Below, one piece after another: positions 1 through 64,000 of a DNA stretch of 64,000 nucleotides. A model generated the notes under the pieces. The model saw only the letters and a list, made by a program, of their open reading frames with translations, did no database searches and had not been told where the DNA came from. The translations under genes and the position numbers were made by a program. The stretch's first letter is position 1; each line of letters opens with the position of its first letter. The DNA comes from Candidatus Oxydemutatoraceae bacterium (GTDB lineage Bacteria; Pseudomonadota; Gammaproteobacteria; Poriferisulfidales; Oxydemutatoraceae), in assembly GCA_965220085.1 (NCBI GenBank), contig CBDCOZ010000003.1, positions 1,760,001 to 1,824,000 on the forward strand, given 5' to 3'.

Positions 1-811
1 GGAAATAGTCAAGTTTGAGCGCAAAAATCTGATCCCAATTTTTGCCTGTGACGAGCAAATCCCGCTCCTTCTCCCGCCACGCAAGACCGTTGGCCACCCC
101 CCGTTGCCCTCTGCACAGCGGGGCAATATCAATCTGAGCGACGACCTTGCCGCTGCGCTCATCGATGGCGATGATGCGACACTGCTGCCAGACATTGGCA
201 AATATCGTTCCGTTCACCCACTCCAACTCGTTCAATCGCGCGCGCGGCTTGCCGCCTTCTGTCACCGTCAGGCGCTTCAACTCAAGAAAGTTATCGGCGG
301 AACGAAAAATCAATTCGGACGAACCGTTGCTCATGAGCAGATGCTTGCCATTGTGGGTCAGCCCCCAGCCCTCGCCGTAATACTTCGCCGTTTTGCGCAG
401 CATCAGGGTAGTCGGGTCATACATCCGCACTTCGCCGGCGCGCCACGTCAACTGATATATGAGACCGTCAAAAACGGTCGCCCCTTCGCCGAACAGGCGA
501 TCGGGCAATGTGCGCTCGCGCAACACTTTGCCGCTTGCCAAATCCATGATCGCCAAAGCCGACTTGCCGTAGCGACCGACGCTCTCGATTAAATAACCCT
601 TGTCGCCGATGACAAGACCTTGCGTAAAAGCGCTCGTGCGGTGAGGGAAAGTCTCGCTCACTTCGTAAGCGAGCAACGGCGCCTCGCTATCGGCGGCGGC
701 ATATCCGCCGCATGCGCAAACGGCCGGCGCCGCAAGCATAAATGCCCGCGCCGCGCGTCTTAATTGAAATAGCGGCGAACGGTTTGTCGCTTTGCGGGAT
801 GTATCGTGCAT
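1..811 (-). CDS. Glutaminyl-peptide cyclotransferase (type I glutaminyl cyclase, beta-propeller family); 3' end runs off the window; start at ATG 811 or ATG 739
   Basis: Absent from the ORF track because there is no stop inside the window. Manual translation gives YEVSETFPHRTSAFTQGL...LIESVGRYGKS...LFGEGATV...YQLTWR...GEGWGLTHNGKHLLMSNGS...LNELEWVNGTIFANVWQ...VANGLAW...LLVTGKNW, the characteristic motif series of bacterial/plant glutaminyl cyclases. The N-terminus is signal-like (MLAAPAVCACGGYAAA). Confidence 0.9.
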   Translation of the reverse strand, partial: MHDTSRKATNRSPLFQLRRAARAFMLAAPAVCACGGYAAADSEAPLLAYEVSETFPHRTSAFTQGLVIGDKGYLIESVGRYGKSALAIMDLASGKVLRERTLPDRLFGEGATVFDGLIYQLTWRAGEVRMYDPTTLMLRKTAKYYGEGWGLTHNGKHLLMSNGSSELIFRSADNFLELKRLTVTEGGKPRARLNELEWVNGTIFANVWQQCRIIAIDERSGKVVAQIDIAPLCRGQRGVANGLAWREKERDLLVTGKNWDQIFALKLDYF

Positions 812-844
812 AATGAACAGATTATATATGTAACTATTCGGGCA

Positions 845-2143
845 ATGAAAACTGTCGACTCTCTGATCCGTGCGCGCCGGGTGATTCCCGTCAGGCCCCG
901 CGACACCGTCTATGAGGATTACACGATCGCGATAGACAAAGGACATATCGCAGCGCTCATCCCGCAAGCGGAGGCGGCACAAAGATTCAAATCCGACGAG
1001 GTCATAAACCTCAGGCGCCACATCGTCATGCCCGGTCTGGTCAATGCGCACACCAAGTCGGCGATGGGGTTGTTGCGGGGACTCGCGACCGCGCCGGCGG
1101 CAACCGCCAAACTGTCCGGCCTGCTGCGGTCAAAGCTGCTCTCCTCGCAATTCGTCAGAGCCGGTTCCGAACTCGCGGTCGCGCAGATGTTGCGCGCCGG
1201 CATCACCTGCTTTAACGACACCTATTTATTCCCCGAAGAAAGCATTGACGCTATGAGCAACGCGCGGATGCGCGCGGTATTCGGCCTGATCATCCTCGAC
1301 CGCCCGAGCGCCTATGCCAAAGACGCCGAGGATTACATAGCCAAAAGCGCGGAGATATACGACCGCTACAAAGACAGCGCCCGCATCCGCTTCGCGCTCG
1401 CGCCATCACCGGCGGCGCCCGACGATATACTGGAGCACGTGCGCGTAATCCGCGCCGAGTTGGACCTGCCCGTGCATATAAATCTGCACAGAAACGAGCG
1501 GGAAATCAAGTTTGCTCTGGAACACCACGGCTGTCGTCCGCTGCAACGGCTGGATAGGTTGGGGCTGGTATCTCCCGCCTTACTGGCGACACACGCGTTG
1601 CATCTGGAAAAGAAAGAAATCGGCCTGTTGCAAAAATACCACGTGAAAATCGTCCATTGTCCGCAATTCAATATGCGCGAGGGGCAATCCGAGTTCGCGA
1701 TGAAAGAATTGATAAAACAAGGAGTTACAATATCGCTCGGCAGCGGCAGTCCGACTAAGACCGGAACGTCGGATATGTTTGGCATCATGCGCGACGCTTT
1801 TCTGCTCGCTCGTTTGAACCGCTGCCAACCCGCCGCTTTTGACCTCATTGAGATGGCGACACTCGGCGGCGCCCGAGCGCTCGGGCTTGAGAATATCATC
1901 GGTTCGGCGCAAAAAGGCAAGGCCGCCGACCTGATTGCGGTGCGATATGGCGACATTGATACCATACCGGCGCATAATGTGGCAGACTATCTCATACACT
2001 CGGCGCGCGCGAGCGATGTAAGATATGTCTGGGTTGGCGGTCAATGCCTGTTACGCAAGCGCGCATTCACGACGATTGACGAACAGGCGCTGATGGAAAA
2101 GACCGAAAGATGGAGCGACAAGATCAACAAGCTGATAAGATGA
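845..2143 (+). CDS. TRZ/ATZ (MtaD-like) amidohydrolase family protein with degenerate active-site motifs
   Basis: Motifs MPGLVNAHT, MLRAGITCFND, MATLGGARALGL, IGS..KGKAADLIAV and VWVGG; sits directly upstream of ubiG as is usual for this family. ATG 845 preferred over GTG 806, which would overlap the divergent gene. Confidence 0.85.
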   Translation: MKTVDSLIRARRVIPVRPRDTVYEDYTIAIDKGHIAALIPQAEAAQRFKSDEVINLRRHIVMPGLVNAHTKSAMGLLRGLATAPAATAKLSGLLRSKLLSSQFVRAGSELAVAQMLRAGITCFNDTYLFPEESIDAMSNARMRAVFGLIILDRPSAYAKDAEDYIAKSAEIYDRYKDSARIRFALAPSPAAPDDILEHVRVIRAELDLPVHINLHRNEREIKFALEHHGCRPLQRLDRLGLVSPALLATHALHLEKKEIGLLQKYHVKIVHCPQFNMREGQSEFAMKELIKQGVTISLGSGSPTKTGTSDMFGIMRDAFLLARLNRCQPAAFDLIEMATLGGARALGLENIIGSAQKGKAADLIAVRYGDIDTIPAHNVADYLIHSARASDVRYVWVGGQCLLRKRAFTTIDEQALMEKTERWSDKINKLIR

Positions 2144-2847
2144 AATCACAGACGCAAAACACAGATGCCGCGGAGCTGGAAAAATTCGAAGCCGCGGCAA
2201 CGCATTGGTGGGACGCGCAAGGGGACTTTAAGACCTTGCACGCAATCAACCCGGCGCGTCTTGAATACATCGACAGCCGCTCGCCGCTCGCCGGCAAAAC
2301 GATACTGGATGTCGGTTGCGGCGGCGGCCTGCTCAGCGAAGCGATGGCGCGCCAAGGCGGTCGGGTCAGCGGCATTGATATGGGAAAAAACGCCATTGAG
2401 GTGGCAAAACTCCACCTCCATGTGTCCGGGCTCGAAGCGGACTACCAAGTCGCGGATGCGAGCGATATGGCCGCCGCGACGCCGGGCGCATACGATGTCG
2501 TAACGTGCTTGGAGTTGCTCGAGCACGTGCCTTCGCCCGATGCTATCGTCGCAGCGTGCGCGGCGCTGGCAAAACCCGGCGGCGATGTGTTTTTCTCAAC
2601 CATAAACCGCAATCCGCTGTCTTATGCTCTGGCCATCGTCGCCGCCGAATACGCCCTCGGCTTGCTGCCCAAGGGCACCCACGAATATGCGAAATTCATC
2701 AAACCGTCCGAGTTGGCGGACAGCGCGCGCAAATGCGGGCTGACAGTCTGTGATATCAGCGGCATGCGCTATAACCCGTTCGCCGAATATGCGGCCATTG
2801 ACAAGAACCCGGCGGTTAATTACCTGATGCACTGCCGCAAAACATGA
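2140..2847 (+). CDS. ubiG: Ubiquinone biosynthesis O-methyltransferase UbiG
   Basis: ELEKF...WWD..GDFKTLHAINPARL, SAM motif LDVGCGGGLLSE, TCLELLEHVP, FFSTINRN, GTHEYAKFIKPSEL, VNY. ATG 2140 overlaps the upstream TGA (ATGA coupling). Confidence 0.96.
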   Translation: MKSQTQNTDAAELEKFEAAATHWWDAQGDFKTLHAINPARLEYIDSRSPLAGKTILDVGCGGGLLSEAMARQGGRVSGIDMGKNAIEVAKLHLHVSGLEADYQVADASDMAAATPGAYDVVTCLELLEHVPSPDAIVAACAALAKPGGDVFFSTINRNPLSYALAIVAAEYALGLLPKGTHEYAKFIKPSELADSARKCGLTVCDISGMRYNPFAEYAAIDKNPAVNYLMHCRKT

Positions 2848-3536
2848 CGATGACACAAGCCCCGCAACAAGCGCTGCTATTTGACCTCGACGGCACTCTG
2901 ATCGACAGCGCCAAGGACATCGTCAATTCGCTGATAGAAGTCTTTACAGCCAACGGCATGCGGCTTGAGCCGTCGCAACCCTTGACTCAAGCGGCCGGCG
3001 AGGGACGCGCGAGCCTGCTCCAAACCGCGCTCGGCGAAAAGCGCATGGAGGACGATCAAATCAACGCATTATCGGAACAATTCTCCGCGACATACGCCCA
3101 ACGCATGTGCGAGACCACCCGCCCGTATCCGGGCATCGAAGACATGCTGGCAACGCTTAACGCGCGCGGTATCAGCTGGGGCATCGTGACGAACAAGCTC
3201 GGTCATCTCGGCAAACCGCTGATTAGAAAATTGGGCTTGGCGGACCATGCCGCCTGTCTCGTCTTCGGCGACACCACAGAAAAAAAGCCGTCGCCCGAGC
3301 CGCTGTTTCATGCCGCCGAACAGATAGGAATAGCGACCGACCGCTGCATATTTGTCGGCGATACCGAAAACGACATCATAGCGGGCAACCGCGCCGGCGC
3401 CACCACCGTCGCGGTCATGCAAACCAACCCCTTGCGCGAAGAAGTCTTGCGGTGGTCGGCCGATGCGGTTCTGGATAAGACCTGCGATATACTGGGGTGG
3501 CTGGATAGCAGGCAAGCATCATGTCGGAAGTTCTGA
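2844..3536 (+). CDS. HAD-IA family phosphatase (Gph/MupP-like)
   Basis: Motif I LFDLDGTLIDS, motif II GIVTNK, KKPSPEPL, motif IV FVGDTENDIIAG; ATGA-coupled to ubiG. Confidence 0.9.
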   Translation: MTMTQAPQQALLFDLDGTLIDSAKDIVNSLIEVFTANGMRLEPSQPLTQAAGEGRASLLQTALGEKRMEDDQINALSEQFSATYAQRMCETTRPYPGIEDMLATLNARGISWGIVTNKLGHLGKPLIRKLGLADHAACLVFGDTTEKKPSPEPLFHAAEQIGIATDRCIFVGDTENDIIAGNRAGATTVAVMQTNPLREEVLRWSADAVLDKTCDILGWLDSRQASCRKF

Positions 3537-4804
3537 TATTTGTAAGCGGGTTGATTGCGGGCGGCGCGGTTGTATGCTTCTTGCGCCGCCCGACAACCCC
3601 GCAAGACACAACCTCGCAAGACGAGGCGCGAAGCCTGCGCGACAAAAATCTGGAGCTCGAAAAGCGCGTCACGGAGCTGAAAACCCGCCGCGAGGAAGAC
3701 GACAAGAAAATCGCCCTGCTGCAGAATGCGGAAGAGCATCTCAAAAAGGAGTTTGAAAACCTGGGCAATCGCATCTTTGAAAACCGGAGCGAAAAGCTCG
3801 AACGGCAGAACAAAGAGCAATTAAAGAATATCCTCGGCCCTTTAAACGAACAGATACAAAACTTCAGCAAGACTTTCGCCGATACCGACAAAAGCCTGTC
3901 GGGCAAATTCGGCGAGCTCAAAGGACAGATTGAAGGGCTCTCCAACCTCAATAAAAACATCGGCGAACAGGCGAAAAACCTGACGACCGCGCTCAAGGGC
4001 GATGTCAAGCAACAAGGCAACTGGGGCGAGATGCTGCTTGAAAGAACGCTGGAGGTATCGGGACTGCGCAAAGACATTGATTATGAAATGCAGAAGTCCT
4101 ATGCGGACGGAGAAGGCGCGCGCAAGATTCCCGATGCCATCGTCTATCTGCCCGACAATAAGGCCATCATCATCGATGCGAAGGTATCGCTGGCGGACTA
4201 CGAAGCATATTCGTCCGCCGACGACGCGAGCGAAAAAGAAGCGGCGCTCGGGCGGCATATCAAATCGGTGAAAAGACACATCAAGGACCTGAGCGGAAAG
4301 AACTACCAAAACATACCGATGAAACAGACCCTTGACTACGTGCTGATGTTTACCCCGATAGAAGCCGCGCACCTTCTGACCTTGCAACACGAGCGCGACA
4401 TCCTTCGCCTCGCATTGCGCGATAATATCGTGCTGACCTGCCCGTCGACCTTGCTCTCCATTCTCAGGACGATACACGCGCTGTGGCAACTGGAAGCCCA
4501 GAACACCAACGCCAGAAAGATTGCCGAACAGGCGGGCGGGCTCTACGACAAGTTTGCGGGTTTTGCCAAGAAGATGGAGACAGTCGGCGAGCAGTTGGAG
4601 CGGACATCGCGCTCCTATGACGAGGCCTATAAGTTACTGGCTACCGGACGCGGTAACCTGATTCGCCGCGCCGAAGATATCAAGCAACTCGGCGCGAAGA
4701 CTACAAAAGAACCGCCCGAATCCATGCTAAAAGACAGCGAGGACAGCGACAGCCCGACGCCGCTCAGCGACGATTCGCAGCGGCCTAATCCTCCGCTTTC
4801 TTAG
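3521..4804 (+). CDS. rmuC: DNA recombination protein RmuC
   Basis: N-terminal hydrophobic segment and coiled coil, then ALKGDVKQQGNWGEMLLE, PDAIVYLP, IIIDAKVSL, LDYVLMFTPIE, PSTLL and LYDKF motifs. Confidence 0.93.
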   Translation: MSEVLIFVSGLIAGGAVVCFLRRPTTPQDTTSQDEARSLRDKNLELEKRVTELKTRREEDDKKIALLQNAEEHLKKEFENLGNRIFENRSEKLERQNKEQLKNILGPLNEQIQNFSKTFADTDKSLSGKFGELKGQIEGLSNLNKNIGEQAKNLTTALKGDVKQQGNWGEMLLERTLEVSGLRKDIDYEMQKSYADGEGARKIPDAIVYLPDNKAIIIDAKVSLADYEAYSSADDASEKEAALGRHIKSVKRHIKDLSGKNYQNIPMKQTLDYVLMFTPIEAAHLLTLQHERDILRLALRDNIVLTCPSTLLSILRTIHALWQLEAQNTNARKIAEQAGGLYDKFAGFAKKMETVGEQLERTSRSYDEAYKLLATGRGNLIRRAEDIKQLGAKTTKEPPESMLKDSEDSDSPTPLSDDSQRPNPPLS

Positions 4805-6278
4805 GCCGCAGCAAGGGAAACAAAATAACATCGCGGATAGACGCCGAGTCCGTCAACAGCATGACGAGGCGATCGATGCCGATACCTTCGCCGGCGGTCG
4901 GCGGCAAGCCGTACTCCAGCGCCTCCACATAATCGCCGTCATAGAGCATCGCCTCATCGTCGCCCGCGGCTTTGGCGGCGGCCTGCTGTTGCAGACGCTG
5001 TTTCTGATCGTCGGCATCGTTGAGCTCGGAAAACCCGTTGGCAATCTCCATGCCGCAGATGAACAACTCAAAGCGATCGGCGGTATCGGGCGCGCTGTCG
5101 CTGCGGCGGGCAAGCGGCGATGCGTCAAGCGGGAAAGCGGTGATAAATGTCGGCTGTTGCAACCGCTCCTCTGCCGTCTTTTCAAACAACGCTGCTTTCA
5201 GCAAGCCTGTTGTCAATATCTGCGCATCCTTAATCGCATGACTTGCGGCATACGCGGCAAGGCGCTCCCGATCGTCCAGCGCGCCGGCGCCGAGTTGCGG
5301 ATTAAACTTCAGCAAGGCCTCGTCCATCGTCAGGCGCGCAAAGGGCTTTGACAGATCACAGCGCGCGCCTTGATACTCAAACCCGTCGTCATCATTGACC
5401 CGCCGACAAACCCGCCGCAACATCTCTTCGCTCAAAACCATCAAGTCTTTGTAGTCGGCGTAGGCCTGATAAAACTCAAGCATCGTGAACTCGGGATTGT
5501 GCTTTGCGGACACGCCCTCGTTCCTGAAATTGCGGTTGATCTCATAGACTTTCTCCATGCCGCCGACGACCAGCCGCTTGAGGTACAACTCGGGGGCGAT
5601 GCGCAGATACAGATCAATATCCAGCGCATTGTGGCGGGTCACAAATGGTCGCGCTGTCGCACCGCCGGCGAGCGGCTGCATCATCGGCGTCTCCGCCTCA
5701 ATAAATTGCCTCTGCTCAAGAAAATCGCGGATGGCGGAAATGATTGCGGCCCGCGCCTCAAATATCTTCTTGCCGGCGGGATTTAGAATCAAGTCCAGAT
5801 AGCGCTTGCGGTAGCGCTGTTCGATATCCTTCAAGCCATAGAATTCCTTCGGCAACGGGTGCAGCGACTTAACCAGTATGGAAAATTCGGCGACACGGAT
5901 CGTGAGTTCGCCTTTCATTGTGCGGGTCACCCGTCCGCGCGCGCCGACAATATCCCCGACATCCGCCTGCGCGAACGACTCCAATGCGTCGGCAGCGGTA
6001 AAATCGGCGCCGACCATCAGCTGCAGGTCGCCGCTCATATCGCGCGCGACAGCAAAGGCCGTCGCCCCCATCCGGCGCAAAGACATCAGCCGACCGGCAA
6101 CAGCGACTGCGCGGTCGGCGGTCTCAAGCGCGTCGCGGTCCAGGTCTGCAGCCGCCGTCCGCACTTGGGCGATCAGATCGCTGCGGCGAAAATCATTCGG
6201 ATACGGCTGTTGCCCCGCAGACCGCCGTGCCGCGACCCAGTCGCGCCGACCTTTGCCATATTTGTCTTCCTCGCTCAT
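4785..6278 (-). CDS. lysS: Lysine--tRNA ligase (class II)
   Basis: RYRKRYLDL, GGATARPFVT, YLRIAPELYLKRLVVGG, FRNEGVSAKHNPEFTMLEFY, EYGLPPTAGEGIGIDRLVMLLT; directly downstream of prfB; overlaps the 3' end of rmuC by 20 nt. Confidence 0.98.
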   Translation of the reverse strand: MSEEDKYGKGRRDWVAARRSAGQQPYPNDFRRSDLIAQVRTAAADLDRDALETADRAVAVAGRLMSLRRMGATAFAVARDMSGDLQLMVGADFTAADALESFAQADVGDIVGARGRVTRTMKGELTIRVAEFSILVKSLHPLPKEFYGLKDIEQRYRKRYLDLILNPAGKKIFEARAAIISAIRDFLEQRQFIEAETPMMQPLAGGATARPFVTRHNALDIDLYLRIAPELYLKRLVVGGMEKVYEINRNFRNEGVSAKHNPEFTMLEFYQAYADYKDLMVLSEEMLRRVCRRVNDDDGFEYQGARCDLSKPFARLTMDEALLKFNPQLGAGALDDRERLAAYAASHAIKDAQILTTGLLKAALFEKTAEERLQQPTFITAFPLDASPLARRSDSAPDTADRFELFICGMEIANGFSELNDADDQKQRLQQQAAAKAAGDDEAMLYDGDYVEALEYGLPPTAGEGIGIDRLVMLLTDSASIRDVILFPLLRPKKAED

Positions 6279-6280
6279 CG

Positions 6281-7376
6281 TTAAACCCCCTGCCGCAGAC
6301 TTTCTTCCATAAACGGCGTCAAGTCGCCGTCCAGCACCGCCTGCGTATTCGTCGTCTCGTGTTTGGTGCGCAAATCCTTAATCCGCGACTGATCCAGCAC
6401 ATAAGAACGTATCTGACTGCCCCAGCCGATGTCGTCTTTGGATTCTTCTATCGCCCTTTGCTCCTTGTATTTGTCGCGCATCTCCAACTCGTATAACTTG
6501 GCTTTGAGTTGCTTCATCGCGGTTGCCTTGTTCTTGTGTTGCGAACGGTCGTTCTGACACTGCGTAACAGACCCGGTCGGCACATGGGTAATCCTGACCG
6601 CGGACTCGGTCTTGTTCACGTGCTGCCCGCCCGCGCCGCTCGCGCGATACACATCGATGCGCAAATCGGCGGGGTTAATCTCTATGTTAATGTCATCGGA
6701 AATCTCCGGCGAGACGAATACCGAAGCAAAAGAAGTATGGCGACGATTGCCCGAATCAAACGGCGATTTCCTGACCAGACGGTGAACCCCTGTCTCGGTG
6801 CGCAACCAGCCATAAGCATATTCGCCTTCGACCTTGATGGTCGCGCTTTTGATGCCGGCGACTTCGCCGGGCGATACCTCGATCACCTCGCGCACAAACC
6901 CGCGCGCCTCGGTCCAGCGCAAATACATCCTCAACAGCATCTCCGCCCAGTCCTGCGCCTCGGTGCCCCCCGAACCGGCGTTGATATCCAAAAACGCGTT
7001 ATTGGGATCGGCGTCGCGGCAGAACATCCGCCGGAACTCAAGCTCGCCCACATCGGCCTCAAGTGTCTTGACATCATCGCGTATCCCTTCAATGACCGCG
7101 GCATCGCCGTCTTCCTCGGCGAGTTCGAGCAACTCGCGGGCATCTTTCAGCCGCGCGCTGATGCGATCAATCCCGCCGACTGCCCGCTCCAAAGTCACCC
7201 GCTCGCGTCCCAACTTCTGGGAGCGCGTCTGGTCTCGCCACACTTGCGGCTGTTCGAGCTCGCGACACACGGCCTGATAACGGACTACCTTATCGGCATA
7301 GTCAAAGATACCCCCTAAGCGTTTCAACACGCTCGCTGAGGCCGTCCAAAGCATTTTTTATCGGGTTAATTTCCAT
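6281..7376 (-). CDS. prfB: Peptide chain release factor 2, with programmed +1 frameshift
   Basis: True start ATG 7376 gives [24 protein letters not shown], then CTT TGA C, then the +1 frame continues DYADKV...; contains GGTEAQDW, the RF2-specific SPF motif and GAGGQHVN. Confidence 0.97.
7301..7316 (-). promoter_or_regulatory. RF2 autoregulatory +1 frameshift site
   Basis: Minus strand reads AGGGGG TAT CTT TGA C, the canonical internal Shine-Dalgarno plus slippery CTT-TGA-C. Confidence 0.96.
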
Positions 7377-7471
7377 CTTGGTTTCAAAAACAGCCGCTTG
7401 TTCTTCAATACGGACGGCTGATAAACCCCTATTGTCAATACAAGCATCGCATTCGTCAATATGCGCGCCCC

Positions 7472-7501
7472 ATGACAGCGGGGCGGGACAATTTGTATAA
7501 T
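7472..7501 (+). promoter_or_regulatory. Putative sigma70 promoter for the orf20-like gene
   Basis: ATGACA (7472-7477, 5/6 match to TTGACA), 18-nt spacer, perfect TATAAT (7496-7501), 21 nt before ATG 7523. Confidence 0.5.
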
Positions 7502-7522
7502 GGGGTGACTACGGACGATGCA

Positions 7523-8953
7523 ATGACCGACTCTGCTGCCAAATCGGAACATATCCTGTTTATTACCGGCAAACTGGCCTGTGACGGGCTCACCGGCGTA
7601 CTGGACGCTATGCGCCCCGACTTCAGCTATACGGTGCGCGAATTAGGCCTCAGCGTCGCCGCATTGATGACGACCGCCATGATCAAACGGAGACTGAAAG
7701 AGACCGACAACGCCGACCGCATCATCCTGCCCGGCCGGTTTCGCGGTCGCCTCGACGAATTGAGCGAACATTTCGGCATACCGGTCGAACGCGGGCCGGA
7801 AGAATTCAAAGACCTGCCGCTGTTCTTCGGCTATCAAAAAGCGCCGCCGCGGCTGGACCAATACGATGTCATGATCTTTGCCGAAATCGTTGACGCGCCG
7901 AGCCGCTCCCCCGAACAAACTCTTGCCATCGCGCAACGCTATCGCAATGACGGCGCCGACGTGATAGATATCGGCTTTCTGCCCGACACGCCTTTCCCCC
8001 ATCTTAGCGATACCATCAAATTGCTCAAACACAATGCGTTCAAAGTCAGCATCGACACCCACGACCCCGATACGCTGCTTCGGGCGGCACACGACGGCGC
8101 CGACTACCTTCTGAGCTTAAAACGCGATACATTGTGGGTTGCCGATGAGACCGACGCCATTCCGATTATCATTCCGGACGCCCCGCAACAGATTGAAACG
8201 CTCTGCGAATCAATGGACGCTCTGCTCGATAAAAAACGCGCCTTCGTCGCCGACCCGATCTTGGACCCCATCCACTGCGGCTTTACCGAATCCATCGTGC
8301 GCTACCGCGAAATACAGCGCAGATACCCGCAAGCCGAAATCATGATGGGCATCGGCAACCTGACGGAGCTGACCCACGCCGACTCGGCCGGCACGACGGC
8401 AATCCTGATGGGAATCGTCTCGGAGATGGGCATCAAACATGTGCTGACCACCGAAGTCAGCGAACATTGTCGCAAAGCGATTCGGGAAACCGACATCGCC
8501 CGCCGCATCATGTTTGCCGCCCGCAAAGACAGCAGTCCGCCAATCGGCGTCGGCGGGCAATTGATGATGTTGCACGAGCGCAAGCCTTTTCCCGCCGATG
8601 CGGACGAAATTAAAGATCTGGCGGATAAGATCAAAGACCCCGGCATGCGCATACAGGCCAGCGCCGAAGGCATTCACGTATACAACCGCGACCTCTACCG
8701 GGTCGGCGCCGACCCGTTCGAGTTCTACCCCCATCTCGGCGTAGAAGACGACGGCGGTCATGCTTTTTACTTGGGGGTGGAACTTGCCAGAGCGCAGATC
8801 GCATGCCAACTCGGCAAGCGCTATACTCAGGACGAGGAACTGAACTGGGGCTGTGCCGTGGAACGCGAACAAGAGGATTTGACGACATTCAAACAGGCGG
8901 GCGCCACCCAGCGCAAGCGCAACAAGAAAGGAGACGGCGATGCTGATACTTGA
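7523..8953 (+). CDS. Dihydropteroate synthase-related pterin-binding protein (DUF6513 / Orf20-like, tetrahydromethanopterin biosynthesis)
   Basis: ILFITGKLA, VAALMT, VERGPEEFKDLP, IFAEIVDAP, GADVIDIG, DPILDPIH, MGIGNLTELTHADS, HAFYLGVELARAQIA..LGKRYTQDEEL, as recalled for this family; followed by a DUF447 gene as in H4MPT clusters. Confidence 0.85.
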   Translation: MTDSAAKSEHILFITGKLACDGLTGVLDAMRPDFSYTVRELGLSVAALMTTAMIKRRLKETDNADRIILPGRFRGRLDELSEHFGIPVERGPEEFKDLPLFFGYQKAPPRLDQYDVMIFAEIVDAPSRSPEQTLAIAQRYRNDGADVIDIGFLPDTPFPHLSDTIKLLKHNAFKVSIDTHDPDTLLRAAHDGADYLLSLKRDTLWVADETDAIPIIIPDAPQQIETLCESMDALLDKKRAFVADPILDPIHCGFTESIVRYREIQRRYPQAEIMMGIGNLTELTHADSAGTTAILMGIVSEMGIKHVLTTEVSEHCRKAIRETDIARRIMFAARKDSSPPIGVGGQLMMLHERKPFPADADEIKDLADKIKDPGMRIQASAEGIHVYNRDLYRVGADPFEFYPHLGVEDDGGHAFYLGVELARAQIACQLGKRYTQDEELNWGCAVEREQEDLTTFKQAGATQRKRNKKGDGDADT

Positions 8954-9146
8954 ATCCGTCGTCACTACGCGCAATCCCGACGGCAGCCCGCATATCGCGC
9001 CGCTCGGCAAGCGCTATGCCCGGGACGAAGAACCGGACTGGGGTTGTGCCGTGGAACGCGAACAAGAGGATTTGACGACATTCAAGCAGGCGGGCGCCAC
9101 CCAGCGCAAGCGCAACAAGAAAGGAGACGGCGATGCTGATACTTGA
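8940..9146 (+). CDS. 68-aa chimeric mini-ORF created by the duplication (DUF447 N-terminus fused in frame to the Orf20 C-terminus)
   Basis: MLILESVVTTRNPDGSPHIAPLG + KRYARDEEPDWGCAVEREQEDL...DGDADT; keeps the AAGGAG RBS of the DUF447 gene. Confidence 0.5.
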   Translation: MLILESVVTTRNPDGSPHIAPLGKRYARDEEPDWGCAVEREQEDLTTFKQAGATQRKRNKKGDGDADT

Positions 9147-9333
9147 ATCCGTCGTCACTACGCGCAATCCCGACGGCAGCCCGCATATCGCGCCGCTCGG
9201 CAAGCGCTATGCCCGGGACGAGGAACCGGACTGGGGGCTGTGCCGTGGAACGCGAACAGGAGGATTTGACGACATTCAAGCAGGCGGGCGCCACCCAGCG
9301 CAAGCGCAACAAGAAAGGAGACGGCGATGCTGA
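9133..9333 (+). pseudogene. Second chimeric mini-ORF, frameshifted by one extra G
   Basis: Same start as 8940, but a longer G run near 9233-9237 shifts frame; its TGA overlaps the real ATG at 9327. Confidence 0.5.
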
Positions 9334-9905
9334 TACTTGAATCCGTCGTCACTACGCGCAATCCCGACGGCAGCCCGCATATCGCGCCGCTCGGAGTCTG
9401 GGCGGACGATATGGCGCAACCGATACTGGCGCCTTTCAGGCCGTCGGCGACGCTTGACAACTTGATGCGCGAGAAGATTGCGGTCATCAACCGCACCGAC
9501 GATGTGCGGGTCTTCGCCGGCTGTCTGACCGGCCGTCGCGACTGGCCCCTGACGGCGGCGGCGGAGCTGCCGCTTGAACGGCTTGCGGACGCATTGAGCC
9601 ATAGCGAAGTGCGCATAATCGGCGTTGAGGAAGACGAACTGCGACCCAAGCTCCGTTGCGAGGTGGTGCGCGAAGAAACCCACGCGCCGTTCAACGGCTT
9701 TAACCGCGCGCAAGCCGCGGTGATAGAACTTGCGATACTCGTCAGCCGCTTGAATATGCTTGATAGCGACAAGATAGAACAGGAATTAAACTACCTTCAA
9801 ATAGCGATTGAAAAGACCGCCGGAGCCAGAGAGCTTGAAGCCTGGGGCTGGCTCATCGAAAAAATCAGGCAACACCCCGACCACAGCGCAATCGCACCGC
9901 GCTAA
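9327..9905 (+). CDS. DUF447 family protein (FMN-binding split-barrel-like; Orf21-like, H4MPT-linked)
   Basis: ILESVVTTRNPDGSPHIAPLGV, LAPFRPSATLDNL, DDVRVFAGCLTGRRDWP, FNGFNRAQAAVIELAILVSRL, YLQIAIEKTAG.RE.EAW.WL; RBS AAGGAG. Confidence 0.88.
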   Translation: MLILESVVTTRNPDGSPHIAPLGVWADDMAQPILAPFRPSATLDNLMREKIAVINRTDDVRVFAGCLTGRRDWPLTAAAELPLERLADALSHSEVRIIGVEEDELRPKLRCEVVREETHAPFNGFNRAQAAVIELAILVSRLNMLDSDKIEQELNYLQIAIEKTAGARELEAWGWLIEKIRQHPDHSAIAPR

Positions 9906-9983
9906 CACACGCCGCTCCCCTCGCACAAACTATCGCCTTCCCCTTAGCGGGCTGATCCGCGCCGATTATGACGCTCCCTTCCG

Positions 9984-10382
9984 GCATACTGCCGCCGGAC
10001 AGCACTCGCGGGGGAGTCGGCAAACTCAGGGCGAAGCCCGCAAGCGAATCGGCGAAGGGGGGCGAAGGTTTGCGCGAGATTGCTCTGCCCTCGCGAGTGC
10101 GAGGAGAAACTTTTGGAGCAACTGCCGCCGGTCGGCTCTCGCGAGGAGGCGGCAAACTCAGGGCGAAGCCCGCAAGCGAATCGGCGAAGGGGGGCGAAGG
10201 TTCGCGCGAGATTGCTCTGCCCTCACGAGCGCGAGGAGAAAGTTTTGGAGCAACTGCCGTCGGTCGGCTCTCGCAGGGGAGTCGGCAAACTCAGGGCGAA
10301 GCCCGCAAGCGAATCGGCGAAGGGGGGCGAAGGTTTGCGCGAGATTGCTCTGCCCTCACGAGCGCGAGGAGAAAGTTTGGAG
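9984..10382. repeat. Three tandem imperfect copies of a 132-133 bp palindrome-rich extragenic element
   Basis: GGCAAACTCAGGGCGAAGCCCGCAAGCGAATCGGCGAAGGGGGGCGAAGG starts at 10019, 10151 and 10284; multiple internal inverted repeats. Confidence 0.92.
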
Positions 10383-10402
10383 TAGCCGCCAAGCCATTCG
10401 CG

Positions 10403-10457
10403 AGTCAGCCCACAAGGGAGCGTACGGCGCGAGCGCTTCCCCGCAGGGGAGAGTGAT
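10403..10457 (-). other. Conserved 3' non-coding element after giant gene 1 (hairpin, no U-tract)
   Basis: Near-identical to 53690-53744 after giant gene 2; the 26-bp core GGAGCGTACGGCGCGAGCGCTTCCCC is identical. Confidence 0.8.
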
Positions 10458-13400
10458 TTATCGCAACGGGCCTTCCAAGAAGAGGCGCAGACGCAACCTC
10501 AGCACGCTGGCTTCCACAGTTATTGTCAACTCCAATTCCGAAGTTATTCCTTCTCTTTCGGCTTGAACCGTTATCATTTGATCTCCCGCGGTCAACGCGC
10601 TTGCGACAGTGATTACGCCCTCGGCGTTTATTGCGAACATTCCGCCCGCGTTATCGGTCAACTCCCAGATCGCATTCGTCACAGCATTGCCGTTCTCATC
10701 GCGCACCATCAGCGTGATGCCGGTCACCGCCGTGCCTTCCGCCGCATCTTCGGCGATGGCATTGGGAGCAGGGTCGCTATCGGTAATCGTCAGTGTCGCG
10801 GGGGCAAGCGGACTGGAAACTACTATCGTCAGCGTCAATTCGTTTGAAGCGAGTTCTCCTCTTCTGGCGCGAACCGTTATCGTTTGCTCTCCTGCGCTCA
10901 ACTCGCCTGCGACAGTGATTACGCCCGTATTGCTGCTTATTGCGAACATTCCGCCCGCGTTATCGGTCAACTCCCAGATCGCATTCGTCACAGCATTGCC
11001 GTTCTCATCGCGCACCATCAGCGTGATGCCGGTCACCGCCGTGCCTTCCGCCGCATCTTCGGCGATGGCATTGGGAGCAGGGTCGCTATCGGTAATCGTC
11101 AGTGTCGCGGGGGCAAGCGGACTGGAAACTACTATCGTCAGCGTCAATTCGTTTGAAGCGAGTTCTCCTCTTCTGGCGCGAACCGTTATCGTTTGCTCTC
11201 CTGCGCTCAACTCGCCTGCGACAGTGATTACGCCCGTATTGCTGCTTATTGCGAACATTCCGCCCGCGTTATCGGTCAACTCCCAGATCGCATTCGTCAC
11301 AGCATTGCCGTTCTCATCGCGCACCATCAGCGTGATGCCGGTCACCGCCGTGCCTTCCGCCGCATCTTCGGCGATGGCATTGGGAGCAGGGTCGCTATCG
11401 GTAATCGTCAGCGATGGGAGAGACGCCGCGGAACGGCTCGCTTCGCCGCCATTGACGACCGCCGTGATGTGATAGACAGCGGCGGCGGACGTAGCCGAGT
11501 CCGTATAGGAGTAGGTAACGCCGTTCTCGCCGTTCTCCTCGGTGATGTCATCCGCCGCCAGGCTCAGGGCCGCCCCGTTGCGGTAGAGGGCATAGCCGAC
11601 AGACGGCGGGACGACCGGCCAGTGTGAGATGTCCGGCGCAGTCCAACTCAGTGTTATGCCGGTGGCGCTGGTCGCGGAGATTTCCACATTTTGCGGGCCT
11701 TCGCGCAATTGATAACCGAATTCCTCCCAACTCGCCATGCCGTCATTGTTAAAGTCAATCTTCAACGCCGGGTATTGATCGGCGGCGCCGAAGTCCCAAT
11801 AGTCGGTCGGATTGCCATCGGCATCATTCGCGTTCCAGTTGGCATAGATGCCGGCATAGCTGGTCGGAGCCTGCAACTCAACGGTTGTCTGCGACGTAAT
11901 GCCGGCGGAAGTGCCCGACCTGATCGCGGCAGTCACGCCGGATGCCTCGGTATCCCAGTAGACCGCAATAAACTCAGGATCGTCGGTGCTATTCCTTCCG
12001 CCAATGCCGCCGGCGAATCGCGTAGCGGGGTCTACGAACGCGGTGGAATAGATATAGCTGAGGCGCGCATCTCTGAAGTGACCGATTAAGCCGCCGCCCA
12101 CGCCGCCGGCCACGCTAGCGGATGCATTTGTCGCATTTACATAACCGGTAGCATACGCGTGCTCCGCTCTGGGCTTGACCGTGGTGAGGAAGAAGGCGCT
12201 GCCAATCAGCCCGCCCGCCGTATTATCGCCATTTACGCGACCGCTCGCATAACTCAAGCGAACCGTGCCCCCTTTGTCCTGACCGAGTAACGAACCGGCA
12301 CGATAGCCTTGCACCGACACCGCCGAGTAGGAGCGTTCTATCGCGCCGCCGGCTGCCTGTTGCCCCGCCAGACCGCCGGTGTTGCCCCCCGCGCCGGCCA
12401 AAACCGAGCCGGTCACGCCGACATTTGTTATTGTGCCGCCGTCGCCAATCACGCCGAACAAGCCTTGGCTGTCCGCGTTGCGGTTGATGTGCAGGTTGGC
12501 AATCGTATTGCCATTGCCGTTGAATATCGCCGTAAAGTGATTGCCGCCATCGCCAATCGGCTCCCAACCTTCGCCGCTTGTCCATGCCGTATTCGTCGTG
12601 CCGGCGAAATCAAGCCCGTTCAATAATTCATATCCGGTGCAGGTGCTGGCACAACCCATGGCAACGGCGGCGTCGGGGAATGCCATTTCATAAGTAGTCT
12701 GGCTGCCCGTAGACGGCTTGCCGTCGCCATCCAGATCGTAGCGCACCGCGTCGAGTTGTTCCAGTGTCGTGATTTCTATCAGATTGTCGTCGTCACGGTC
12801 GTAGTCTGTCTCCGACGCGGGAGCCCTTATCACTTCAATGGTCACTGCCAACACATTGGACAGCACGCCCTCGCCGCCTTCAAGACCGCCGCCTGCCCGC
12901 GCTTGCGCCATGACTGTGTGTTGCGTTGCCGCATCGTAATCCAGCGCGCCACCGCGCGTCAGGCTGATGACGCCGGTGTCAGCGCCTATCCGGAACAGCT
13001 CCGCGGCGTCATCGACCAACATCCATGATACTTGGGGCCTTCCCTCGCCGGGGGCAAAGGTTGCCGCCAGCTCAACACCGTCCACTATGGCGCCTGCGTC
13101 GGCATTTTCGGCAATCGTATTGGCCTCCGCGTTCGTATCGCTGATGGCAAATTCATCAAATACATTCGCCACCTCTATCGTCATCCGGAACGGGGCCGAA
13201 GTCACTCCGCCGCTTGTGGCTTGAACTATGATCACGAAACTCGTCGATGATTCATAATCCAACGCCGCTGTCGCCGTAATCTCGCCGTTGATCGTGCTTA
13301 TCGCAAACCTGCCGACGGCGTTATCGCGCAGACCCCATGTCATCGGGCTCACCTCATCGCCGCCCTCATCGCGTACGATCAATTCTGCGCCCGACACCGC

Positions 13401-16400
13401 TTCGCTTAGCGGCGAATTTTCGGGGATTCTGTTCGCGGCAGGATCGTCGTCCGTAATCATCAGCGTCTCCAGCACATCCTCCACGGCTATCGGCAAGCCG
13501 ATGCTGCCGCTGACGCCGCCGGAAGCCGCCGTTACCGTTATCGTGTGGCTCGTCGCAGTCTCATAATCCAATGCGGCGCCTGTCGCAATCACGCCGGTAG
13601 CCGGATTGACCATAAACAAGGTGCTGGTTGAACTCCAAGTCAGCCCTTCCGTCACTTCCGTGCCCGCTTCGTCGGTCACGATAAGCCGGATGCCCGGCAC
13701 CCTGGTGCCTATGATTGCGTTCTCCGCGACCGCAATCATGGCTGTCCCCGTGCTGTCGGCATTTGTTACGGTCAGTGTCTCCGGAATATTCGTCACATCT
13801 ATCGTCAGTGCGACCGCCGACGAAGTGGTGCCGCCTTTTGCGACTTGAACCATCACCGTGTGGGTCGGGGTCGTCTCGTAGTCCGCCGTGCCAATCAATG
13901 TCACTTCGCCGCCGGTGGAACCGATTGCAAACAAGCCGCTCGGATCAGCCGCCAAGCTCCAAGTCAGCCCTTCTGTCACCGGCCTGCCGCCTTCGTCGGT
14001 CGCCGCGAAAACTATGCCGGCCACCGCGGTACCCGTAGTCGCCGTCTCCGCTATCGTGTTGGCATCCTCGTCGGAGTCTGTCGCAGTCAGGCTCTCCAAG
14101 ACATTCCCGACATTGACCTGCAATACAAAGTTGCTTGAATTCCCCTCGTGTGTCGCCCGAATCACCACCGTGTGGGTCGGGGTCGTCTCGTAATCCAACA
14201 TGCCGGTCAACGTAATCACGGCCGTGTCAGTCGCAATCGCAAACAGGCCGCCGGCGGCATCGCTCAGACTCCAAGTCACGCCGGTCATCAACTCGGCAGA
14301 GTCGGCATCTCGCGCGACCAGACGCGCGCCGGATAGCATCGTGCCTGTCGTCGCATCCTCGTCTATCGTCGCAAAGGCGTCAAAGCCATCGGTGTCAACA
14401 ATCCGAATGTTCTCATTGACCTCCAGTATCGTGATTGGCAAATCAAACGCATCCGAAGTCACGCCGTCTTTTGCGGCTTGAACCGTCACTGCGACGCTCG
14501 ACGAGGTCGCAAAATCCAACCTGTCGTCGGCAACCAGACTGATTACGCCCGTATCGGCGCTGATCGCGAACCGACCGCCGGCATCATCGCTCAGGCTCCA
14601 GGTCACATCGGTCACCGCCTCTGATTTTTCGTCGCTTGCGCTCAGTGTGATGCCCAGAACTTGCGTGCCGGACGTCGCATCTTCGGCAATCCTGTTCGCG
14701 TCGGCGTTGCCGTCGGCAACCGTCAGTCTCTCCAACACATCCCCGACCGCTATCGTCAGCGCGAACGGAGCGGAATCTATTCCGTCTTTCGCGGCTCGCA
14801 CTATGACCGCGTGGGTCGGGGTCGTCTCATGATCCAATGGCGCGGTCGCGGTGATTGCGCCGGCGGTTGAAATCGCAAACAAGCCGCCCGCATTATCGGT
14901 CAGACTCCAAAGCACATCGCGCACCGAATCGCCCGCTTCATTTTCTGCCGCCAAATCTATGCCCGACACCGCCGTGCCGCTCGCCGCGTTCTCAATAATC
15001 GTATCCTCGGCGGGATTGTTATCGACAATTTGCAAGGTCTCCAACACGTCCGTGACATCTATCGTCAGCGCAAACGGGTCCGAAATCACGCCGTCTTTGC
15101 TCGCTTGAGCCCTCACCGTATGACTCCGCAATGCCTCAATATCATAGTCCAATGTGTTTGCGGCAATCAGACTGATGACGCCCGTATCGGCGCTGATTGC
15201 GAACAGACCGCTCGCATCGGTCAGGCTCCAGGTCGCGCTGCTTACCGCATTGCCGCCCTCATCGGTCGCGGTCAGAGCGATGCCGGGCACCACGGCGCCG
15301 GTTGTCGCATCCTCGGCAAGCGCTATCGCGCCGCTGCCGCCGTTCGCTATCTTCAATTCCTCCAACAAATTCCGCACAACGACAGGCACATCCGTTGCGT
15401 TTGAATCCACCCCGTCTTTTGATACCCGCACTTGCAATGCATAGTCGGCAACATTCTCGGCATCCAGAGCCTCGCTCGTTACCTTCGTTACGCTGATTAC
15501 GCCTTGGTTATTTATCACAAATAAATCGCCGGCGCTTTCGGGCAGAGTCCATGTCAGGCCGTCGGTTACCTCATTGCCCGATTCATCCCGCACCGCAAAG
15601 GCGATGCCCGACACTATGACGCCCGCTAACGCATTCTCATCAATGCCGTTTGCCGCCGCGTTAATGTCTTCCAAGATCAGGCTCTCCAATACATTCCTCA
15701 GGGCTATCGACAGACTCAGCGGGGCCGAATCCACCCCGTCTTTTGTGACCGCAACCGTTACCGTGAAACTCGTCTGAGTTGACGTCTCATAATCCGGCGT
15801 CCTGTCTGCGGTGATGATGCCGCTATCCGGATCAATTGCAAACCTGCCGTCCGCATTCTCGGTCAATCTCCAGACCAACCCGTCTGCCGCCGCATTACCC
15901 GCTTCGTCAAGCGCCGCCAAATCTATGCCCGACACCGCCGTGGCCGTTGCCACATTCTCGACAATCTCGTTCGCAACGTCGTCTCTGTCGGTTATCGTCA
16001 GCGCCTCCAGCGCGTTTTGAACCTCTACCGTCAACTCAAACTCATCGCTTATGCCGGCTGCCGTTACCGCCACCGTCAGCATATGGGTCGGAGTCGTCTC
16101 ATAGTCCGCTTCGCCGACCAATGTAATCTCGCCGCCGGTCGTGCTTATCGCGAACAAGTTGCCCGGGTTCGCCGCCAGACTCCAAGTCAGCCCTTCTGTC
16201 ACCGGCCTGCCGCCTTCGTCGGTCACTGCGAAAGCTATGCCGGCCACCGCGGTACCCGAAGTCGCGTTCTCTGCGATTGTGTTCTCAGCGGTATCGCTGT
16301 CTGTGACGGTCAGCGTCTCCAACACATTCGTCACATGTATCGTCAGTTCAACCGCCGACGAAGTGATTCCGTCTTTTGCGACTTGAACCATCACCGTGTG

Positions 16401-19400
16401 GGTCGGGGTCGTCTCGTGGTCCGCCGCGCCGGTCAATGTAATCTCGCCGTTGGTGGAAGCGACCGCAAACAAGCCACTCGGGTCGGATGCCAAGCTCCAA
16501 TCCAGCCCTTCTGTCACTGGTCTGCCGCCTTCGTCGGTCACGACCAATGCGATGCCGCTCACCGCGCTACCCGAAGTCGCGTTCTCCGCTATCGTGTTGT
16601 CATCGCTATCGGAGTCTGTCACAGTCAGGCTCTCCAAGACATTCCCCACATTCACCCGCAATACAAAGTGACTTGAATTCTCCCCGGTCGTCGCCCGAAT
16701 CACCAACGTGTGGGTCGGGGTCGCCTCATAATCCAACATGCCGGCCAACGTAATCTCGCCACTGGTCGTGCCTATCGCAAACAGGCCGCCGGCGGTGTTT
16801 GTCAATTCCCAACTTACGCTGCTCAACTCAGCGCCGTCGGCATCTCTTGCGACAAGAGCCAAACCGGGCAGCGCATCGCCCGCCTCCGCATCCTCGTCTA
16901 TCGCCGCGGAGGTGTCATTGCCATCGGTGTCAACAATCAGAACATTTTCATTGACGTCCAGTATCGTGATCATCAATTCAAACATAGCCGAAGTCACTCC
17001 GTCTTTTTCAACTTGAACCATCACCGTGGCGCTCGACGAGGTCTCAAAATCCAGACTGTCGCCGACAATTAAGCGGATCATGCCGTTGGCATCTATTGCG
17101 AACAGGCCATCGCCACCGAACAAAGCCCATGTCAGGCCGGTCGTCACCGCAGAGCCCCCTTCGTCGGTCACTGTCAATGCGGTGCCGACTACCGCCGTAT
17201 CGGCTACCGCCGTCTCCACGATTACATTGTCAGCGTTGTCGCTGTCTGTGACGGTCAGTGTCTCCAACACATTCGTCACGTTTATCCTCAGTGTCACTAC
17301 GGCAGGCTGATAACCGTCGGCTTCGGCTGTTAACGTTACGGTATGGTTGCGCGCGGTTTCGTAGTCCAGCGTGTTGTCCGCAACCAAAGTGATGACACCG
17401 CTGGTACTGCCTACTGTGAACAAGCCGCTCGGATCGGTCAGGTTCCAGGTCACACTGCTTACGGCAGCGCCACTAGAGTCTTGTGCCGCCAGCGTTACAT
17501 CCGCTATCGCAGTACCCGCCGCTGCGTCTTCCGCTATCGTCGCTGTGTTGGCAGCGCCTGTCGCATCGGTGTCCGCAATCTGCAACTGCGGCAAGGTCTC
17601 ATCAACATCGGTCACCGCTATCGTCAGCGACAACTCGTTGGAATCTATGCCGTCCTTTGTCGCCTGCGCCATAACTGTGTGTTGCGATGATGCCTCGTAG
17701 TCCAGCGCACCCTCTGCGGTAATCACGCCACTGGCGCTGTTTATTGCAAACAGACCGCTCGCATCGATCAATCTCCAGACCACTTCGCTTACCGTAGCGC
17801 CACCTTCGTCGCTTGCGGTCAGAGCGATGCCCGGCACTACTGTGCCGGCTGGCGCATTCTCGGCTAGCTCTATCGCACCGCTGCCGCCGTTTGCTATCGT
17901 CAGCGTCTCCAACACATTCGTCACGTTTATCCTCAGTGTCACTACGGCAGGCTGATAACCGTCGGCTTCGGCTGTTAACGTTACGGTATGGCTGCGCGCG
18001 GTTTCGTAGTCCAGCGTGTTGTCCGCAACCAAAGTGATGACACCGCTGGTACTGCCTACTGTGAACAAGCCGCTCGGATCGGTCAGGCTCCAAATCACTC
18101 CGTTCACCGTAGCGCCGCCAGAGTCTTGTGCCGCCAGCGTTACATCCGCTATCGCAGTGCCTGCTGATGCGTCCTCCGCTATCGTCGCTGTGTTGGCATC
18201 GCCTGCCGCATCGGTGTCCGCAATCTGCAACTGCGGCAGGGTCTCGTCAATATCGGTCACCGCAATGGTCACTTCTATTGTGTCGCTGACAGTGCCCGTT
18301 GAAGCCTGTGCGATTATCGTGTGGCTCTGCGTTGTCTCATAATCCAATGCGCCCGCCAACGTCACGACTCCGCTTTCAGAGTCAATCGCAAACCGACCTC
18401 CCGCGTTATTGCTTAGATCCCATGCGAAGTCTGTGCCGCCGGTCAGAGACAGACTGCCTTCGCTCGCGGTCAGGATGATGCCCGGCACCACGGCGCCGAC
18501 CGCCGCATTCTCGGCGAGCTCTATCGCACCCATGCCGCTGTTCGCTACCGTCAATGTCTCCAACACATTCGTTACGGCAATGGTCACTGCTATTGTCTCG
18601 CTGACAGCGCCGGTTGAGGCTCGCGCCGTTATCGTGTGGCTCTGTGCCATCTCATAATCCAATGCGCCCGCCAACGTGACGACTCCGCTTTCAGAGTCAA
18701 TCGCAAACAAACTGCCCGCGGCATCGCTTAGATCCCATGCGAAGTCCGTGCCGCCGGTCAGAGGCAGACTGCCTTCGCTCGCGGTCAAGGCGATGCCCGG
18801 TACCACGGCGCCGACGGTCGCATTCTCGGCAAGCGCTATCGCACCGCTGCCGCCGTTCGCTACCGTCAGTGTCTCCGCCACATTCGTTACGGCAATAGTC
18901 ACTTCTATTGTGCTGCTGACAGTGCCCGTTGAGGCTTGCGCCGTTATCGTGTGGCTCTGCGCTGTCTCATAATCCAATGCGCCCGCCACCGTGACCACTC
19001 CGCTTTCAGAGTCAATCGCAAACCGACCGACGGCGTCATCGCTTAGCTCCCATGTGAAGTCTGTGCCGCCGGTCAGAGGCAGACTGCCTTCGCTCGCGGT
19101 CAAGGTGATGCCCGGTACCACGGTGCCGACGGTCGCATTCTCGGCAAGCGCTATCGCAGCGCTGCCGCCGTTCGCTACCGTCAGTGTCTCCGCCACATTC
19201 GTCACGGCAATGGTCACCTCTATTGTCTCGCTGACAGCGCCCGTTGAGGCTTGTGCGATTATCGTGTGGCTCTGTGCCATCTCATAATCCAATGCGCCCG
19301 CCAACGTGACGACTCCGCTTTCAGAGTCAATCGCAAACCGACCGACGGCGTCATCGCTTAGCTCCCATGTGAAGTCTATGCCGCCGGTCAGAGGCAGACT

Positions 19401-22400
19401 GCCTTCGCTCGCGGTCAGGGTGATGCCCGGCACCACGGCGCCGACTGTCGCATTCTCGGCAAGATTTATCGCACCGTTGCCGCTGTTCGCTACCGTCAGT
19501 GTCTCCGGCACATTCGTCACGTTTATTGTCAGTGTCAGTGCGGCAGGCTGATAACCGGCGGCTTCGGCTGTTACCGTTACGGCATGGCTACGCGCACCTG
19601 TGTCTTCGTAGTCCAGCGTGTCGCTCGCAACCAAAGTGATGATGCCATTAGCGTTGCCTATTGTGAACAAGTCGCTCGGATCGGTCAGGTTCCAGGTCGC
19701 GCCACTTACGGCGGCGCCGGCGGAGTCTTGTGCCGCCAATGTCACACCCGCTATCGCCATGCCCGCCGTTGCCGACTCCGCTATCGTCGCCGTGTCGGCA
19801 TCGCCTGTCGCATCGGTGTCCGCAATCTGCAACTGTGGCAGGGTCTCATCAACATCGGTCACCGTTATCGTCAGCGACAACTCGTTGGAATCTATGCCGT
19901 CCTTTGTCGCTTGCGCCATTACTATGTGTTGCGATGATGTCTCGTAGTCCAGCGCACCCGCCACCGTGACCAGTCCGCTATCGGAGTCAATCGCGAATAA
20001 ACCGGTCGGGGTGCTCGCCAAACTCCATCTCACACCGGTCACGGCAGTGTTGCCTTCGTCGTTCGCGGTCAGAGCAATGCCCGGCACCACGGCGCCGGTT
20101 GGCACATTCTCGGCAAGCGCTATCGCACCGCTGCCGCCGTTCGCTACCGTCAATGTCTCCGGCACATTCGTTACGGCAATAGTCACTTCTATTGTGCTGC
20201 TGACAGTGCCCGTTGAGGCTTGCGCCGTTATCGTGTGGCTCTGCGCTGTCTCATAATCCAATGCGCCCGCCAACGTGACGACTCCGCTTTCAGAGTCAAT
20301 CGCAAACAAACCGCCCGCGGCATCGCTTAGCGCCCATGTGAAGTCTGTGCCGCCGACCAGGGGCAGACTGCCTTCGCTCGCGGTCAAGGTGATGCCCGGT
20401 ACCACGATGCCGACGGTCGCATTCTCGGCAAGCGCTATCGCACCGCTACCGCCGTTCGCTACCGTCAGTGTCTCCGCCACATTCGTCACGACAACAATCA
20501 CTTCTATTGTCTCGCTGACAGCGCCGGTTGAGGCTTGTGCGATTATCGTGTGGCTCTGTGCCATCTCATAATCCAATGCGCCCGCCAACGTGACGACTCC
20601 GCTTTCAGAGTCAATCGCAAACCGACCGACGGCGTCATCGCTTAGCTCCCATGTGAAGTCTATGCCGCCAGTCAGAGGCAGACTGCCTTCGCTCGCGGTC
20701 AGGGTGATGCCCGGCACCACGGCGCCGACTGTCGCATTCTCGGCAAGATTTATCGCACCGTTGCCGCTGTTCGCTACCGTCAGTGTCTCCGGCACATTCG
20801 TCACGGCAATGGTCACCTCTATTGTCTCGCTGACAGCGCCGGTTGAGGCTTGTGCGATTATCGTGTGGCTCTGTGCCATCTCATAATCCAATGCGCCCGC
20901 CAACGTGACGACTCCGCTTTCAGAGTCAATCGCAAACAAACCGCCCGCGGCATCGCTTAGCGCCCATGTGAAGTCTGTGCCGCCGACCAGGGGCAGACTG
21001 CCTTCGCTCGCGGTCAAGGTGATGCCCGGTACCACGGTGCCGACGGTCGCATTCTCGGCAAGCGCTATCGCAGCGCTGCCGCCGTTCGCTACCGTCAATG
21101 TCTCCGGCACATTCGTTACGGCAATAGTCACTTCTATTGTGCTGCTGACAGTGCCCGTTGAGGCTTGCGCCGTTATCGTGTGGCTCTGCGCTGTCTCATA
21201 ATCCAATGCGCCCGCCACCGTGACCACTCCGCTTTCAGAGTCAATCGCAAACCGACCGACGGCGTCATCGCTTAGCTCCCATGTGAAGTCTATGCCGCCG
21301 GTCAGAGGCAGACTGCCTTCGCTTGCGGTCAGAGCAATGCCCGGCACTACGGTGCCGGCGGGCGCATCCTCGGCGAGCTCTATCGCACCCGTGCCGCTGT
21401 TCGCCACCGTCAGTGTCTCCGGCACATTCGTCACGTTTATCGTCAGCGCCACTGCGGCAGGCTGATAACCGGCGGCTTCGGCTGTTACCGTTACGCTATG
21501 GCTGCGCGCGGTTTCATAGTCCAGCGTGTTGTCCGCAATCAAAGTGATGACACCGCTGGTACTGCCTACTGTGAACAAGCTGCTCGGATCGGTCAGGCTC
21601 CATGTCACTCCGGTCACCGTAGCGCCAGCAGGGTCTTGTGCCGCCAATGTCACCCCCGCTATCGCCGTGCCCGCCGACGCGTCTTCCGCTATCGTCGCTG
21701 TGTTGGCAACGCCTGTCGCATCGGTGTCCGCAATCTGCAACTGCGGCAGGGTCTCATCAACATCGGTCACCGTTATCGTCAGCGACAACTCGTTGGAATC
21801 CACGCCGTCTTTTGTCGCTTGCGCCGCTACTGTGTGTTGCGATGATGCCTCGTAATCCAATTCGCCCTCTGCGGTAATCACGCCACTGGCGCTGTTTATT
21901 GCAAACAGACCGCTTGCATCGGTCAAGCTCCAGACCACTTCGCTTACCGTAGCGCCACCTTCGTCGCTTGCGGTCAGAGCGATGCCCGGCACTACTGTGC
22001 CGGCTGGCGCATTCTCGGTCAGCTCTATCGCACCGCTGCCGGTATTCTCTATCGTCAGCGTCTCCAATACATTCGTCACGTTTATCGTCAGCGTCACTAT
22101 GGCAGGCTGATAACCGGCGGCTTCGGCTATTACCGTTACGTTATGGCTTCGCGCGGTTTCGTAGTCCAGCGTGTCGCTCACAATCAAAGTAATTTCGCCG
22201 CTCGCAGAATCTATCTCAAACAGGTCAAGCTCATTCTGACCACTCAGGCTCCAGGTCGCACTGCTTACGGCAACGCCAGCGGAGTCTTGTGCCGCCAGCG
22301 TTACATCCGCTATCGCAGTACCCGCCGCTGCGTCTTCCGCTATCGTCGCTGTGTTGGCAGCGCCTGTCGCATCGGTGTCCGCAATCTGCAACTGCGGCAG

Positions 22401-25400
22401 AGTCTCGTCAATATCTGTTACGGCGATGGTCAGGGTTAGTTGATTCGAATCTATGCCGTCTTTGCTCGCCTGCGCCGTGACCGTGTGTTGCGTTGCCGCC
22501 GCGTAGTTCAATGCGCCCTCTGCGGTAATCACGCCGGTGTTACTCGTGATGGCAAACAAGCTATCCGCGTCATCGGTCAGGCTCCAGACCACGCCGCTTA
22601 CCGCAACGCCGCCTTCGTCGCTCACTGTCAGAGCAATGCCCGGCACCACGGTGCCGACGGGCGCATTCTCGGCCAGTTCTATCGCACCGCTGCCGCCGTT
22701 TACTATCGTCAGCGTCTCCAACACATTCGTCACGTTTATTGTCAGCGTCACTATGGCAGGCTGGTAACTGTCGGCTGTGGCGGTTATCGCTACGGTGTGG
22801 CTACGCGCGGTTTCATAGTCCAGCGTGTCGCTCGCAATCAAAGTGATGACACCATTGGTACTGCCTATTGTGAACAAGCCACTCGGATCGGTCAGGCTCC
22901 AGGTCGCACTGCTTACGGCAACGCCAGCGGAGTCTTGTGCCGCCAGCGTTACATCCGCTATCGCAGTACCCGCCGCTGCGTCTTCCGCTATCGTCGCTGT
23001 GTTGGCAGCGCCTGTCGCATCGGTGTCCGCAATCTGCAACTGCGGCAAGGTCTCATCAACATTCGTTACAGCAATGGTCACTGCTATTGTCTCGCTGACA
23101 GTGCCCGTTGAGGCTTGCGCCGTTATCGTGTGGCTCTGCGCTGTCTCATAATCCAGCGCGCCCGCCAACGTGACCACTCCGCTTTCGGAGTCAATCGCAA
23201 ACCGACCGGCCGCGGCATCGCTCAACTCCCATGCGAAATCTGTGCCGCCGGTCAGAACCAGGCTGCCTTCGCTCGCAGTCAGAATGATACCCGGTACCAC
23301 GGTGCCGGTTGGCGCATTCTCGGCTAGTTCTATCGCACCGCTGCCGCTGTTCGCTACCGTCAATGTCTCCAACACATTCGTCACGTTTATTGTCAGGGTC
23401 ACTGCGGCAGGCTGATAACCGTCAGCTGTGGCGGTTACCGCTACGGTGTGGCTACGCACGGTTTCATAGTCCAGCGTGTTGTCCGCAATCAAGGTAATCT
23501 CGCCGCTCGCAGAGTCTATCTCAAACAGGTCAATCTCACTCGGGGCGCTCAGGTTCCATGTCACACTTACGGCAGCGCCAGAGGAGTCTTGTGCCGCCAA
23601 TGTCACACCTGCTATCGCCGCACCCGCCGACGCGTCCTCCGCTATCGTCGCCGTGTTGTCATCGCCTGTCGCATCGGTGTCCGCAATCTGCAACTGCGGC
23701 AAGGTCTCATCAACATTCGTTACAGCAATGGTCACTGCTATTGTCTCGCTGACAGCGCCCGTTGAGGCTCGCGCCGTTATCGTGTGACTCTGTGCCGTCT
23801 CATAATCCAATGCGCCCGCCAACGTGACGACTCCGCTTTCAGAGTCAATCGCAAACAGACCGCCCGCGGCATCGCTCAACTCCCATGCGAAATCTGTGCC
23901 ACCGACCAGAGGCAGACTGCCTTCGCTCGCGGTCAAGGCAATGCCCGGCACCACGGTGCCGACTGGCGCATTCTCGGCGAGCTCTATCGCACCGCTGCCG
24001 CCGTTCGCTATCGTCAAAGTCTCCAACACGTTCGTCACATTTATTGTCAGGGTCAGTGCGGCAGGCTGATAACCGTCGGCTTCAGCTGTTACCGTTACGC
24101 TATGGCTACGCGCATTGGTGTCTTCGTAGTCCAGTGTGTTGTCCGCAATCAAAGTGATGACACCGCTGGTACTGCCTACTGTGAACAAGCTGCTCGGATC
24201 GGTCAGGCTCCAAGTCACTCCGGCCACCGTAGCGCCGCCAGAGTCTTGTGCCGCCAGCGCTACATCCGCTATCGCAGTGCCTCCCGTTGCCGACTCCGCT
24301 ATCGTCGCCGTGTTGGCATCGCCTGTCGTATCGGTGTCCGCAATCTGCAACTGCGGCAGAGTCTCGTCAATATCCGTTACGGCGATGGTCAGGGTTAGTT
24401 GATTCGAATCTATGCCGTCTTTGCTCGCCCGCGCCGTGACCGTGTGTTGCGTTGCCGCCGCGTAGTCTAATGCGCCCTCTACGGTAATCACGCCGCTGTT
24501 GCTCGTGATGGCAAACAAGCTATCCGCGTCATCGGTCAGGCTCCAGACTGCTCCGCTTACCGTAGATCCACCTTCGTCGCCCACCGTCAGAGCGATGCCC
24601 GGCACCACGGTGCCGGCTGGCGCATTCTCGGTCATCTCTATCGCACCGCTGCCGGTATTCTCTATCGTCAGCGTCTCCAACACATTCTCCACCGCTATCG
24701 TCAGCGACAATTCGTTGGAATCCACGCCGTCCTTTGTCGCTTGCGCCATTACTGTGTGTTGCGATGATGTCTCGTAATCCAATGCGCCCTCTACGGTAAT
24801 CACGCCGGTGTTACTCGTGATGGCAAACAAGCTACCCGCGTCATCGGTCAGGCTCCAGACCACTGCGCTTACCGTAGATCCACCCTCGTCTCTCACCGTC
24901 AGAGCAATGCCCGGCACCACGGTGCCGGCGGGCGCATTCTCGGCCAGTTCTATCGCACCGCTGTCGCCGTTTGCTATCGTCAATGTCTCCAGCACATTCT
25001 CTACCGCTATCGTCAGCGCTAGCGTGTTAACGACAGTGCCCGTTGAGGCTTGCGCCGTTATCGTGTGGCTCTGTGCCGTCTCAAAATTCAATGCGCCAGC
25101 CACCGTTACTTCGCCGCCAGTGCTAATCGCAAACAGGCCGCCTGCGTTATCGCTCAACCTCCATGTGAAGTCTATGCCATCAATCAAACCCAGACTGCCT
25201 TCGTTTGCGGTCAGGCTGATGCCGGGCACCACGGTGCCGACCGTCGCATCCTCGGCAATCGCGCTGGCATCACTATCGCTATCCGTCACGGTTATGGATT
25301 CCACTACATTGACAATCTCTACCCCTATGCGATGCTGATCGATTCTCTCCGCCCTTGTCGCAGGGTCGGTCGCACTAATAGTCACGACAACATCCGCCTT

Positions 25401-28400
25401 GCGAGCATCGCCCCCGTCTGTTTCATAATCCACCGCCCGTGTCAGACTGACCTCACCGGTAGCGCTATCAATGGTCAGCATATCGTTCGCATCCAAACTC
25501 CACATAATCGATGCCAGACTCCGGACTAAATCGCCATTCCGCACATCTCGCTCGTATGCCGCCAACGACAGACCGCTTATCGCCGTACCGGCCGGCGCGT
25601 TCTCCAAAACCAGATTGGTGGCATCATCGTCATCGGCAATTACCAGCTCAAATATGCTATTCACGACCATTATCGTCACCTCAAATGTGTCCGACCGCAC
25701 GGTGGCGCCGTCTCCGGTGACCGAGACTTGCGCCTCAACTGTGTGGCTATCGGTGTCTTCGTAATCCAATGTGTCCGAAGCAATCAGGCTGATAGCGCCG
25801 TTGGCATCTATTGCGAACAGGCCGCCGCCGGTCAAAGTCCATGTCAGACCGGTCGTCACCGCAGAGCCCCCTTCGTCGGTCACTGTCAATGCGATACCGG
25901 CTACCGCCGTATTAGCCGCCGCCGTCTCCGTGATCGTGTTGTCAGCGTTGTCGCTGTCTGTGACGGTCAGCATCTCCAACACATTCGTTACGTTTATTGT
26001 CAGTGTCACTATGGCAGGCTGATAACCGGCGGCTTCGGCTGTTACCGTTACGCTATGGCTGCGCGCGGTTTCGTAGTCCAGTGTCTTGCCCGCAATCAAT
26101 GTAATCTCTCCGTTAGCGCTGTCTATTGCAAATGAGCCGCTCGGATCGGTCAGGCTCCAGACCGCTCCGCTTACAACATTGCTATCAGCGTCTTGTGCCG
26201 CCAGCGTTACATCCGCTATCGCAGTGCCTCCCGTTGCCGACTCCGCTATCGTCGCTGTGTTGGCATCGCCTGTCGCATCAGTGTCCGCAATCTGCAACTG
26301 CGGCAGAGTCTCGTCAATATCTGTTACGGCGATGGTCAGGGTTAGTTGATTCGAATCTATGCCGTCTTTGCTCGCCTGCGCCGTGACCGTGTGTTGCGTT
26401 GCCGCCGCGTAGTCCAATGCGCCCTCTGCGGTTATCACGCCGCTGTTACTCGTGATAGCAAACAAGCTGCCTGCGTCATCGGTCAGCATCCATTCCGCTC
26501 CGGTTATCACCTCGTCATTCTCGGTCGCTACCAGATTGATGCCCGGCACTACGGTGCCGGCGGGCGCATTCTCGGCCAGTTCTATCGCACCGCTGCCGCC
26601 GTTTGCTATCGTCAATGTCTCCAGCACATTCAATACATTGATTGTCAGTTCCAGCGTCGCTGTCATAAAACCGGCGGCGGCGGCGGTTACCGTTACGCTA
26701 TGGTTGCGCGCACCTATGTCTTCGTAGTCCAGCGTGTCGCTCGCTGCCAAAGTGATGACACCGCTGGTACTGCCTATCGCGAACAAGCTGCTCGGATCGG
26801 TCAGGCTCCAGGTCGCACTACTTACGGCAGTGCCATCGGTATCTTGTGCCGCCAATGTCACACCTGCTATCGCCGTGCCCTCCGTCGCATCCTCCGCTAT
26901 CGTCGCTGTGTTGGCAGCGCCTGTTGCATCGGTGTCCGCAATCTGTAGCTGCGGCAGGGTCTCATCAATATCTGTTACGGCGATGGTCAGAGATAGCTCA
27001 TTGGAATCTATGCCGTCTTTGCTCGCCTGCGCCGTGACCGTGTGTTGCGTTGCCGCCGCATAGTCCAATGCGCCCTCTGCGGTTATCACGCCGGTGTTGC
27101 TCGTGATGGCAAACAAGCTATCCGCGTCATCGGTCAGGCTCCAGACCACGCCGCTTACCGCAACGCCGCCTTCGTCGCTCACTGTCAGAGCAATGCCCGG
27201 CACCACGGTGCCGACGGGCGCATTCTCGGCCAGTTCTATCGCACCGCTGCCGCCGTTTGCTATCGTCAATGTCTCCAGCACATTCTCCACAGTTACCGTT
27301 ATTGAGAATGCGACCGAAGTCACTCCGTCTTTCGCGGCTTGCGCCATTAATGTGTGGCTCTCTGCCGTCTCAAAATTCAATGCGCCAGCCACCGTGACCT
27401 CGCCGCCGGTGCTAATCGCAAACAGGCCGCCAGCGTTATCAGGCAGACTCCATGTCAGGTCGGTTACCGGACGACCGCCTTCATCACTCGCCGTCAGAGT
27501 GACACCGCTCACTTCGGCGCCAATCGTTGCATTCTCCGCAATGGCATTGTCAGTGTTGTCGCTGTCTGTGACGGTCAGTGTCTCCAACACATTCTCTACC
27601 GCTATCGTCAGCGCTAGCGTGTTAACGACAGCGCCCGTTGAGGCTTGTGCCGTTATCGTGTGGCTCTCTGCCGTCTCAAAATTCAATGCGCCAGCCACCG
27701 TCACTTCGCCGCCAGTGCTAATCGCAAACAGGCCGCCAGCGTTATCAGGCAGACTCCATGTCAGGTCGGTTACCGCATTGCTGCCTTCATCACTCGCCGA
27801 CAGTGTGACGCCGCTCACTTCGGCGCCAATCGTTGCATTCTCCGCAATGGCATTGTCAGCGTTGTCGCTGTCTGTGACGGTCAGCATCTCCAACACATTG
27901 GTCACGTTTATTGTCAGGGTCACTGCGGCGGGCTGATAACCGGCGGCTTCGGCGGTTACCGTTACGCTATGGCTGCGCGCGGTTTCGTAGTCCAGTGTCT
28001 TGCCCGCAATCAATGTAATCTCGCCGTTAGCGCTGTCTATTGCAAATGAGCCGCTCGGATCGATCAGGCTCCAGACCGCTCCGCTTACAACATTGCTATC
28101 AGCGTCTTGTGCCGCCAGCGTTACATCCGCTATCGCAACGCCTCCCGTTGCCGACTCCGCTATCGTCGCTGTGTTGGCATCGCCTGTCGTATCAGTGTCC
28201 GCAATCTGCAACTGCGGCAGAGTCTCGTCAATATCTGTTACGGCGATGGTCAGAGATAGCTCATTGGAATCTATGCCGTCTTTGCTCGCCTGCGCCGTGA
28301 CCGTGTGTTGCGTTGCCGCCGCGTAGTCCAATGCGCCCTCTGCGGTTATCACGCCGGTGTTGCTCGTGATGGCAAACAAGCTATCCGCGTCATCGGTCAG

Positions 28401-31400
28401 GCTCCAGACCACGCCGCTTACCGCAACGCCGCCTTCGTCGCTCACTGTCAGAGCAATGCCCGGCACCACGGTGCCGGCGGGCGCATTCTCGGCCAGTTCT
28501 ATCGCACCGCTGCCGCCGTTTGCTATCGTCAATGTCTCCAGCACATTCTCCACAGTTACCGTTATTGAGAATGCGACCGAAGTCACTCCGTCTTTCGCGG
28601 CTTGCGCCATTAATGTGTGGCTCTCTGCCGTCTCAAAATTCAATGCGCCCGCCACCGTGACCTCGCCGCCGGTGCTAATCGCAAACAGGCCGCCAGCGTT
28701 ATCAGGCAGACTCCATGTCAGGTCGGTTACCGGACGACCGCCTTCATCACTCGCCGTCAGAGTGACACCGCTCACTTCGGCGCCGATCGTTGCGTTCTCC
28801 GCAATGGTATTGTCAGTGTTGTCGCTGTCTGTGACGGTCAGTGTCTCCAACACATTCTCTACCGCTATCGTCAGCGCTAGCGTGTTAACGACAGCGCCCG
28901 TTGAGGCTTGTGCCGTTATCGTGTGGCTCTCTGCCGTCTCAAAATTCAATGCGCCCGCCACCGTGACCTCGCCGCCGGTGCTAATCGCAAACAGGCCGCC
29001 CGCGTTATCAGGCAGACTCCATGTCAGGTCGGTTACCGCATTGCTGCCTTCGTCACTCGCCGTCAGAGTGATGCCGCTCACTTCAGTGCCAATCGTTGCG
29101 TTCTCCGCAATGGCATTGTCAGCGTTGTCGCTGTCTGTGACGGTCAGCATCTCCAACACATTGGTCACGTTTATTGTCAGGGTCACTGCGGCGGGCTGAT
29201 AACCGGCGGCTTCGGCGGTTACCGTTACGCTATAGCTGTGCGCGGTTTCGTAGTCCAGTGTCTTGCCCGCAATCAAAGTGATGACACCGCTGGTACTGCC
29301 TACTGTGAACAAGCTGCTCGGATCGGTCAGGCTCCAAGTCACTCCGCTTACAACATTGCTATCAGCGTCTTGTGCCGCCAGCGTTACATCCGCTATCGCA
29401 ACGCCTCCCGTTGCCGACTCCGCTATCGTCGCTGTGTTGGCATCGCCTGTCGTATCAGTGTCCGCAATCTGCAACTGCGGCAGAGTCTCGTCAATATCTG
29501 TTACGGCGATGGTCAGGGTTAGTTGATTCGAATCTATGCCGTCTTTGCTCGCCTGCGCCGTGACCGTGTGTTGCGTTGCCGCCGCGTAGTTCAATGCGCC
29601 CTCTACGGTAATCACGCCGGTGTTACTCGTGATGGCAAACAAGCTATCCGCGTCATCGGTCAGGCTCCAGACCACGCCGCTTACCGCAACGCCGCCTTCG
29701 TCGCTCACTGTCAGAGCAATGCCCGGCACCACGGTGCCGACGGGCGCATTCTCGGCCAGTTCTATCGCACCGCTGCCGCCGTTTACTATCGTCAATGTCT
29801 CCAGCACATTCTCCACAGTTATCGTTATTGAGAATGCGACCGAAGTCACTCCGTCTTTCGCGGCTTGCGCCATTAATGTGTGGCTCTCCCCGCCAGCCGC
29901 TTCAAAATTCAATGCGCCAGCCACCGTGACCTCGCCGCCGGTGCTAATCGCAAACAGGCCGCCAGCGTTATCAGGTAGACTCCATGTCAGGTCGGTTACC
30001 GGACGACCGCCTTCATCACTCGCCGTCAGAGTGACACCGCTCACTTCGGCGCCGATCGTTGCGTTCTCCGCAATGGTATTGTCAGTGTTGTCGCTGTCTG
30101 TGACGGTCAGTGTCTCCAACACATTCTCTACCGCTATCGTCAGCACTAGCGTGTTAACGACAGCGCCCGTTGAGGCTTGTGCCGTTATCGTGTGGCTCTC
30201 TGCCGTCTCAAAATTCAATGCGCCAGCCACCGTCACTTCGCCGCCAGTGCTAATCGCAAACAGGCCGCTTGCATCATCAGGCAGACTCCATGTCAGGTCG
30301 GTTACCGCATTGCTGCCTTCGTCACTCGCCGTCAGAGTGACGCCGGTCACTTCGGCGCCGATCGTTGCGTTCTCCGCAATGGTATTGGCGCCAGTGTTGC
30401 TATCCGCTATCGTCAATGTCTCCAGCACATTCTCCACAGTTACCGTTACTGAGAATGCGACCGAAGTCACTCCGTCTTTCGCGGCTTGCGCCATTAATGT
30501 GTGACTCTCGCCGCCAACCGCTTCAAAATCCAAATCGCCGGCCACACTGATTACGCCTGTGTCAGTCGCAATCGCAAACAGGCCGCTTGCATCATCAGGC
30601 AGACTCCATGTCAGGTCGGTTACCGTAGCGCCACCCTCGTCGCTCACTGTCAGAGTGACGCCGGTCACTTCGGCGCCAACCGTTGCATTCTCCGCAATGG
30701 TATTGTCGCCAGTGTCGTTATCCGCTACCGTCAATGTCTCCAGCACATTCAATACATTTATTGCCAGGGTCAGTGTGGCAGACTGATAACTGTCGACTTC
30801 GGCGGTTACCGTTACGCTATGGCTGCGCGCGGTTTCGTAGTCCAGTGTCTTGCCCGCAATCAATGTAATCTCTCCGTTAGCGCTGTCTATTGCAAATGAG
30901 CCGCTCGGATCGGTCAGGCTCCAGACCGCTCCGCTTACAACATTGCTATCAGCGTCTTGTGCCGCCAGCGTTACATCCGCTATCGCAGTGCCTCCCGTTG
31001 CCGACTCCGCTATCGTCGCTGTGTTGGCATCGCCTGTCGCATCAGTGTCCGCAATCTGCAACTGCGGCAGAGTCTCGTCAATATCTGTTACGGCGATGGT
31101 CAGAGATAGCTCATTGGAATCTATGCCGTCCCTGCTCGCCTGCGCCCTGACCGTGTGTTGCGTTGCTGCCGCGTAGTCCAATGCGCCCTCTACGGTTATC
31201 ACGCCGGTGTTACTCGTGATGGCAAACAAGCTGCCTGCGTCATCGGTCAGGCTCCAGACCACTGCGCTTACCGTAGATCCACCCTCGTCTCTCACCGTCA
31301 AAGCAATGCCCGGTACCACGGTGCCGGCGGGCGCATTCTCCGCAATGGTATTGCCGCCAGTGTCGCTATCCGCTATCGTCAATGTCTCCAGCACATTCTC

Positions 31401-34400
31401 CACAGTTACCGTTATTGAGAATGCGACCGAAGCCACTCCGTCTTTCGCGGCTTGCGCCATTAATGTGTGGCTCTCGCCGCCAGCCGCTTCAAAATCTAAA
31501 TCGCCCGCCACACTGATTACGCCTGTGTTAGTCGCAATCGCAAACAGGCCGCTTGCATCATCAGGCAGACTCCATGTCAGGTCGGTTACCGTAGCGCCAC
31601 CCTCGTCGCTCACTGTCAGAGTGACGCCGGTCACTTCGGCGCCAACCGTTGCATTCTCCGCAATGGTATTGGCGCCAGTGTCGTTATCCGCTATCGTCAA
31701 TGTCTCCAGCACATTCAATACATTTATTGCCAGGGTCAGTGTGGCAGACTGATAACTGTCGACCTCGGCGGTTACCGTTACGCTATGGCTGCGCGCGGTT
31801 TCGTAGTCCAGTGTCTTGCCCGCAATCAATGTAATCTCTCCGTTAGCGCTGTCTATTGCAAATGAGCCGCTCGGATCGGTCAGGCTCCAGACCGCTCCGC
31901 TTACAACATTGCTATCAGCGTCTTGTGCCGCCAGCGTTACATCCGCTATCGCAGTGCCTCCCGTTGCCGACTCCGCTATCGTCGCTGTGTTGGCATCGCC
32001 TGTCGCATCAGTGTCCGCAATCTGCAACTGCGGCAGAGTCTCGTCAATATCTGTTACGGCGATGGTCAGAGATAGCTCATTGGAATCTATGCCGTCCCTG
32101 CTCGCCTGCGCCCTGACCGTGTGTTGCGTTGCTGCCGCGTAGTCCAATGCGCCCTCTACGGTTATCACGCCGGTGTTACTCGTGATGGCAAACAAGCTGC
32201 CTGCGTCATCGGTCAGGCTCCAGACCACTGCGCTTACCGTAGATCCACCCTCGTCTCTCACCGTCAAAGCAATGCCCGGTACCACGGTGCCGGCGGGCGC
32301 ATTCTCCGCAATGGTATTGCCGCCAGTGTCGCTATCCGCTATCGTCAATGTCTCCAGCACATTCTCCACATCTACCGTTATTGAGAATGCGACCGAAGTC
32401 ACTCCGTCTTTCGCGGCTTGCGCCATTAATGTGTGGCTCTCGCCGCCAGCCGCTTCAAAATCTAAATCGCCCGCCACACTGATTACGCCTGTGTTAGTCG
32501 CAATCGCAAACAGGCCGCTTGCATCATCAGGCAGACTCCATGTCAGGTCGGTTACCGTAGCGCCACCTTCGTCTCTCGCCGACAGAGTGACGCCGATCAC
32601 TTCGGCGCCAATCGTTGCGTTCTCCGCAATGGCATTGGCGCCGGCGTCGTTATCCGCTACCGTCAATGTCTCCAGCACATTCAATACATTTATTGCCAGG
32701 GTCAGTGTGGCAGACTGATAACTGTCGACCTCGGCGGTTACCGTTACGCTATGGCTGCGCGCGGTTTCGTAGTCCAGTGTCTTGCCCGCAATCAATGTAA
32801 TCTCTCCGTTAGCGCTGTCTATTGCAAATGAGCCGCTCGGATCGGTCAGGCTCCAGACCGCTCCGCTTACAACATTGCTATCAGCGTCTTGTGCCGCCAG
32901 CGTTACATCCGCTATCGCAGTGCCTCCCGTTGCCGACTCCGCTATCGTCGCTGTGTTGGCATCGCCTGTCGCATCAGTGTCCGCAATCTGCAACTGCGGC
33001 AGAGTCTCGTCAATATCTGTTACGGCGATGGTCAGAGATAGCTCATTGGAATCTATGCCGTCCTTGCTCGCCTGCGCCCTGACCGTGTGTTGCGTCGCCG
33101 CCGCGTAGTCCAATGCGCCCTCTACGGTTATCACGCCGGTGTTACTCGTGATGGCAAACAAGCTGCCTGCGTCATCGGTCAGGCTCCAGACCACTGCGCT
33201 TACCGTAGATCCACCCTCGTCTCTCACCGTCAAAGCAATGCCCGGTACCACGGTGCCGGCGGGCGCATTCTCCGCAATGGTATTGCCGCCAGTGTCGCTA
33301 TCCGCTATCGTCAATGTCTCCAGCACATTCTCCACAGTTATCGTTATTGAGAATGCGACCGAAGTCACTCCGTCTTTCGCGGCTTGCGCCATTAATGTGT
33401 GGCTCTCCCCGCCAGCCGCTTCAAAATTCAATGCGCCCGCCACACTGATTACGCCTGTGTTAGTCGCAATCGCAAACAGGCCGCCAGCGTTATCAGGCAG
33501 ACTCCATGTCAGGTCGGTTACCGGACGACCGCCTTCATCACTCGCCGTCAGAGTGACACCGCTCACTTCGGCGCCGATCGTTGCGTTCTCCGCAATGGCA
33601 TTAGCGCCGGCGTCGCTATCCGCTATCGTCAATGTCTCCAGCACATTCTCCACAGTTACCGTTACTGAGAATGCGGCCGAAGTCACTCCGTCTTTCGCGG
33701 CTTGCGCCATTAATGTGTGACTCTCGCCGCCAACCGCTTCAAAATCCAAATCGCCGGCCACACTGATTACGCCTGTGTCAGTCGCAATCGCAAACAGGCC
33801 GCTTGCATCATCAGGCAGACTCCATGTCAGGTCGGTTACCGTAGCGCCACCCTCGTCGCTCACTGTCAGAGTGACGCCGGTCACTTCGGCGCCGATCGTT
33901 GCATTCTCCGCAATGGTATTGTCGCCAGTGTCGTTATCCGCTACCGTCAATGTCTCCAGCACATTCAATACATTTATTGCCAGGGTCAGTGTGGCAGACT
34001 GATAACTGTCAACTTCGGCAGTTACCGTGACGCTGTGGCGGCGCGCACTGCTGTCTTCGTAGTCCAGCGTGTTGCTCGCAACCAAAGTAATCTCGCCGTT
34101 GGCATTGTCTATTGCAAACAAGCCGCTCGGATCGGTCAGGCTCCAGACCGCTCCGCTCACAACATTGCTATCAGCGTCTTGTGCCGCCAGTGTCACATCC
34201 GCTATCGCAGCGCCTGCCGACGCATCCTCCGCTATCGTCGCTGTGTTGGCATCGCCTGTCGTATCAGTGTCCGCAATCTGCAACTGCGGCAGAGTCTCGT
34301 CAATATCTGTTACGGCGATGGTCAGAGATAGCTCATTGGAATCTATGCCGTCCTTGCTCGCCTGCGCCCTGACCGTGTGTTGCGTCGCCGCCGCGTAGTC

Positions 34401-37400
34401 CAATGCGCCCTCTACGGTTATCACGCCGGTGTTACTCGTGATGGCAAACAAGCTGCCTGCGTCATCGGTCAGGCTCCAGACCACTGCGCTTACCGTAGAT
34501 CCACCCTCGTCTCTCACCGTCAAAGCAATGCCCGGTACCACGGTGCCGGCGGGCGCATTCTCCGCAATGGCATTAGCGCCAGTGTCGCTATCCGCTATCG
34601 TCAATGTCTCCAGCACATTCTCCACAGTTATCGTTATTGAGAATGCGACCGAAGTCACTCCGTCTTTCGCGGCTTGCGCCATTAATATGTGACTCTCGCC
34701 GCCAACCGCTTCAAAATCCAAATCGCCGGCCACACTGATTACGCCTGTGTTAGTCGCAATCGCAAACAGGCCGCTTGCATCATCAGGCAGACTCCATGTC
34801 AGGTCGGTTACCGTAGCGCCACCTTCGTCTCTCGCCGACAGAGTGACGCCGATCACTTCGGCGCCAATCGTTGCGTTCTCCGCAATGGCATTAGCGCCGG
34901 CGTCGCTATCCGCTATCGTCAATGTCTCCAGCACATTCTCCACAGTTACCGTTACTGAGAATGCGACCGAAGTCACTCCGTCTTTCGCGGCTTGCGCCAT
35001 TAATGTGTGACTCTCGCCGCCAACCGCTTCAAAATCCAAATCGCCGGCCACACTGATTACGCCTGTGTTAGTCGCAATCGCAAACAGGCCGCTTGCATCA
35101 TCAGGCAGACTCCATGTCAGGTCGGTTACCGTAGCGCCACCTTCGTCTCTCGCCGACAGAGTGACGCCGATCACTTCGGCGCCAATCGTTGCATTCTCCG
35201 CAACGGCATTAGCGCCGGCGTCGCTATCCGCTATCGTCAATTTCTCCAGCACATTCTCCACAGTTACCGTTACTGAGAATGCGGCCGAAGTCACTCCGTC
35301 TTTCGCGGCTTGCGCCATTAATGTGTGACTCTCGCCGCCAACCGCTTCAAAATCCAAATCGCCGGCCACACTGATTACGCCTGTGTTAGTCGCAATCGCA
35401 AACAGGCCGCTTGCATCATCAGGCAGACTCCATGTCAGGTCGGTTACCGTAGCGCCACCCTCGTCGCTCACTGTCAGAGTGACGCCGGTCACTTCGGCGC
35501 CAACCGTTGCATTCTCCGCAATGGTATTGTCGCCAGTGTCGTTATCCGCTACCGTCAATGTCTCCAGCACATTCAATACATTTATTGCCAGGGTCAGTGT
35601 GGCAGACTGATAACTGTCGACCTCGGCGGTTACCGTTACGCTATGGCTGCGCGCGGTTTCGTAGTCCAGTGTCTTGCCCGCAATCAATGTAATCTCTCCG
35701 TTAGCGCTGTCTATTGCAAATGAGCCGCTCGGATCGGTCAGGCTCCAGACCGCTCCGCTTACAACATTGCTATCAGCGTCTTGTGCCGCCAGCGTTACAT
35801 CCGCTATCGCAGTGCCTCCCGTTGCCGACTCCGCTATCGTCGCTGTGTTGGCATCGCCTGTCGCATCAGTGTCCGCAATCTGCAACTGCGGCAGAGTCTC
35901 GTCAATATCTGTTACGGCGATGGTCAGAGATAGCTCATTGGAATCTATGCCGTCCTTGCTCGCCTGCGCCCTGACCGTGTGTTGCGTCGCCGCCGCGTAG
36001 TCCAATGCGCCCTCTACGGTTATCACGCCGGTGTTACTCGTGATGGCAAACAAGCTGCCTGCGTCATCGGTCAGGCTCCAGACCACTGCGCTTACCGTAG
36101 ATCCACCCTCGTCTCTCACCGTCAAAGCAATGCCCGGTACCACGGTGCCGGCGGGCGCATTCTCCGCAATGGCATTAGCGCCGGCGTCGCTATCCGCTAT
36201 CGTCAATGTCTCCAGCACATTCTCCACAGTTACCGTTACTGAGAATGCGGCCGAAGTCACTCCGTCTTTCGCGGCTTGCGCCATTAATGTGTGACTCTCG
36301 CCGCCAACCGCTTCAAAATCCAAATCGCCGGCCACACTGATTACGCCTGTGTCAGTCGCAATCGCAAACAGGCCGCTTGCATCATCAGGCAGACTCCATG
36401 TCAGGTCGGTTACCGTAGCGCCACCCTCGTCGCTCACTGTCAGAGTGACGCCGGTCACTTCGGCGCCAACCGTTGCATTCTCCGCAATGGTATTGTCGCC
36501 AGTGTCGTTATCCGCTACCGTCAATGTCTCCAGCACATTCAATACATTTATTGCCAGGGTCAGTGTGGCAGACTGATAACTGTCGACCTCGGCGGTTACC
36601 GTTACGCTATGGCTGCGCGCGGTTTCGTAGTCCAGTGTCTTGCCCGCAATCAATGTAATCTCTCCGTTAGCGCTGTCTATTGCAAATGAGCCGCTCGGAT
36701 CGGTCAGGCTCCAGACCGCTCCGCTTACAACATTGCTATCAGCGTCTTGTGCCGCCAGCGTTACATCCGCTATCGCAGTGCCTCCCGTTGCCGACTCCGC
36801 TATCGTCGCTGTGTTGGCATCGCCTGTCGCATCAGTGTCCGCAATCTGCAACTGCGGCAGAGTCTCGTCAATATCTGTTACGGCGATGGTCAGAGATAGC
36901 TCATTGGAATCTATGCCGTCCTTGCTCGCCTGCGCCGTTATCGTGTGGCTCTCTGCCGTCTCAAAATTCAATGCGCCAGCCACCGTGACCTCGCCGCCAG
37001 TGCTAATCGCAAACAGGCCGCCAGCGTTATCAGGCAGACTCCATGTCAGGTCGGTTACCGGACGACCGCCTTCATCACTCGCCGTCAGAGTGACACCGCT
37101 CACTTCGGCGCCGATCGTTGCGTTCTCCGCAATGGCATTAGCGCCGGCGTCGCTATCCGCTATCGTCAATGTCTCCAGCACATTCTCCACAGTTACCGTT
37201 ACTGAGAATGCGGCCGAAGTCACTCCGTCTTTCGCGGCTTGCGCCATTAATGTGTGACTCTCGCCGCCAACCGCTTCAAAATCCAAATCGCCGGCCACAC
37301 TGATTACGCCTGTGTTAGTCGCAATCGCAAACAGGCCGCTTGCATCATCAGGCAGACTCCATGTCAGGTCGGTTACCGTAGCGCCACCCTCGTCGCTCAC

Positions 37401-40400
37401 TGTCAGAGTGACGCCGGTCACTTCGGCGCCAATCGTTGCATTCTCCGCAATGGTATTGTCGCCAGTGTCGTTATCCGCTACCGTCAATGTCTCCAGCACA
37501 TTCAATACATTTATTGCCAGGGTCAGCGTGGCAGACTGATAACTGTCGACTTCGGCGGTTACCGTTACGCTATGGCTGCGCGCGGTTTCGTAGTCCAGTG
37601 TCTTGCCCGCAATCAATGTAATCTCTCCGTTAGCGCTGTCTATTGCAAATGAGCCGCTCGGATCGGTCAGGCTCCAGACCGCTCCGCTTACAACATTGCT
37701 ATCAGCGTCTTGTGCCGCCAGCGTTACATCCGCTATCGCAGTGCCTCCCGTTGCCGACTCCGCTATCGTCGCTGTGTTGGCATCGCCTGTCGCATCAGTG
37801 TCCGCAATCTGCAACTGCGGCAGAGTCTCGTCAATATCTGTTACGGCGATGGTCAGAGATAGCTCATTGGAATCTATGCCGTCTTTGCTCGCCTGCGCCG
37901 TGACCGTGTGTTGCGTTGCCGCCGCGTAGTCCAATGCGCCCTCTGCGGTTATCACGCCGGTGTTACTCGTGATGGCAAACAAGCTGCCTGCGTCATCGGT
38001 CAGGCTCCAGACCACTGCGCTTACCGTAGATCCACCCTCGTCTCTCACCGTCAAAGCAATGCCCGGTACCACGGTGCCGGCGGGCGCATTCTCCGCAATG
38101 GTATTGCCGCCAGTGTCGCTATCCGCTATCGTCAATGTCTCCAGCACATTCTCCACAGTTATCGTTATTGAGAATGCGACCGAAGTCACTCCGTCTTTCG
38201 CGGCTTGCGCCATTAATGTGTGACTCTCGCCGCCAACCGCTTCAAAATCCAAATCGCCGGCCACACTGATTACGCCTGTGTTAGTCGCAATCGCAAACAG
38301 GCCGCTTGCATCATCAGGCAGACTCCATGTCAGGTCGGTTACCGTAGCGCCACCCTCGTCGCTCACTGTCAGAGTGACGCCGGTCACTTCGGCGCCGATC
38401 GTTGCGTTCTCCGCAATGGTATTGGCGCCAGTGTTGCTATCCGCTATCGTCAATGTCTCCAGCACATTCAATACATTTATTGCCAGGGTCAGTGTGGCAG
38501 ACTGATAACTGTCGACTTCGGCGGTTACCGTTACGCTATGGCTGCGCGCGGTTTCGTAGTCCAGTGTCTTGCCCGCAATCAATGTAATCTCTCCGTTAGC
38601 GCTGTCTATTGCAAATGAGCCGCTCGGATCGGTCAGGCTCCAGACCGCTCCGCTTACAACATTGCTATCAGCGTCTTGTGCCGCCAGCGTTACATCCGCT
38701 ATCGCAGTGCCTCCCGTTGCCGACTCCGCTATCGTCGCCGTGTTGGCAGCGCCTGTTGCATCGGTGTCCGCAATCTGTAGCTGCGGCAGGGTCTCATCAA
38801 TATCTGTTACGGCGATGGTCAGAGATAGCTCATTGGAATCTATGCCGTCTTTGCTCGCCTGCGCCGTGACCGTGTGTTGCGTTGCCGCCGCGTAGTCCAA
38901 TGCGCCCTCTGCGGTTATCACGCCGGTGTTACTCGTGATGGCAAACAAGCTGCCTGCGTCATCGGTCAGGCTCCAGACCACTGCGCTTACCGTAGATCCA
39001 CCCTCGTCTCTCACCGTCAAAGCAATGCCCGGTACCACGGTGCCGGCGGGCGCATTCTCCGCAATGGTATTGCCGCCAGTGTCGCTATCCGCTATCGTCA
39101 ATGTCTCCAGCACATTCTCCACAGTTATCGTTATTGAGAATGCGGCCGAAGTCACTCCGTCTTTCGCGGCTTGCGCCATTAATGTGTGGCTCTCGCCGCC
39201 AGCCGCTTCAAAATCTAAATCGCCCGCCACACTGATTACGCCTGTGTCAGTCGCAATCGCAAACAGGCCGCCAGCGTTACCAGGCAGACTCCATGTCAGG
39301 TCGGTTACCGGACGACTGCCCTCGTCGCTCACTGTCAGAGTGACGCCGGTCACTTCGGCGCCGATCGTTGCGTTCTCCGCAATGGTATTGGCGCCGGCGT
39401 TGCTATCCGCTATCGTCAATGTCTCCAGCACATTCTCCACAGTTATCGTTATTGAGAATGCGACCGAAGTCACTCCGTCTTTCGCGGCTTGCGCCATTAA
39501 TGTGTGACTCTCGCCGCCAACCGCTTCAAAATCCAAATCGCCGGCCACACTGATTACGCCTGTGTCAGTCGCAATCGCAAACAGGCCGCTTGCATCATCA
39601 GGCAGACTCCATGTCAGGTCGGTTACCGTAGCGCCACCCTCGTCGCTCACTGTCAGAGTGACGCCGGTCACTTCGGCGCCGATCGTTGCATTCTCCGCAA
39701 TGGTATTGTCGCCAGTGTCGTTATCCGCTACCGTCAATGTCTCCAGCACATTCAATACATTTATTGCCAGGGTCAGTGTGGCAGACTGATAACTGTCGAC
39801 CTCGGCGGTTACCGTTACGCTATGGCTGCGCGCGGTTTCGTAGTCCAGTGTCTTGCCCGCAATCAATGTAATCTCTCCGTTAGCGCTGTCTATTGCAAAT
39901 GAGCCGCTCGGATCGGTCAGGCTCCAGACCGCTCCGCTTACAACATTGCTATCAGCGTCTTGTGCCGCCAGCGTTACATCCGCTATCGCAGTGCCTCCCG
40001 TTGCCGACTCCGCTATCGTCGCTGTGTTGGCATCGCCTGTCGCATCAGTGTCCGCAATCTGCAACTGCGGCAGAGTCTCGTCAATATCTGTTACGGCGAT
40101 GGTCAGAGATAGCTCATTGGAATCTATGCCGTCCCTGCTCGCCTGCGCCCTGACCGTGTGTTGCGTTGCTGCCGCGTAGTCCAATGCGCCCTCTACGGTT
40201 ATCACGCCGGTGTTACTCGTGATGGCAAACAAGCTGCCTGCGTCATCGGTCAGGCTCCAGACCACTGCGCTTACCGTAGATCCACCCTCGTCTCTCACCG
40301 TCAAAGCAATGCCCGGTACCACGGTGCCGGCGGGCGCATTCTCCGCAATGGTATTGTCGCCAGTGTCGTTATCCGCTATCGTCAATGTCTCCAGCACATT

Positions 40401-43400
40401 CTCCACAGTTATCGTTATTGAGAATGCGACCGAAGTCACTCCGTCTTTCGCGGCTTGCGCCATTAATGTGTGGCTCTCGCCGCCAGCCGCTTCAAAATCT
40501 AAATCGCCCGCCACACTGATTACGCCTGTGTTAGTCGCAATCGCAAACAGGCCGCTTGCATCATCAGGCAGACTCCATGTCAGGTCGGTTACCGTAGCGC
40601 CACCTTCGTCTCTCGCCGACAGAGTGACGCCGATCACTTCGGCGCCAATCGTTGCGTTCTCCGCAATGGCATTGGCGCCGGCGTCGCTATCCGCTATCGT
40701 CAATTTCTCCAGCACATTCGTCACGTTTATTGTCAGTGTCACTACGGCAGGCTGATAACTGTCGACTTCGGCAGTTACCGTGACGCTGTGGCTGCGCGCA
40801 CTGCTGTCTTCGTAATCCAGCGTGTTGCTCGCAACCAAAGTAATCTCGCCGTTAGCGCTGTCTATTGCAAACAAGCCGCTCGGATCGGTCAGGCTCCAGA
40901 CCGCTCCGCTCACAACATTGCTATCAGCGTCTTGTGCCGCCAGTGTCACATCCGCTATCGCAGCGCCTGCCGACGCATCCTCCGCTATCACCGCAGTGTT
41001 GGCATCGCCTGTCGCATCGGTGTCCGCAATCTGCAACTGCGGCAGGCTCTCGTCAATATCCGTTACGGCGATGGTCAGAGATAGCTCATTGGAATCTATG
41101 CCGTTTTTCGCGGCTTGCGCCATTAATGTGTGGCTTTCGCCGCCAGCCGCTTCAAAATCCAAATCGCCCGCCACACTGATTACGCCTGTGTTAGTCGCAA
41201 TCGCAAACAGGCCGCCAGCGTTATCAGGCAGACTCCATGTCAGGTCGGTTACCGCATTGCTGCCTTCGTCACTCGCCGTCAGAGTGATGCCGCTCACTTC
41301 AGTGCCGATCGTTGCATTCTCCGCAATGGCATTGGCGCCGGCGTTGCTATCCGCTATCGTCAATGTCTCCAGCACATTCTCCACAGTTACCGTTATTGAG
41401 AATGCGGCCGAAGTCACTCCGTCTTTCGCGGCTTGCGCCATTAATGTGTGGCTCTCCCCGCCAGCCGCTTCAAAATCCAAATCGCCCGCCACACTGATTA
41501 CGCCTGTGTCAGTCGCAATCGCAAACAGGCCGCCAGCGTTACCAGGCAGACTCCATGTCAGGTCGGTTACCGCATTGCTGCCTTCGTCACTCGCCGTCAG
41601 AGTGATGCCGATCACTTCGGCGCCAATCGTTGCGTTCTCCGCAATGGCATTGGCGCCGGCGTTGCTATCCGCTATCGTCAATGTCTCCAGCACATTCTCC
41701 ACAGTTACCGTTATTGAGAATGCGGCCGAAGTCACTCCGTCTTTCGCGGCTTGCGCCATTAATGTGTGGCTCTCGCCGCCAGCCGCTTCAAAATCCAAAT
41801 CGCCCGCCACACTGACTACGCCTGTGTCAGTCGCAATCGCAAACAGGCCGCCAGCGTTACCAGGCAGACTCCATGTCAGGTCGGTTACCGGACGACTGCC
41901 CTCGTCGCTCACTGTCAGAGTGACGCCGGTCACTTCGGCGCCGATCGTTGCGTTCTCCGCAATGGTATTGGCGCCAGTGTTGCTATCCGCTATCGTCAAT
42001 GTCTCCAGCACATTCTCCACAGTTACCGTTACTGAGAATGCGGCCGAAGTCACTCCGTCTTTCGCGGCTTGCGCCATTAATGTGTGACTCTCGCCGCCAA
42101 CCGCTTCAAAATCCAAATCGCCGGCCACACTGACTACGCCTGTGTCAGTCGCAATTGCAAACAGGCCGCTTGCATCATCAGGCAGACTCCAGATCAGGTC
42201 GGTTACCGGACGACTGCCTTCGTCGCTCACTGTCAGAGTGACGCCGGTCACTTCGGCGCCGATCGTTGCGTTCTCCGCAATGGCATTGTCGCCGGCGCCG
42301 CTATCCGCTATCGTCAGTGTCTCCAGTACATTCGTTACGGCGATGGTCACTTCTAACGTAACCGTAACCGGATCGTCGCTGTCCGGAATTTGCTCGGCAG
42401 GCACCGTAGCCGATACCGTCACCTTGTAACTGGCATTCGCCGACATCTCAAAATCCAGCTCACCCGCTGTCATCAACAGAATCGCGCCATTCTCGTCTAT
42501 CCGAAACGGCCCGCCATCTGTCAGACTCCAAGTCACTCCGCTAATCAACTCGCCGCGCTCGCTCACCGCCAAATCCACATTGCTCACCGCCGTGCCCGCC
42601 GCCGCATTCTCGGCTATCTCGTTTGCGCCCTCGTCGTTGTCTGTCAGAGCGATATTGGCCGCCTCTGTCACATTTGCCACCTCGACAGTCAGGTCGATGG
42701 TTGCCGTGCGCAAACCACCCGCCGTTGCCTGCGCCCGCAATGCATATGTGCGCGTTGATTCAAAGTCCAGCGCGTGATCCGCCGCCAGCAAAGTGATGGC
42801 TCCGATCTCGCTAATCGCAAACTGACCGCCGGCATCATCGCTCAGCTCCCATGCGATGTCCTCTGTCAGCGTCTCGGTGTTCGTGCCGTCACTCAGTCGC
42901 ACCTGCAACGCAATGCCCGCCACCGCGTCGCCGACCGCCGCGGTTTCCGCTATCGTGCCAGTCGTGCCGCCCAATGCATTCACAATCTCTATGTCCGGTT
43001 CGGCAATCGTAGCCACACTGCGCACCGCCTCTCCGCCATTGATGACAGCCGCGACATGGTATGCGTATCCGGCGCCGGTACGCGCGGTGGCGTCGGCATA
43101 ATTCGTGTCACTTAAACCACTCTCCAACAGGACTTTGTCACGATAGACGCTGTACGTAATCGCCGGCGGGTTGGTCCATTCGGCGGGAACGCTCGGCGCA
43201 CTCCAACTCAATTCTCTGGACGAACCAAATCCGCTCGCTGTCAGCTCTGGCAAGTCGCGCAACTGGTAGCCGAACTCTTGCCAACTCGCCGTGCCGTCGT
43301 TGTCAAAGTCAACCTTCAGCGCGGGGTATTGGCTCGCGCTGCCAAAGTCCCAATTATCGGCGCCGTCCGCATTCCAATCGGCGTAGATGCCGTCATAGCC

Positions 43401-46400
43401 GGGCGGGGTTTGCAACTCGTCGGTCGTCCGACCGGCTTGATAATTTATGGCGCCGGAGTAGAAGTTCCCAATGATTTGAGTCGCAGCGGATGTCTCGGTA
43501 TCCCAATAAACCGCAACGTATGAGAGACGTGTGGTTTGAGACCGGTCGCCCACAATGCCGCCTTGATTGCCATCTTCATCATCACCGCGAACCAGAGCGG
43601 TGGAATAACCGTAATTCAGCATCTCTCGGTCAACTCTCACGCCAATCAAACCGCCGCCATCATCCGCATTGACGCTGCCGGTCGCATAGATATGATCCAT
43701 TCTGGCAACCCTGCTGATGCTCGGCGCTACCAAACCGACCAAACCGCCGCCGGCACCCGCCGGCGCCGATACATTGCCGCTCGCATAACTCGTCCGCAAC
43801 CCGCTCCCCACAAGCCGCCCGGCTAAGGCGCCGGCTGCGCTGCCGCCTTGTGCCGTTACCGAAGACCAACTGTTTGCAACCTCGGCCTGACCGCCAGTCA
43901 CCGCGCCGACCAGACCGCCGACTTGAGCATCGCTGCCCGCAGCCGTCACCGAGCCGGTCACGCCGACATTGCCAAGCTCCGCAGCGCTATCGCCGACCAC
44001 GCCAATCACACCGAACAAGCCAAGCGCCCCTTCCGTCGCGGCGCTGTTGATGTAGAGGTTGTCAATCGTATTGCCATTGCCGTCAAACCGCGCCGCAAAA
44101 CGGTGGCCCGAAACCCCGATCGGTTTCCAACCCGCTCCGCCTTCGCCTGCGCTCCAGCCTTTGTTAACGGCGCCGGAGGCGTAGTCGTCCCCGGCATCAA
44201 AATCCAAATCATTCGCCAATTCGTAGCCGATGCAAGACGTAATCGTCGGGTCGTCGTCAGCCGGATGCGCGGGCGTCGGGCAACCCGAAGCGCCGGCGCC
44301 GAAAGCCATCAGATACACATCGGTGCTTGTCGAAGCAATGCCATCGCCGTCCAAGTCCCAGCGCATCGCGTCCAATTGTTCCAGCGTCGTAATCTCAATC
44401 AGGCCGTCGCGGTCGCTATCACGCGCCCGTTGCACCGCTATCGTCAGCGACAGCGGGCTTGATACCACCGTGTCGGTTGTGGCTTGCGCCGTTATCGTGT
44501 GCGTCTGTGCCGTCTCAAAATCCAATGTGCCCGCCACCGTAACTTCGCCGCCAGCGGAACTAATCGCAAACAGGCCGCCCGCATTATTGGTCAGACTCCA
44601 TGTCATGTCGGTTACCGGACGACCGCCTTCATCACTCGCCGACAGAGCGATGCCGGTTACTTCGGCTCCAATCGGCGCGTTCTCGGCAATGGCATTGGCA
44701 ACGGCATCGCTATCGGCAATCGTCAGTCTCTCCAATACATTGGTTACGGCAATGGTCAGGCTGAGGTCGCCGGAATCCACGCCGTCCTTGCCGGCTTGCA
44801 CGGTCACCGCATAGCTGTTCGGCAGGGTCTCGTAATCCAATGAGCCCGAATTGATGAGGCTGATCGCGCCGGTGGCGCTGTCTATTGCAAATAAGCCGCT
44901 TGCATCGGTCAGGCTCCAGGTCACTCCGCTTACCGCATTGCCATCCTCGTCGGTCACGGTCAGAGCAATGCCCGGTACCGGCACACCGGCGGTCGCATTC
45001 TCGACCAGCTCTATCGCGCCGCTGCCGCTATTCGCCGCCGTCAATGTCTCCAACACATTCTCCACCGCTATCGTCAGCGCTATCGTGTTCGCGATGGCGG
45101 CGGTTGAGGCTTGCGCCGTTATCGCGTGGCTCTGCGCCGTCTCAAAATCCAATGCGCCCGCCACCGTTACCTCGCCGCCGGCGCCAATCGCAAACAAGCC
45201 GCCGGCATCATTAGTCAGACTCCATGTCAGGTCGGTTACCAAACGATTGCCTTCGTCACGCACCGTCAGAGTGACGCCGGTCACTTCGTCGCCGATCGTT
45301 GCGTTCTCCGCAATGGTATTGTCGCCGGCGTTGCTATCCGCTATCGTCAAAGTCTCCAGCACATTCGTCACGTTTATTGTCAGTTCCAGCGGGTCCGGCT
45401 CATAACCGCTTGCGGCGGCGGTTACCGTCACGGCGTGAGTGCGCGCGCCCGTATCTTCGTAATCCAGCGTGTTGTCCGCGATTAAAGTGATTGCGCCCGT
45501 GTCGGTCGCTATTGCAAACAAGTCGTTCGGATCGCTCAGGCTCCAGGTCGCTCCGCTCACCGCGGCGCCATCGGGGGCTTGTGCCGCCAGCGTCACACCC
45601 GCTATCGCCGTGCCAGCCGTTGCGTTCTCGGCTATCGTCGCCGTGTCGGCACCGCCCGTCTCATCGGTATCCGCAATCCGTAGCTGCGGCTCATCGACAT
45701 CGGTCACCGCTATCGTCAGCGCCAATTCGTTTGAATCTATGCCATCCCCCGAGGCTTGCGCCGTTATCGTGTGGCTCCGCGCTGTTTCAAAGTCCGGCGG
45801 GGCAGCGGCGCTTACTTCGCCGGCGGCGGCAATCGCAAACAGACCGCCGGCATCATCGGTCAGGCGCCAGGTCACGCCTGTCACCGGTATGCTCCCTTCG
45901 CTCGCTGTCAGAGCGATGCCCGGCACCGGCGCGCCGACGGGCGCATTCTCGGCAATCTCTATCGCACCCGTGCCGCTGTTCGCTATCGTCAGCGTCTCCA
46001 ATACATTGGTTATGGCGATAGTCAGGCCCAGATTGTTTGAGTTTATGCCGCCCTTTGAGGCTTGCGCTGTCACCGCATAGCTATTCGGCGGTGTCTCATA
46101 ATCCAATGCGTCCGAAGCGAGGCTGATTGCGCCCGTGTCAGCCGCAATCGCAAATAAGCCGCTTGCATCGGTCAGGTTCCAAGTCACGCCGCTCACTGGG
46201 TTACCGCCCTCGTCGGTCGCGGTCAGAGCGATGCCCGGCACCGTGGCGCCCGCCGTCGCGTCCTCGGCAAGATCTATCGCGCTGCTGCCGCCGTTCGCTA
46301 TCGTCAGCATCTCCAGTATGTTGGTTACGGCAATGAGCAGGAACTCCTCGTTTGAGGATACGCTGTCCTTTGAGGCTTGCGCCGTGACCATGTGTTGCGT

Positions 46401-49400
46401 CGCCGCCTCGTAATCCAATTCGCGCTCTACGGTAACCTCGCCGCTGTCGCTGTCTATTGCAAACAGGCCGCCCGCATCATTGTTCAGGCTCCAGGTCACT
46501 CCGCTTACCGCAACCTCATTCTCGTCGGTCGCCTCCAGAACAACGTCCGATACCGTCGTGCCAATTGCCGTATCCTCGGCAAGCTCTATCATAGCGACGC
46601 CGGTGTTCTTTATCCCCAGTATCTCCAGCACATTCGTTACAGCGATGGTCAGGTCGAGGCCGCTTGAACTCACATCGCCTTTATCGGCTTGCACTCTCAC
46701 CGGATAGCCGGTTTGTGTCTCATAATCCAATGTGTCCGAAGCGAGGCTGATGACCCCGTCGGGGCCTATTAAGAACAAGCCGCTCGGATCGATCAGGTTC
46801 CAGAGCACGTCGCTTACGGCGCTGCCGCTCTCGTCGCTCACCGTCAGGGCAATGCCCGGCACCGCCGTATTGACGTCCGCATCCTCGGCCAGCTCTATCG
46901 CGCCGCTGCCGGTATTCGTTATCGTCAAAGTCTCCAGCACGTTCACCACTTCCACTTGTACATTAATCTCCGCGCTATCCGCCCCTCGCGTCGCGCGCAC
47001 CGTCAAGACATGCTCGCGGGCTGTCTCGTAGTCCAATGCGCCCGCCACCGTGATTGCGCCGCTGGCGCTGTCTATTGCAAACAGGCCTCCCGCATCATCG
47101 CTCAGGCTCCAGGTCACTCCGCTCAGAGAGTTGTTATCGGCATCTCTCGCTTCCAGACCCAGACCCGATACCACCGTGCCCGAAGTCACCGACTCCGATA
47201 TCTCTGTCCGATTGTCCATATCCGGCAAATCAACAATCACAAGGTTCTCGTTGATTTCTCCCACGTTTATCACCAGACTTACTTCGTTTGAATTTACGCC
47301 GTCTCCCGAAGCTCGCGCTGTCACCGTGTGTTGCGGGGATGTCTCGTGGTTTAACGAGTTCGCAGCAACCAGAATGATAGCGCCGGCGGAGTCTATCAAA
47401 AATAAATTATTCGGGTTAGCGGTCAGAGTCCATGACAGATCGCTCGTCACCGCGTTATTTGCTTCGTCTTTTGCTTCCAGCGCTATGCCCAAAACCTGAC
47501 TGCCTGCGGCCGCGTTCTCGGCTATCGTATTGGCGGCGGCGTTTCTGTCTCTGATCGTCAGCGCCTCCAGCACATTCGTTACGGCGATGGTCAGGGTTTC
47601 CTCGCTTGACGTGATGTCGCCTTTTGTGACTTGCACTGTCACCGCGTAACTATTCGGCGGTGTCTCGTAATCCAATCTGTCCGAAGCGATGAGGCTGATT
47701 GCGCCGCTGGCGCTGTTTATTGCAAACAGGTCGGGGTCGGCCGGATCGCTCAGAGTCCATGTCACGCCGCTCACTGTGTCACCAATCTCGTCGGCCACCA
47801 CCAGAGCAATGCCCGATACCGCCGTGTCGGCTTCCGCATTCTCGGCGATGGCATTGTCGTCGGCATCTTCATCGACAATCGTCAGTGTCTCCAGCACATT
47901 GGTTACGGCGATAGTCAGGGTTAATTCATCCGAATCTATGCCGTCCTTTGACGCGCGCGCGCCGACCGTGTGTTGCGTTGCCGCCTCGTAGTCCAATGCG
48001 CCCGCCACCGTGATTGCGCCGCTGGCGCTGCCTATTGCAAACAGGTCGGGGACATCCGGATTGCTCAAAGTCCATGTCAGCCCGCTCACCGGGTTATCGC
48101 TCTCGTCGGTCGCGGTCAGAGCGATGCCCGGCGCCGCTGTGCCGGTTGGCGCATTCTCGGCAAGTTCTATCGCGCCGCTGCCGCTATTCGCTATCGTCAA
48201 CGTCTCCAATACATTCGTCACGGCAATGGTCACTGCTATGGCGCCGCTGACAACGCCGGTTGAGGCTTGCGCCGTTATCGTGTGACTCTCTGCCGTCTCA
48301 AAATCCAACGCGCTCGCCAACGTGACGACTCCGCTATCAGAACTAATCGCAAACAAACCGCCCGCGTCATTGCTCAACTCCCATGTGAAGTCTGTGCCGC
48401 CGACCAGAGGCAGACTGCCTTCGCTCGCGGTCAAGGTGATGCCCGGCACCGCTGTGCCGGTTGGCGCATTCTCGGTCAGCTCTATCGCGCCGCTGGCGGT
48501 ATTCGCTATCGTCAGTGTCTCCAATACATTGGTGACATCGATTGTCAGTGTCAGCGCATTAGACACCACAGTCTGCGAACTTGCCTGTGCGATTATCGTG
48601 TGGCTCGGCGCCGTCTCAAAATCCAATGCGCTCGCCAACGTTACCTCGCCGTCGGCGCTAATCGCAAACAAGCCGCCAGCGGCATCGGTCAAACTCCAAG
48701 TCACATCGCTCACTGCGTCACCGCCCTCGTCGGTCGCGGTCAAGGTGATGCCCGGCGCCGCTGTGCCGGTTGGCGCATTCTCGGTCAGCTCTATCGCGCC
48801 GCTGTCGGTATTCGCTATCGTCAGTGTCTCCAATACATTGGTGACATCGATTGTCAGTGTCAGCGCATTAGACACCACAGTCTGCGAACTTGCCTGTGCG
48901 ATTATCGTGTGGCTCGGCGCCGTCTCAAAATCCAATGCGCTCGCCAACGTTACCTCGCCGTCGGCGCTAATCGCAAACAAGCCGCCAGCGGCATCGGTCA
49001 AACTCCAAGTCACATCGCTCACTGCGTTATTGCCCTCGTCGGTCGCGACCAGAGTGATGCCCGGCACCGTGTCGCCCGCCGGCGCATCCTCGGCAAGCTC
49101 TATCGCGCCGCTGTCGGTATTCGCTATCGTCAGTGTCTCCAATACATTGGTGACATCGATTGTCAGTGTCAGCGCATTAGACACCACAGTCTGCGAACTT
49201 GCCTGTGCGATTATCGTGTGGCTCGGCGCCGTCTCAAAATCCAATGCGCTCGCCAACGTTACCTCGCCGTCGGCGCTAATCGCAAACAAGCCGCCAGCGG
49301 CATCGGTCAAACTCCAAGTCACATCGCTCACTGCGTCACCGCCCTCGTCGGTCGCGGTCAAGGTGATGCCCGGCGCCGCTGTGCCGGTTGGCGCATTCTC

Positions 49401-52400
49401 GGTCAGCTCTATCGCGCCGCTGTCGGTATTCGCTATCGTCAGTGTCTCCAATACATTGGTGACATCGATTGTCAGTGTCAGCGCATTAGACACCACAGTC
49501 TGCGAGCTTGCCTGTGCGATTATCGTGTGGCTCGGCGCCGTCTCAAAATTCAATGCGCCAGCCACCGTCACTTCGCCGCCGGTGCTAATCGCAAACAGGC
49601 CGTCAGCGTTATCAGGCAGACTCCATGTCAGGTCGGTTACCGGACGACCGCCTTCGTCGGTCGCGACCAGAGCGATGCCCGGCACCATGGCGTCGGCTGT
49701 CGCAGTCTCGGCAAGCGCTATCGCGCCGCTGCCGGCATTCTCTATCGTCAGGTTCTCCAGCACATTCAATACATTGATTGTCAGTTCCAGCGGCGGGCCC
49801 GGTTCATAACCGGCGGCTTCGGCGGTTACCGTCACGATATGACTGCGCGCGCCCGTATCTTCGTAATCCAGCGTGTTGTCCGCGATTAAAGTGATGATGC
49901 CCGTGTCGGTCGCTATTGCAAACAAGTCGTTCGGATCGCTCAAGCTCCAGGTCACTGTCACTCCGCTCACCGCAACGCTAGCGGGGTCTTGCGCTTCCAA
50001 CATCACACCCGCTATCGCCGTGCCCGCCGTTGCGTTCTCGGCTATCGTCGCCGTGTCGGCACCGCCCGTCGCATCGGTATCCGCAACCTGTAACTGCGGC
50101 TCATCAACATCGGTCACTGTTATCGTCAGCGCCAACTCGTTTGAGTTTATGCCGTCCTTTGAGGCTTGCGCCGTTATCGTGTGGCTCTGTGCCGTTTCAA
50201 AGTCCGGCGGGGTTGCGACTCTTACTTCGCCGCCGGCGCTAATCGCAAACAGACCGCTCGCATCGCTCAGGTTCCAGGTCACTCCGGTTACGGCATTGCC
50301 GCTCTCGTCGCTCGCCGTCAGAGCGGTCACTGCTGTGCCGGCTGGCGTATTCTCGGCGAGTTCTATCGCGTCGCTGCCGGTATTCTCTATCGTCAGCTTC
50401 TCCAGCGCATTCAATACATTAATCGTCAGTTCCAGCGTCGCCGTCGCAAAACCGGCGGCGGCAGCGGTTACCGTTACGGCATGGGTGCGCGCATCCGTGT
50501 CTTCGTAATCCAGCGTGTCGCTCGCAATAAAAGTAATTGCGCCCGTGTCAGTCGCTATTGCAAACAAGCCGTCGGCATCATCGCTCAGGCTCCAGGTCAC
50601 ATCGCTCACATCAGCGCCGTCGGGGCCTCTTGCCGCCAACATCACACCCGCTATCGCCGTACCCATCGGCGAATTCTCAATGATGGTATTGTCGCCGTCG
50701 GCGCGATCGACTATCGTCAGTGTCTCCGGCACATCCGTTACGTCGATGATCAGGGACAGTGTCGAGGTTGCGCCGTCCTTTGAGGCTTGCACCGTAATCG
50801 TGTGTTGCTCTGAGGTCTCAAAGTCCAATTCGTCCGCTACGGTAATCGCGCCGACGGCATCTATTGCAAACAAACCGCCCGCGTCATCGCTCAGCATCCA
50901 TTCCGCTCCGGTTATCACCTCGTCATTCTCGGTCGCTACCAGATTGATGCCCGCTACCTCTGTGTCGATCTGCGCATCCTCGGCGATGGCATTGGCGTCG
51001 GGGTCGCTATCGGTAATCGCCAGAGCCTCGACCACATTCAGCACATTTATCGTCAGCGTAAGCCTGACAAAAGAATTGGAACTGACCGTATCGGCGGTTA
51101 CCACTACGGTGTGTTGCGTTGATGCTTCGTAGTTCAGCATTTTGCCCGCAGCCAAAGTGATTACGCCCGTGTCAGCCGCTATCGCAAACAAGCCGTCGGC
51201 ATCATCGGTCAGGGACCATACCGCATCGATTGCAACCGCGTTATTGCGGAGGAATGCCCCCAGATCCACATCCGCCACCGGAGTACCCGCCGTGGCGTCC
51301 TCGGCTATCGTCGCCGTGTCGGCATCGCCGGCGGGGTCGGCATCGACTATCGTCAGTATATTGACGCTCACCTTTGCGGAACGGGCTGCCTCGCCGCCGT
51401 GAATGACCGCCGCGACATGATAGGCCAAGGGAACCACAAAGCCCTCGGGGATAGTTCTGTCAAGATGGCCTCTGTCCGCTGTGGGCGTCCTGCCGACAGT
51501 GTCACTCCTCACCGCCGCCCCGTCGCGGTAGATGTGGTACGTAATCGTCGGCGGCGGGTTCCATTCCGGCGGTATCGACGGTGCGAGCCAAGCCAATGCC
51601 ACCTCCTCGCGATTCTCAAACGCAAGCAACTCTTGCGGGCCTTCGCGCAGTTGGAAACCGAACTCTTGCCAACTCGCCGTGCTGTCGCCGTTAAAGTCAA
51701 CCTTCAGCGCCGGGTATTGCGAGGCGGTGCCGAAATCCCAGTGCTCGTTACTGGTCGGGTTCCAGTCTGCATAGATACCGGTGCGCGTCGTCGGCGCCTG
51801 TAACTCGGCGGTCGCATGACCGCTGATGCCGGTGATGGCAACGCCGTTGCCGGCGGCATTGTCCTTGCCCGATGTCTTGGTATCCCAGACGATGGCGGTT
51901 GCATCAAGGCCAAAATAAGCGCCGATGACACCGCCGCCGTCAGCCGCGGGCGCGATCAGGGCGGTGGAATAACTGCGGCGTATCGGGACAGCCGCCTCAT
52001 TGTTCCTGCCAAGCAAGCCGCCGGAGGCAGGCGCCGCGCCATCCGATGCATCGACATAACCGGTGGCGTAAGAATCTTCCAGAAAGGAACCATCCCTTCC
52101 GTCCAAATTGCCAATCAGACCGCCGGTCCAATTGGTACGAACCTGTGTTGATCCGTTGCCGTCGCCATACGCGCGCGTTCTGCCGGTGGCATAACTCCTG
52201 ACTACTTCAAGACCGCGACCAAAGCCGACCAAGGAACCGACTTCGTTGCCGCCCTCTATCCTGACCGCCGACCAGCTGTTCTCAATCCGTGCGCGAAGAC
52301 CGCTTTGTCCGTTCATCAAACCCGCTATGCCGCCAATCCGGTTCGCATTGGTGCTGCCGGCAGGACCCCCATCGCCCGTGCCCGCGGTTATCAAACCGGT

Positions 52401-53000
52401 TACGCCGAGGTTGGAAATACATCCTTTGTCGCATGCGCCGGCGGCGCTAGTCCCCCCCGTAACCGCGCCAAATAAGCCGCCCTGACCGCGCCCGGTGATA
52501 TTGGCCTGAAACAGGTTATAAATCGTGTGACCATTGCCCTCAAACTTTCCGCTCCACCGGTTGGTTGCGGTGCCAATGGGCGGAAAGCCGTCTCCGCTTG
52601 TCCATGCCGTGTTGACTGCGTCATCGCCGTAACTGTTCGGATCGTTAAAATCCAAATCATTCATCAATTCATAGCCGATGCAACCGCTGACCCCGCCCGG
52701 GCAACTGTCCCCGTTCGTGCCGAACTGTCGCTCCCAAGCAAAATAAGCGGAAGTGCCCGAGGACGGAACCGCTCCCGCAAGGTTAAAGCGCAACGCATTG
52801 AGTTGTTCCAGTGTCGTGATTTCTATCAGACCGTCGTCGTCGGTATCGTAGTCGGCCGGCGTTTGTGCGATTGCGGATGTGTGAAAGAGCGAAACTGCGA
52901 GCGCTAGAATCAGCGCGCCCGTTTTTAGCAACGGGCAAGGGAATCCGGAGAGCGCATGGAACATACGCCTCGCGTGGTTGATTGTAACTATTGTTGGCAT
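10458..53000 (-). CDS. Giant secreted cadherin-repeat adhesin-like protein (~14,180 aa) with three GLUG-type modules and C-terminal LRLRLRLFLEGPLR
   Basis: Uninterrupted 42.5-kb ORF. Likely start ATG 53000 (alternative 52964). Signal peptide K-TGALILALAVSLFHTSAIA|Q. Roughly 120 repeats (length-based estimate) of ~102-110 aa with cadherin motifs IAENA..G..V, W.L......LFAI, G.I....LD[YF]E, HT.T..A and LTI.V.NV.E. Confidence 0.93.
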   Translation of the reverse strand: MPTIVTINHARRMFHALSGFPCPLLKTGALILALAVSLFHTSAIAQTPADYDTDDDGLIEITTLEQLNALRFNLAGAVPSSGTSAYFAWERQFGTNGDSCPGGVSGCIGYELMNDLDFNDPNSYGDDAVNTAWTSGDGFPPIGTATNRWSGKFEGNGHTIYNLFQANITGRGQGGLFGAVTGGTSAAGACDKGCISNLGVTGLITAGTGDGGPAGSTNANRIGGIAGLMNGQSGLRARIENSWSAVRIEGGNEVGSLVGFGRGLEVVRSYATGRTRAYGDGNGSTQVRTNWTGGLIGNLDGRDGSFLEDSYATGYVDASDGAAPASGGLLGRNNEAAVPIRRSYSTALIAPAADGGGVIGAYFGLDATAIVWDTKTSGKDNAAGNGVAITGISGHATAELQAPTTRTGIYADWNPTSNEHWDFGTASQYPALKVDFNGDSTASWQEFGFQLREGPQELLAFENREEVALAWLAPSIPPEWNPPPTITYHIYRDGAAVRSDTVGRTPTADRGHLDRTIPEGFVVPLAYHVAAVIHGGEAARSAKVSVNILTIVDADPAGDADTATIAEDATAGTPVADVDLGAFLRNNAVAIDAVWSLTDDADGLFAIAADTGVITLAAGKMLNYEASTQHTVVVTADTVSSNSFVRLTLTINVLNVVEALAITDSDPDANAIAEDAQIDTEVAGINLVATENDEVITGAEWMLSDDAGGLFAIDAVGAITVADELDFETSEQHTITVQASKDGATSTLSLIIDVTDVPETLTIVDRADGDNTIIENSPMGTAIAGVMLAARGPDGADVSDVTWSLSDDADGLFAIATDTGAITFIASDTLDYEDTDARTHAVTVTAAAAGFATATLELTINVLNALEKLTIENTGSDAIELAENTPAGTAVTALTASDESGNAVTGVTWNLSDASGLFAISAGGEVRVATPPDFETAQSHTITAQASKDGINSNELALTITVTDVDEPQLQVADTDATGGADTATIAENATAGTAIAGVMLEAQDPASVAVSGVTVTWSLSDPNDLFAIATDTGIITLIADNTLDYEDTGARSHIVTVTAEAAGYEPGPPLELTINVLNVLENLTIENAGSGAIALAETATADAMVPGIALVATDEGGRPVTDLTWSLPDNADGLFAISTGGEVTVAGALNFETAPSHTIIAQASSQTVVSNALTLTIDVTNVLETLTIANTDSGAIELTENAPTGTAAPGITLTATDEGGDAVSDVTWSLTDAAGGLFAISADGEVTLASALDFETAPSHTIIAQASSQTVVSNALTLTIDVTNVLETLTIANTDSGAIELAEDAPAGDTVPGITLVATDEGNNAVSDVTWSLTDAAGGLFAISADGEVTLASALDFETAPSHTIIAQASSQTVVSNALTLTIDVTNVLETLTIANTDSGAIELTENAPTGTAAPGITLTATDEGGDAVSDVTWSLTDAAGGLFAISADGEVTLASALDFETAPSHTIIAQASSQTVVSNALTLTIDVTNVLETLTIANTASGAIELTENAPTGTAVPGITLTASEGSLPLVGGTDFTWELSNDAGGLFAISSDSGVVTLASALDFETAESHTITAQASTGVVSGAIAVTIAVTNVLETLTIANSGSGAIELAENAPTGTAAPGIALTATDESDNPVSGLTWTLSNPDVPDLFAIGSASGAITVAGALDYEAATQHTVGARASKDGIDSDELTLTIAVTNVLETLTIVDEDADDNAIAENAEADTAVSGIALVVADEIGDTVSGVTWTLSDPADPDLFAINSASGAISLIASDRLDYETPPNSYAVTVQVTKGDITSSEETLTIAVTNVLEALTIRDRNAAANTIAENAAAGSQVLGIALEAKDEANNAVTSDLSWTLTANPNNLFLIDSAGAIILVAANSLNHETSPQHTVTARASGDGVNSNEVSLVINVGEINENLVIVDLPDMDNRTEISESVTSGTVVSGLGLEARDADNNSLSGVTWSLSDDAGGLFAIDSASGAITVAGALDYETAREHVLTVRATRGADSAEINVQVEVVNVLETLTITNTGSGAIELAEDADVNTAVPGIALTVSDESGSAVSDVLWNLIDPSGLFLIGPDGVISLASDTLDYETQTGYPVRVQADKGDVSSSGLDLTIAVTNVLEILGIKNTGVAMIELAEDTAIGTTVSDVVLEATDENEVAVSGVTWSLNNDAGGLFAIDSDSGEVTVERELDYEAATQHMVTAQASKDSVSSNEEFLLIAVTNILEMLTIANGGSSAIDLAEDATAGATVPGIALTATDEGGNPVSGVTWNLTDASGLFAIAADTGAISLASDALDYETPPNSYAVTAQASKGGINSNNLGLTIAITNVLETLTIANSGTGAIEIAENAPVGAPVPGIALTASEGSIPVTGVTWRLTDDAGGLFAIAAAGEVSAAAPPDFETARSHTITAQASGDGIDSNELALTIAVTDVDEPQLRIADTDETGGADTATIAENATAGTAIAGVTLAAQAPDGAAVSGATWSLSDPNDLFAIATDTGAITLIADNTLDYEDTGARTHAVTVTAAASGYEPDPLELTINVTNVLETLTIADSNAGDNTIAENATIGDEVTGVTLTVRDEGNRLVTDLTWSLTNDAGGLFAIGAGGEVTVAGALDFETAQSHAITAQASTAAIANTIALTIAVENVLETLTAANSGSGAIELVENATAGVPVPGIALTVTDEDGNAVSGVTWSLTDASGLFAIDSATGAISLINSGSLDYETLPNSYAVTVQAGKDGVDSGDLSLTIAVTNVLERLTIADSDAVANAIAENAPIGAEVTGIALSASDEGGRPVTDMTWSLTNNAGGLFAISSAGGEVTVAGTLDFETAQTHTITAQATTDTVVSSPLSLTIAVQRARDSDRDGLIEITTLEQLDAMRWDLDGDGIASTSTDVYLMAFGAGASGCPTPAHPADDDPTITSCIGYELANDLDFDAGDDYASGAVNKGWSAGEGGAGWKPIGVSGHRFAARFDGNGNTIDNLYINSAATEGALGLFGVIGVVGDSAAELGNVGVTGSVTAAGSDAQVGGLVGAVTGGQAEVANSWSSVTAQGGSAAGALAGRLVGSGLRTSYASGNVSAPAGAGGGLVGLVAPSISRVARMDHIYATGSVNADDGGGLIGVRVDREMLNYGYSTALVRGDDEDGNQGGIVGDRSQTTRLSYVAVYWDTETSAATQIIGNFYSGAINYQAGRTTDELQTPPGYDGIYADWNADGADNWDFGSASQYPALKVDFDNDGTASWQEFGYQLRDLPELTASGFGSSRELSWSAPSVPAEWTNPPAITYSVYRDKVLLESGLSDTNYADATARTGAGYAYHVAAVINGGEAVRSVATIAEPDIEIVNALGGTTGTIAETAAVGDAVAGIALQVRLSDGTNTETLTEDIAWELSDDAGGQFAISEIGAITLLAADHALDFESTRTYALRAQATAGGLRTATIDLTVEVANVTEAANIALTDNDEGANEIAENAAAGTAVSNVDLAVSERGELISGVTWSLTDGGPFRIDENGAILLMTAGELDFEMSANASYKVTVSATVPAEQIPDSDDPVTVTLEVTIAVTNVLETLTIADSGAGDNAIAENATIGAEVTGVTLTVSDEGSRPVTDLIWSLPDDASGLFAIATDTGVVSVAGDLDFEAVGGESHTLMAQAAKDGVTSAAFSVTVTVENVLETLTIADSNTGANTIAENATIGAEVTGVTLTVSDEGSRPVTDLTWSLPGNAGGLFAIATDTGVVSVAGDLDFEAAGGESHTLMAQAAKDGVTSAAFSITVTVENVLETLTIADSNAGANAIAENATIGAEVIGITLTASDEGSNAVTDLTWSLPGNAGGLFAIATDTGVISVAGDLDFEAAGGESHTLMAQAAKDGVTSAAFSITVTVENVLETLTIADSNAGANAIAENATIGTEVSGITLTASDEGSNAVTDLTWSLPDNAGGLFAIATNTGVISVAGDLDFEAAGGESHTLMAQAAKNGIDSNELSLTIAVTDIDESLPQLQIADTDATGDANTAVIAEDASAGAAIADVTLAAQDADSNVVSGAVWSLTDPSGLFAIDSANGEITLVASNTLDYEDSSARSHSVTVTAEVDSYQPAVVTLTINVTNVLEKLTIADSDAGANAIAENATIGAEVIGVTLSARDEGGATVTDLTWSLPDDASGLFAIATNTGVISVAGDLDFEAAGGESHTLMAQAAKDGVTSVAFSITITVENVLETLTIADNDTGDNTIAENAPAGTVVPGIALTVRDEGGSTVSAVVWSLTDDAGSLFAITSNTGVITVEGALDYAAATQHTVRAQASRDGIDSNELSLTIAVTDIDETLPQLQIADTDATGDANTATIAESATGGTAIADVTLAAQDADSNVVSGAVWSLTDPSGSFAIDSANGEITLIAGKTLDYETARSHSVTVTAEVDSYQSATLTLAINVLNVLETLTVADNDTGDNTIAENATIGAEVTGVTLTVSDEGGATVTDLTWSLPDDASGLFAIATDTGVISVAGDLDFEAVGGESHTLMAQAAKDGVTSVAFSITITVENVLETLTIADSNAGANTIAENATIGAEVTGVTLTVSDEGSRPVTDLTWSLPGNAGGLFAIATDTGVISVAGDLDFEAAGGESHTLMAQAAKDGVTSAAFSITITVENVLETLTIADSDTGGNTIAENAPAGTVVPGIALTVRDEGGSTVSAVVWSLTDDAGSLFAITSNTGVITAEGALDYAAATQHTVTAQASKDGIDSNELSLTIAVTDIDETLPQLQIADTDATGAANTATIAESATGGTAIADVTLAAQDADSNVVSGAVWSLTDPSGSFAIDSANGEITLIAGKTLDYETARSHSVTVTAEVDSYQSATLTLAINVLNVLETLTIADSNTGANTIAENATIGAEVTGVTLTVSDEGGATVTDLTWSLPDDASGLFAIATNTGVISVAGDLDFEAVGGESHTLMAQAAKDGVTSVAFSITITVENVLETLTIADSDTGGNTIAENAPAGTVVPGIALTVRDEGGSTVSAVVWSLTDDAGSLFAITSNTGVITAEGALDYAAATQHTVTAQASKDGIDSNELSLTIAVTDIDETLPQLQIADTDATGDANTATIAESATGGTAIADVTLAAQDADSNVVSGAVWSLTDPSGSFAIDSANGEITLIAGKTLDYETARSHSVTVTAEVDSYQSATLTLAINVLNVLETLTVADNDTGDNTIAENATIGAEVTGVTLTVSDEGGATVTDLTWSLPDDASGLFAIATNTGVISVAGDLDFEAVGGESHTLMAQAAKDGVTSAAFSVTVTVENVLETLTIADSDAGANAIAENATIGAEVSGVTLTASDEGGRPVTDLTWSLPDNAGGLFAISTGGEVTVAGALNFETAESHTITAQASKDGIDSNELSLTIAVTDIDETLPQLQIADTDATGDANTATIAESATGGTAIADVTLAAQDADSNVVSGAVWSLTDPSGSFAIDSANGEITLIAGKTLDYETARSHSVTVTAEVDSYQSATLTLAINVLNVLETLTVADNDTGDNTIAENATVGAEVTGVTLTVSDEGGATVTDLTWSLPDDASGLFAIATDTGVISVAGDLDFEAVGGESHTLMAQAAKDGVTSAAFSVTVTVENVLETLTIADSDAGANAIAENAPAGTVVPGIALTVRDEGGSTVSAVVWSLTDDAGSLFAITSNTGVITVEGALDYAAATQHTVRAQASKDGIDSNELSLTIAVTDIDETLPQLQIADTDATGDANTATIAESATGGTAIADVTLAAQDADSNVVSGAVWSLTDPSGSFAIDSANGEITLIAGKTLDYETARSHSVTVTAEVDSYQSATLTLAINVLNVLETLTVADNDTGDNTIAENATVGAEVTGVTLTVSDEGGATVTDLTWSLPDDASGLFAIATNTGVISVAGDLDFEAVGGESHTLMAQAAKDGVTSAAFSVTVTVENVLEKLTIADSDAGANAVAENATIGAEVIGVTLSARDEGGATVTDLTWSLPDDASGLFAIATNTGVISVAGDLDFEAVGGESHTLMAQAAKDGVTSVAFSVTVTVENVLETLTIADSDAGANAIAENATIGAEVIGVTLSARDEGGATVTDLTWSLPDDASGLFAIATNTGVISVAGDLDFEAVGGESHILMAQAAKDGVTSVAFSITITVENVLETLTIADSDTGANAIAENAPAGTVVPGIALTVRDEGGSTVSAVVWSLTDDAGSLFAITSNTGVITVEGALDYAAATQHTVRAQASKDGIDSNELSLTIAVTDIDETLPQLQIADTDTTGDANTATIAEDASAGAAIADVTLAAQDADSNVVSGAVWSLTDPSGLFAIDNANGEITLVASNTLDYEDSSARRHSVTVTAEVDSYQSATLTLAINVLNVLETLTVADNDTGDNTIAENATIGAEVTGVTLTVSDEGGATVTDLTWSLPDDASGLFAIATDTGVISVAGDLDFEAVGGESHTLMAQAAKDGVTSAAFSVTVTVENVLETLTIADSDAGANAIAENATIGAEVSGVTLTASDEGGRPVTDLTWSLPDNAGGLFAIATNTGVISVAGALNFEAAGGESHTLMAQAAKDGVTSVAFSITITVENVLETLTIADSDTGGNTIAENAPAGTVVPGIALTVRDEGGSTVSAVVWSLTDDAGSLFAITSNTGVITVEGALDYAAATQHTVRAQASKDGIDSNELSLTIAVTDIDETLPQLQIADTDATGDANTATIAESATGGTAIADVTLAAQDADSNVVSGAVWSLTDPSGSFAIDSANGEITLIAGKTLDYETARSHSVTVTAEVDSYQSATLTLAINVLNVLETLTVADNDAGANAIAENATIGAEVIGVTLSARDEGGATVTDLTWSLPDDASGLFAIATNTGVISVAGDLDFEAAGGESHTLMAQAAKDGVTSVAFSITVDVENVLETLTIADSDTGGNTIAENAPAGTVVPGIALTVRDEGGSTVSAVVWSLTDDAGSLFAITSNTGVITVEGALDYAAATQHTVRAQASRDGIDSNELSLTIAVTDIDETLPQLQIADTDATGDANTATIAESATGGTAIADVTLAAQDADSNVVSGAVWSLTDPSGSFAIDSANGEITLIAGKTLDYETARSHSVTVTAEVDSYQSATLTLAINVLNVLETLTIADNDTGANTIAENATVGAEVTGVTLTVSDEGGATVTDLTWSLPDDASGLFAIATNTGVISVAGDLDFEAAGGESHTLMAQAAKDGVASVAFSITVTVENVLETLTIADSDTGGNTIAENAPAGTVVPGIALTVRDEGGSTVSAVVWSLTDDAGSLFAITSNTGVITVEGALDYAAATQHTVRAQASRDGIDSNELSLTIAVTDIDETLPQLQIADTDATGDANTATIAESATGGTAIADVTLAAQDADSNVVSGAVWSLTDPSGSFAIDSANGEITLIAGKTLDYETARSHSVTVTAEVDSYQSATLTLAINVLNVLETLTVADNDTGDNTIAENATVGAEVTGVTLTVSDEGGATVTDLTWSLPDDASGLFAIATDTGVISVAGDLDFEAVGGESHTLMAQAAKDGVTSVAFSVTVTVENVLETLTIADSNTGANTIAENATIGAEVTGVTLTASDEGSNAVTDLTWSLPDDASGLFAISTGGEVTVAGALNFETAESHTITAQASTGAVVNTLVLTIAVENVLETLTVTDSDNTDNTIAENATIGAEVSGVTLTASDEGGRPVTDLTWSLPDNAGGLFAISTGGEVTVAGALNFEAAGGESHTLMAQAAKDGVTSVAFSITITVENVLETLTIVNGGSGAIELAENAPVGTVVPGIALTVSDEGGVAVSGVVWSLTDDADSLFAITSNTGVITVEGALNYAAATQHTVTAQASKDGIDSNQLTLTIAVTDIDETLPQLQIADTDTTGDANTATIAESATGGVAIADVTLAAQDADSNVVSGVTWSLTDPSSLFTVGSTSGVITLIAGKTLDYETAHSYSVTVTAEAAGYQPAAVTLTINVTNVLEMLTVTDSDNADNAIAENATIGTEVSGITLTASDEGSNAVTDLTWSLPDNAGGLFAISTGGEVTVAGALNFETAESHTITAQASTGAVVNTLALTIAVENVLETLTVTDSDNTDNTIAENATIGAEVSGVTLTASDEGGRPVTDLTWSLPDNAGGLFAISTGGEVTVAGALNFETAESHTLMAQAAKDGVTSVAFSITVTVENVLETLTIANGGSGAIELAENAPAGTVVPGIALTVSDEGGVAVSGVVWSLTDDADSLFAITSNTGVITAEGALDYAAATQHTVTAQASKDGIDSNELSLTIAVTDIDETLPQLQIADTDTTGDANTATIAESATGGVAIADVTLAAQDADSNVVSGAVWSLIDPSGSFAIDSANGEITLIAGKTLDYETARSHSVTVTAEAAGYQPAAVTLTINVTNVLEMLTVTDSDNADNAIAENATIGAEVSGVTLSASDEGSNAVTDLTWSLPDNAGGLFAISTGGEVTVAGALNFETAESHTITAQASTGAVVNTLALTIAVENVLETLTVTDSDNTDNAIAENATIGAEVSGVTLTASDEGGRPVTDLTWSLPDNAGGLFAISTGGEVTVAGALNFETAESHTLMAQAAKDGVTSVAFSITVTVENVLETLTIANGGSGAIELAENAPVGTVVPGIALTVSDEGGVAVSGVVWSLTDDADSLFAITSNTGVITAEGALDYAAATQHTVTAQASKDGIDSNELSLTIAVTDIDETLPQLQIADTDATGAANTATIAEDATEGTAIAGVTLAAQDTDGTAVSSATWSLTDPSSLFAIGSTSGVITLAASDTLDYEDIGARNHSVTVTAAAAGFMTATLELTINVLNVLETLTIANGGSGAIELAENAPAGTVVPGINLVATENDEVITGAEWMLTDDAGSLFAITSNSGVITAEGALDYAAATQHTVTAQASKDGIDSNQLTLTIAVTDIDETLPQLQIADTDATGDANTATIAESATGGTAIADVTLAAQDADSNVVSGAVWSLTDPSGSFAIDSANGEITLIAGKTLDYETARSHSVTVTAEAAGYQPAIVTLTINVTNVLEMLTVTDSDNADNTITETAAANTAVAGIALTVTDEGGSAVTTGLTWTLTGGGLFAIDANGAISLIASDTLDYEDTDSHTVEAQVSVTGDGATVRSDTFEVTIMVVNSIFELVIADDDDATNLVLENAPAGTAISGLSLAAYERDVRNGDLVRSLASIMWSLDANDMLTIDSATGEVSLTRAVDYETDGGDARKADVVVTISATDPATRAERIDQHRIGVEIVNVVESITVTDSDSDASAIAEDATVGTVVPGISLTANEGSLGLIDGIDFTWRLSDNAGGLFAISTGGEVTVAGALNFETAQSHTITAQASTGTVVNTLALTIAVENVLETLTIANGDSGAIELAENAPAGTVVPGIALTVRDEGGSTVSAVVWSLTDDAGSLFAITSNTGVITVEGALDYETSSQHTVMAQATKDGVDSNELSLTIAVENVLETLTIENTGSGAIEMTENAPAGTVVPGIALTVGDEGGSTVSGAVWSLTDDADSLFAITSNSGVITVEGALDYAAATQHTVTARASKDGIDSNQLTLTIAVTDIDETLPQLQIADTDTTGDANTATIAESATGGTAIADVALAAQDSGGATVAGVTWSLTDPSSLFTVGSTSGVITLIADNTLDYEDTNARSHSVTVTAEADGYQPAALTLTINVTNVLETLTIANGGSGAIELAENAPVGTVVPGIALTASEGSLPLVGGTDFAWELSDAAGGLFAIDSESGVVTLAGALDYETAQSHTITARASTGAVSETIAVTIAVTNVDETLPQLQIADTDATGDDNTATIAEDASAGAAIAGVTLAAQDSSGAAVSVTWNLSAPSEIDLFEIDSASGEITLIADNTLDYETVRSHTVAVTATADGYQPAAVTLTINVTNVLETLTVANSGSGAIELAENAPTGTVVPGIILTASEGSLVLTGGTDFAWELSDAAAGRFAIDSESGVVTLAGALDYETAQSHTITAQASTGTVSETIAVTIAVTNVDETLPQLQIADTDATGAANTATIAEDAAAGTAIADVTLAAQDSAGVAVSSATWSLTDPSGLFTIGSTNGVITLIASDTLDYETARSHTVAITATADSYQPAIVTLTINVTNVLETLTIVNGGSGAIELAENAPVGTVVPGIALTVSDEGGVAVSGVVWSLTDDADSLFAITSNTGVITAEGALNYAAATQHTVTAQASKDGIDSNQLTLTIAVTDIDETLPQLQIADTDATGAANTATIAEDAAAGTAIADVTLAAQDSAGVAVSSATWSLSGQNELDLFEIDSASGEITLIVSDTLDYETARSHNVTVIAEAAGYQPAIVTLTINVTNVLETLTIENTGSGAIELTENAPAGTVVPGIALTASDEGGATVSEVVWSLTDASGLFAINSASGVITAEGELDYEASSQHTVAAQATKDGVDSNELSLTITVTDVDETLPQLQIADTDATGVANTATIAEDASAGTAIAGVTLAAQDPAGATVTGVTWSLTDPSSLFTVGSTSGVITLIADNTLDYETARSHSVTVTAEAAGYQPAAVALTINVTNVPETLTVANSGTGAIELAEDAPAGTVVPGIALTASEGSLPLTGGIDFTWELSDDAVGRFAIDSESGVVTVAGALDYETAQSHTITAQASTGTVSSTIEVTIAVTNVPETLTVANGGSAAIALAENATVGTVVPGITLTASEGSLPLVGGTDFTWALSDAAGGLFAIDSESGVVTLAGALDYEMAQSHTIIAQASTGAVSETIEVTIAVTNVPETLTVANSGNGAINLAENATVGAVVPGITLTASEGSLPLTGGIDFTWELSDDAVGRFAIDSESGVVTLAGALDYEMAQSHTIIAQASTGAVSETIEVIVVVTNVAETLTVANGGSGAIALAENATVGIVVPGITLTASEGSLPLVGGTDFTWALSDAAGGLFAIDSESGVVTLAGALDYETAQSHTITAQASTGTVSSTIEVTIAVTNVPETLTVANGGSGAIALAENVPTGAVVPGIALTANDEGNTAVTGVRWSLASTPTGLFAIDSDSGLVTVAGALDYETSSQHIVMAQATKDGIDSNELSLTITVTDVDETLPQLQIADTDATGDADTATIAESATAGMAIAGVTLAAQDSAGAAVSGATWNLTDPSDLFTIGNANGIITLVASDTLDYEDTGARSHAVTVTAEAAGYQPAALTLTINVTNVPETLTVANSGNGAINLAENATVGAVVPGITLTASEGSLPLTGGIDFTWELSDDAVGRFAIDSESGVVTLAGALDYEMAQSHTIIAQASTGAVSETIEVTIAVTNVAETLTVANGGSAAIALAENATVGTVVPGITLTASEGSLPLTGGTDFTWELSDDAVGRFAIDSESGVVTVAGALDYETAQSHTITAQASTGTVSSTIEVTIAVTNVAETLTVANGGSGAIALAENATVGAVVPGIALTASEGSLPLTGGTDFAWDLSDAAGSLFAIDSESGVVTLAGALDYEMAQSHTITARASTGAVSETIAVTIAVTNVLETLTVANSGMGAIELAENAAVGAVVPGIILTASEGSLSLTGGTDFAWDLSNNAGGRFAIDSESGVVTLAGALDYETTQSHTIIAQASTGTVSDTIEVTIAVTDIDETLPQLQIADTDAAGDANTATIAEDASAGTAIADVTLAAQDSGGATVNGVIWSLTDPSGLFTVGSTSGVITLVADNTLDYETARSHTVTLTAEADGYQPAVVTLRINVTNVLETLTIANGGSGAIELAENAPAGTVVPGIALTASDEGGATVSEVVWRLIDASGLFAINSASGVITAEGALDYEASSQHTVMAQATKDGIDSNELSLTIAVTDVDETLPQLQIADTDATGAANTATIAEDAAAGTAIADVTLAAQDSSGAAVSSVTWNLTDPSGLFTVGSTSGVITLVADNTLDYETARNHTVTLTAEADGYQPAVVTLRINVTNVLETLTVTDSDNADNVIVETAVADTAVVGTALTVTDEGGSAVTTGLTWALFGGDGLFAIDANGMIRLIVGDSLDFETSSSATVMVQVEKDGVTSAMFELMITILDVNENVLIVDTDGNDTSAAIDEDAEAGDALPGLALVARDADGAELSSVSWELTNTAGGLFAIGTTSGEITLAGMLDYEATPTHTLVIRATTGENSSHFVLRVNVGNVLESLTVTDSDSDDNTIAENATSGSAVSGIALVVTDEGGRPVTEGLDWSLASDPSGLFAVASTNGEITLTGAADHETTPTHTVMVQVAKDGITSSAVELTIHVTNVLETLTVTDSDTAENTIAENATSGTAVAGIAFAVTDEGGRPVTEGLTWSLAANPGNLFAISTTGGEITLVGEADYETTPTHMLTVAVTAAGISDEFELTVEVQNALEALTITDRDDVANEIVENVATATAVSGIDLAALDEAGNAAADGLVWRLTENADGRFAIDPDSGIITADRTPDYETSTQTSFTVTVAVTKDGVDSAPLSLSIALRNVLESLILEDINAAANGIDENALAGVIVSGIAFAVRDESGNEVTDGLTWTLPESAGDLFVINNQGVISVTKVTSEALDAENVADYALQVRVSKDGVDSNATDVPVVVRNLLEELKIANGGSGAIALAEDATTGAVVPGIALTATDEGGNAVSSATWSLTDASGLFAISADTGVISLIAANTLDYDIEALRSHTVRAQASKDGVISDPFALTIDVTDVLETLQIVDNNPAEDTIIENAASGTAVSGIDLAAENEAGDSVRDVLWSLTDNAGGLFAISTAGAITATAPLDHETTPTHAVIVRAAKDGIDSAPFALTIAVGDVLERLTVADGNADANRIAEDATSGTQVLGITLSASDEKSEAVTDVTWSLSDDAGGRFAISADTGVISLVADDRLDFATSSSVAVTVQAAKDGVTSDAFDLPITILEVNENIRIVDTDGFDAFATIDEDATTGTMLSGARLVARDADSAELMTGVTWSLSDAAGGLFAIATDTAVITLTGMLDYETTPTHTVVIRATHEGNSSNFVLQVNVGNVLESLTATDSDEDANTIAETATTGTAVAGIVFAATDEGGRPVTEGLTWSLAADPSGLFAIGSTGGEVTLIGTADYETTPTHTVMVQVAKGGTTSSAVALTIDVTNIPETLTVTNADSTGTAMIAVAENAIIGTRVPGIRLIVTDEAGTEVTEGLTWSSTSTLFMVNPATGVIATGAALDYETATSHTITVTAASGGVSGSIGLPIAVEDVLETLMITDDDPAANRIPENSPLSEAVSGAELIVRDEGGDEVSPMTWGLRDNAVGRFAISTINGEITATAALDYESSTSFVIIVQATSGGVTSAPFRMTIEVANVFDEFAISDTNAEANTIAENADAGAIVDGVELAATFAPGEGRPQVSWMLVDDAAELFRIGADTGVISLTRGGALDYDAATQHTVMAQARAGGGLEGGEGVLSNVLAVTIEVIRAPASETDYDRDDDNLIEITTLEQLDAVRYDLDGDGKPSTGSQTTYEMAFPDAAVAMGCASTCTGYELLNGLDFAGTTNTAWTSGEGWEPIGDGGNHFTAIFNGNGNTIANLHINRNADSQGLFGVIGDGGTITNVGVTGSVLAGAGGNTGGLAGQQAAGGAIERSYSAVSVQGYRAGSLLGQDKGGTVRLSYASGRVNGDNTAGGLIGSAFFLTTVKPRAEHAYATGYVNATNASASVAGGVGGGLIGHFRDARLSYIYSTAFVDPATRFAGGIGGRNSTDDPEFIAVYWDTEASGVTAAIRSGTSAGITSQTTVELQAPTSYAGIYANWNANDADGNPTDYWDFGAADQYPALKIDFNNDGMASWEEFGYQLREGPQNVEISATSATGITLSWTAPDISHWPVVPPSVGYALYRNGAALSLAADDITEENGENGVTYSYTDSATSAAAVYHITAVVNGGEASRSAASLPSLTITDSDPAPNAIAEDAAEGTAVTGITLMVRDENGNAVTNAIWELTDNAGGMFAISSNTGVITVAGELSAGEQTITVRARRGELASNELTLTIVVSSPLAPATLTITDSDPAPNAIAEDAAEGTAVTGITLMVRDENGNAVTNAIWELTDNAGGMFAISSNTGVITVAGELSAGEQTITVRARRGELASNELTLTIVVSSPLAPATLTITDSDPAPNAIAEDAAEGTAVTGITLMVRDENGNAVTNAIWELTDNAGGMFAINAEGVITVASALTAGDQMITVQAEREGITSELELTITVEASVLRLRLRLFLEGPLR
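10603..11411 (-). repeat. Three near-identical 309-bp C-terminal cadherin-like repeats lacking the LDYE motif
   Basis: LTITDSDPAPNAIAEDAAEGTAVTG... occurs three times; antisense ORF spacing 10884/11193 = 309. Confidence 0.92.
11420..12810 (-). other. GLUG-type module 3 plus FN3-like domain within giant gene 1
   Basis: DYDRDDDNLIEITTLEQL, CASTCTGYEL, GWEPIG, FNGNGNTIANL, GLFG, GGLAG/GGLIG turns, WDFG...QYPALK, GITLSWTAP. Confidence 0.75.
18270..21450 (-). repeat. Cluster of ~315-bp cadherin repeats of the ASEGSLPL-GGTDF class
   Basis: Antisense ORF spacing 18676/18991/19306 and 20275/20590/20905/21220. Confidence 0.85.
26950..30450 (-). repeat. 1263-bp higher-order repeat (four cadherin domains), about three copies
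   Basis: Antisense ORFs at 27094, 28357 and 29620 are spaced 1263 bp and near-identical. Confidence 0.88.
30680..40700 (-). repeat. 966-bp higher-order repeat (three cadherin classes) with occasional extra 318-bp units
   Basis: Identical antisense ORFs at 30850, 31816, 32782, 35674, 36640, 37603, 38569 and 39853; spacings include 966, 963 and 1284 (966+318). Confidence 0.9.
41100..42330 (-). repeat. About four tandem 318-bp cadherin repeats (AGDLDFEA-GGESH class)
   Basis: Antisense ORFs at 41130, 41448, 41766 and 42084. Confidence 0.88.
43000..44425 (-). other. GLUG-type module 2 plus FN3-like domain within giant gene 1
   Basis: DSDRDGLIEITTLEQL, SCIGYELANDLDF, GWKPIG, FDGNGNTIDNL, GLFGVIG, VGGLVG, WDFGSASQYPALKVDF, ELSWSAP. 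Confidence 0.75.
48440..49550 (-). repeat. Three to four tandem 309-bp cadherin repeats (QASSQTVVSNAL class)
   Basis: ATTGTCAGTGTCAGCGCATTAGACACC at 48541, 48850, 49159 and 49468. Confidence 0.9.
51365..52865 (-). other. N-terminal GLUG-type module 1 plus FN3-like domain within giant gene 1
   Basis: DYDTDDDGLIEITTLEQL, GCIGYELMNDLDF, FPPIG, FEGNGHTIYNL, GGLFG, IGGIAG, WDFGTASQYPALKVDF, VALAWLAP. Confidence 0.75.
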
Positions 53001-53126
53001 AAAAATTTCAGGCGCCTTCTCCCAAGGCTGAGCACCGCAACGATGCAATAGGGGGTTATTGTACCTAAAAACGAGGAGATGTGTATGCCGCCACATTCCG
53101 TATGGCTATCTGACTGATTCTGCGGC

Positions 53127-53515
53127 CTTGCCCCCTGCGGGAGGTATTGCCGGGGGGCTTCCGGGAAGAGACGCGGGCAGGGCTTTGGCGCCGGCTCGGA
53201 ATCGGGCGGGTTGGTTCTGTCATCATCTCCCGCGCGACACCGCGCTCGCTATGATTGCCGGCGCTGACTCGTTTGAATCTCGCCGTCCTTATTCGCTTGC
53301 GCCGTCACTGTGTGTTGCGATGATGTTGCGCAGTTCGATGGGGACGGGCAATGAGGCTGAGCGCGACGCTGTCTATTGCAAATGGGCGGGGTCGGCCGGG
53401 TCGGTTAATCTCCGTGTCACAGAAGTCACCGGATTACCCGCTTCATCGCGCGCTGTCAATCTGATGCCGGATGCTGTCGTGTCGGTCGTTGCATTCGCGC
53501 CAATGGCAATGGCCA
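53127..53515 (-). pseudogene. Decayed 3' end of a third paralogous cadherin gene (one broken repeat, degenerate LEGPLR tail, hairpin relic)
   Basis: Frame-broken segments IAIGANATTDTTASGIRLTARDEAGNPVTSVT.RLTDPADP / FAIDS / SSQHTVTAQANKDG / DSNE, then 53227-53144 reads DDDRTNPPDSEPAPKPCPRLFPEAPRQY, aligning to gene 2 DDDGTEPP--EPALKLRLRLFLEGPLR*. Confidence 0.78.
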
Positions 53516-53520
53516 AATGA

Positions 53521-53631
53521 GCGACCAAAGAAGAACCGGTCAAGTTGGCGACCAAGAGGGAGCTGGCCGAGCGCAAGCCGGATGCCAAAGAGGAGTTTGC
53601 TGATCGTCGCGCCATGGGCATGGTCAAACAA
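53521..53631 (+). pseudogene. Possible relic of an ATKE-repeat coiled-coil (DUF1640-like) gene
   Basis: Reads ATKEEPVKLATKRELAERKPDAKEEFADRRAMGMVKQ, with short imperfect GCGACCAA repeats; no clear start or RBS. Confidence 0.3.
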
Positions 53632-53689
53632 CGCCCGACAATCCGCGGCGCGGTTGATATGCGGGCTATAAGGGGGCTTGACGGCAGCC

Positions 53690-53744
53690 AGTCGGCCCCA
53701 AAGGAGCGTACGGCGCGAGCGCTTCCCCTGAGGAAAAGAGTGAT
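53690..53744 (-). other. Conserved 3' non-coding element after giant gene 2
   Basis: Paralog of 10403-10457. Confidence 0.8.
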
Positions 53745-56700
53745 TTATCGCAACGGGCCTTCAAGGAAGAGCCGCAAGCGGAGTTTGAGCGCCGGTTCGG
53801 GCGGCTCTGTGCCGTCGTCGTCGGTCGGGTCGTTCAAAACCTCTATTGTCATCTCCAGATCATCGGATGCCACGGCGTCTTTTGTCGCCCGCACGATTAC
53901 CGTGTGGGCGGTTGATGCCTCGTAATCTAGCGCACCCGCCACGGTCACCTCGCCGCTATCGGGGTCAATCGCGAACAAACCGTTCGGGGCGCTCGCTAGG
54001 CTCCAAGTCATTCCGCTTACCGCGCGATTGCCCTCATCGCGCACCGTCAGCGTGATGCCGGTCACCGCCGTGCCGGTCGCCGCATTCTCAACAACCGTAT
54101 TGGTCGTGGCATTGCTGTCGGCAATCGCCAGACTCTCCAGCACATTGATCACGCGTATCCTCAGCGGCATGGTAACGGGCTCATAACCGGCGGCTGCGGC
54201 TGTTACCGTTACGCTATGGCTGTGCGCGGTTTCGTAGTCCAGCGCGCCGCTCGCAATCAAAGTGATGATGCCGCCGCCGGCGCTTATGGCGAACAAGTCG
54301 GGGTCGTTCGGGTCGCCCAAACTCCACGTCACACTGCCTACGGTAGCGCCGCCGACAACCTGTGCCGCCAGCGCCACGCCCGCTATCGCCGTGCCCGACG
54401 TTGCGTCCTCCGCTATCGTCGCCGTGTAGGCGACCTGTGGCGACGGGGTCTCGTCAATATCGATTACGGCAATGATTACGTCTATTGTGGCGCTGACAGC
54501 GCCCGTTGAGGCGCGCGCCGTTATCGTATGCGTCGGCGTTGTCTCATAATCCAATTCGCCCGCCAACGTGACCACGCCGCTATCGGGGGCAATCGCAAAC
54601 AGGCCTCCCGCGTCATCGCTCAGCCCCCATATAAAGTCTGTGCCGCCGGTCAGAGGCAGACCGTCTTCGTGCGCTCGCAGGGCGATGCCCGGCACCGCCG
54701 TGCCGACCGGCGCATCCTCGGCAAGCTCTATCGCGCCGTTGCCGCTGTTTGCTACTGTCAGCGCCTCCGCCACATTCAAAACGCTTATCGTCAGCGCCAA
54801 GTCATTCGATACCACGGCGCCCGCCACAGCCCGCACCGTCACGCTATGGGTCGGCGCGCTCTCGTAATCTAACGCGCCCGCCACGATGAGTAGCGCGCTG
54901 TTAGCGGAGCTGATTGCAAACAAGCCGGCCGGGGCGCTCGCTACGCTCCATGTCACGGCAGTCACCGGCATGCCCATCTCATCGCGGGCTTGCAGTGTGA
55001 TGCCGGTCACCGCCGTGCCGGTCGCCGCATTCTCAACAACCGTATTGGTCGTGGCATCGCTATCGACTATCGTCAATGCATCCGGCGCATCCAAAATATT
55101 TATCGTCAGCGCCAAGTCATTCGATACCACGGCGCCCGCCACAGCCCGCACCGTCACGCTATGGGTCGGCGTACTCTCGTGATCTAACGCGCCCGCCGCC
55201 GTTATCTCACCGCTAACCGGGTCAATCGCGAACAGGTCGGCGGCGGTATCTGTCATCTCCCATGCGAAGCCCGCGCCGCTAGTCAGGGGCAGACTGCCTT
55301 CGTGCGCTCGCAGGGCGATGCCAGTCACCGCTGTGCCGGGCGGCGCATTCTCGGCGATGGCGTTGGCATCCGTATCGCTATCAACAATCGTCAAACTCTC
55401 CGCTACATTTCGCACCTCTATCGGCAGATCGAGCGCGACGATGCTGCCGTCGGCGGCGATGGCGACCGCCGTTACGCCATGGCTCGCAGCCGCTTCGTAA
55501 TCCGGCGCACGGTCGGTCGCGGTTTTGATAACGCCGGTGGCGGCGGCAATCGCAAACAAGCCGTCGGCATCGTCGGTCAGTATCCATGCGATGCCGCTTA
55601 GCGGGTTGCCGTCTCGTGTCGCCGCCAGCATTATTCCGCTGACTATCGTGTCCGTACTGTTCTCGGCGATGGCGTTGGGGGCTGGATCAGCATCGCTTAC
55701 GGTCGGCGGGACAATCGTCTCATCAAAGTCGGTCACCATGATGGTCAGCGGCAATGGGTCGGACCGTATGCCGCTTGCCGTGGCCCGCGCCTCTGCCGTG
55801 TGGGCGGTCGATGTCTCGTAATCCAAGGTGTTTGAGGCGCTCAGCCTGATAGCGCCGTCGGCATCTATCGCGAACAGGCCGGGCGGAGCGCTCGCTATGC
55901 TCCAGGTCACGGCGCTCACCGCATCACCCGCTTCATCGAGGGCTTGCAAGGCGATGCCGGTTACCGGCATGTTCGCCACCGCATTCTCGGCGATGGCATT
56001 GGCGGCGGTATCGCTATCAATAATCGTCAAGGGCTCCGGCGCATTCAAAATGTTTATCGTCAGGGTCAGGGTGTCGACAACGGCGCCGGTTGATGCCCGC
56101 GCCTCTATCGTGTGGCTCGTTGCCGTCTCATAATCCAATGCGCCCGCCGCCGTTACTTCGCCGCCGGTGGTAATCGAAAACAGACCGCCGGCATCGTCGC
56201 TCAAGCTCCAGAGGAAGTCTTCGCCGGCAGTCAGAGGCAAACTGCCTTCGTGCGCTTGCAGATTGATGCCGGTCACCGCCGTGCCGATTGCGGAATTCTC
56301 GGCGATGGTGTTGGCGCTCGTATCGCTATCAATAATCGTCAAGCTCTCCGGCACATTCCCAACCGCTATGGTCAGGGTCAGGTCATCGGATACCACGGCG
56401 CCCGCCACAGCCCGCACCGTCACGCTATGGGTCGGCGTGCTCTCGTAATCCAATGCGCCCGCCGCCGTTACTTCGCCGCCGGTGGTAATCGCAAACAGAC
56501 CGCCGGCATCGTCGCTCAATCTCCAGAGGAAACCTTCGCCGGCAGTCAGAGGCAGACCGTCTTCGTGCGCTCGCAGGGCGATGCCGGTTGCCGCCGTGCC
56601 GGGCGGCGCATTCTCGGCGATGGCGTTGGCATCCGTATCGCTATCAACAATCGTCAAACTCTCCGCTACATTTCGCACCTCTATCGGCAGATCGAGCGCG

Positions 56701-59700
56701 ACGATGCTGCCGTCGGCGGCGATGGCGACCGCCGTTACGCCATGGCTCGCAGCCGCTTCGTAATCCGGCGCACGGTCGGTCGCGGTTTTGATAACGCCGG
56801 TGGCGGCGGCAATCGCAAACAAGCCGTCGGCATCGTCGGTCAGTATCCATGCGATGCCGCTTAGCGGGTTGCCGTCTCGTGTCGCCGCCAGCATTATTCC
56901 GCTGACTATCGTGTCCGTACTGTTCTCGGCGATGGCGTTGGGGGCTGGATCAGCATCGCTTACGGTCGGCGGGACAATCGTCTCATCAAAGTCGGTCACC
57001 ATGATGGTCAGCGGCAATGGGTCGGACCGTATGCCGCTTGCCGTGGCCCGCGCCTCTGCCGTGTGGGCGGTCGATGTCTCGTAATCCAAGGTGTTTGAGG
57101 CGCTCAGCCTGATAGCGCCGTCGGCATCTATCGCGAACAGGCCGGGCGGAGCGCTCGCTATGCTCCAGGTCACGGCGCTCACCGCATCACCCGCTTCATC
57201 GAGGGCTTGCAAGGCGATGCCGGTTACCGGCATGTTCGCCACCGCATTCTCGGCGATGGCATTGGCGGCGGTATCGCTATCAATAATCGTCAAGGGCTCC
57301 GCTACATTGGTTACGACGATAGTCAGGTTTGGCTCGTTTGAGTCTATGCCGTCCTTTGTCGCTCGCACCGTAACCGGGTGTTGCGTTGATGCCTCGTAGT
57401 TCAATTCGCCCTCTGTGGTAATCGCGCCGGTGTTACTCGTGATTGCAAACAGGCCGCCCGCATCATCGGTCAGATTCCATTCCACTCCGCTTACCGCATT
57501 GCCGCCCTCGTCGGTCGCCGTCAGAGTGATGCCCGGCACCATGGTGCCGGTTGTCGCATTCTCGGCAATCTCTATCGCGCCGATGCCAGCATTCGCTATC
57601 GTCAATGTCTCCAGTACATTCAGTATATTTATTGTCAGTGTTACTACGGCAGGCTGATAACCGGCGGTTTCGGCGGTTACCGTTACGCTATGGCTGCGCG
57701 CGGTTTCGTAGTCCAGCGTGTCGCTCGCAACCAAAGTGATTGCGCCGTCGGCGCTGTCTATTGCAAACAAATCGGGGTGCGCCGGATCGGTCAGGCTCCA
57801 TGTCACTCCGGTCACCGAAGCGCCGCCGGGGTCTTGTGCCGCCAGCGTCACATCCGCTATCGCCGTACCCGTCGTTGCGTTCTCGGCTATCGTCGCCGTG
57901 TTGGCATCGCCCGTCGCATCGGCGTCCGTAATCCGCAACTGCGGCAGGCTCTCGTCAATATCCGTTACGGCGATGGCGAGGGTTAATTGATTCGAATCTA
58001 TGCCGTCCTTTGTCGCTTGCGCCACAACCGCGTGTTGCGTTGCCGCCTCGTAGTTCAATTCGCCCGCTACGGCAATCACGCCGGTGTTACTCGTGATTGC
58101 AAACAGGCCGCCCGCATCATCGGTCAGGCTCCATTCCACTCCGCTTACCGCAGCGCCGCCTTCGTCGCTCGCCGTCAGAGCGATGCCCGGCACCGCCGCG
58201 CCGACCGGCGCATTCTCGGCAAGCTCTATCGCATCAGCGTCGGCATTCGCTATCGTCAATGTCTCCGGCACATTCTCAACCGCTATCGTCAGCGCTAGCG
58301 TGTTCACGACAGTGCCGGTTGAGGCTTGTGCCGTTATCGTGTGGCTCTGTGCCGTCTCAAAATCCAACGCAGCCGCCACCCTCACCTCACCGCCGATGGT
58401 AATTGAAAACAGGCCGCCGGCATCATCGGTCAGGCTCCATTCCACTCCGCTTACCGCAGCGCCGCCCTCATCGCTCGCCGTCAGAGCGATGCCCGGCACC
58501 ACGGCGCCGACCGGCGCATTCTCGGCGATGGCATTGTCGCCGGCATTGCCATCGGCAATCGTCAAGCTCTCCGGCGCATTGGTTACGCCTACGCTGATTA
58601 CGCCGATGCTCAGGCTCAATATGTTTGAGTCTATGCCGTCCTTTGTCGCTTGCGCCATGACCGCGTGTTGCGTTGCTGCCTCGTAGTTCAATTCGCCCGC
58701 TACGGCAATCACGCCGGTGTTACTCGTGATTGCAAACAAGTTGCCCGCATCATCGGTCAGGCTCCATTCCGCTCCGCTTATGAGATTGCCGCCTTCATCG
58801 CTCGCCGTCAGAGCGATGCCCGGCACCACCGCGCCGACCGGCGCATTCTCGGCAATCTCTATCGCGCCGCTGCCGCCGTTCGCTATCGTCAAAGCCTCCA
58901 GCACATTCTCTACTCGCACTTCCGCTTCAATCTCTGCGCTCACCCCTCCCAGCGTCGCGCGCACTCTCAATCTATGCTCGCGGGCCGTCTCGTAGTCCAG
59001 CGCCGCTGCCACAGCGATGACACCGCTGCTCCCATCTATCGCAAACAGACCGCCCGCGTTATTCGGCAGGCTCCAAATCACGCTCAGGCGAGCGCCATCG
59101 GCGCCTCTTGCGACCAACTCCAGACCCGATACCGCCGTGCCGGTCGCCGCCGACTCCGATACCCTCGCCAGATTGTCATTGTCCGTTATGTCAACAATCG
59201 CAATGTCCTCGTTGATGTCTCCCACGCTGATAACCAGACTCGCTATGTTTGAATGGATGCCCTCTTTTGAAACTCGCACGGTCACCGTGTGTTGCGATGA
59301 TGCCTCGTAGTCCAATGAATTCGCGGCAACCAACCTGATAATGCCGGCGCTGTCCACAGAAAACAAACCATTCGGGTTATCGATCAGACTCCAGACCAGA
59401 CCGCTCGTCACCGCAACATTCGCTTCGTCCTTTGCCTCCAGCGATATGCCCAACACCCGACTGCCGGCGCCCGCGTTCTCGGCGATAGTGTTGGCATCTG
59501 CGTTTCTGTCTCTGACCGTCAGCGTCTCCGGCACATTCTCCACCGCTATCGTCAGCGACAGAGTCGCTACCGCGGTGGCCGTTGAAGCTCGCGCCTCTAT
59601 CGCATGGCTCGTATCCGTCTCGTAATCCAATGCGCCCGCCACCGTCACTTCGCCGCCGGTCGTAATCGCAAAGCGACCGCCGGCATCATTGCTCAGGCTC

Positions 59701-62700
59701 CATTCCGCTCCGCTTATGAGATTGCCGCCTTCATCGCTTGCCGTCAGAGCGATGCCCGCTACCACGGCGCCGACCGGCGCATTCTCGGCGACGGTATTGT
59801 CGGTAGTGTCGCTGTCCGTAATCGTCAGCGTCTCCGGCACATTCTCCACCGCTATCGTCAGCGACAGAGTCGCTACCGCGGTGGCCGTTGAAGCTCGCGC
59901 CTCTATCGCATGGCTCGTATCCGTCTCGTAATCCAATGCGCCCGCCACCGTCACTTCGCCGCCGGTCGTAATCGCAAAGCGCCCGCCGGCATCATTGCTC
60001 AGGCTCCATTCCGCTCCGCTTATGAGATTGCCGCCTTCATCGCTTGCCGTCAGAGCGATGCCCGCTACCACGGCGCCGACCGGCGCATTCTCGGCGACGG
60101 TATTGTCGGTAATGTCGCTGTCCGTAATCGTCAGCGTCTCCGGCACATTCTCCACCGCTATCGTCAGCGACAGAGTCGCTACCGCGGTGGCCGTTGAAGC
60201 TCGCGCCTCTATCGCATGGCTCGTATCCGTCTCGTAATCCAATGCGCCCGCCACCGTCACTTCGCCGCCGGTCGTAATCGCAAAGCGACCGCCGGCATCA
60301 TTGCTCAGGCTCCATTCCGCTCCGCTTATGAGATTGCCGCCTTCATCGCTTGCCGTCAGAGCGATGCCCGCTACCACGGCGCCGACCGGCGCATTCTCGG
60401 CGACGGTATTGTCGGTAGTGTCGCTGTCCGTAATCGTCAGCGTCTCCGGCACATTCTCCACCGCTATCGTCAGCGACAGAGTCGCTACCGCGGTGGCCGT
60501 TGAAGCTCGCGCCTCTATCGCATGGCTCGTATCCGTCTCGTAATCCAATGCGCCCGCCACCGTCACTTCGCCGCCGGTCGTAATCGCAAAGCGCCCGCCG
60601 GCATCATTGCTCAGGCTCCATTCCGCTCCGCTTATGAGATTGCCGCCTTCATCGCTTGCCGTCAGAGCGATGCCCGCTACCACGGCGCCGACCGGCGCAT
60701 TCTCGGCGACGGTATTGTCGGTAATGTCGCTGTCCGTAATCGTCAGCGTCTCCGGCACATTCTCCACCGCTATCGTCAGCGACAGAGTCGCTACCGCGGT
60801 GGCCGTTGAAGCTCGCGCCTCTATCGCATGGCTCGTATCCGTCTCGTAATCCAATGCGCCCGCCACCGTCACTTCGCCGCCGGTCGTAATCGCAAAGCGA
60901 CCGCCGGCATCATTGCTCAGGCTCCATTCCGCTCCGCTTATGAGATTGCCGCCTTCATCGCTTGCCGTCAGAGCGATGCCCGCTACCACGGCGCCGACCG
61001 GCGCATTCTCGGCGACGGTATTGTCGGTAGTGTCGCTGTCCGTAATCGTCAGCGTCTCCGGCACATTCTCCACCGCTATCGTCAGCGACAGAGTCGCTAC
61101 CGCGGTGGCCGTCGAAGCTCGCGCCTCTATCGCATGGCTCGTATCCGTCTCGTAATCCAATGCGCCCGCCACCGTCACTTCGCCGCCGGTCGTAATCGCA
61201 AAGCGCCCGCCGGCATCATTGCTCAGGCTCCATTCCGCTCCGCTTATGAGATTGCCGCCTTCATCGCTTGCCGTCAGAGCGATGCCCGCTACCACGGCGC
61301 CGACCGGCGCATTCTCGGCGATGGTATTGTCGGTAGTGTCGCTGTCCGTAATCGTCAGCGTCTCCGGCACATTCTCCACCGCTATCGTCAGCGACAGAGT
61401 CGCTACCGCGGTGGCCGTCGAAGCTCGCGCCTCTATCGCATGGCTCGTATCCGTCTCGTAATCCAATGCGCCCGCCACCGTCACTTCGCCGCCGGTCGTA
61501 ATCGCAAAGCGCCCGCCGGCATCATTGCTCAGGCTCCATTCCGCTCCGCTTATGAGATTGCCGCCTTCATCGCTCGCCGTCAGAGCGATGCCCGCTACCA
61601 CGGCGCCGACCGGCGCATTCTCGGCGACGGTATTGTCGGTAGTGTCGCTGTCCGTAATCGTCAGCGTCTCCGGCACATTCTCCACCGCTATCGTCAGCGA
61701 CAGAGTCGCTACCGCGGTGGCCGTTGAAGCTCGCGCCTCTATCGCATGGCTCGTATCCGTCTCGTAATCCAATGCGCCCGCCACCGTCACTTCGCCGCCG
61801 GTCGTAATCGCAAAGCGCCCGCCGGCATCATTGCTCAGGCTCCATTCCGCTCCGCTTATGAGATTGCCGCCTTCATCGCTCGCCGTCAGAGCGATGCCCG
61901 GCACCACCGCGCCGACCGGCGCATTCTCGGCAATCTCTATCGCGCCGCTGCCGCCGTTCGCTATCGTCAAAGCCTCCAGCACATTCTCTACTCGCACTTC
62001 CGCTTCAATCTCTGCGCTCACCCCTCCCAGCGTCGCGCGCACTCTCAATCTATGCTCGCGGGCCGTCTCGTAGTCCAGCGCCGCTGCCACAGCGATGACA
62101 CCGCTGCTCCCATCTATCGCAAACAGACCGCCCGCGTTATTCGGCAGGCTCCAAATCACGCTCAGGCGAGCGCCATCGGCGCCTCTTGCGACCAACTCCA
62201 GACCCGATACCGCCGTGCCGGTCGCCGCCGACTCCGATACCCTCGCCAGATTGTCATTGTCCGTTATGTCAACAATCGCAATGTCCTCGTTGATGTCTCC
62301 CACGCTGATAACCAGACTCGCTATGTTTGAATGGATGCCCTCTTTTGAAACTCGCACGGTCACCGTGTGTTGCGATGATGCCTCGTAGTCCAATGAATTC
62401 GCGGCAACCAACCTGATAATGCCGGCGCTGTCCACAGAAAACAAACCATTCGGGTTATCGATCAGACTCCAGACCAGACCGCTCGTCACCGCAACATTCG
62501 CTTCGTCCTTTGCCTCCAGCGATATGCCCAACACCCGACTGCCGGCGCCCGCGTTCTCGGCGATAGTGTTGGCATCTGCGTTTCTGTCTCTGACCGTCAG
62601 CGTCTCCGGCACATTCTCCACCGCTATCGTCAGCGACAGAGTCGCTACCGCGGTGGCCGTCGAAGCTCGCGCCTCTATCGCATGGCTCGTATCCGTCTCG

Positions 62701-64000
62701 TAATCCAATGCGCCCGCCACCGTCACTTCGCCGCCGGTCGTAATCGCAAAGCGCCCGCCGGCATCATTGCTCAGGCTCCATTCCACCCCGCTTATGAGAT
62801 TGCCGCCTTCATCGCTTGCCGTCAGAGCGATGCCCGGCACCACTGTGCCGACCGGCGCATTCTCGGCGATGGTATTATCGCCGGTATCGCTATCGGCAAT
62901 CGTCAGGGTCTCCGGCGCATTAGGCGCGCCCACATTGGTTACGCCGATGCTCAGGCTCAATATGTTTGAGTCTATGCCGTCCTTTGTCGCTTGCGCCATG
63001 ACCGCGTGTTGCGTTGCTGCCTCGTAGTTCAATGCGCCCTCTAAGGTAATCACGCCGGTGTTACTCGTGATTGCAAACAGGCCGCCCGCGTCATCGGTCA
63101 GGCTCCATTCCGCTCCGCTTACCGCATTGCCACTCTCGTCGCTCGTCGTCAGAGCAATGCCCGGCACCGCCGTGCCGGTTGTCGCATTCTCGGCAAGCTC
63201 TATCGCGCCGTTGCCGCCGTTCGCTATCGTCAAAGTCTCCAGTACGTTCAATACATTGATTGTCAGCGTCACCCCCGACGAAGCATAACCGCTCGCCATG
63301 GCGGTTACCGTTACGGCGTGTCGCGTTGATGCTTCGTAGTTCAGTGTGTTGTCCGCAGCCAAAGTGATGGCGCCGTCGGCGCTGTCTATTGCAAACAGGC
63401 CGCTCGGGTCGGTCAGACTCCAGGTCGCACTGCTCACGGCAACGCCGGCGGGGTCTTGTGCCGCCAATGTCACGCCCGCTATCGCCGTATCCGCCGTCGC
63501 GTTCTCGGCTATCGTCGCCGTGTTGGCATCGCCCGTCGTATCGGTGTCTATAATCCGCAACTGTGGCAGGGTATCGTCAATATCCGCTTCGGCAATGGTC
63601 AGGCCCAGGCCGATTGAAATCACGCCGTCTTTAGCGGCCCGCGCTACCACCGCGTAGTGATTAGGCAGTGTCTCGTAATCCAATGAGCCCGAAGCGATGA
63701 GGCTGATCACGCCGCTGGCGCTGTCTATTGCAAATAAACCGCTTGCATAGGGCAGGCTCCAGGTCACTCCGCTTACCGCAGCGCCGCCCTCGTCGCTCAC
63801 CGTCAGAGCGATGCCCGGCACCACCGCGCCGGCTGTCGCATTCTCGGCAATCGCTATCGCGCCGCTGCCTCTGTTCGCTATCCTCAACTCCTCCAGCACA
63901 TTCAATACATTTATTGTCAGCTCCAGCGCGCCCGTTATATAACCGTCGGCTTCGGCGGTCACCGTTACGGTGTGTCGCGTTGATGTTTCGTAGTCCAGCG
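53745..64000 (-). CDS. Second giant cadherin-repeat protein, 3' part only (>3,400 aa; 5' end outside the window), ending LKLRLRLFLEGPLR
   Basis: Frame stays open to the window edge (LDYETSTRHTVTV upstream of the GTG at 63962); roughly 32 cadherin-like repeats of the same classes as gene 1. Confidence 0.93.
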   Translation of the reverse strand, partial: LDYETSTRHTVTVTAEADGYITGALELTINVLNVLEELRIANRGSGAIAIAENATAGAVVPGIALTVSDEGGAAVSGVTWSLPYASGLFAIDSASGVISLIASGSLDYETLPNHYAVVARAAKDGVISIGLGLTIAEADIDDTLPQLRIIDTDTTGDANTATIAENATADTAIAGVTLAAQDPAGVAVSSATWSLTDPSGLFAIDSADGAITLAADNTLNYEASTRHAVTVTAMASGYASSGVTLTINVLNVLETLTIANGGNGAIELAENATTGTAVPGIALTTSDESGNAVSGAEWSLTDDAGGLFAITSNTGVITLEGALNYEAATQHAVMAQATKDGIDSNILSLSIGVTNVGAPNAPETLTIADSDTGDNTIAENAPVGTVVPGIALTASDEGGNLISGVEWSLSNDAGGRFAITTGGEVTVAGALDYETDTSHAIEARASTATAVATLSLTIAVENVPETLTVRDRNADANTIAENAGAGSRVLGISLEAKDEANVAVTSGLVWSLIDNPNGLFSVDSAGIIRLVAANSLDYEASSQHTVTVRVSKEGIHSNIASLVISVGDINEDIAIVDITDNDNLARVSESAATGTAVSGLELVARGADGARLSVIWSLPNNAGGLFAIDGSSGVIAVAAALDYETAREHRLRVRATLGGVSAEIEAEVRVENVLEALTIANGGSGAIEIAENAPVGAVVPGIALTASDEGGNLISGAEWSLSNDAGGRFAITTGGEVTVAGALDYETDTSHAIEARASTATAVATLSLTIAVENVPETLTITDSDTTDNTVAENAPVGAVVAGIALTASDEGGNLISGAEWSLSNDAGGRFAITTGGEVTVAGALDYETDTSHAIEARASTATAVATLSLTIAVENVPETLTITDSDTTDNTIAENAPVGAVVAGIALTASDEGGNLISGAEWSLSNDAGGRFAITTGGEVTVAGALDYETDTSHAIEARASTATAVATLSLTIAVENVPETLTITDSDTTDNTVAENAPVGAVVAGIALTASDEGGNLISGAEWSLSNDAGGRFAITTGGEVTVAGALDYETDTSHAIEARASTATAVATLSLTIAVENVPETLTITDSDITDNTVAENAPVGAVVAGIALTASDEGGNLISGAEWSLSNDAGGRFAITTGGEVTVAGALDYETDTSHAIEARASTATAVATLSLTIAVENVPETLTITDSDTTDNTVAENAPVGAVVAGIALTASDEGGNLISGAEWSLSNDAGGRFAITTGGEVTVAGALDYETDTSHAIEARASTATAVATLSLTIAVENVPETLTITDSDITDNTVAENAPVGAVVAGIALTASDEGGNLISGAEWSLSNDAGGRFAITTGGEVTVAGALDYETDTSHAIEARASTATAVATLSLTIAVENVPETLTITDSDTTDNTVAENAPVGAVVAGIALTASDEGGNLISGAEWSLSNDAGGRFAITTGGEVTVAGALDYETDTSHAIEARASTATAVATLSLTIAVENVPETLTVRDRNADANTIAENAGAGSRVLGISLEAKDEANVAVTSGLVWSLIDNPNGLFSVDSAGIIRLVAANSLDYEASSQHTVTVRVSKEGIHSNIASLVISVGDINEDIAIVDITDNDNLARVSESAATGTAVSGLELVARGADGARLSVIWSLPNNAGGLFAIDGSSGVIAVAAALDYETAREHRLRVRATLGGVSAEIEAEVRVENVLEALTIANGGSGAIEIAENAPVGAVVPGIALTASDEGGNLISGAEWSLTDDAGNLFAITSNTGVIAVAGELNYEAATQHAVMAQATKDGIDSNILSLSIGVISVGVTNAPESLTIADGNAGDNAIAENAPVGAVVPGIALTASDEGGAAVSGVEWSLTDDAGGLFSITIGGEVRVAAALDFETAQSHTITAQASTGTVVNTLALTIAVENVPETLTIANADADAIELAENAPVGAAVPGIALTASDEGGAAVSGVEWSLTDDAGGLFAITSNTGVIAVAGELNYEAATQHAVVAQATKDGIDSNQLTLAIAVTDIDESLPQLRITDADATGDANTATIAENATTGTAIADVTLAAQDPGGASVTGVTWSLTDPAHPDLFAIDSADGAITLVASDTLDYETARSHSVTVTAETAGYQPAVVTLTINILNVLETLTIANAGIGAIEIAENATTGTMVPGITLTATDEGGNAVSGVEWNLTDDAGGLFAITSNTGAITTEGELNYEASTQHPVTVRATKDGIDSNEPNLTIVVTNVAEPLTIIDSDTAANAIAENAVANMPVTGIALQALDEAGDAVSAVTWSIASAPPGLFAIDADGAIRLSASNTLDYETSTAHTAEARATASGIRSDPLPLTIMVTDFDETIVPPTVSDADPAPNAIAENSTDTIVSGIMLAATRDGNPLSGIAWILTDDADGLFAIAAATGVIKTATDRAPDYEAAASHGVTAVAIAADGSIVALDLPIEVRNVAESLTIVDSDTDANAIAENAPPGTAATGIALRAHEDGLPLTAGEGFLWRLSDDAGGLFAITTGGEVTAAGALDYESTPTHSVTVRAVAGAVVSDDLTLTIAVGNVPESLTIIDSDTSANTIAENSAIGTAVTGINLQAHEGSLPLTAGEDFLWSLSDDAGGLFSITTGGEVTAAGALDYETATSHTIEARASTGAVVDTLTLTINILNAPEPLTIIDSDTAANAIAENAVANMPVTGIALQALDEAGDAVSAVTWSIASAPPGLFAIDADGAIRLSASNTLDYETSTAHTAEARATASGIRSDPLPLTIMVTDFDETIVPPTVSDADPAPNAIAENSTDTIVSGIMLAATRDGNPLSGIAWILTDDADGLFAIAAATGVIKTATDRAPDYEAAASHGVTAVAIAADGSIVALDLPIEVRNVAESLTIVDSDTDANAIAENAPPGTAVTGIALRAHEGSLPLTSGAGFAWEMTDTAADLFAIDPVSGEITAAGALDHESTPTHSVTVRAVAGAVVSNDLALTINILDAPDALTIVDSDATTNTVVENAATGTAVTGITLQARDEMGMPVTAVTWSVASAPAGLFAISSANSALLIVAGALDYESAPTHSVTVRAVAGAVVSNDLALTISVLNVAEALTVANSGNGAIELAEDAPVGTAVPGIALRAHEDGLPLTGGTDFIWGLSDDAGGLFAIAPDSGVVTLAGELDYETTPTHTITARASTGAVSATIDVIIAVIDIDETPSPQVAYTATIAEDATSGTAIAGVALAAQVVGGATVGSVTWSLGDPNDPDLFAISAGGGIITLIASGALDYETAHSHSVTVTAAAAGYEPVTMPLRIRVINVLESLAIADSNATTNTVVENAATGTAVTGITLTVRDEGNRAVSGMTWSLASAPNGLFAIDPDSGEVTVAGALDYEASTAHTVIVRATKDAVASDDLEMTIEVLNDPTDDDGTEPPEPALKLRLRLFLEGPLR
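55310..57303 (-). repeat. Near-identical ~730-bp duplication at 1263-bp spacing within gene 2
   Basis: ORF pairs 55381/56644, 55525/56788 and 55828/57091. Confidence 0.88.
58757..62780 (-). repeat. ~950-bp block duplicated at 3078-bp spacing, bracketing the 306-bp array
   Basis: ORF pairs 59017/62095, 59341/62419 and 59604/62682. Confidence 0.88.
59517..61915 (-). repeat. Seven to eight nearly perfect 306-bp tandem cadherin repeats
   Basis: Antisense ORFs every 306 bp (59689, 59995, 60301, 60607, 60913, 61219, 61525, 61831). Confidence 0.95.

Follow-up and report, generated by a model that had tools for sequence, protein, structure and literature searches.

Two neighbouring genes of the window (the whole 64,000-nucleotide stretch analysed here) encode cadherin-repeat proteins with nearly the same short C-terminal peptide, which an earlier note on this DNA had proposed as a new sorting or anchoring signal. 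The question raised by this locus is whether the shared ending is a signal, and of what kind. The features concerned are as follows.

10458..53096, minus strand: gene 1, an acidic protein of 14,212 aa with cadherin-type repeats, tag-bearing
52866..52964, minus strand: likely Sec signal peptide of gene 1 (MFHALSGFPCPLLKTGALILALAVSLFHTSAIA, followed by Q), provided that Met45 of the ORF is the start
10458..10502, minus strand: tag of gene 1, 14 codons and a TAA stop, encoding LRLRLRLFLEGPLR; the genome has 191 ORF ends of this kind
10395..10457, minus strand: conserved non-coding 3' flank of gene 1, aligning with the gene 2 flank at about 53686-53744
53745..53789, minus strand: tag of gene 2, 14 codons and a TAA stop, encoding LKLRLRLFLEGPLR
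53745..64000, minus strand: 3' part of gene 2, a cadherin-repeat protein that extends past the end of the window

The C-terminal sequences are ...ELELTITVEASVLRLRLRLFLEGPLR for gene 1 and ...DPTDDDGTEPPEPALKLRLRLFLEGPLR for gene 2, and both genes close, as claimed earlier, on L[RK]LRLRLFLEGPLR and a stop codon. The codon comparison made in the earlier note was exact: the first nine codons of the two tails show six synonymous differences and one R/K change, and the last five codons and the stop show no difference. The passenger had rightly been described as very acidic, with 1964 D+E against 317 K+R residues in gene 1. The last 299 residues match Pfam Cadherin in both genes (E 6.2e-18 in gene 1 and 2e-25 in gene 2, whose open frame in the genome is 4,110 aa). 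The candidate signal peptide of gene 1, judged by eye, has a hydrophobic core followed by AIA-Q. The two genes remain alike for approximately 60 nt 3' of the stop, with one identical 26-mer; 24 nt taken from this flank have only two sites in the genome, behind genes 1 and 2, and the sequences downstream of other tails are unlike it. The flank reflects the local paralogy of two adjoining genes, and is neither a genome-wide DNA repeat nor part of the general tag.

Bearers and conservation of the tag

Several findings bear on the nature of this ending. First, it is widespread in its own genome. The tag closes 191 ORFs of at least 60 aa in a genome of 2.49 Mb (218 ORF ends in all, 27 of which sit in ORFs shorter than 60 aa), and tag-bearing ORFs make up 19.6% of the genome DNA. 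The degenerate DNA pattern RLRxFLEGPLR-stop has 211 matches in the genome versus 0 for the reversed control, which places the tail pattern far above chance. Giants of 9,777 to 15,193 aa are among the tagged proteins, but the median length of the 191 is 440 aa; the description of the tail as shared by giant adhesins holds for both giant genes and is too narrow for the whole set. At 60% coverage the tagged ORFs form 39 clusters, and in ten representatives Pfam recognized He_PIG, S8 subtilase with Calx-beta, PPC, Cadherin_4 and InlB B-repeat domains, while three of the ten have no Pfam family; Cys-rich domains also occur among the passengers. The NCBIfam families matched by passengers, namely the DVUA0089 family (E 4.2e-25) and, below the cut-off, FxDxF PEP-CTERM and choice-of-anchor U, are defined by their pairing with other anchors. 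The linkers before the tag, called unrelated for genes 1 and 2, differ greatly in type throughout and are unrelated in sequence. By a crude home-made heuristic, 160 of the 191 bearers score as having a Sec-type signal peptide, so most show the co-occurrence that the earlier note had asked about, and the net charge is negative in 96% of passengers. Within the tail, positions -14, -12, -10, -8 and -6 are L, I or V in nearly all 191 copies and FLEGPLR is near-invariant. The tag core can be written [hydrophobic]-R-x-[RK]-[VLI]-F-L-E-G-[PA], with LRLRLRLFLEGPLR as its form in this genome.

Second, the tails differ as DNA and agree as peptides. The 45 nt are distinct in 182 of the 191 tails, and stop codons of all three kinds are used. 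Over 18,145 pairs, a mean of 5.7 of the 12 core codons differ, and 90.5% of these differences are synonymous, versus 5.6% of the differences in the 12 codons upstream of the core. This codon pattern indicates that the tail is conserved by selection as a peptide, as had been argued from genes 1 and 2.

Third, the tag has a defined range among relatives. Variants (R.[RK].FLEG[PA]...) were found in 12 of the 18 other genomes of the family; elsewhere in the order they are no commoner than expected by chance. The phyletic profile of the family (n=19) comprises 13 tag-positive and six tag-negative genomes (G008, G001, G004, G009, G013 and G005, of which G013 was left out of the relaxed re-scan); G006 counts as positive through a giant protein ending in LKVRIRVFLEGAVIP, outside the FLEGPxx-stop pattern. 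A profile search of 1.84 billion proteins returned 63 matches, with the motif C-terminal in 62. With 191 ORFs, 12 of 18 family genomes and 62 library matches, the earlier concern that the motif might be confined to recent paralogs can be set aside. A scan of 401 genomes of the class, with a pattern that needed Pro and exactly two residues before the stop and was blind to Ala variants, matched G000 and one further single case. The strict DNA pattern had no match in genome and metagenome contigs, from which records of this genome may be excluded; because that pattern fits only the version of the tail in this genome, the result is no proof that the tag family is absent elsewhere. A homologue search with the last 46 residues of one bearer found only the bearer itself, a 14-residue tag being too short for E-values, and a protein atlas search with the last 30 residues gave no usable match. 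Judged by these searches, the tag is restricted to one gammaproteobacterial family.

Within this family, copy number ranges from 0 to 216 per relative and the end of the tail varies by lineage. FLEG is invariant in 32 of 32 aligned tails from four genera. The ending is PLR in 190 of 191 tails in genus g1, ALQ, ALE or ALN in g4 and AVIP... in g2, in which up to 14 residues are allowed after the core; in g3 it is LR in all 16 of the G011 tails listed and PLQ in 12 of 15 in G015. The final residue in relatives is Q, E, N, P or R, and related genomes contain ...KVFLEGPLQ-stop tails and one tail ending in VNVKVFLEGPYEYR. Homologous tagged subtilases carry the ending of their own genus. These lineage-typical endings could be a matter of descent, with expansions after the genera split.

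Fourth, the place of the motif in the protein is informative. Among 207 motif copies, 203 are directly followed by the stop. In three proteins the motif instead lies 40-50 residues from the N-terminus, after a signal peptide, and belongs to an invariant cassette that consists of the signal peptide, NPMTVPQDVLTIAQA, the motif and GGSSS and is joined to unrelated passengers without a C-terminal tag. As these three proteins show, the motif does not need a free C-terminus. The cassette is present in three copies in its own genome and in none of the 18 other family genomes, and since it is a single paralogous cassette confined to one genome, the N-terminal version counts as one evolutionary event. 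The AlphaFold2 monomer model gave the cadherin domain a pLDDT above 90 and left tail residues 117-130 without secondary structure (block pLDDT 72 and 61); the possibility that the tail is an integral strand of the last cadherin domain is thus not borne out by the model. In an alignment with the internal repeats of gene 1, what stands opposite the tail is PLAPATLTITDSDPAPN, which comprises the linker and the first strand of the cadherin repeat that follows. The N-terminal placement and this alignment are new points that would speak in favour of a plug-in strand.

A proposed docking strand and its alternatives

Taken together, the tag looks like an undescribed address or anchor for surface proteins. 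Herein, we propose that the tail serves exported proteins as a portable tag for sorting or anchoring and docks as a β-strand in trans to a shared receptor; we hold this reading tentatively, at a little under an even chance. Under this proposal, the protein would first be exported by Sec, after which the ten residues L-R-L-R-L-R-L-F-L-E would form an amphipathic β-strand with five Leu on one face, R, R, R, F and E on the other, and a G-P turn as a cap. By β-strand augmentation, in donor-strand fashion, the strand would then join an envelope receptor common to all bearers in trans, and the docked strand would hold the passenger at the cell surface or bring it there. A protein is the most likely receptor, because FLEG is invariant and because endings typical of a genus or species (PLR, PLQ, ALQ/ALE, AVIP) are found on non-orthologous proteins whose DNA is not homogenised.

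A bolder form of this proposal takes the tag for a strand detached from a trans-complemented fold: in a plug-in system of surface display, approximately 200 exported proteins would each donate the same ten residues, from either terminus, to one strand-lacking envelope acceptor. We regard this form as unlikely. A barrel or an Ig-like anchor could serve as acceptor, and tag and acceptor would have co-evolved by genus (PLR, PLQ, ALQ, AVIP).

The separately encoded, strand-lacking partner that the earlier note had expected did not emerge: none of the seven receptor candidates profiled fits the tag distribution, and the neighbourhoods inspected did not yield one. All 19 family genomes, with or without the tag, have the secretin (PF00263) and a single-copy Omp85. 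Five outer-membrane-protein-like candidates were likewise rejected: L130 is found in 17 of 19 genomes, L134 in 14 of 19 (it is missing from the positive G012, G016 and G018) and L137 in 1/5; the FadL-like L129 occurs in the negative G008 and G001 and is missing from the positive G003, and the TonB-dependent receptor L128 was found in 5/5. No recurrent non-tag gene adjoins the tagged genes in G000, G003, G006, G012 and the g3 loci examined; in G012, G017, G002, G007, G003 and G006 the tagged genes lie among housekeeping genes, transposases or IS elements and a type IV pilus cluster. A scan for acidic alternating strands that could complement the tail found nothing useful.

These results lend weight to a second explanation, in which the tag is a direct lipid or LPS anchor and no dedicated protein partner is required. 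The strand would lie on or in the anionic outer leaflet, its Arg face turned to the phosphates of lipid A and the core and its Leu face to the acyl region, and secreted acidic proteins would be tethered to the cell's own surface. The strict alternation L-R-L-R-L-R-L of the tag is shared with amphipathic β-strands known to bind LPS, the loop of the Limulus anti-LPS factor for example, an analogy that would favour this explanation. It would also account for the lack of a partner gene or conserved neighbour that matches the tag distribution, and for the use of the tag at either terminus. In G012, two of the five tagged genes are giant and an IS transposase adjoins one of them, a situation that is easier to understand with a universal target such as LPS. 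However, F-L-E-G is invariant in all 32 aligned tails and FLEGPLR nearly so in the 191, more than charge and amphipathicity would need; the endings shift by lineage in concert while the DNA is not homogenised; and the crossing of the outer membrane is left without explanation. We consider a direct lipid anchor a possible but unlikely account.

Less probable still, and in our estimation rather improbable, is that the tag is an outer-membrane translocation signal, an address and no anchor, read in the periplasm by the type II system or an unknown translocon and maybe removed afterwards. A Sec signal at the N-terminus and a second terminal signal follow the logic of two-step secretion, as seen with the C-terminal domain of type IX substrates. 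The genome encodes a type II system, with GspL at C3:463634 and a secretin of 702 aa at C3:454279; S8 subtilases and thus enzymes are among the bearers; and a single Omp85 together with the lack of an usher leaves few other known routes. Nevertheless, it is hard to picture how proteins of 9,777 to 15,193 aa would fold in the periplasm ahead of type II export, tag-negative relatives have secretins as well, and use from the N-terminal side of a passenger would be unusual. We also know of no linear type II secretion signal, which counts against this explanation.

Self-assembly or binding to a host matrix appears quite improbable. Here the strands would zip into a cross-β sheet, or their Arg face would bind sulfated or other anionic polymers, and the outcome would be a coat of mixed adhesins. 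Alternating hydrophobic and polar strands do self-assemble, and the same strand is present on every passenger. Stacked Arg ladders would repel each other without a counter-ion, and the invariant E-G-P cap and the lineage-specific endings suggest specific recognition. Also in its favour, the source record of one matching protein names a 'Candidatus Oxydemutatoraceae bacterium', and PMC11685487 counts a species of the genus behind the name Oxydemutatoraceae among the symbionts of a sponge.

Finally, the view that the tail acts at the level of DNA or RNA, as a repeat, a recombination cassette or a 3' regulatory site, and is translated by chance can draw on TAG CGCGAG directly after 52 of 191 tails, the 27 tail ends in ORFs below 60 aa, a second tail copy at most 300 nt downstream in 9 of 191 genes and the conserved flank of genes 1 and 2, but that flank is restricted to the pair, the same amino acids are written in other codons across genera, and the distinct tails, the synonymous core differences and the three stop codons in use weigh against it so heavily that it is close to refuted and scarcely worth entertaining.

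If the docking strand that we prefer is real, it would be a new way of holding proteins on a diderm surface and would provide a 14-residue handle for surface display. The tag is in addition a simple marker with which the surface proteome of an uncultured lineage can be listed, and the spread in copy number among relatives is a natural experiment for finding the receptor.

Comparison with known sorting systems

None of the Pfam and NCBIfam sorting models, nor any paper in the literature collection searched, fits the tag, in line with the earlier note, which had set the tail apart from several described signals. By Pfam, sortase, exosortase and usher are all lacking in G000. The tag resembles PEP-CTERM, GlyGly-CTERM, MYXO-CTERM and LPXTG in being a short terminal tag on many unrelated Sec-exported surface proteins of one genome, in a copy number that varies widely among relatives, and in that the same passenger domains occur with different anchors. 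The signals for exosortase, rhombosortase, myxosortase and sortase are described as tripartite (motif, transmembrane helix, basic cluster) and are cut by a membrane enzyme, whereas the present tag has no hydrophobic helix and can stand near the N-terminus. With respect to PEP-CTERM, the 14-residue tail carries a charge at every second position, no NCBIfam CTERM model matched at E<=1, and exosortase PF09721 had 0 matches in G000, which is 99% complete. GlyGly-CTERM likewise calls for a helix that the tag lacks. The genome has two rhomboid-family genes, and one protein (C3:1167958-1169079), which has no NCBIfam name, ends in poly-Gly, a hydrophobic helix and RR; a GlyGly-CTERM-like system may coexist in this genome. 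The LPXTG motif is absent from the tails, and sortase PF04203 had 0 matches.

Other likenesses concern secretion across the outer membrane. With the BamA β-signal and autotransporters, the tag shares a C-terminal amphipathic β-strand of membrane-spanning length in a BamA-bearing diderm; unlike autotransporters, no barrel precedes it, the preceding domain in genes 1 and 2 being a cadherin sandwich, and none of the 191 tails has F, W or Y as its last residue, which is R throughout. No TamA- or TpsB-like paralog was found beside the single Omp85. Type IX secretion likewise pairs a Sec signal with a C-terminal tag, and its hundreds of surface proteins also include proteases and adhesins. Its domain, however, folds as a unit of about 70-100 residues and belongs to Bacteroidota, whereas the tag has 14 residues in a gammaproteobacterium; when the final 299 aa of both window genes and five further bearers were compared with NCBIfam and Pfam, neither TIGR04183 nor TIGR04131 matched. 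A type I (RTX-type) route is not indicated either, given the Sec-type signal peptides found by the heuristic and no RTX Pfam match in the last 299 aa. The basic and hydrophobic alternation recalls LPS-binding cationic amphipathic β-strands, a likeness of sequence pattern alone, but Limulus-type strands are parts of soluble defence proteins or peptides, whereas the tag stands on the cell's own exported proteins.

By sequence pattern, parallels to a docking strand are donor-strand complementation in chaperone-usher pili and the donation of a C-terminal strand in the type V pili of Bacteroidia. The tag is a terminal extension whose five alternating hydrophobic residues could fill a groove, it has the alternating hydrophobic terminal strand expected of a donor, and it stands at the place of the first strand of the next cadherin repeat. 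It differs from these pili in that there is no usher (PF00577, 0 matches in G000), no pilin-like acceptor was identified and the bearers are no pilins. To our knowledge, every well-described short sorting tag of bacteria pairs its motif with a membrane helix and relies on a membrane enzyme of its own. Here, a fifth of a streamlined genome codes for bearers of a tag that has neither helix nor dedicated enzyme, and a trans-complemented fold, if true, would take the place of the transmembrane helix and sortase on which the logic of all known bacterial sorting tags is built.

The tail in the window and throughout the genome

Both giant cadherin-repeat genes of the window terminate in the 14-residue arginine-leucine peptide that we call the tag, as the earlier note had stated, and its comparison of the first nine codons (six synonymous differences and one R/K change) was reproduced.

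Gene 1, 10458..53096, minus strand: 14,212 aa, ending in ITVEASVLRLRLRLFLEGPLR before the stop
Gene 2, 53745 to beyond the window, minus strand: ending in DPTDDDGTEPPEPALKLRLRLFLEGPLR before the stop

Conservation between the two genes extends approximately 60 nt past the stop, and it reflects their local paralogy, because a 24-nt stretch of this block is found at only two sites genome-wide, after genes 1 and 2. A dihydropteroate-synthase-like gene (TIGR00284) and a DUF447 gene lie just downstream of gene 1 (window 7472-8953 and 9327-9905), and in a relative (L124, 5451-7388) a methylene-tetrahydromethanopterin dehydrogenase domain and a GHMP kinase adjoin tagged genes; methanopterin-linked C1 metabolism appears to be present in the family.

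The genome of the window (G000) comprises 2.49 Mb in three contigs (99% complete, 55.6% G+C), and in a six-frame scan 218 ORFs ended in the tail, of which 191 measured 60 aa or more. Its most frequent forms are LRLRLRLFLEGPLR (n=64), IRLRLRLFLEGPLR (n=28), LRLRLRVFLEGPLR (n=14) and VRLRLRLFLEGPLR (n=13), and the last twelve residues are nearly invariant. A degenerate DNA pattern for RLRxFLEGPLR-stop gave 211 matches versus none in the reversed control. Tagged ORFs total 162,838 codons, or 19.6% of the genome, with a median length of 440 aa and the largest reaching 15,193, 14,215, 13,255 and 9,777 aa. Extremely long tag-terminated open frames are that of 15,193 aa (C3:1442649-1488230) and one of 18,986 aa in the relative G017 (C2:452741-452830).

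Over 45 nt, 182 of the 191 tails are distinct, and the stop codon that follows is TAG in 117, TAA in 50 and TGA in 24. Across 18,145 tail pairs a mean of 5.7 of 12 core codons differ, and 90.5% of these differences are synonymous, compared with 5.6% in the 12 codons just upstream. Because the tails differ in DNA and the differences are mostly synonymous, a DNA repeat or regulatory element is nearly excluded. Several DNA-level traces were also observed. First, TAG CGCGAG follows 52 of the 191 tails and close variants (TGCGAG, CGCAAG, CGCGAA) follow about 40 more; this post-stop sequence could be a 3' end that duplicated genes have in common, a terminator element or a small RNA. Second, 27 of the 218 tail ends are orphans within ORFs shorter than 60 aa. 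Third, in nine of the 191 tagged genes the tail recurs at most 300 nt downstream (orphan, doubled or read-through examples: C3:23788-23881, C3:102361-102552, C3:629416). We take the TAG CGCGAG, short-ORF and doubled tails to be remnants left by tagged genes duplicating and recombining with one another.

Passengers, export and N-terminal copies

The 191 tagged proteins form 39 clusters at 60% mutual coverage, the largest with 107 and 26 members. Among ten representative bearers, Pfam recognised He_PIG Ig domains, an InlB B-repeat, an S8 subtilase with Calx-beta, PPC repeats and bacterial cadherin; no Pfam family was assigned in three. A Furin-like match fell below its cut-off. The sequence ahead of the tail is unrelated between bearers (Ig-like last strands, Cys-rich ends, acidic Pro-rich linkers), and 96% of passengers carry a net negative charge. 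The earlier note had proposed examining co-occurrence with signal peptides, and by a simple hydrophobicity score a Sec-type signal peptide, typically ...LFVVCAQAQAQ, is present in 160 of the 191 bearers. The organism, a diderm, has ubiquinone synthesis (UbiG), a prfB-lysS pair, one BamA, genes for type IV pili and a type II secretion system. Also encoded is a family of twelve coiled-coil paralogs, which possess repeats of the ATKEDL/ATKEEL type and, at the C-terminus, a hydrophobic anchor; no signal peptide was seen in them, and several adjoin tagged-gene clusters.

Coiled-coil genes: C3:496566-498544, C3:2018313-2020785, C3:1300387-1300887, C3:1342026-1342901, C3:106204-107150 and others

Of 207 motif copies, 203 directly precede a stop; in one, Gln replaces the stop and the frame reads on. 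In three proteins the motif lies close to the N-terminus, and all three lack a C-terminal tag.

C1:23865-25292: N-terminally tagged protein
C1:36355-38001: N-terminally tagged protein
C3:1171407-1173515: N-terminally tagged protein

Each consists, in order, of a signal peptide MKKLL...VWA, NPMTVPQDVLTIAQA, a few residues, P-LRLRLRVFLEGPLR, GGSSS and the passenger. The first 56 residues are nearly invariant, and the passenger contains PPC repeats in two proteins and unrelated sequence in the third. Since these proteins bear the motif close to the N-terminus, it does not need a free C-terminus, which argues against a PDZ-type pocket or recognition by a C-terminal peptidase. The cassette, with three copies in this genome and no match in 18 other family genomes, counts as one invention because of this confinement. 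A paralogous gene pair (about 630 aa, 42% identical; C3:1166006-1167916 and C3:1173943-1175820) flanks one N-terminally tagged gene. The tag is a peptide-level, modular element of Sec-exported proteins, usable at either end.

Distribution among relatives

The strict pattern of this genome was absent from 60 relatives and two public collections, being too strict to detect variant tails. A G017 protein of 3,324 aa ends in VLRIRSRVFLEGPLQ, and a cadherin protein of 6,177 aa in another relative, G006, ends in LKVRIRVFLEGAVIP.

Matches to the relaxed pattern [RK]x[RK]xFLEG[PA] in 53 genomes of the order
Genus g1 (this genome): G000 216
Genus g3: G007 40, G011 16, G015 16, G002 14, G017 12
Genus g4: G016 26, G018 16, G003 7, G012 5, G008 0
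Genus g2: G010 11, G014 7, G006 7, G001 0
Genera g5 and g6: 0 in four of four genomes
Remaining families of the order (three): no match in 33 of 34 genomes and a single match in the other
Reversed controls: 0-1

Loosening the pattern further gave just 1-2 matches in each of five negative genomes. The tail ends in PLR in G000 and G011, in PLQ in the remaining g3 genomes as well as in G012, in ALQ, ALE or ALN in genus g4, and in AVIP, at times with up to 14 further residues, in genus g2; the 32 tails aligned from four genera all share F-L-E-G. When these tails were turned into a profile and compared with 1.84 billion representative proteins, 63 proteins were retrieved at E<=0.001, with the motif C-terminal in 62. 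Thirteen were from this genome (ten script-flagged, P0004 and two recognised by eye) and the other 49 from other assemblies, several of the latter being giants with signal peptides. Two of ten matches checked bear names, a 'Candidatus Oxydemutatoraceae bacterium' hypothetical protein and a 'Chromatiales bacterium' cadherin-like protein. The pattern and profile searches suggested by the earlier note thus found the tail well beyond the two window paralogs, and the tag is restricted to one family. One paper lists a species of the genus behind the name Oxydemutatoraceae as a sponge symbiont (PMC11685487).

The genes that carry the tag are themselves missing from tag-negative relatives. A gene pair conserved in two genera, a TonB-dependent receptor with one or more tagged S8 subtilase genes after it, is present in G000 and G006 (C1:153241-166492 and C1:98911-105329, respectively); tag-negative G001 keeps the receptor ortholog and the far flank and lacks the subtilase genes, and the receptor is also kept in tag-negative G008. 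The largest tagged family of G000 was unmatched in 17 of 18 other family genomes.

Proposed mechanism and known sorting systems

The last 130 residues of gene 1 were modelled with AlphaFold2 using 14 aligned sequences. The cadherin domain is predicted with pLDDT >90 and its last strand at residues 102-113, and the tail (residues 117-130; block pLDDT 72 and 61) has no secondary structure. In this monomer model the tag is free of the preceding domain; it was an integral strand there that the earlier note had named as contrary to its reading. In the alignment, SVLRLRLRLFLEGPLR of the terminal copy takes the place that PLAPATLTITDSDPAPN has in the internal gene 1 repeats, where it forms the linker together with the initial strand of the following cadherin repeat; the tail therefore occupies the position of an initial strand whose domain is missing, a hint from the alignment rather than proof of descent.

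The ten residues L-R-L-R-L-R-L-F-L-E would form an amphipathic β-strand whose two faces present five Leu and R, R, R, F and E, respectively, and which a G-P or G-A turn would close; a strand of this length and pattern would suit edge addition to a sheet or barrel of another protein. We favour a protein receptor, because FLEG is invariant and the later residues shift in concert in each lineage, across non-orthologous proteins whose DNA is not homogenised. The observation of the earlier note stands, much enlarged, and its interpretation as an anchoring strand that docks into a separate partner is borne out in part. Neither the seven receptor candidates nor any neighbourhood inspected yielded such a partner. 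The leading alternative is direct LPS binding, which needs no partner gene and is compatible with the alternation of basic and hydrophobic residues as well as with the pair of giant tagged genes in G012, one beside a transposase. An outer-membrane translocation signal, self-assembly or binding to host matrix are also possible.

Consistent with the earlier note, the C-terminal 299 residues of the gene 1 and gene 2 products matched no sorting-signal model of NCBIfam or Pfam at E<=1, and other bearers likewise. Pfam gave no exosortase, sortase or usher match in this genome, which has only one Omp85; two rhomboid-family genes were observed (C3:1005694, C3:209407). A passenger domain matches the NCBIfam DVUA0089 family (E 4.2e-25), defined by pairing with another anchor, and passenger matches below the cut-off include FxDxF PEP-CTERM and choice-of-anchor U, families defined by other anchors. 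A PPC-domain protein (C3:1167958-1169079) has poly-Gly, a hydrophobic helix and RR at its C-terminus instead of the tag. That one kind of passenger occurs with three different terminal signals agrees with a role of the tag in anchoring. A 1,369-aa protein (C3:470109-474257) ends in a helix and RRQRR, and NCBIfam names neither this signal nor the poly-Gly/helix/RR one. The full-text literature search with the motif strings returned nothing relevant, and that on C-terminal sorting signals yielded listings and abstracts on the tripartite signals alone. As far as these libraries and searches show, the tag is undescribed, and, with neither a transmembrane helix nor a terminal aromatic residue, its architecture is unlike that of every known short sorting signal.
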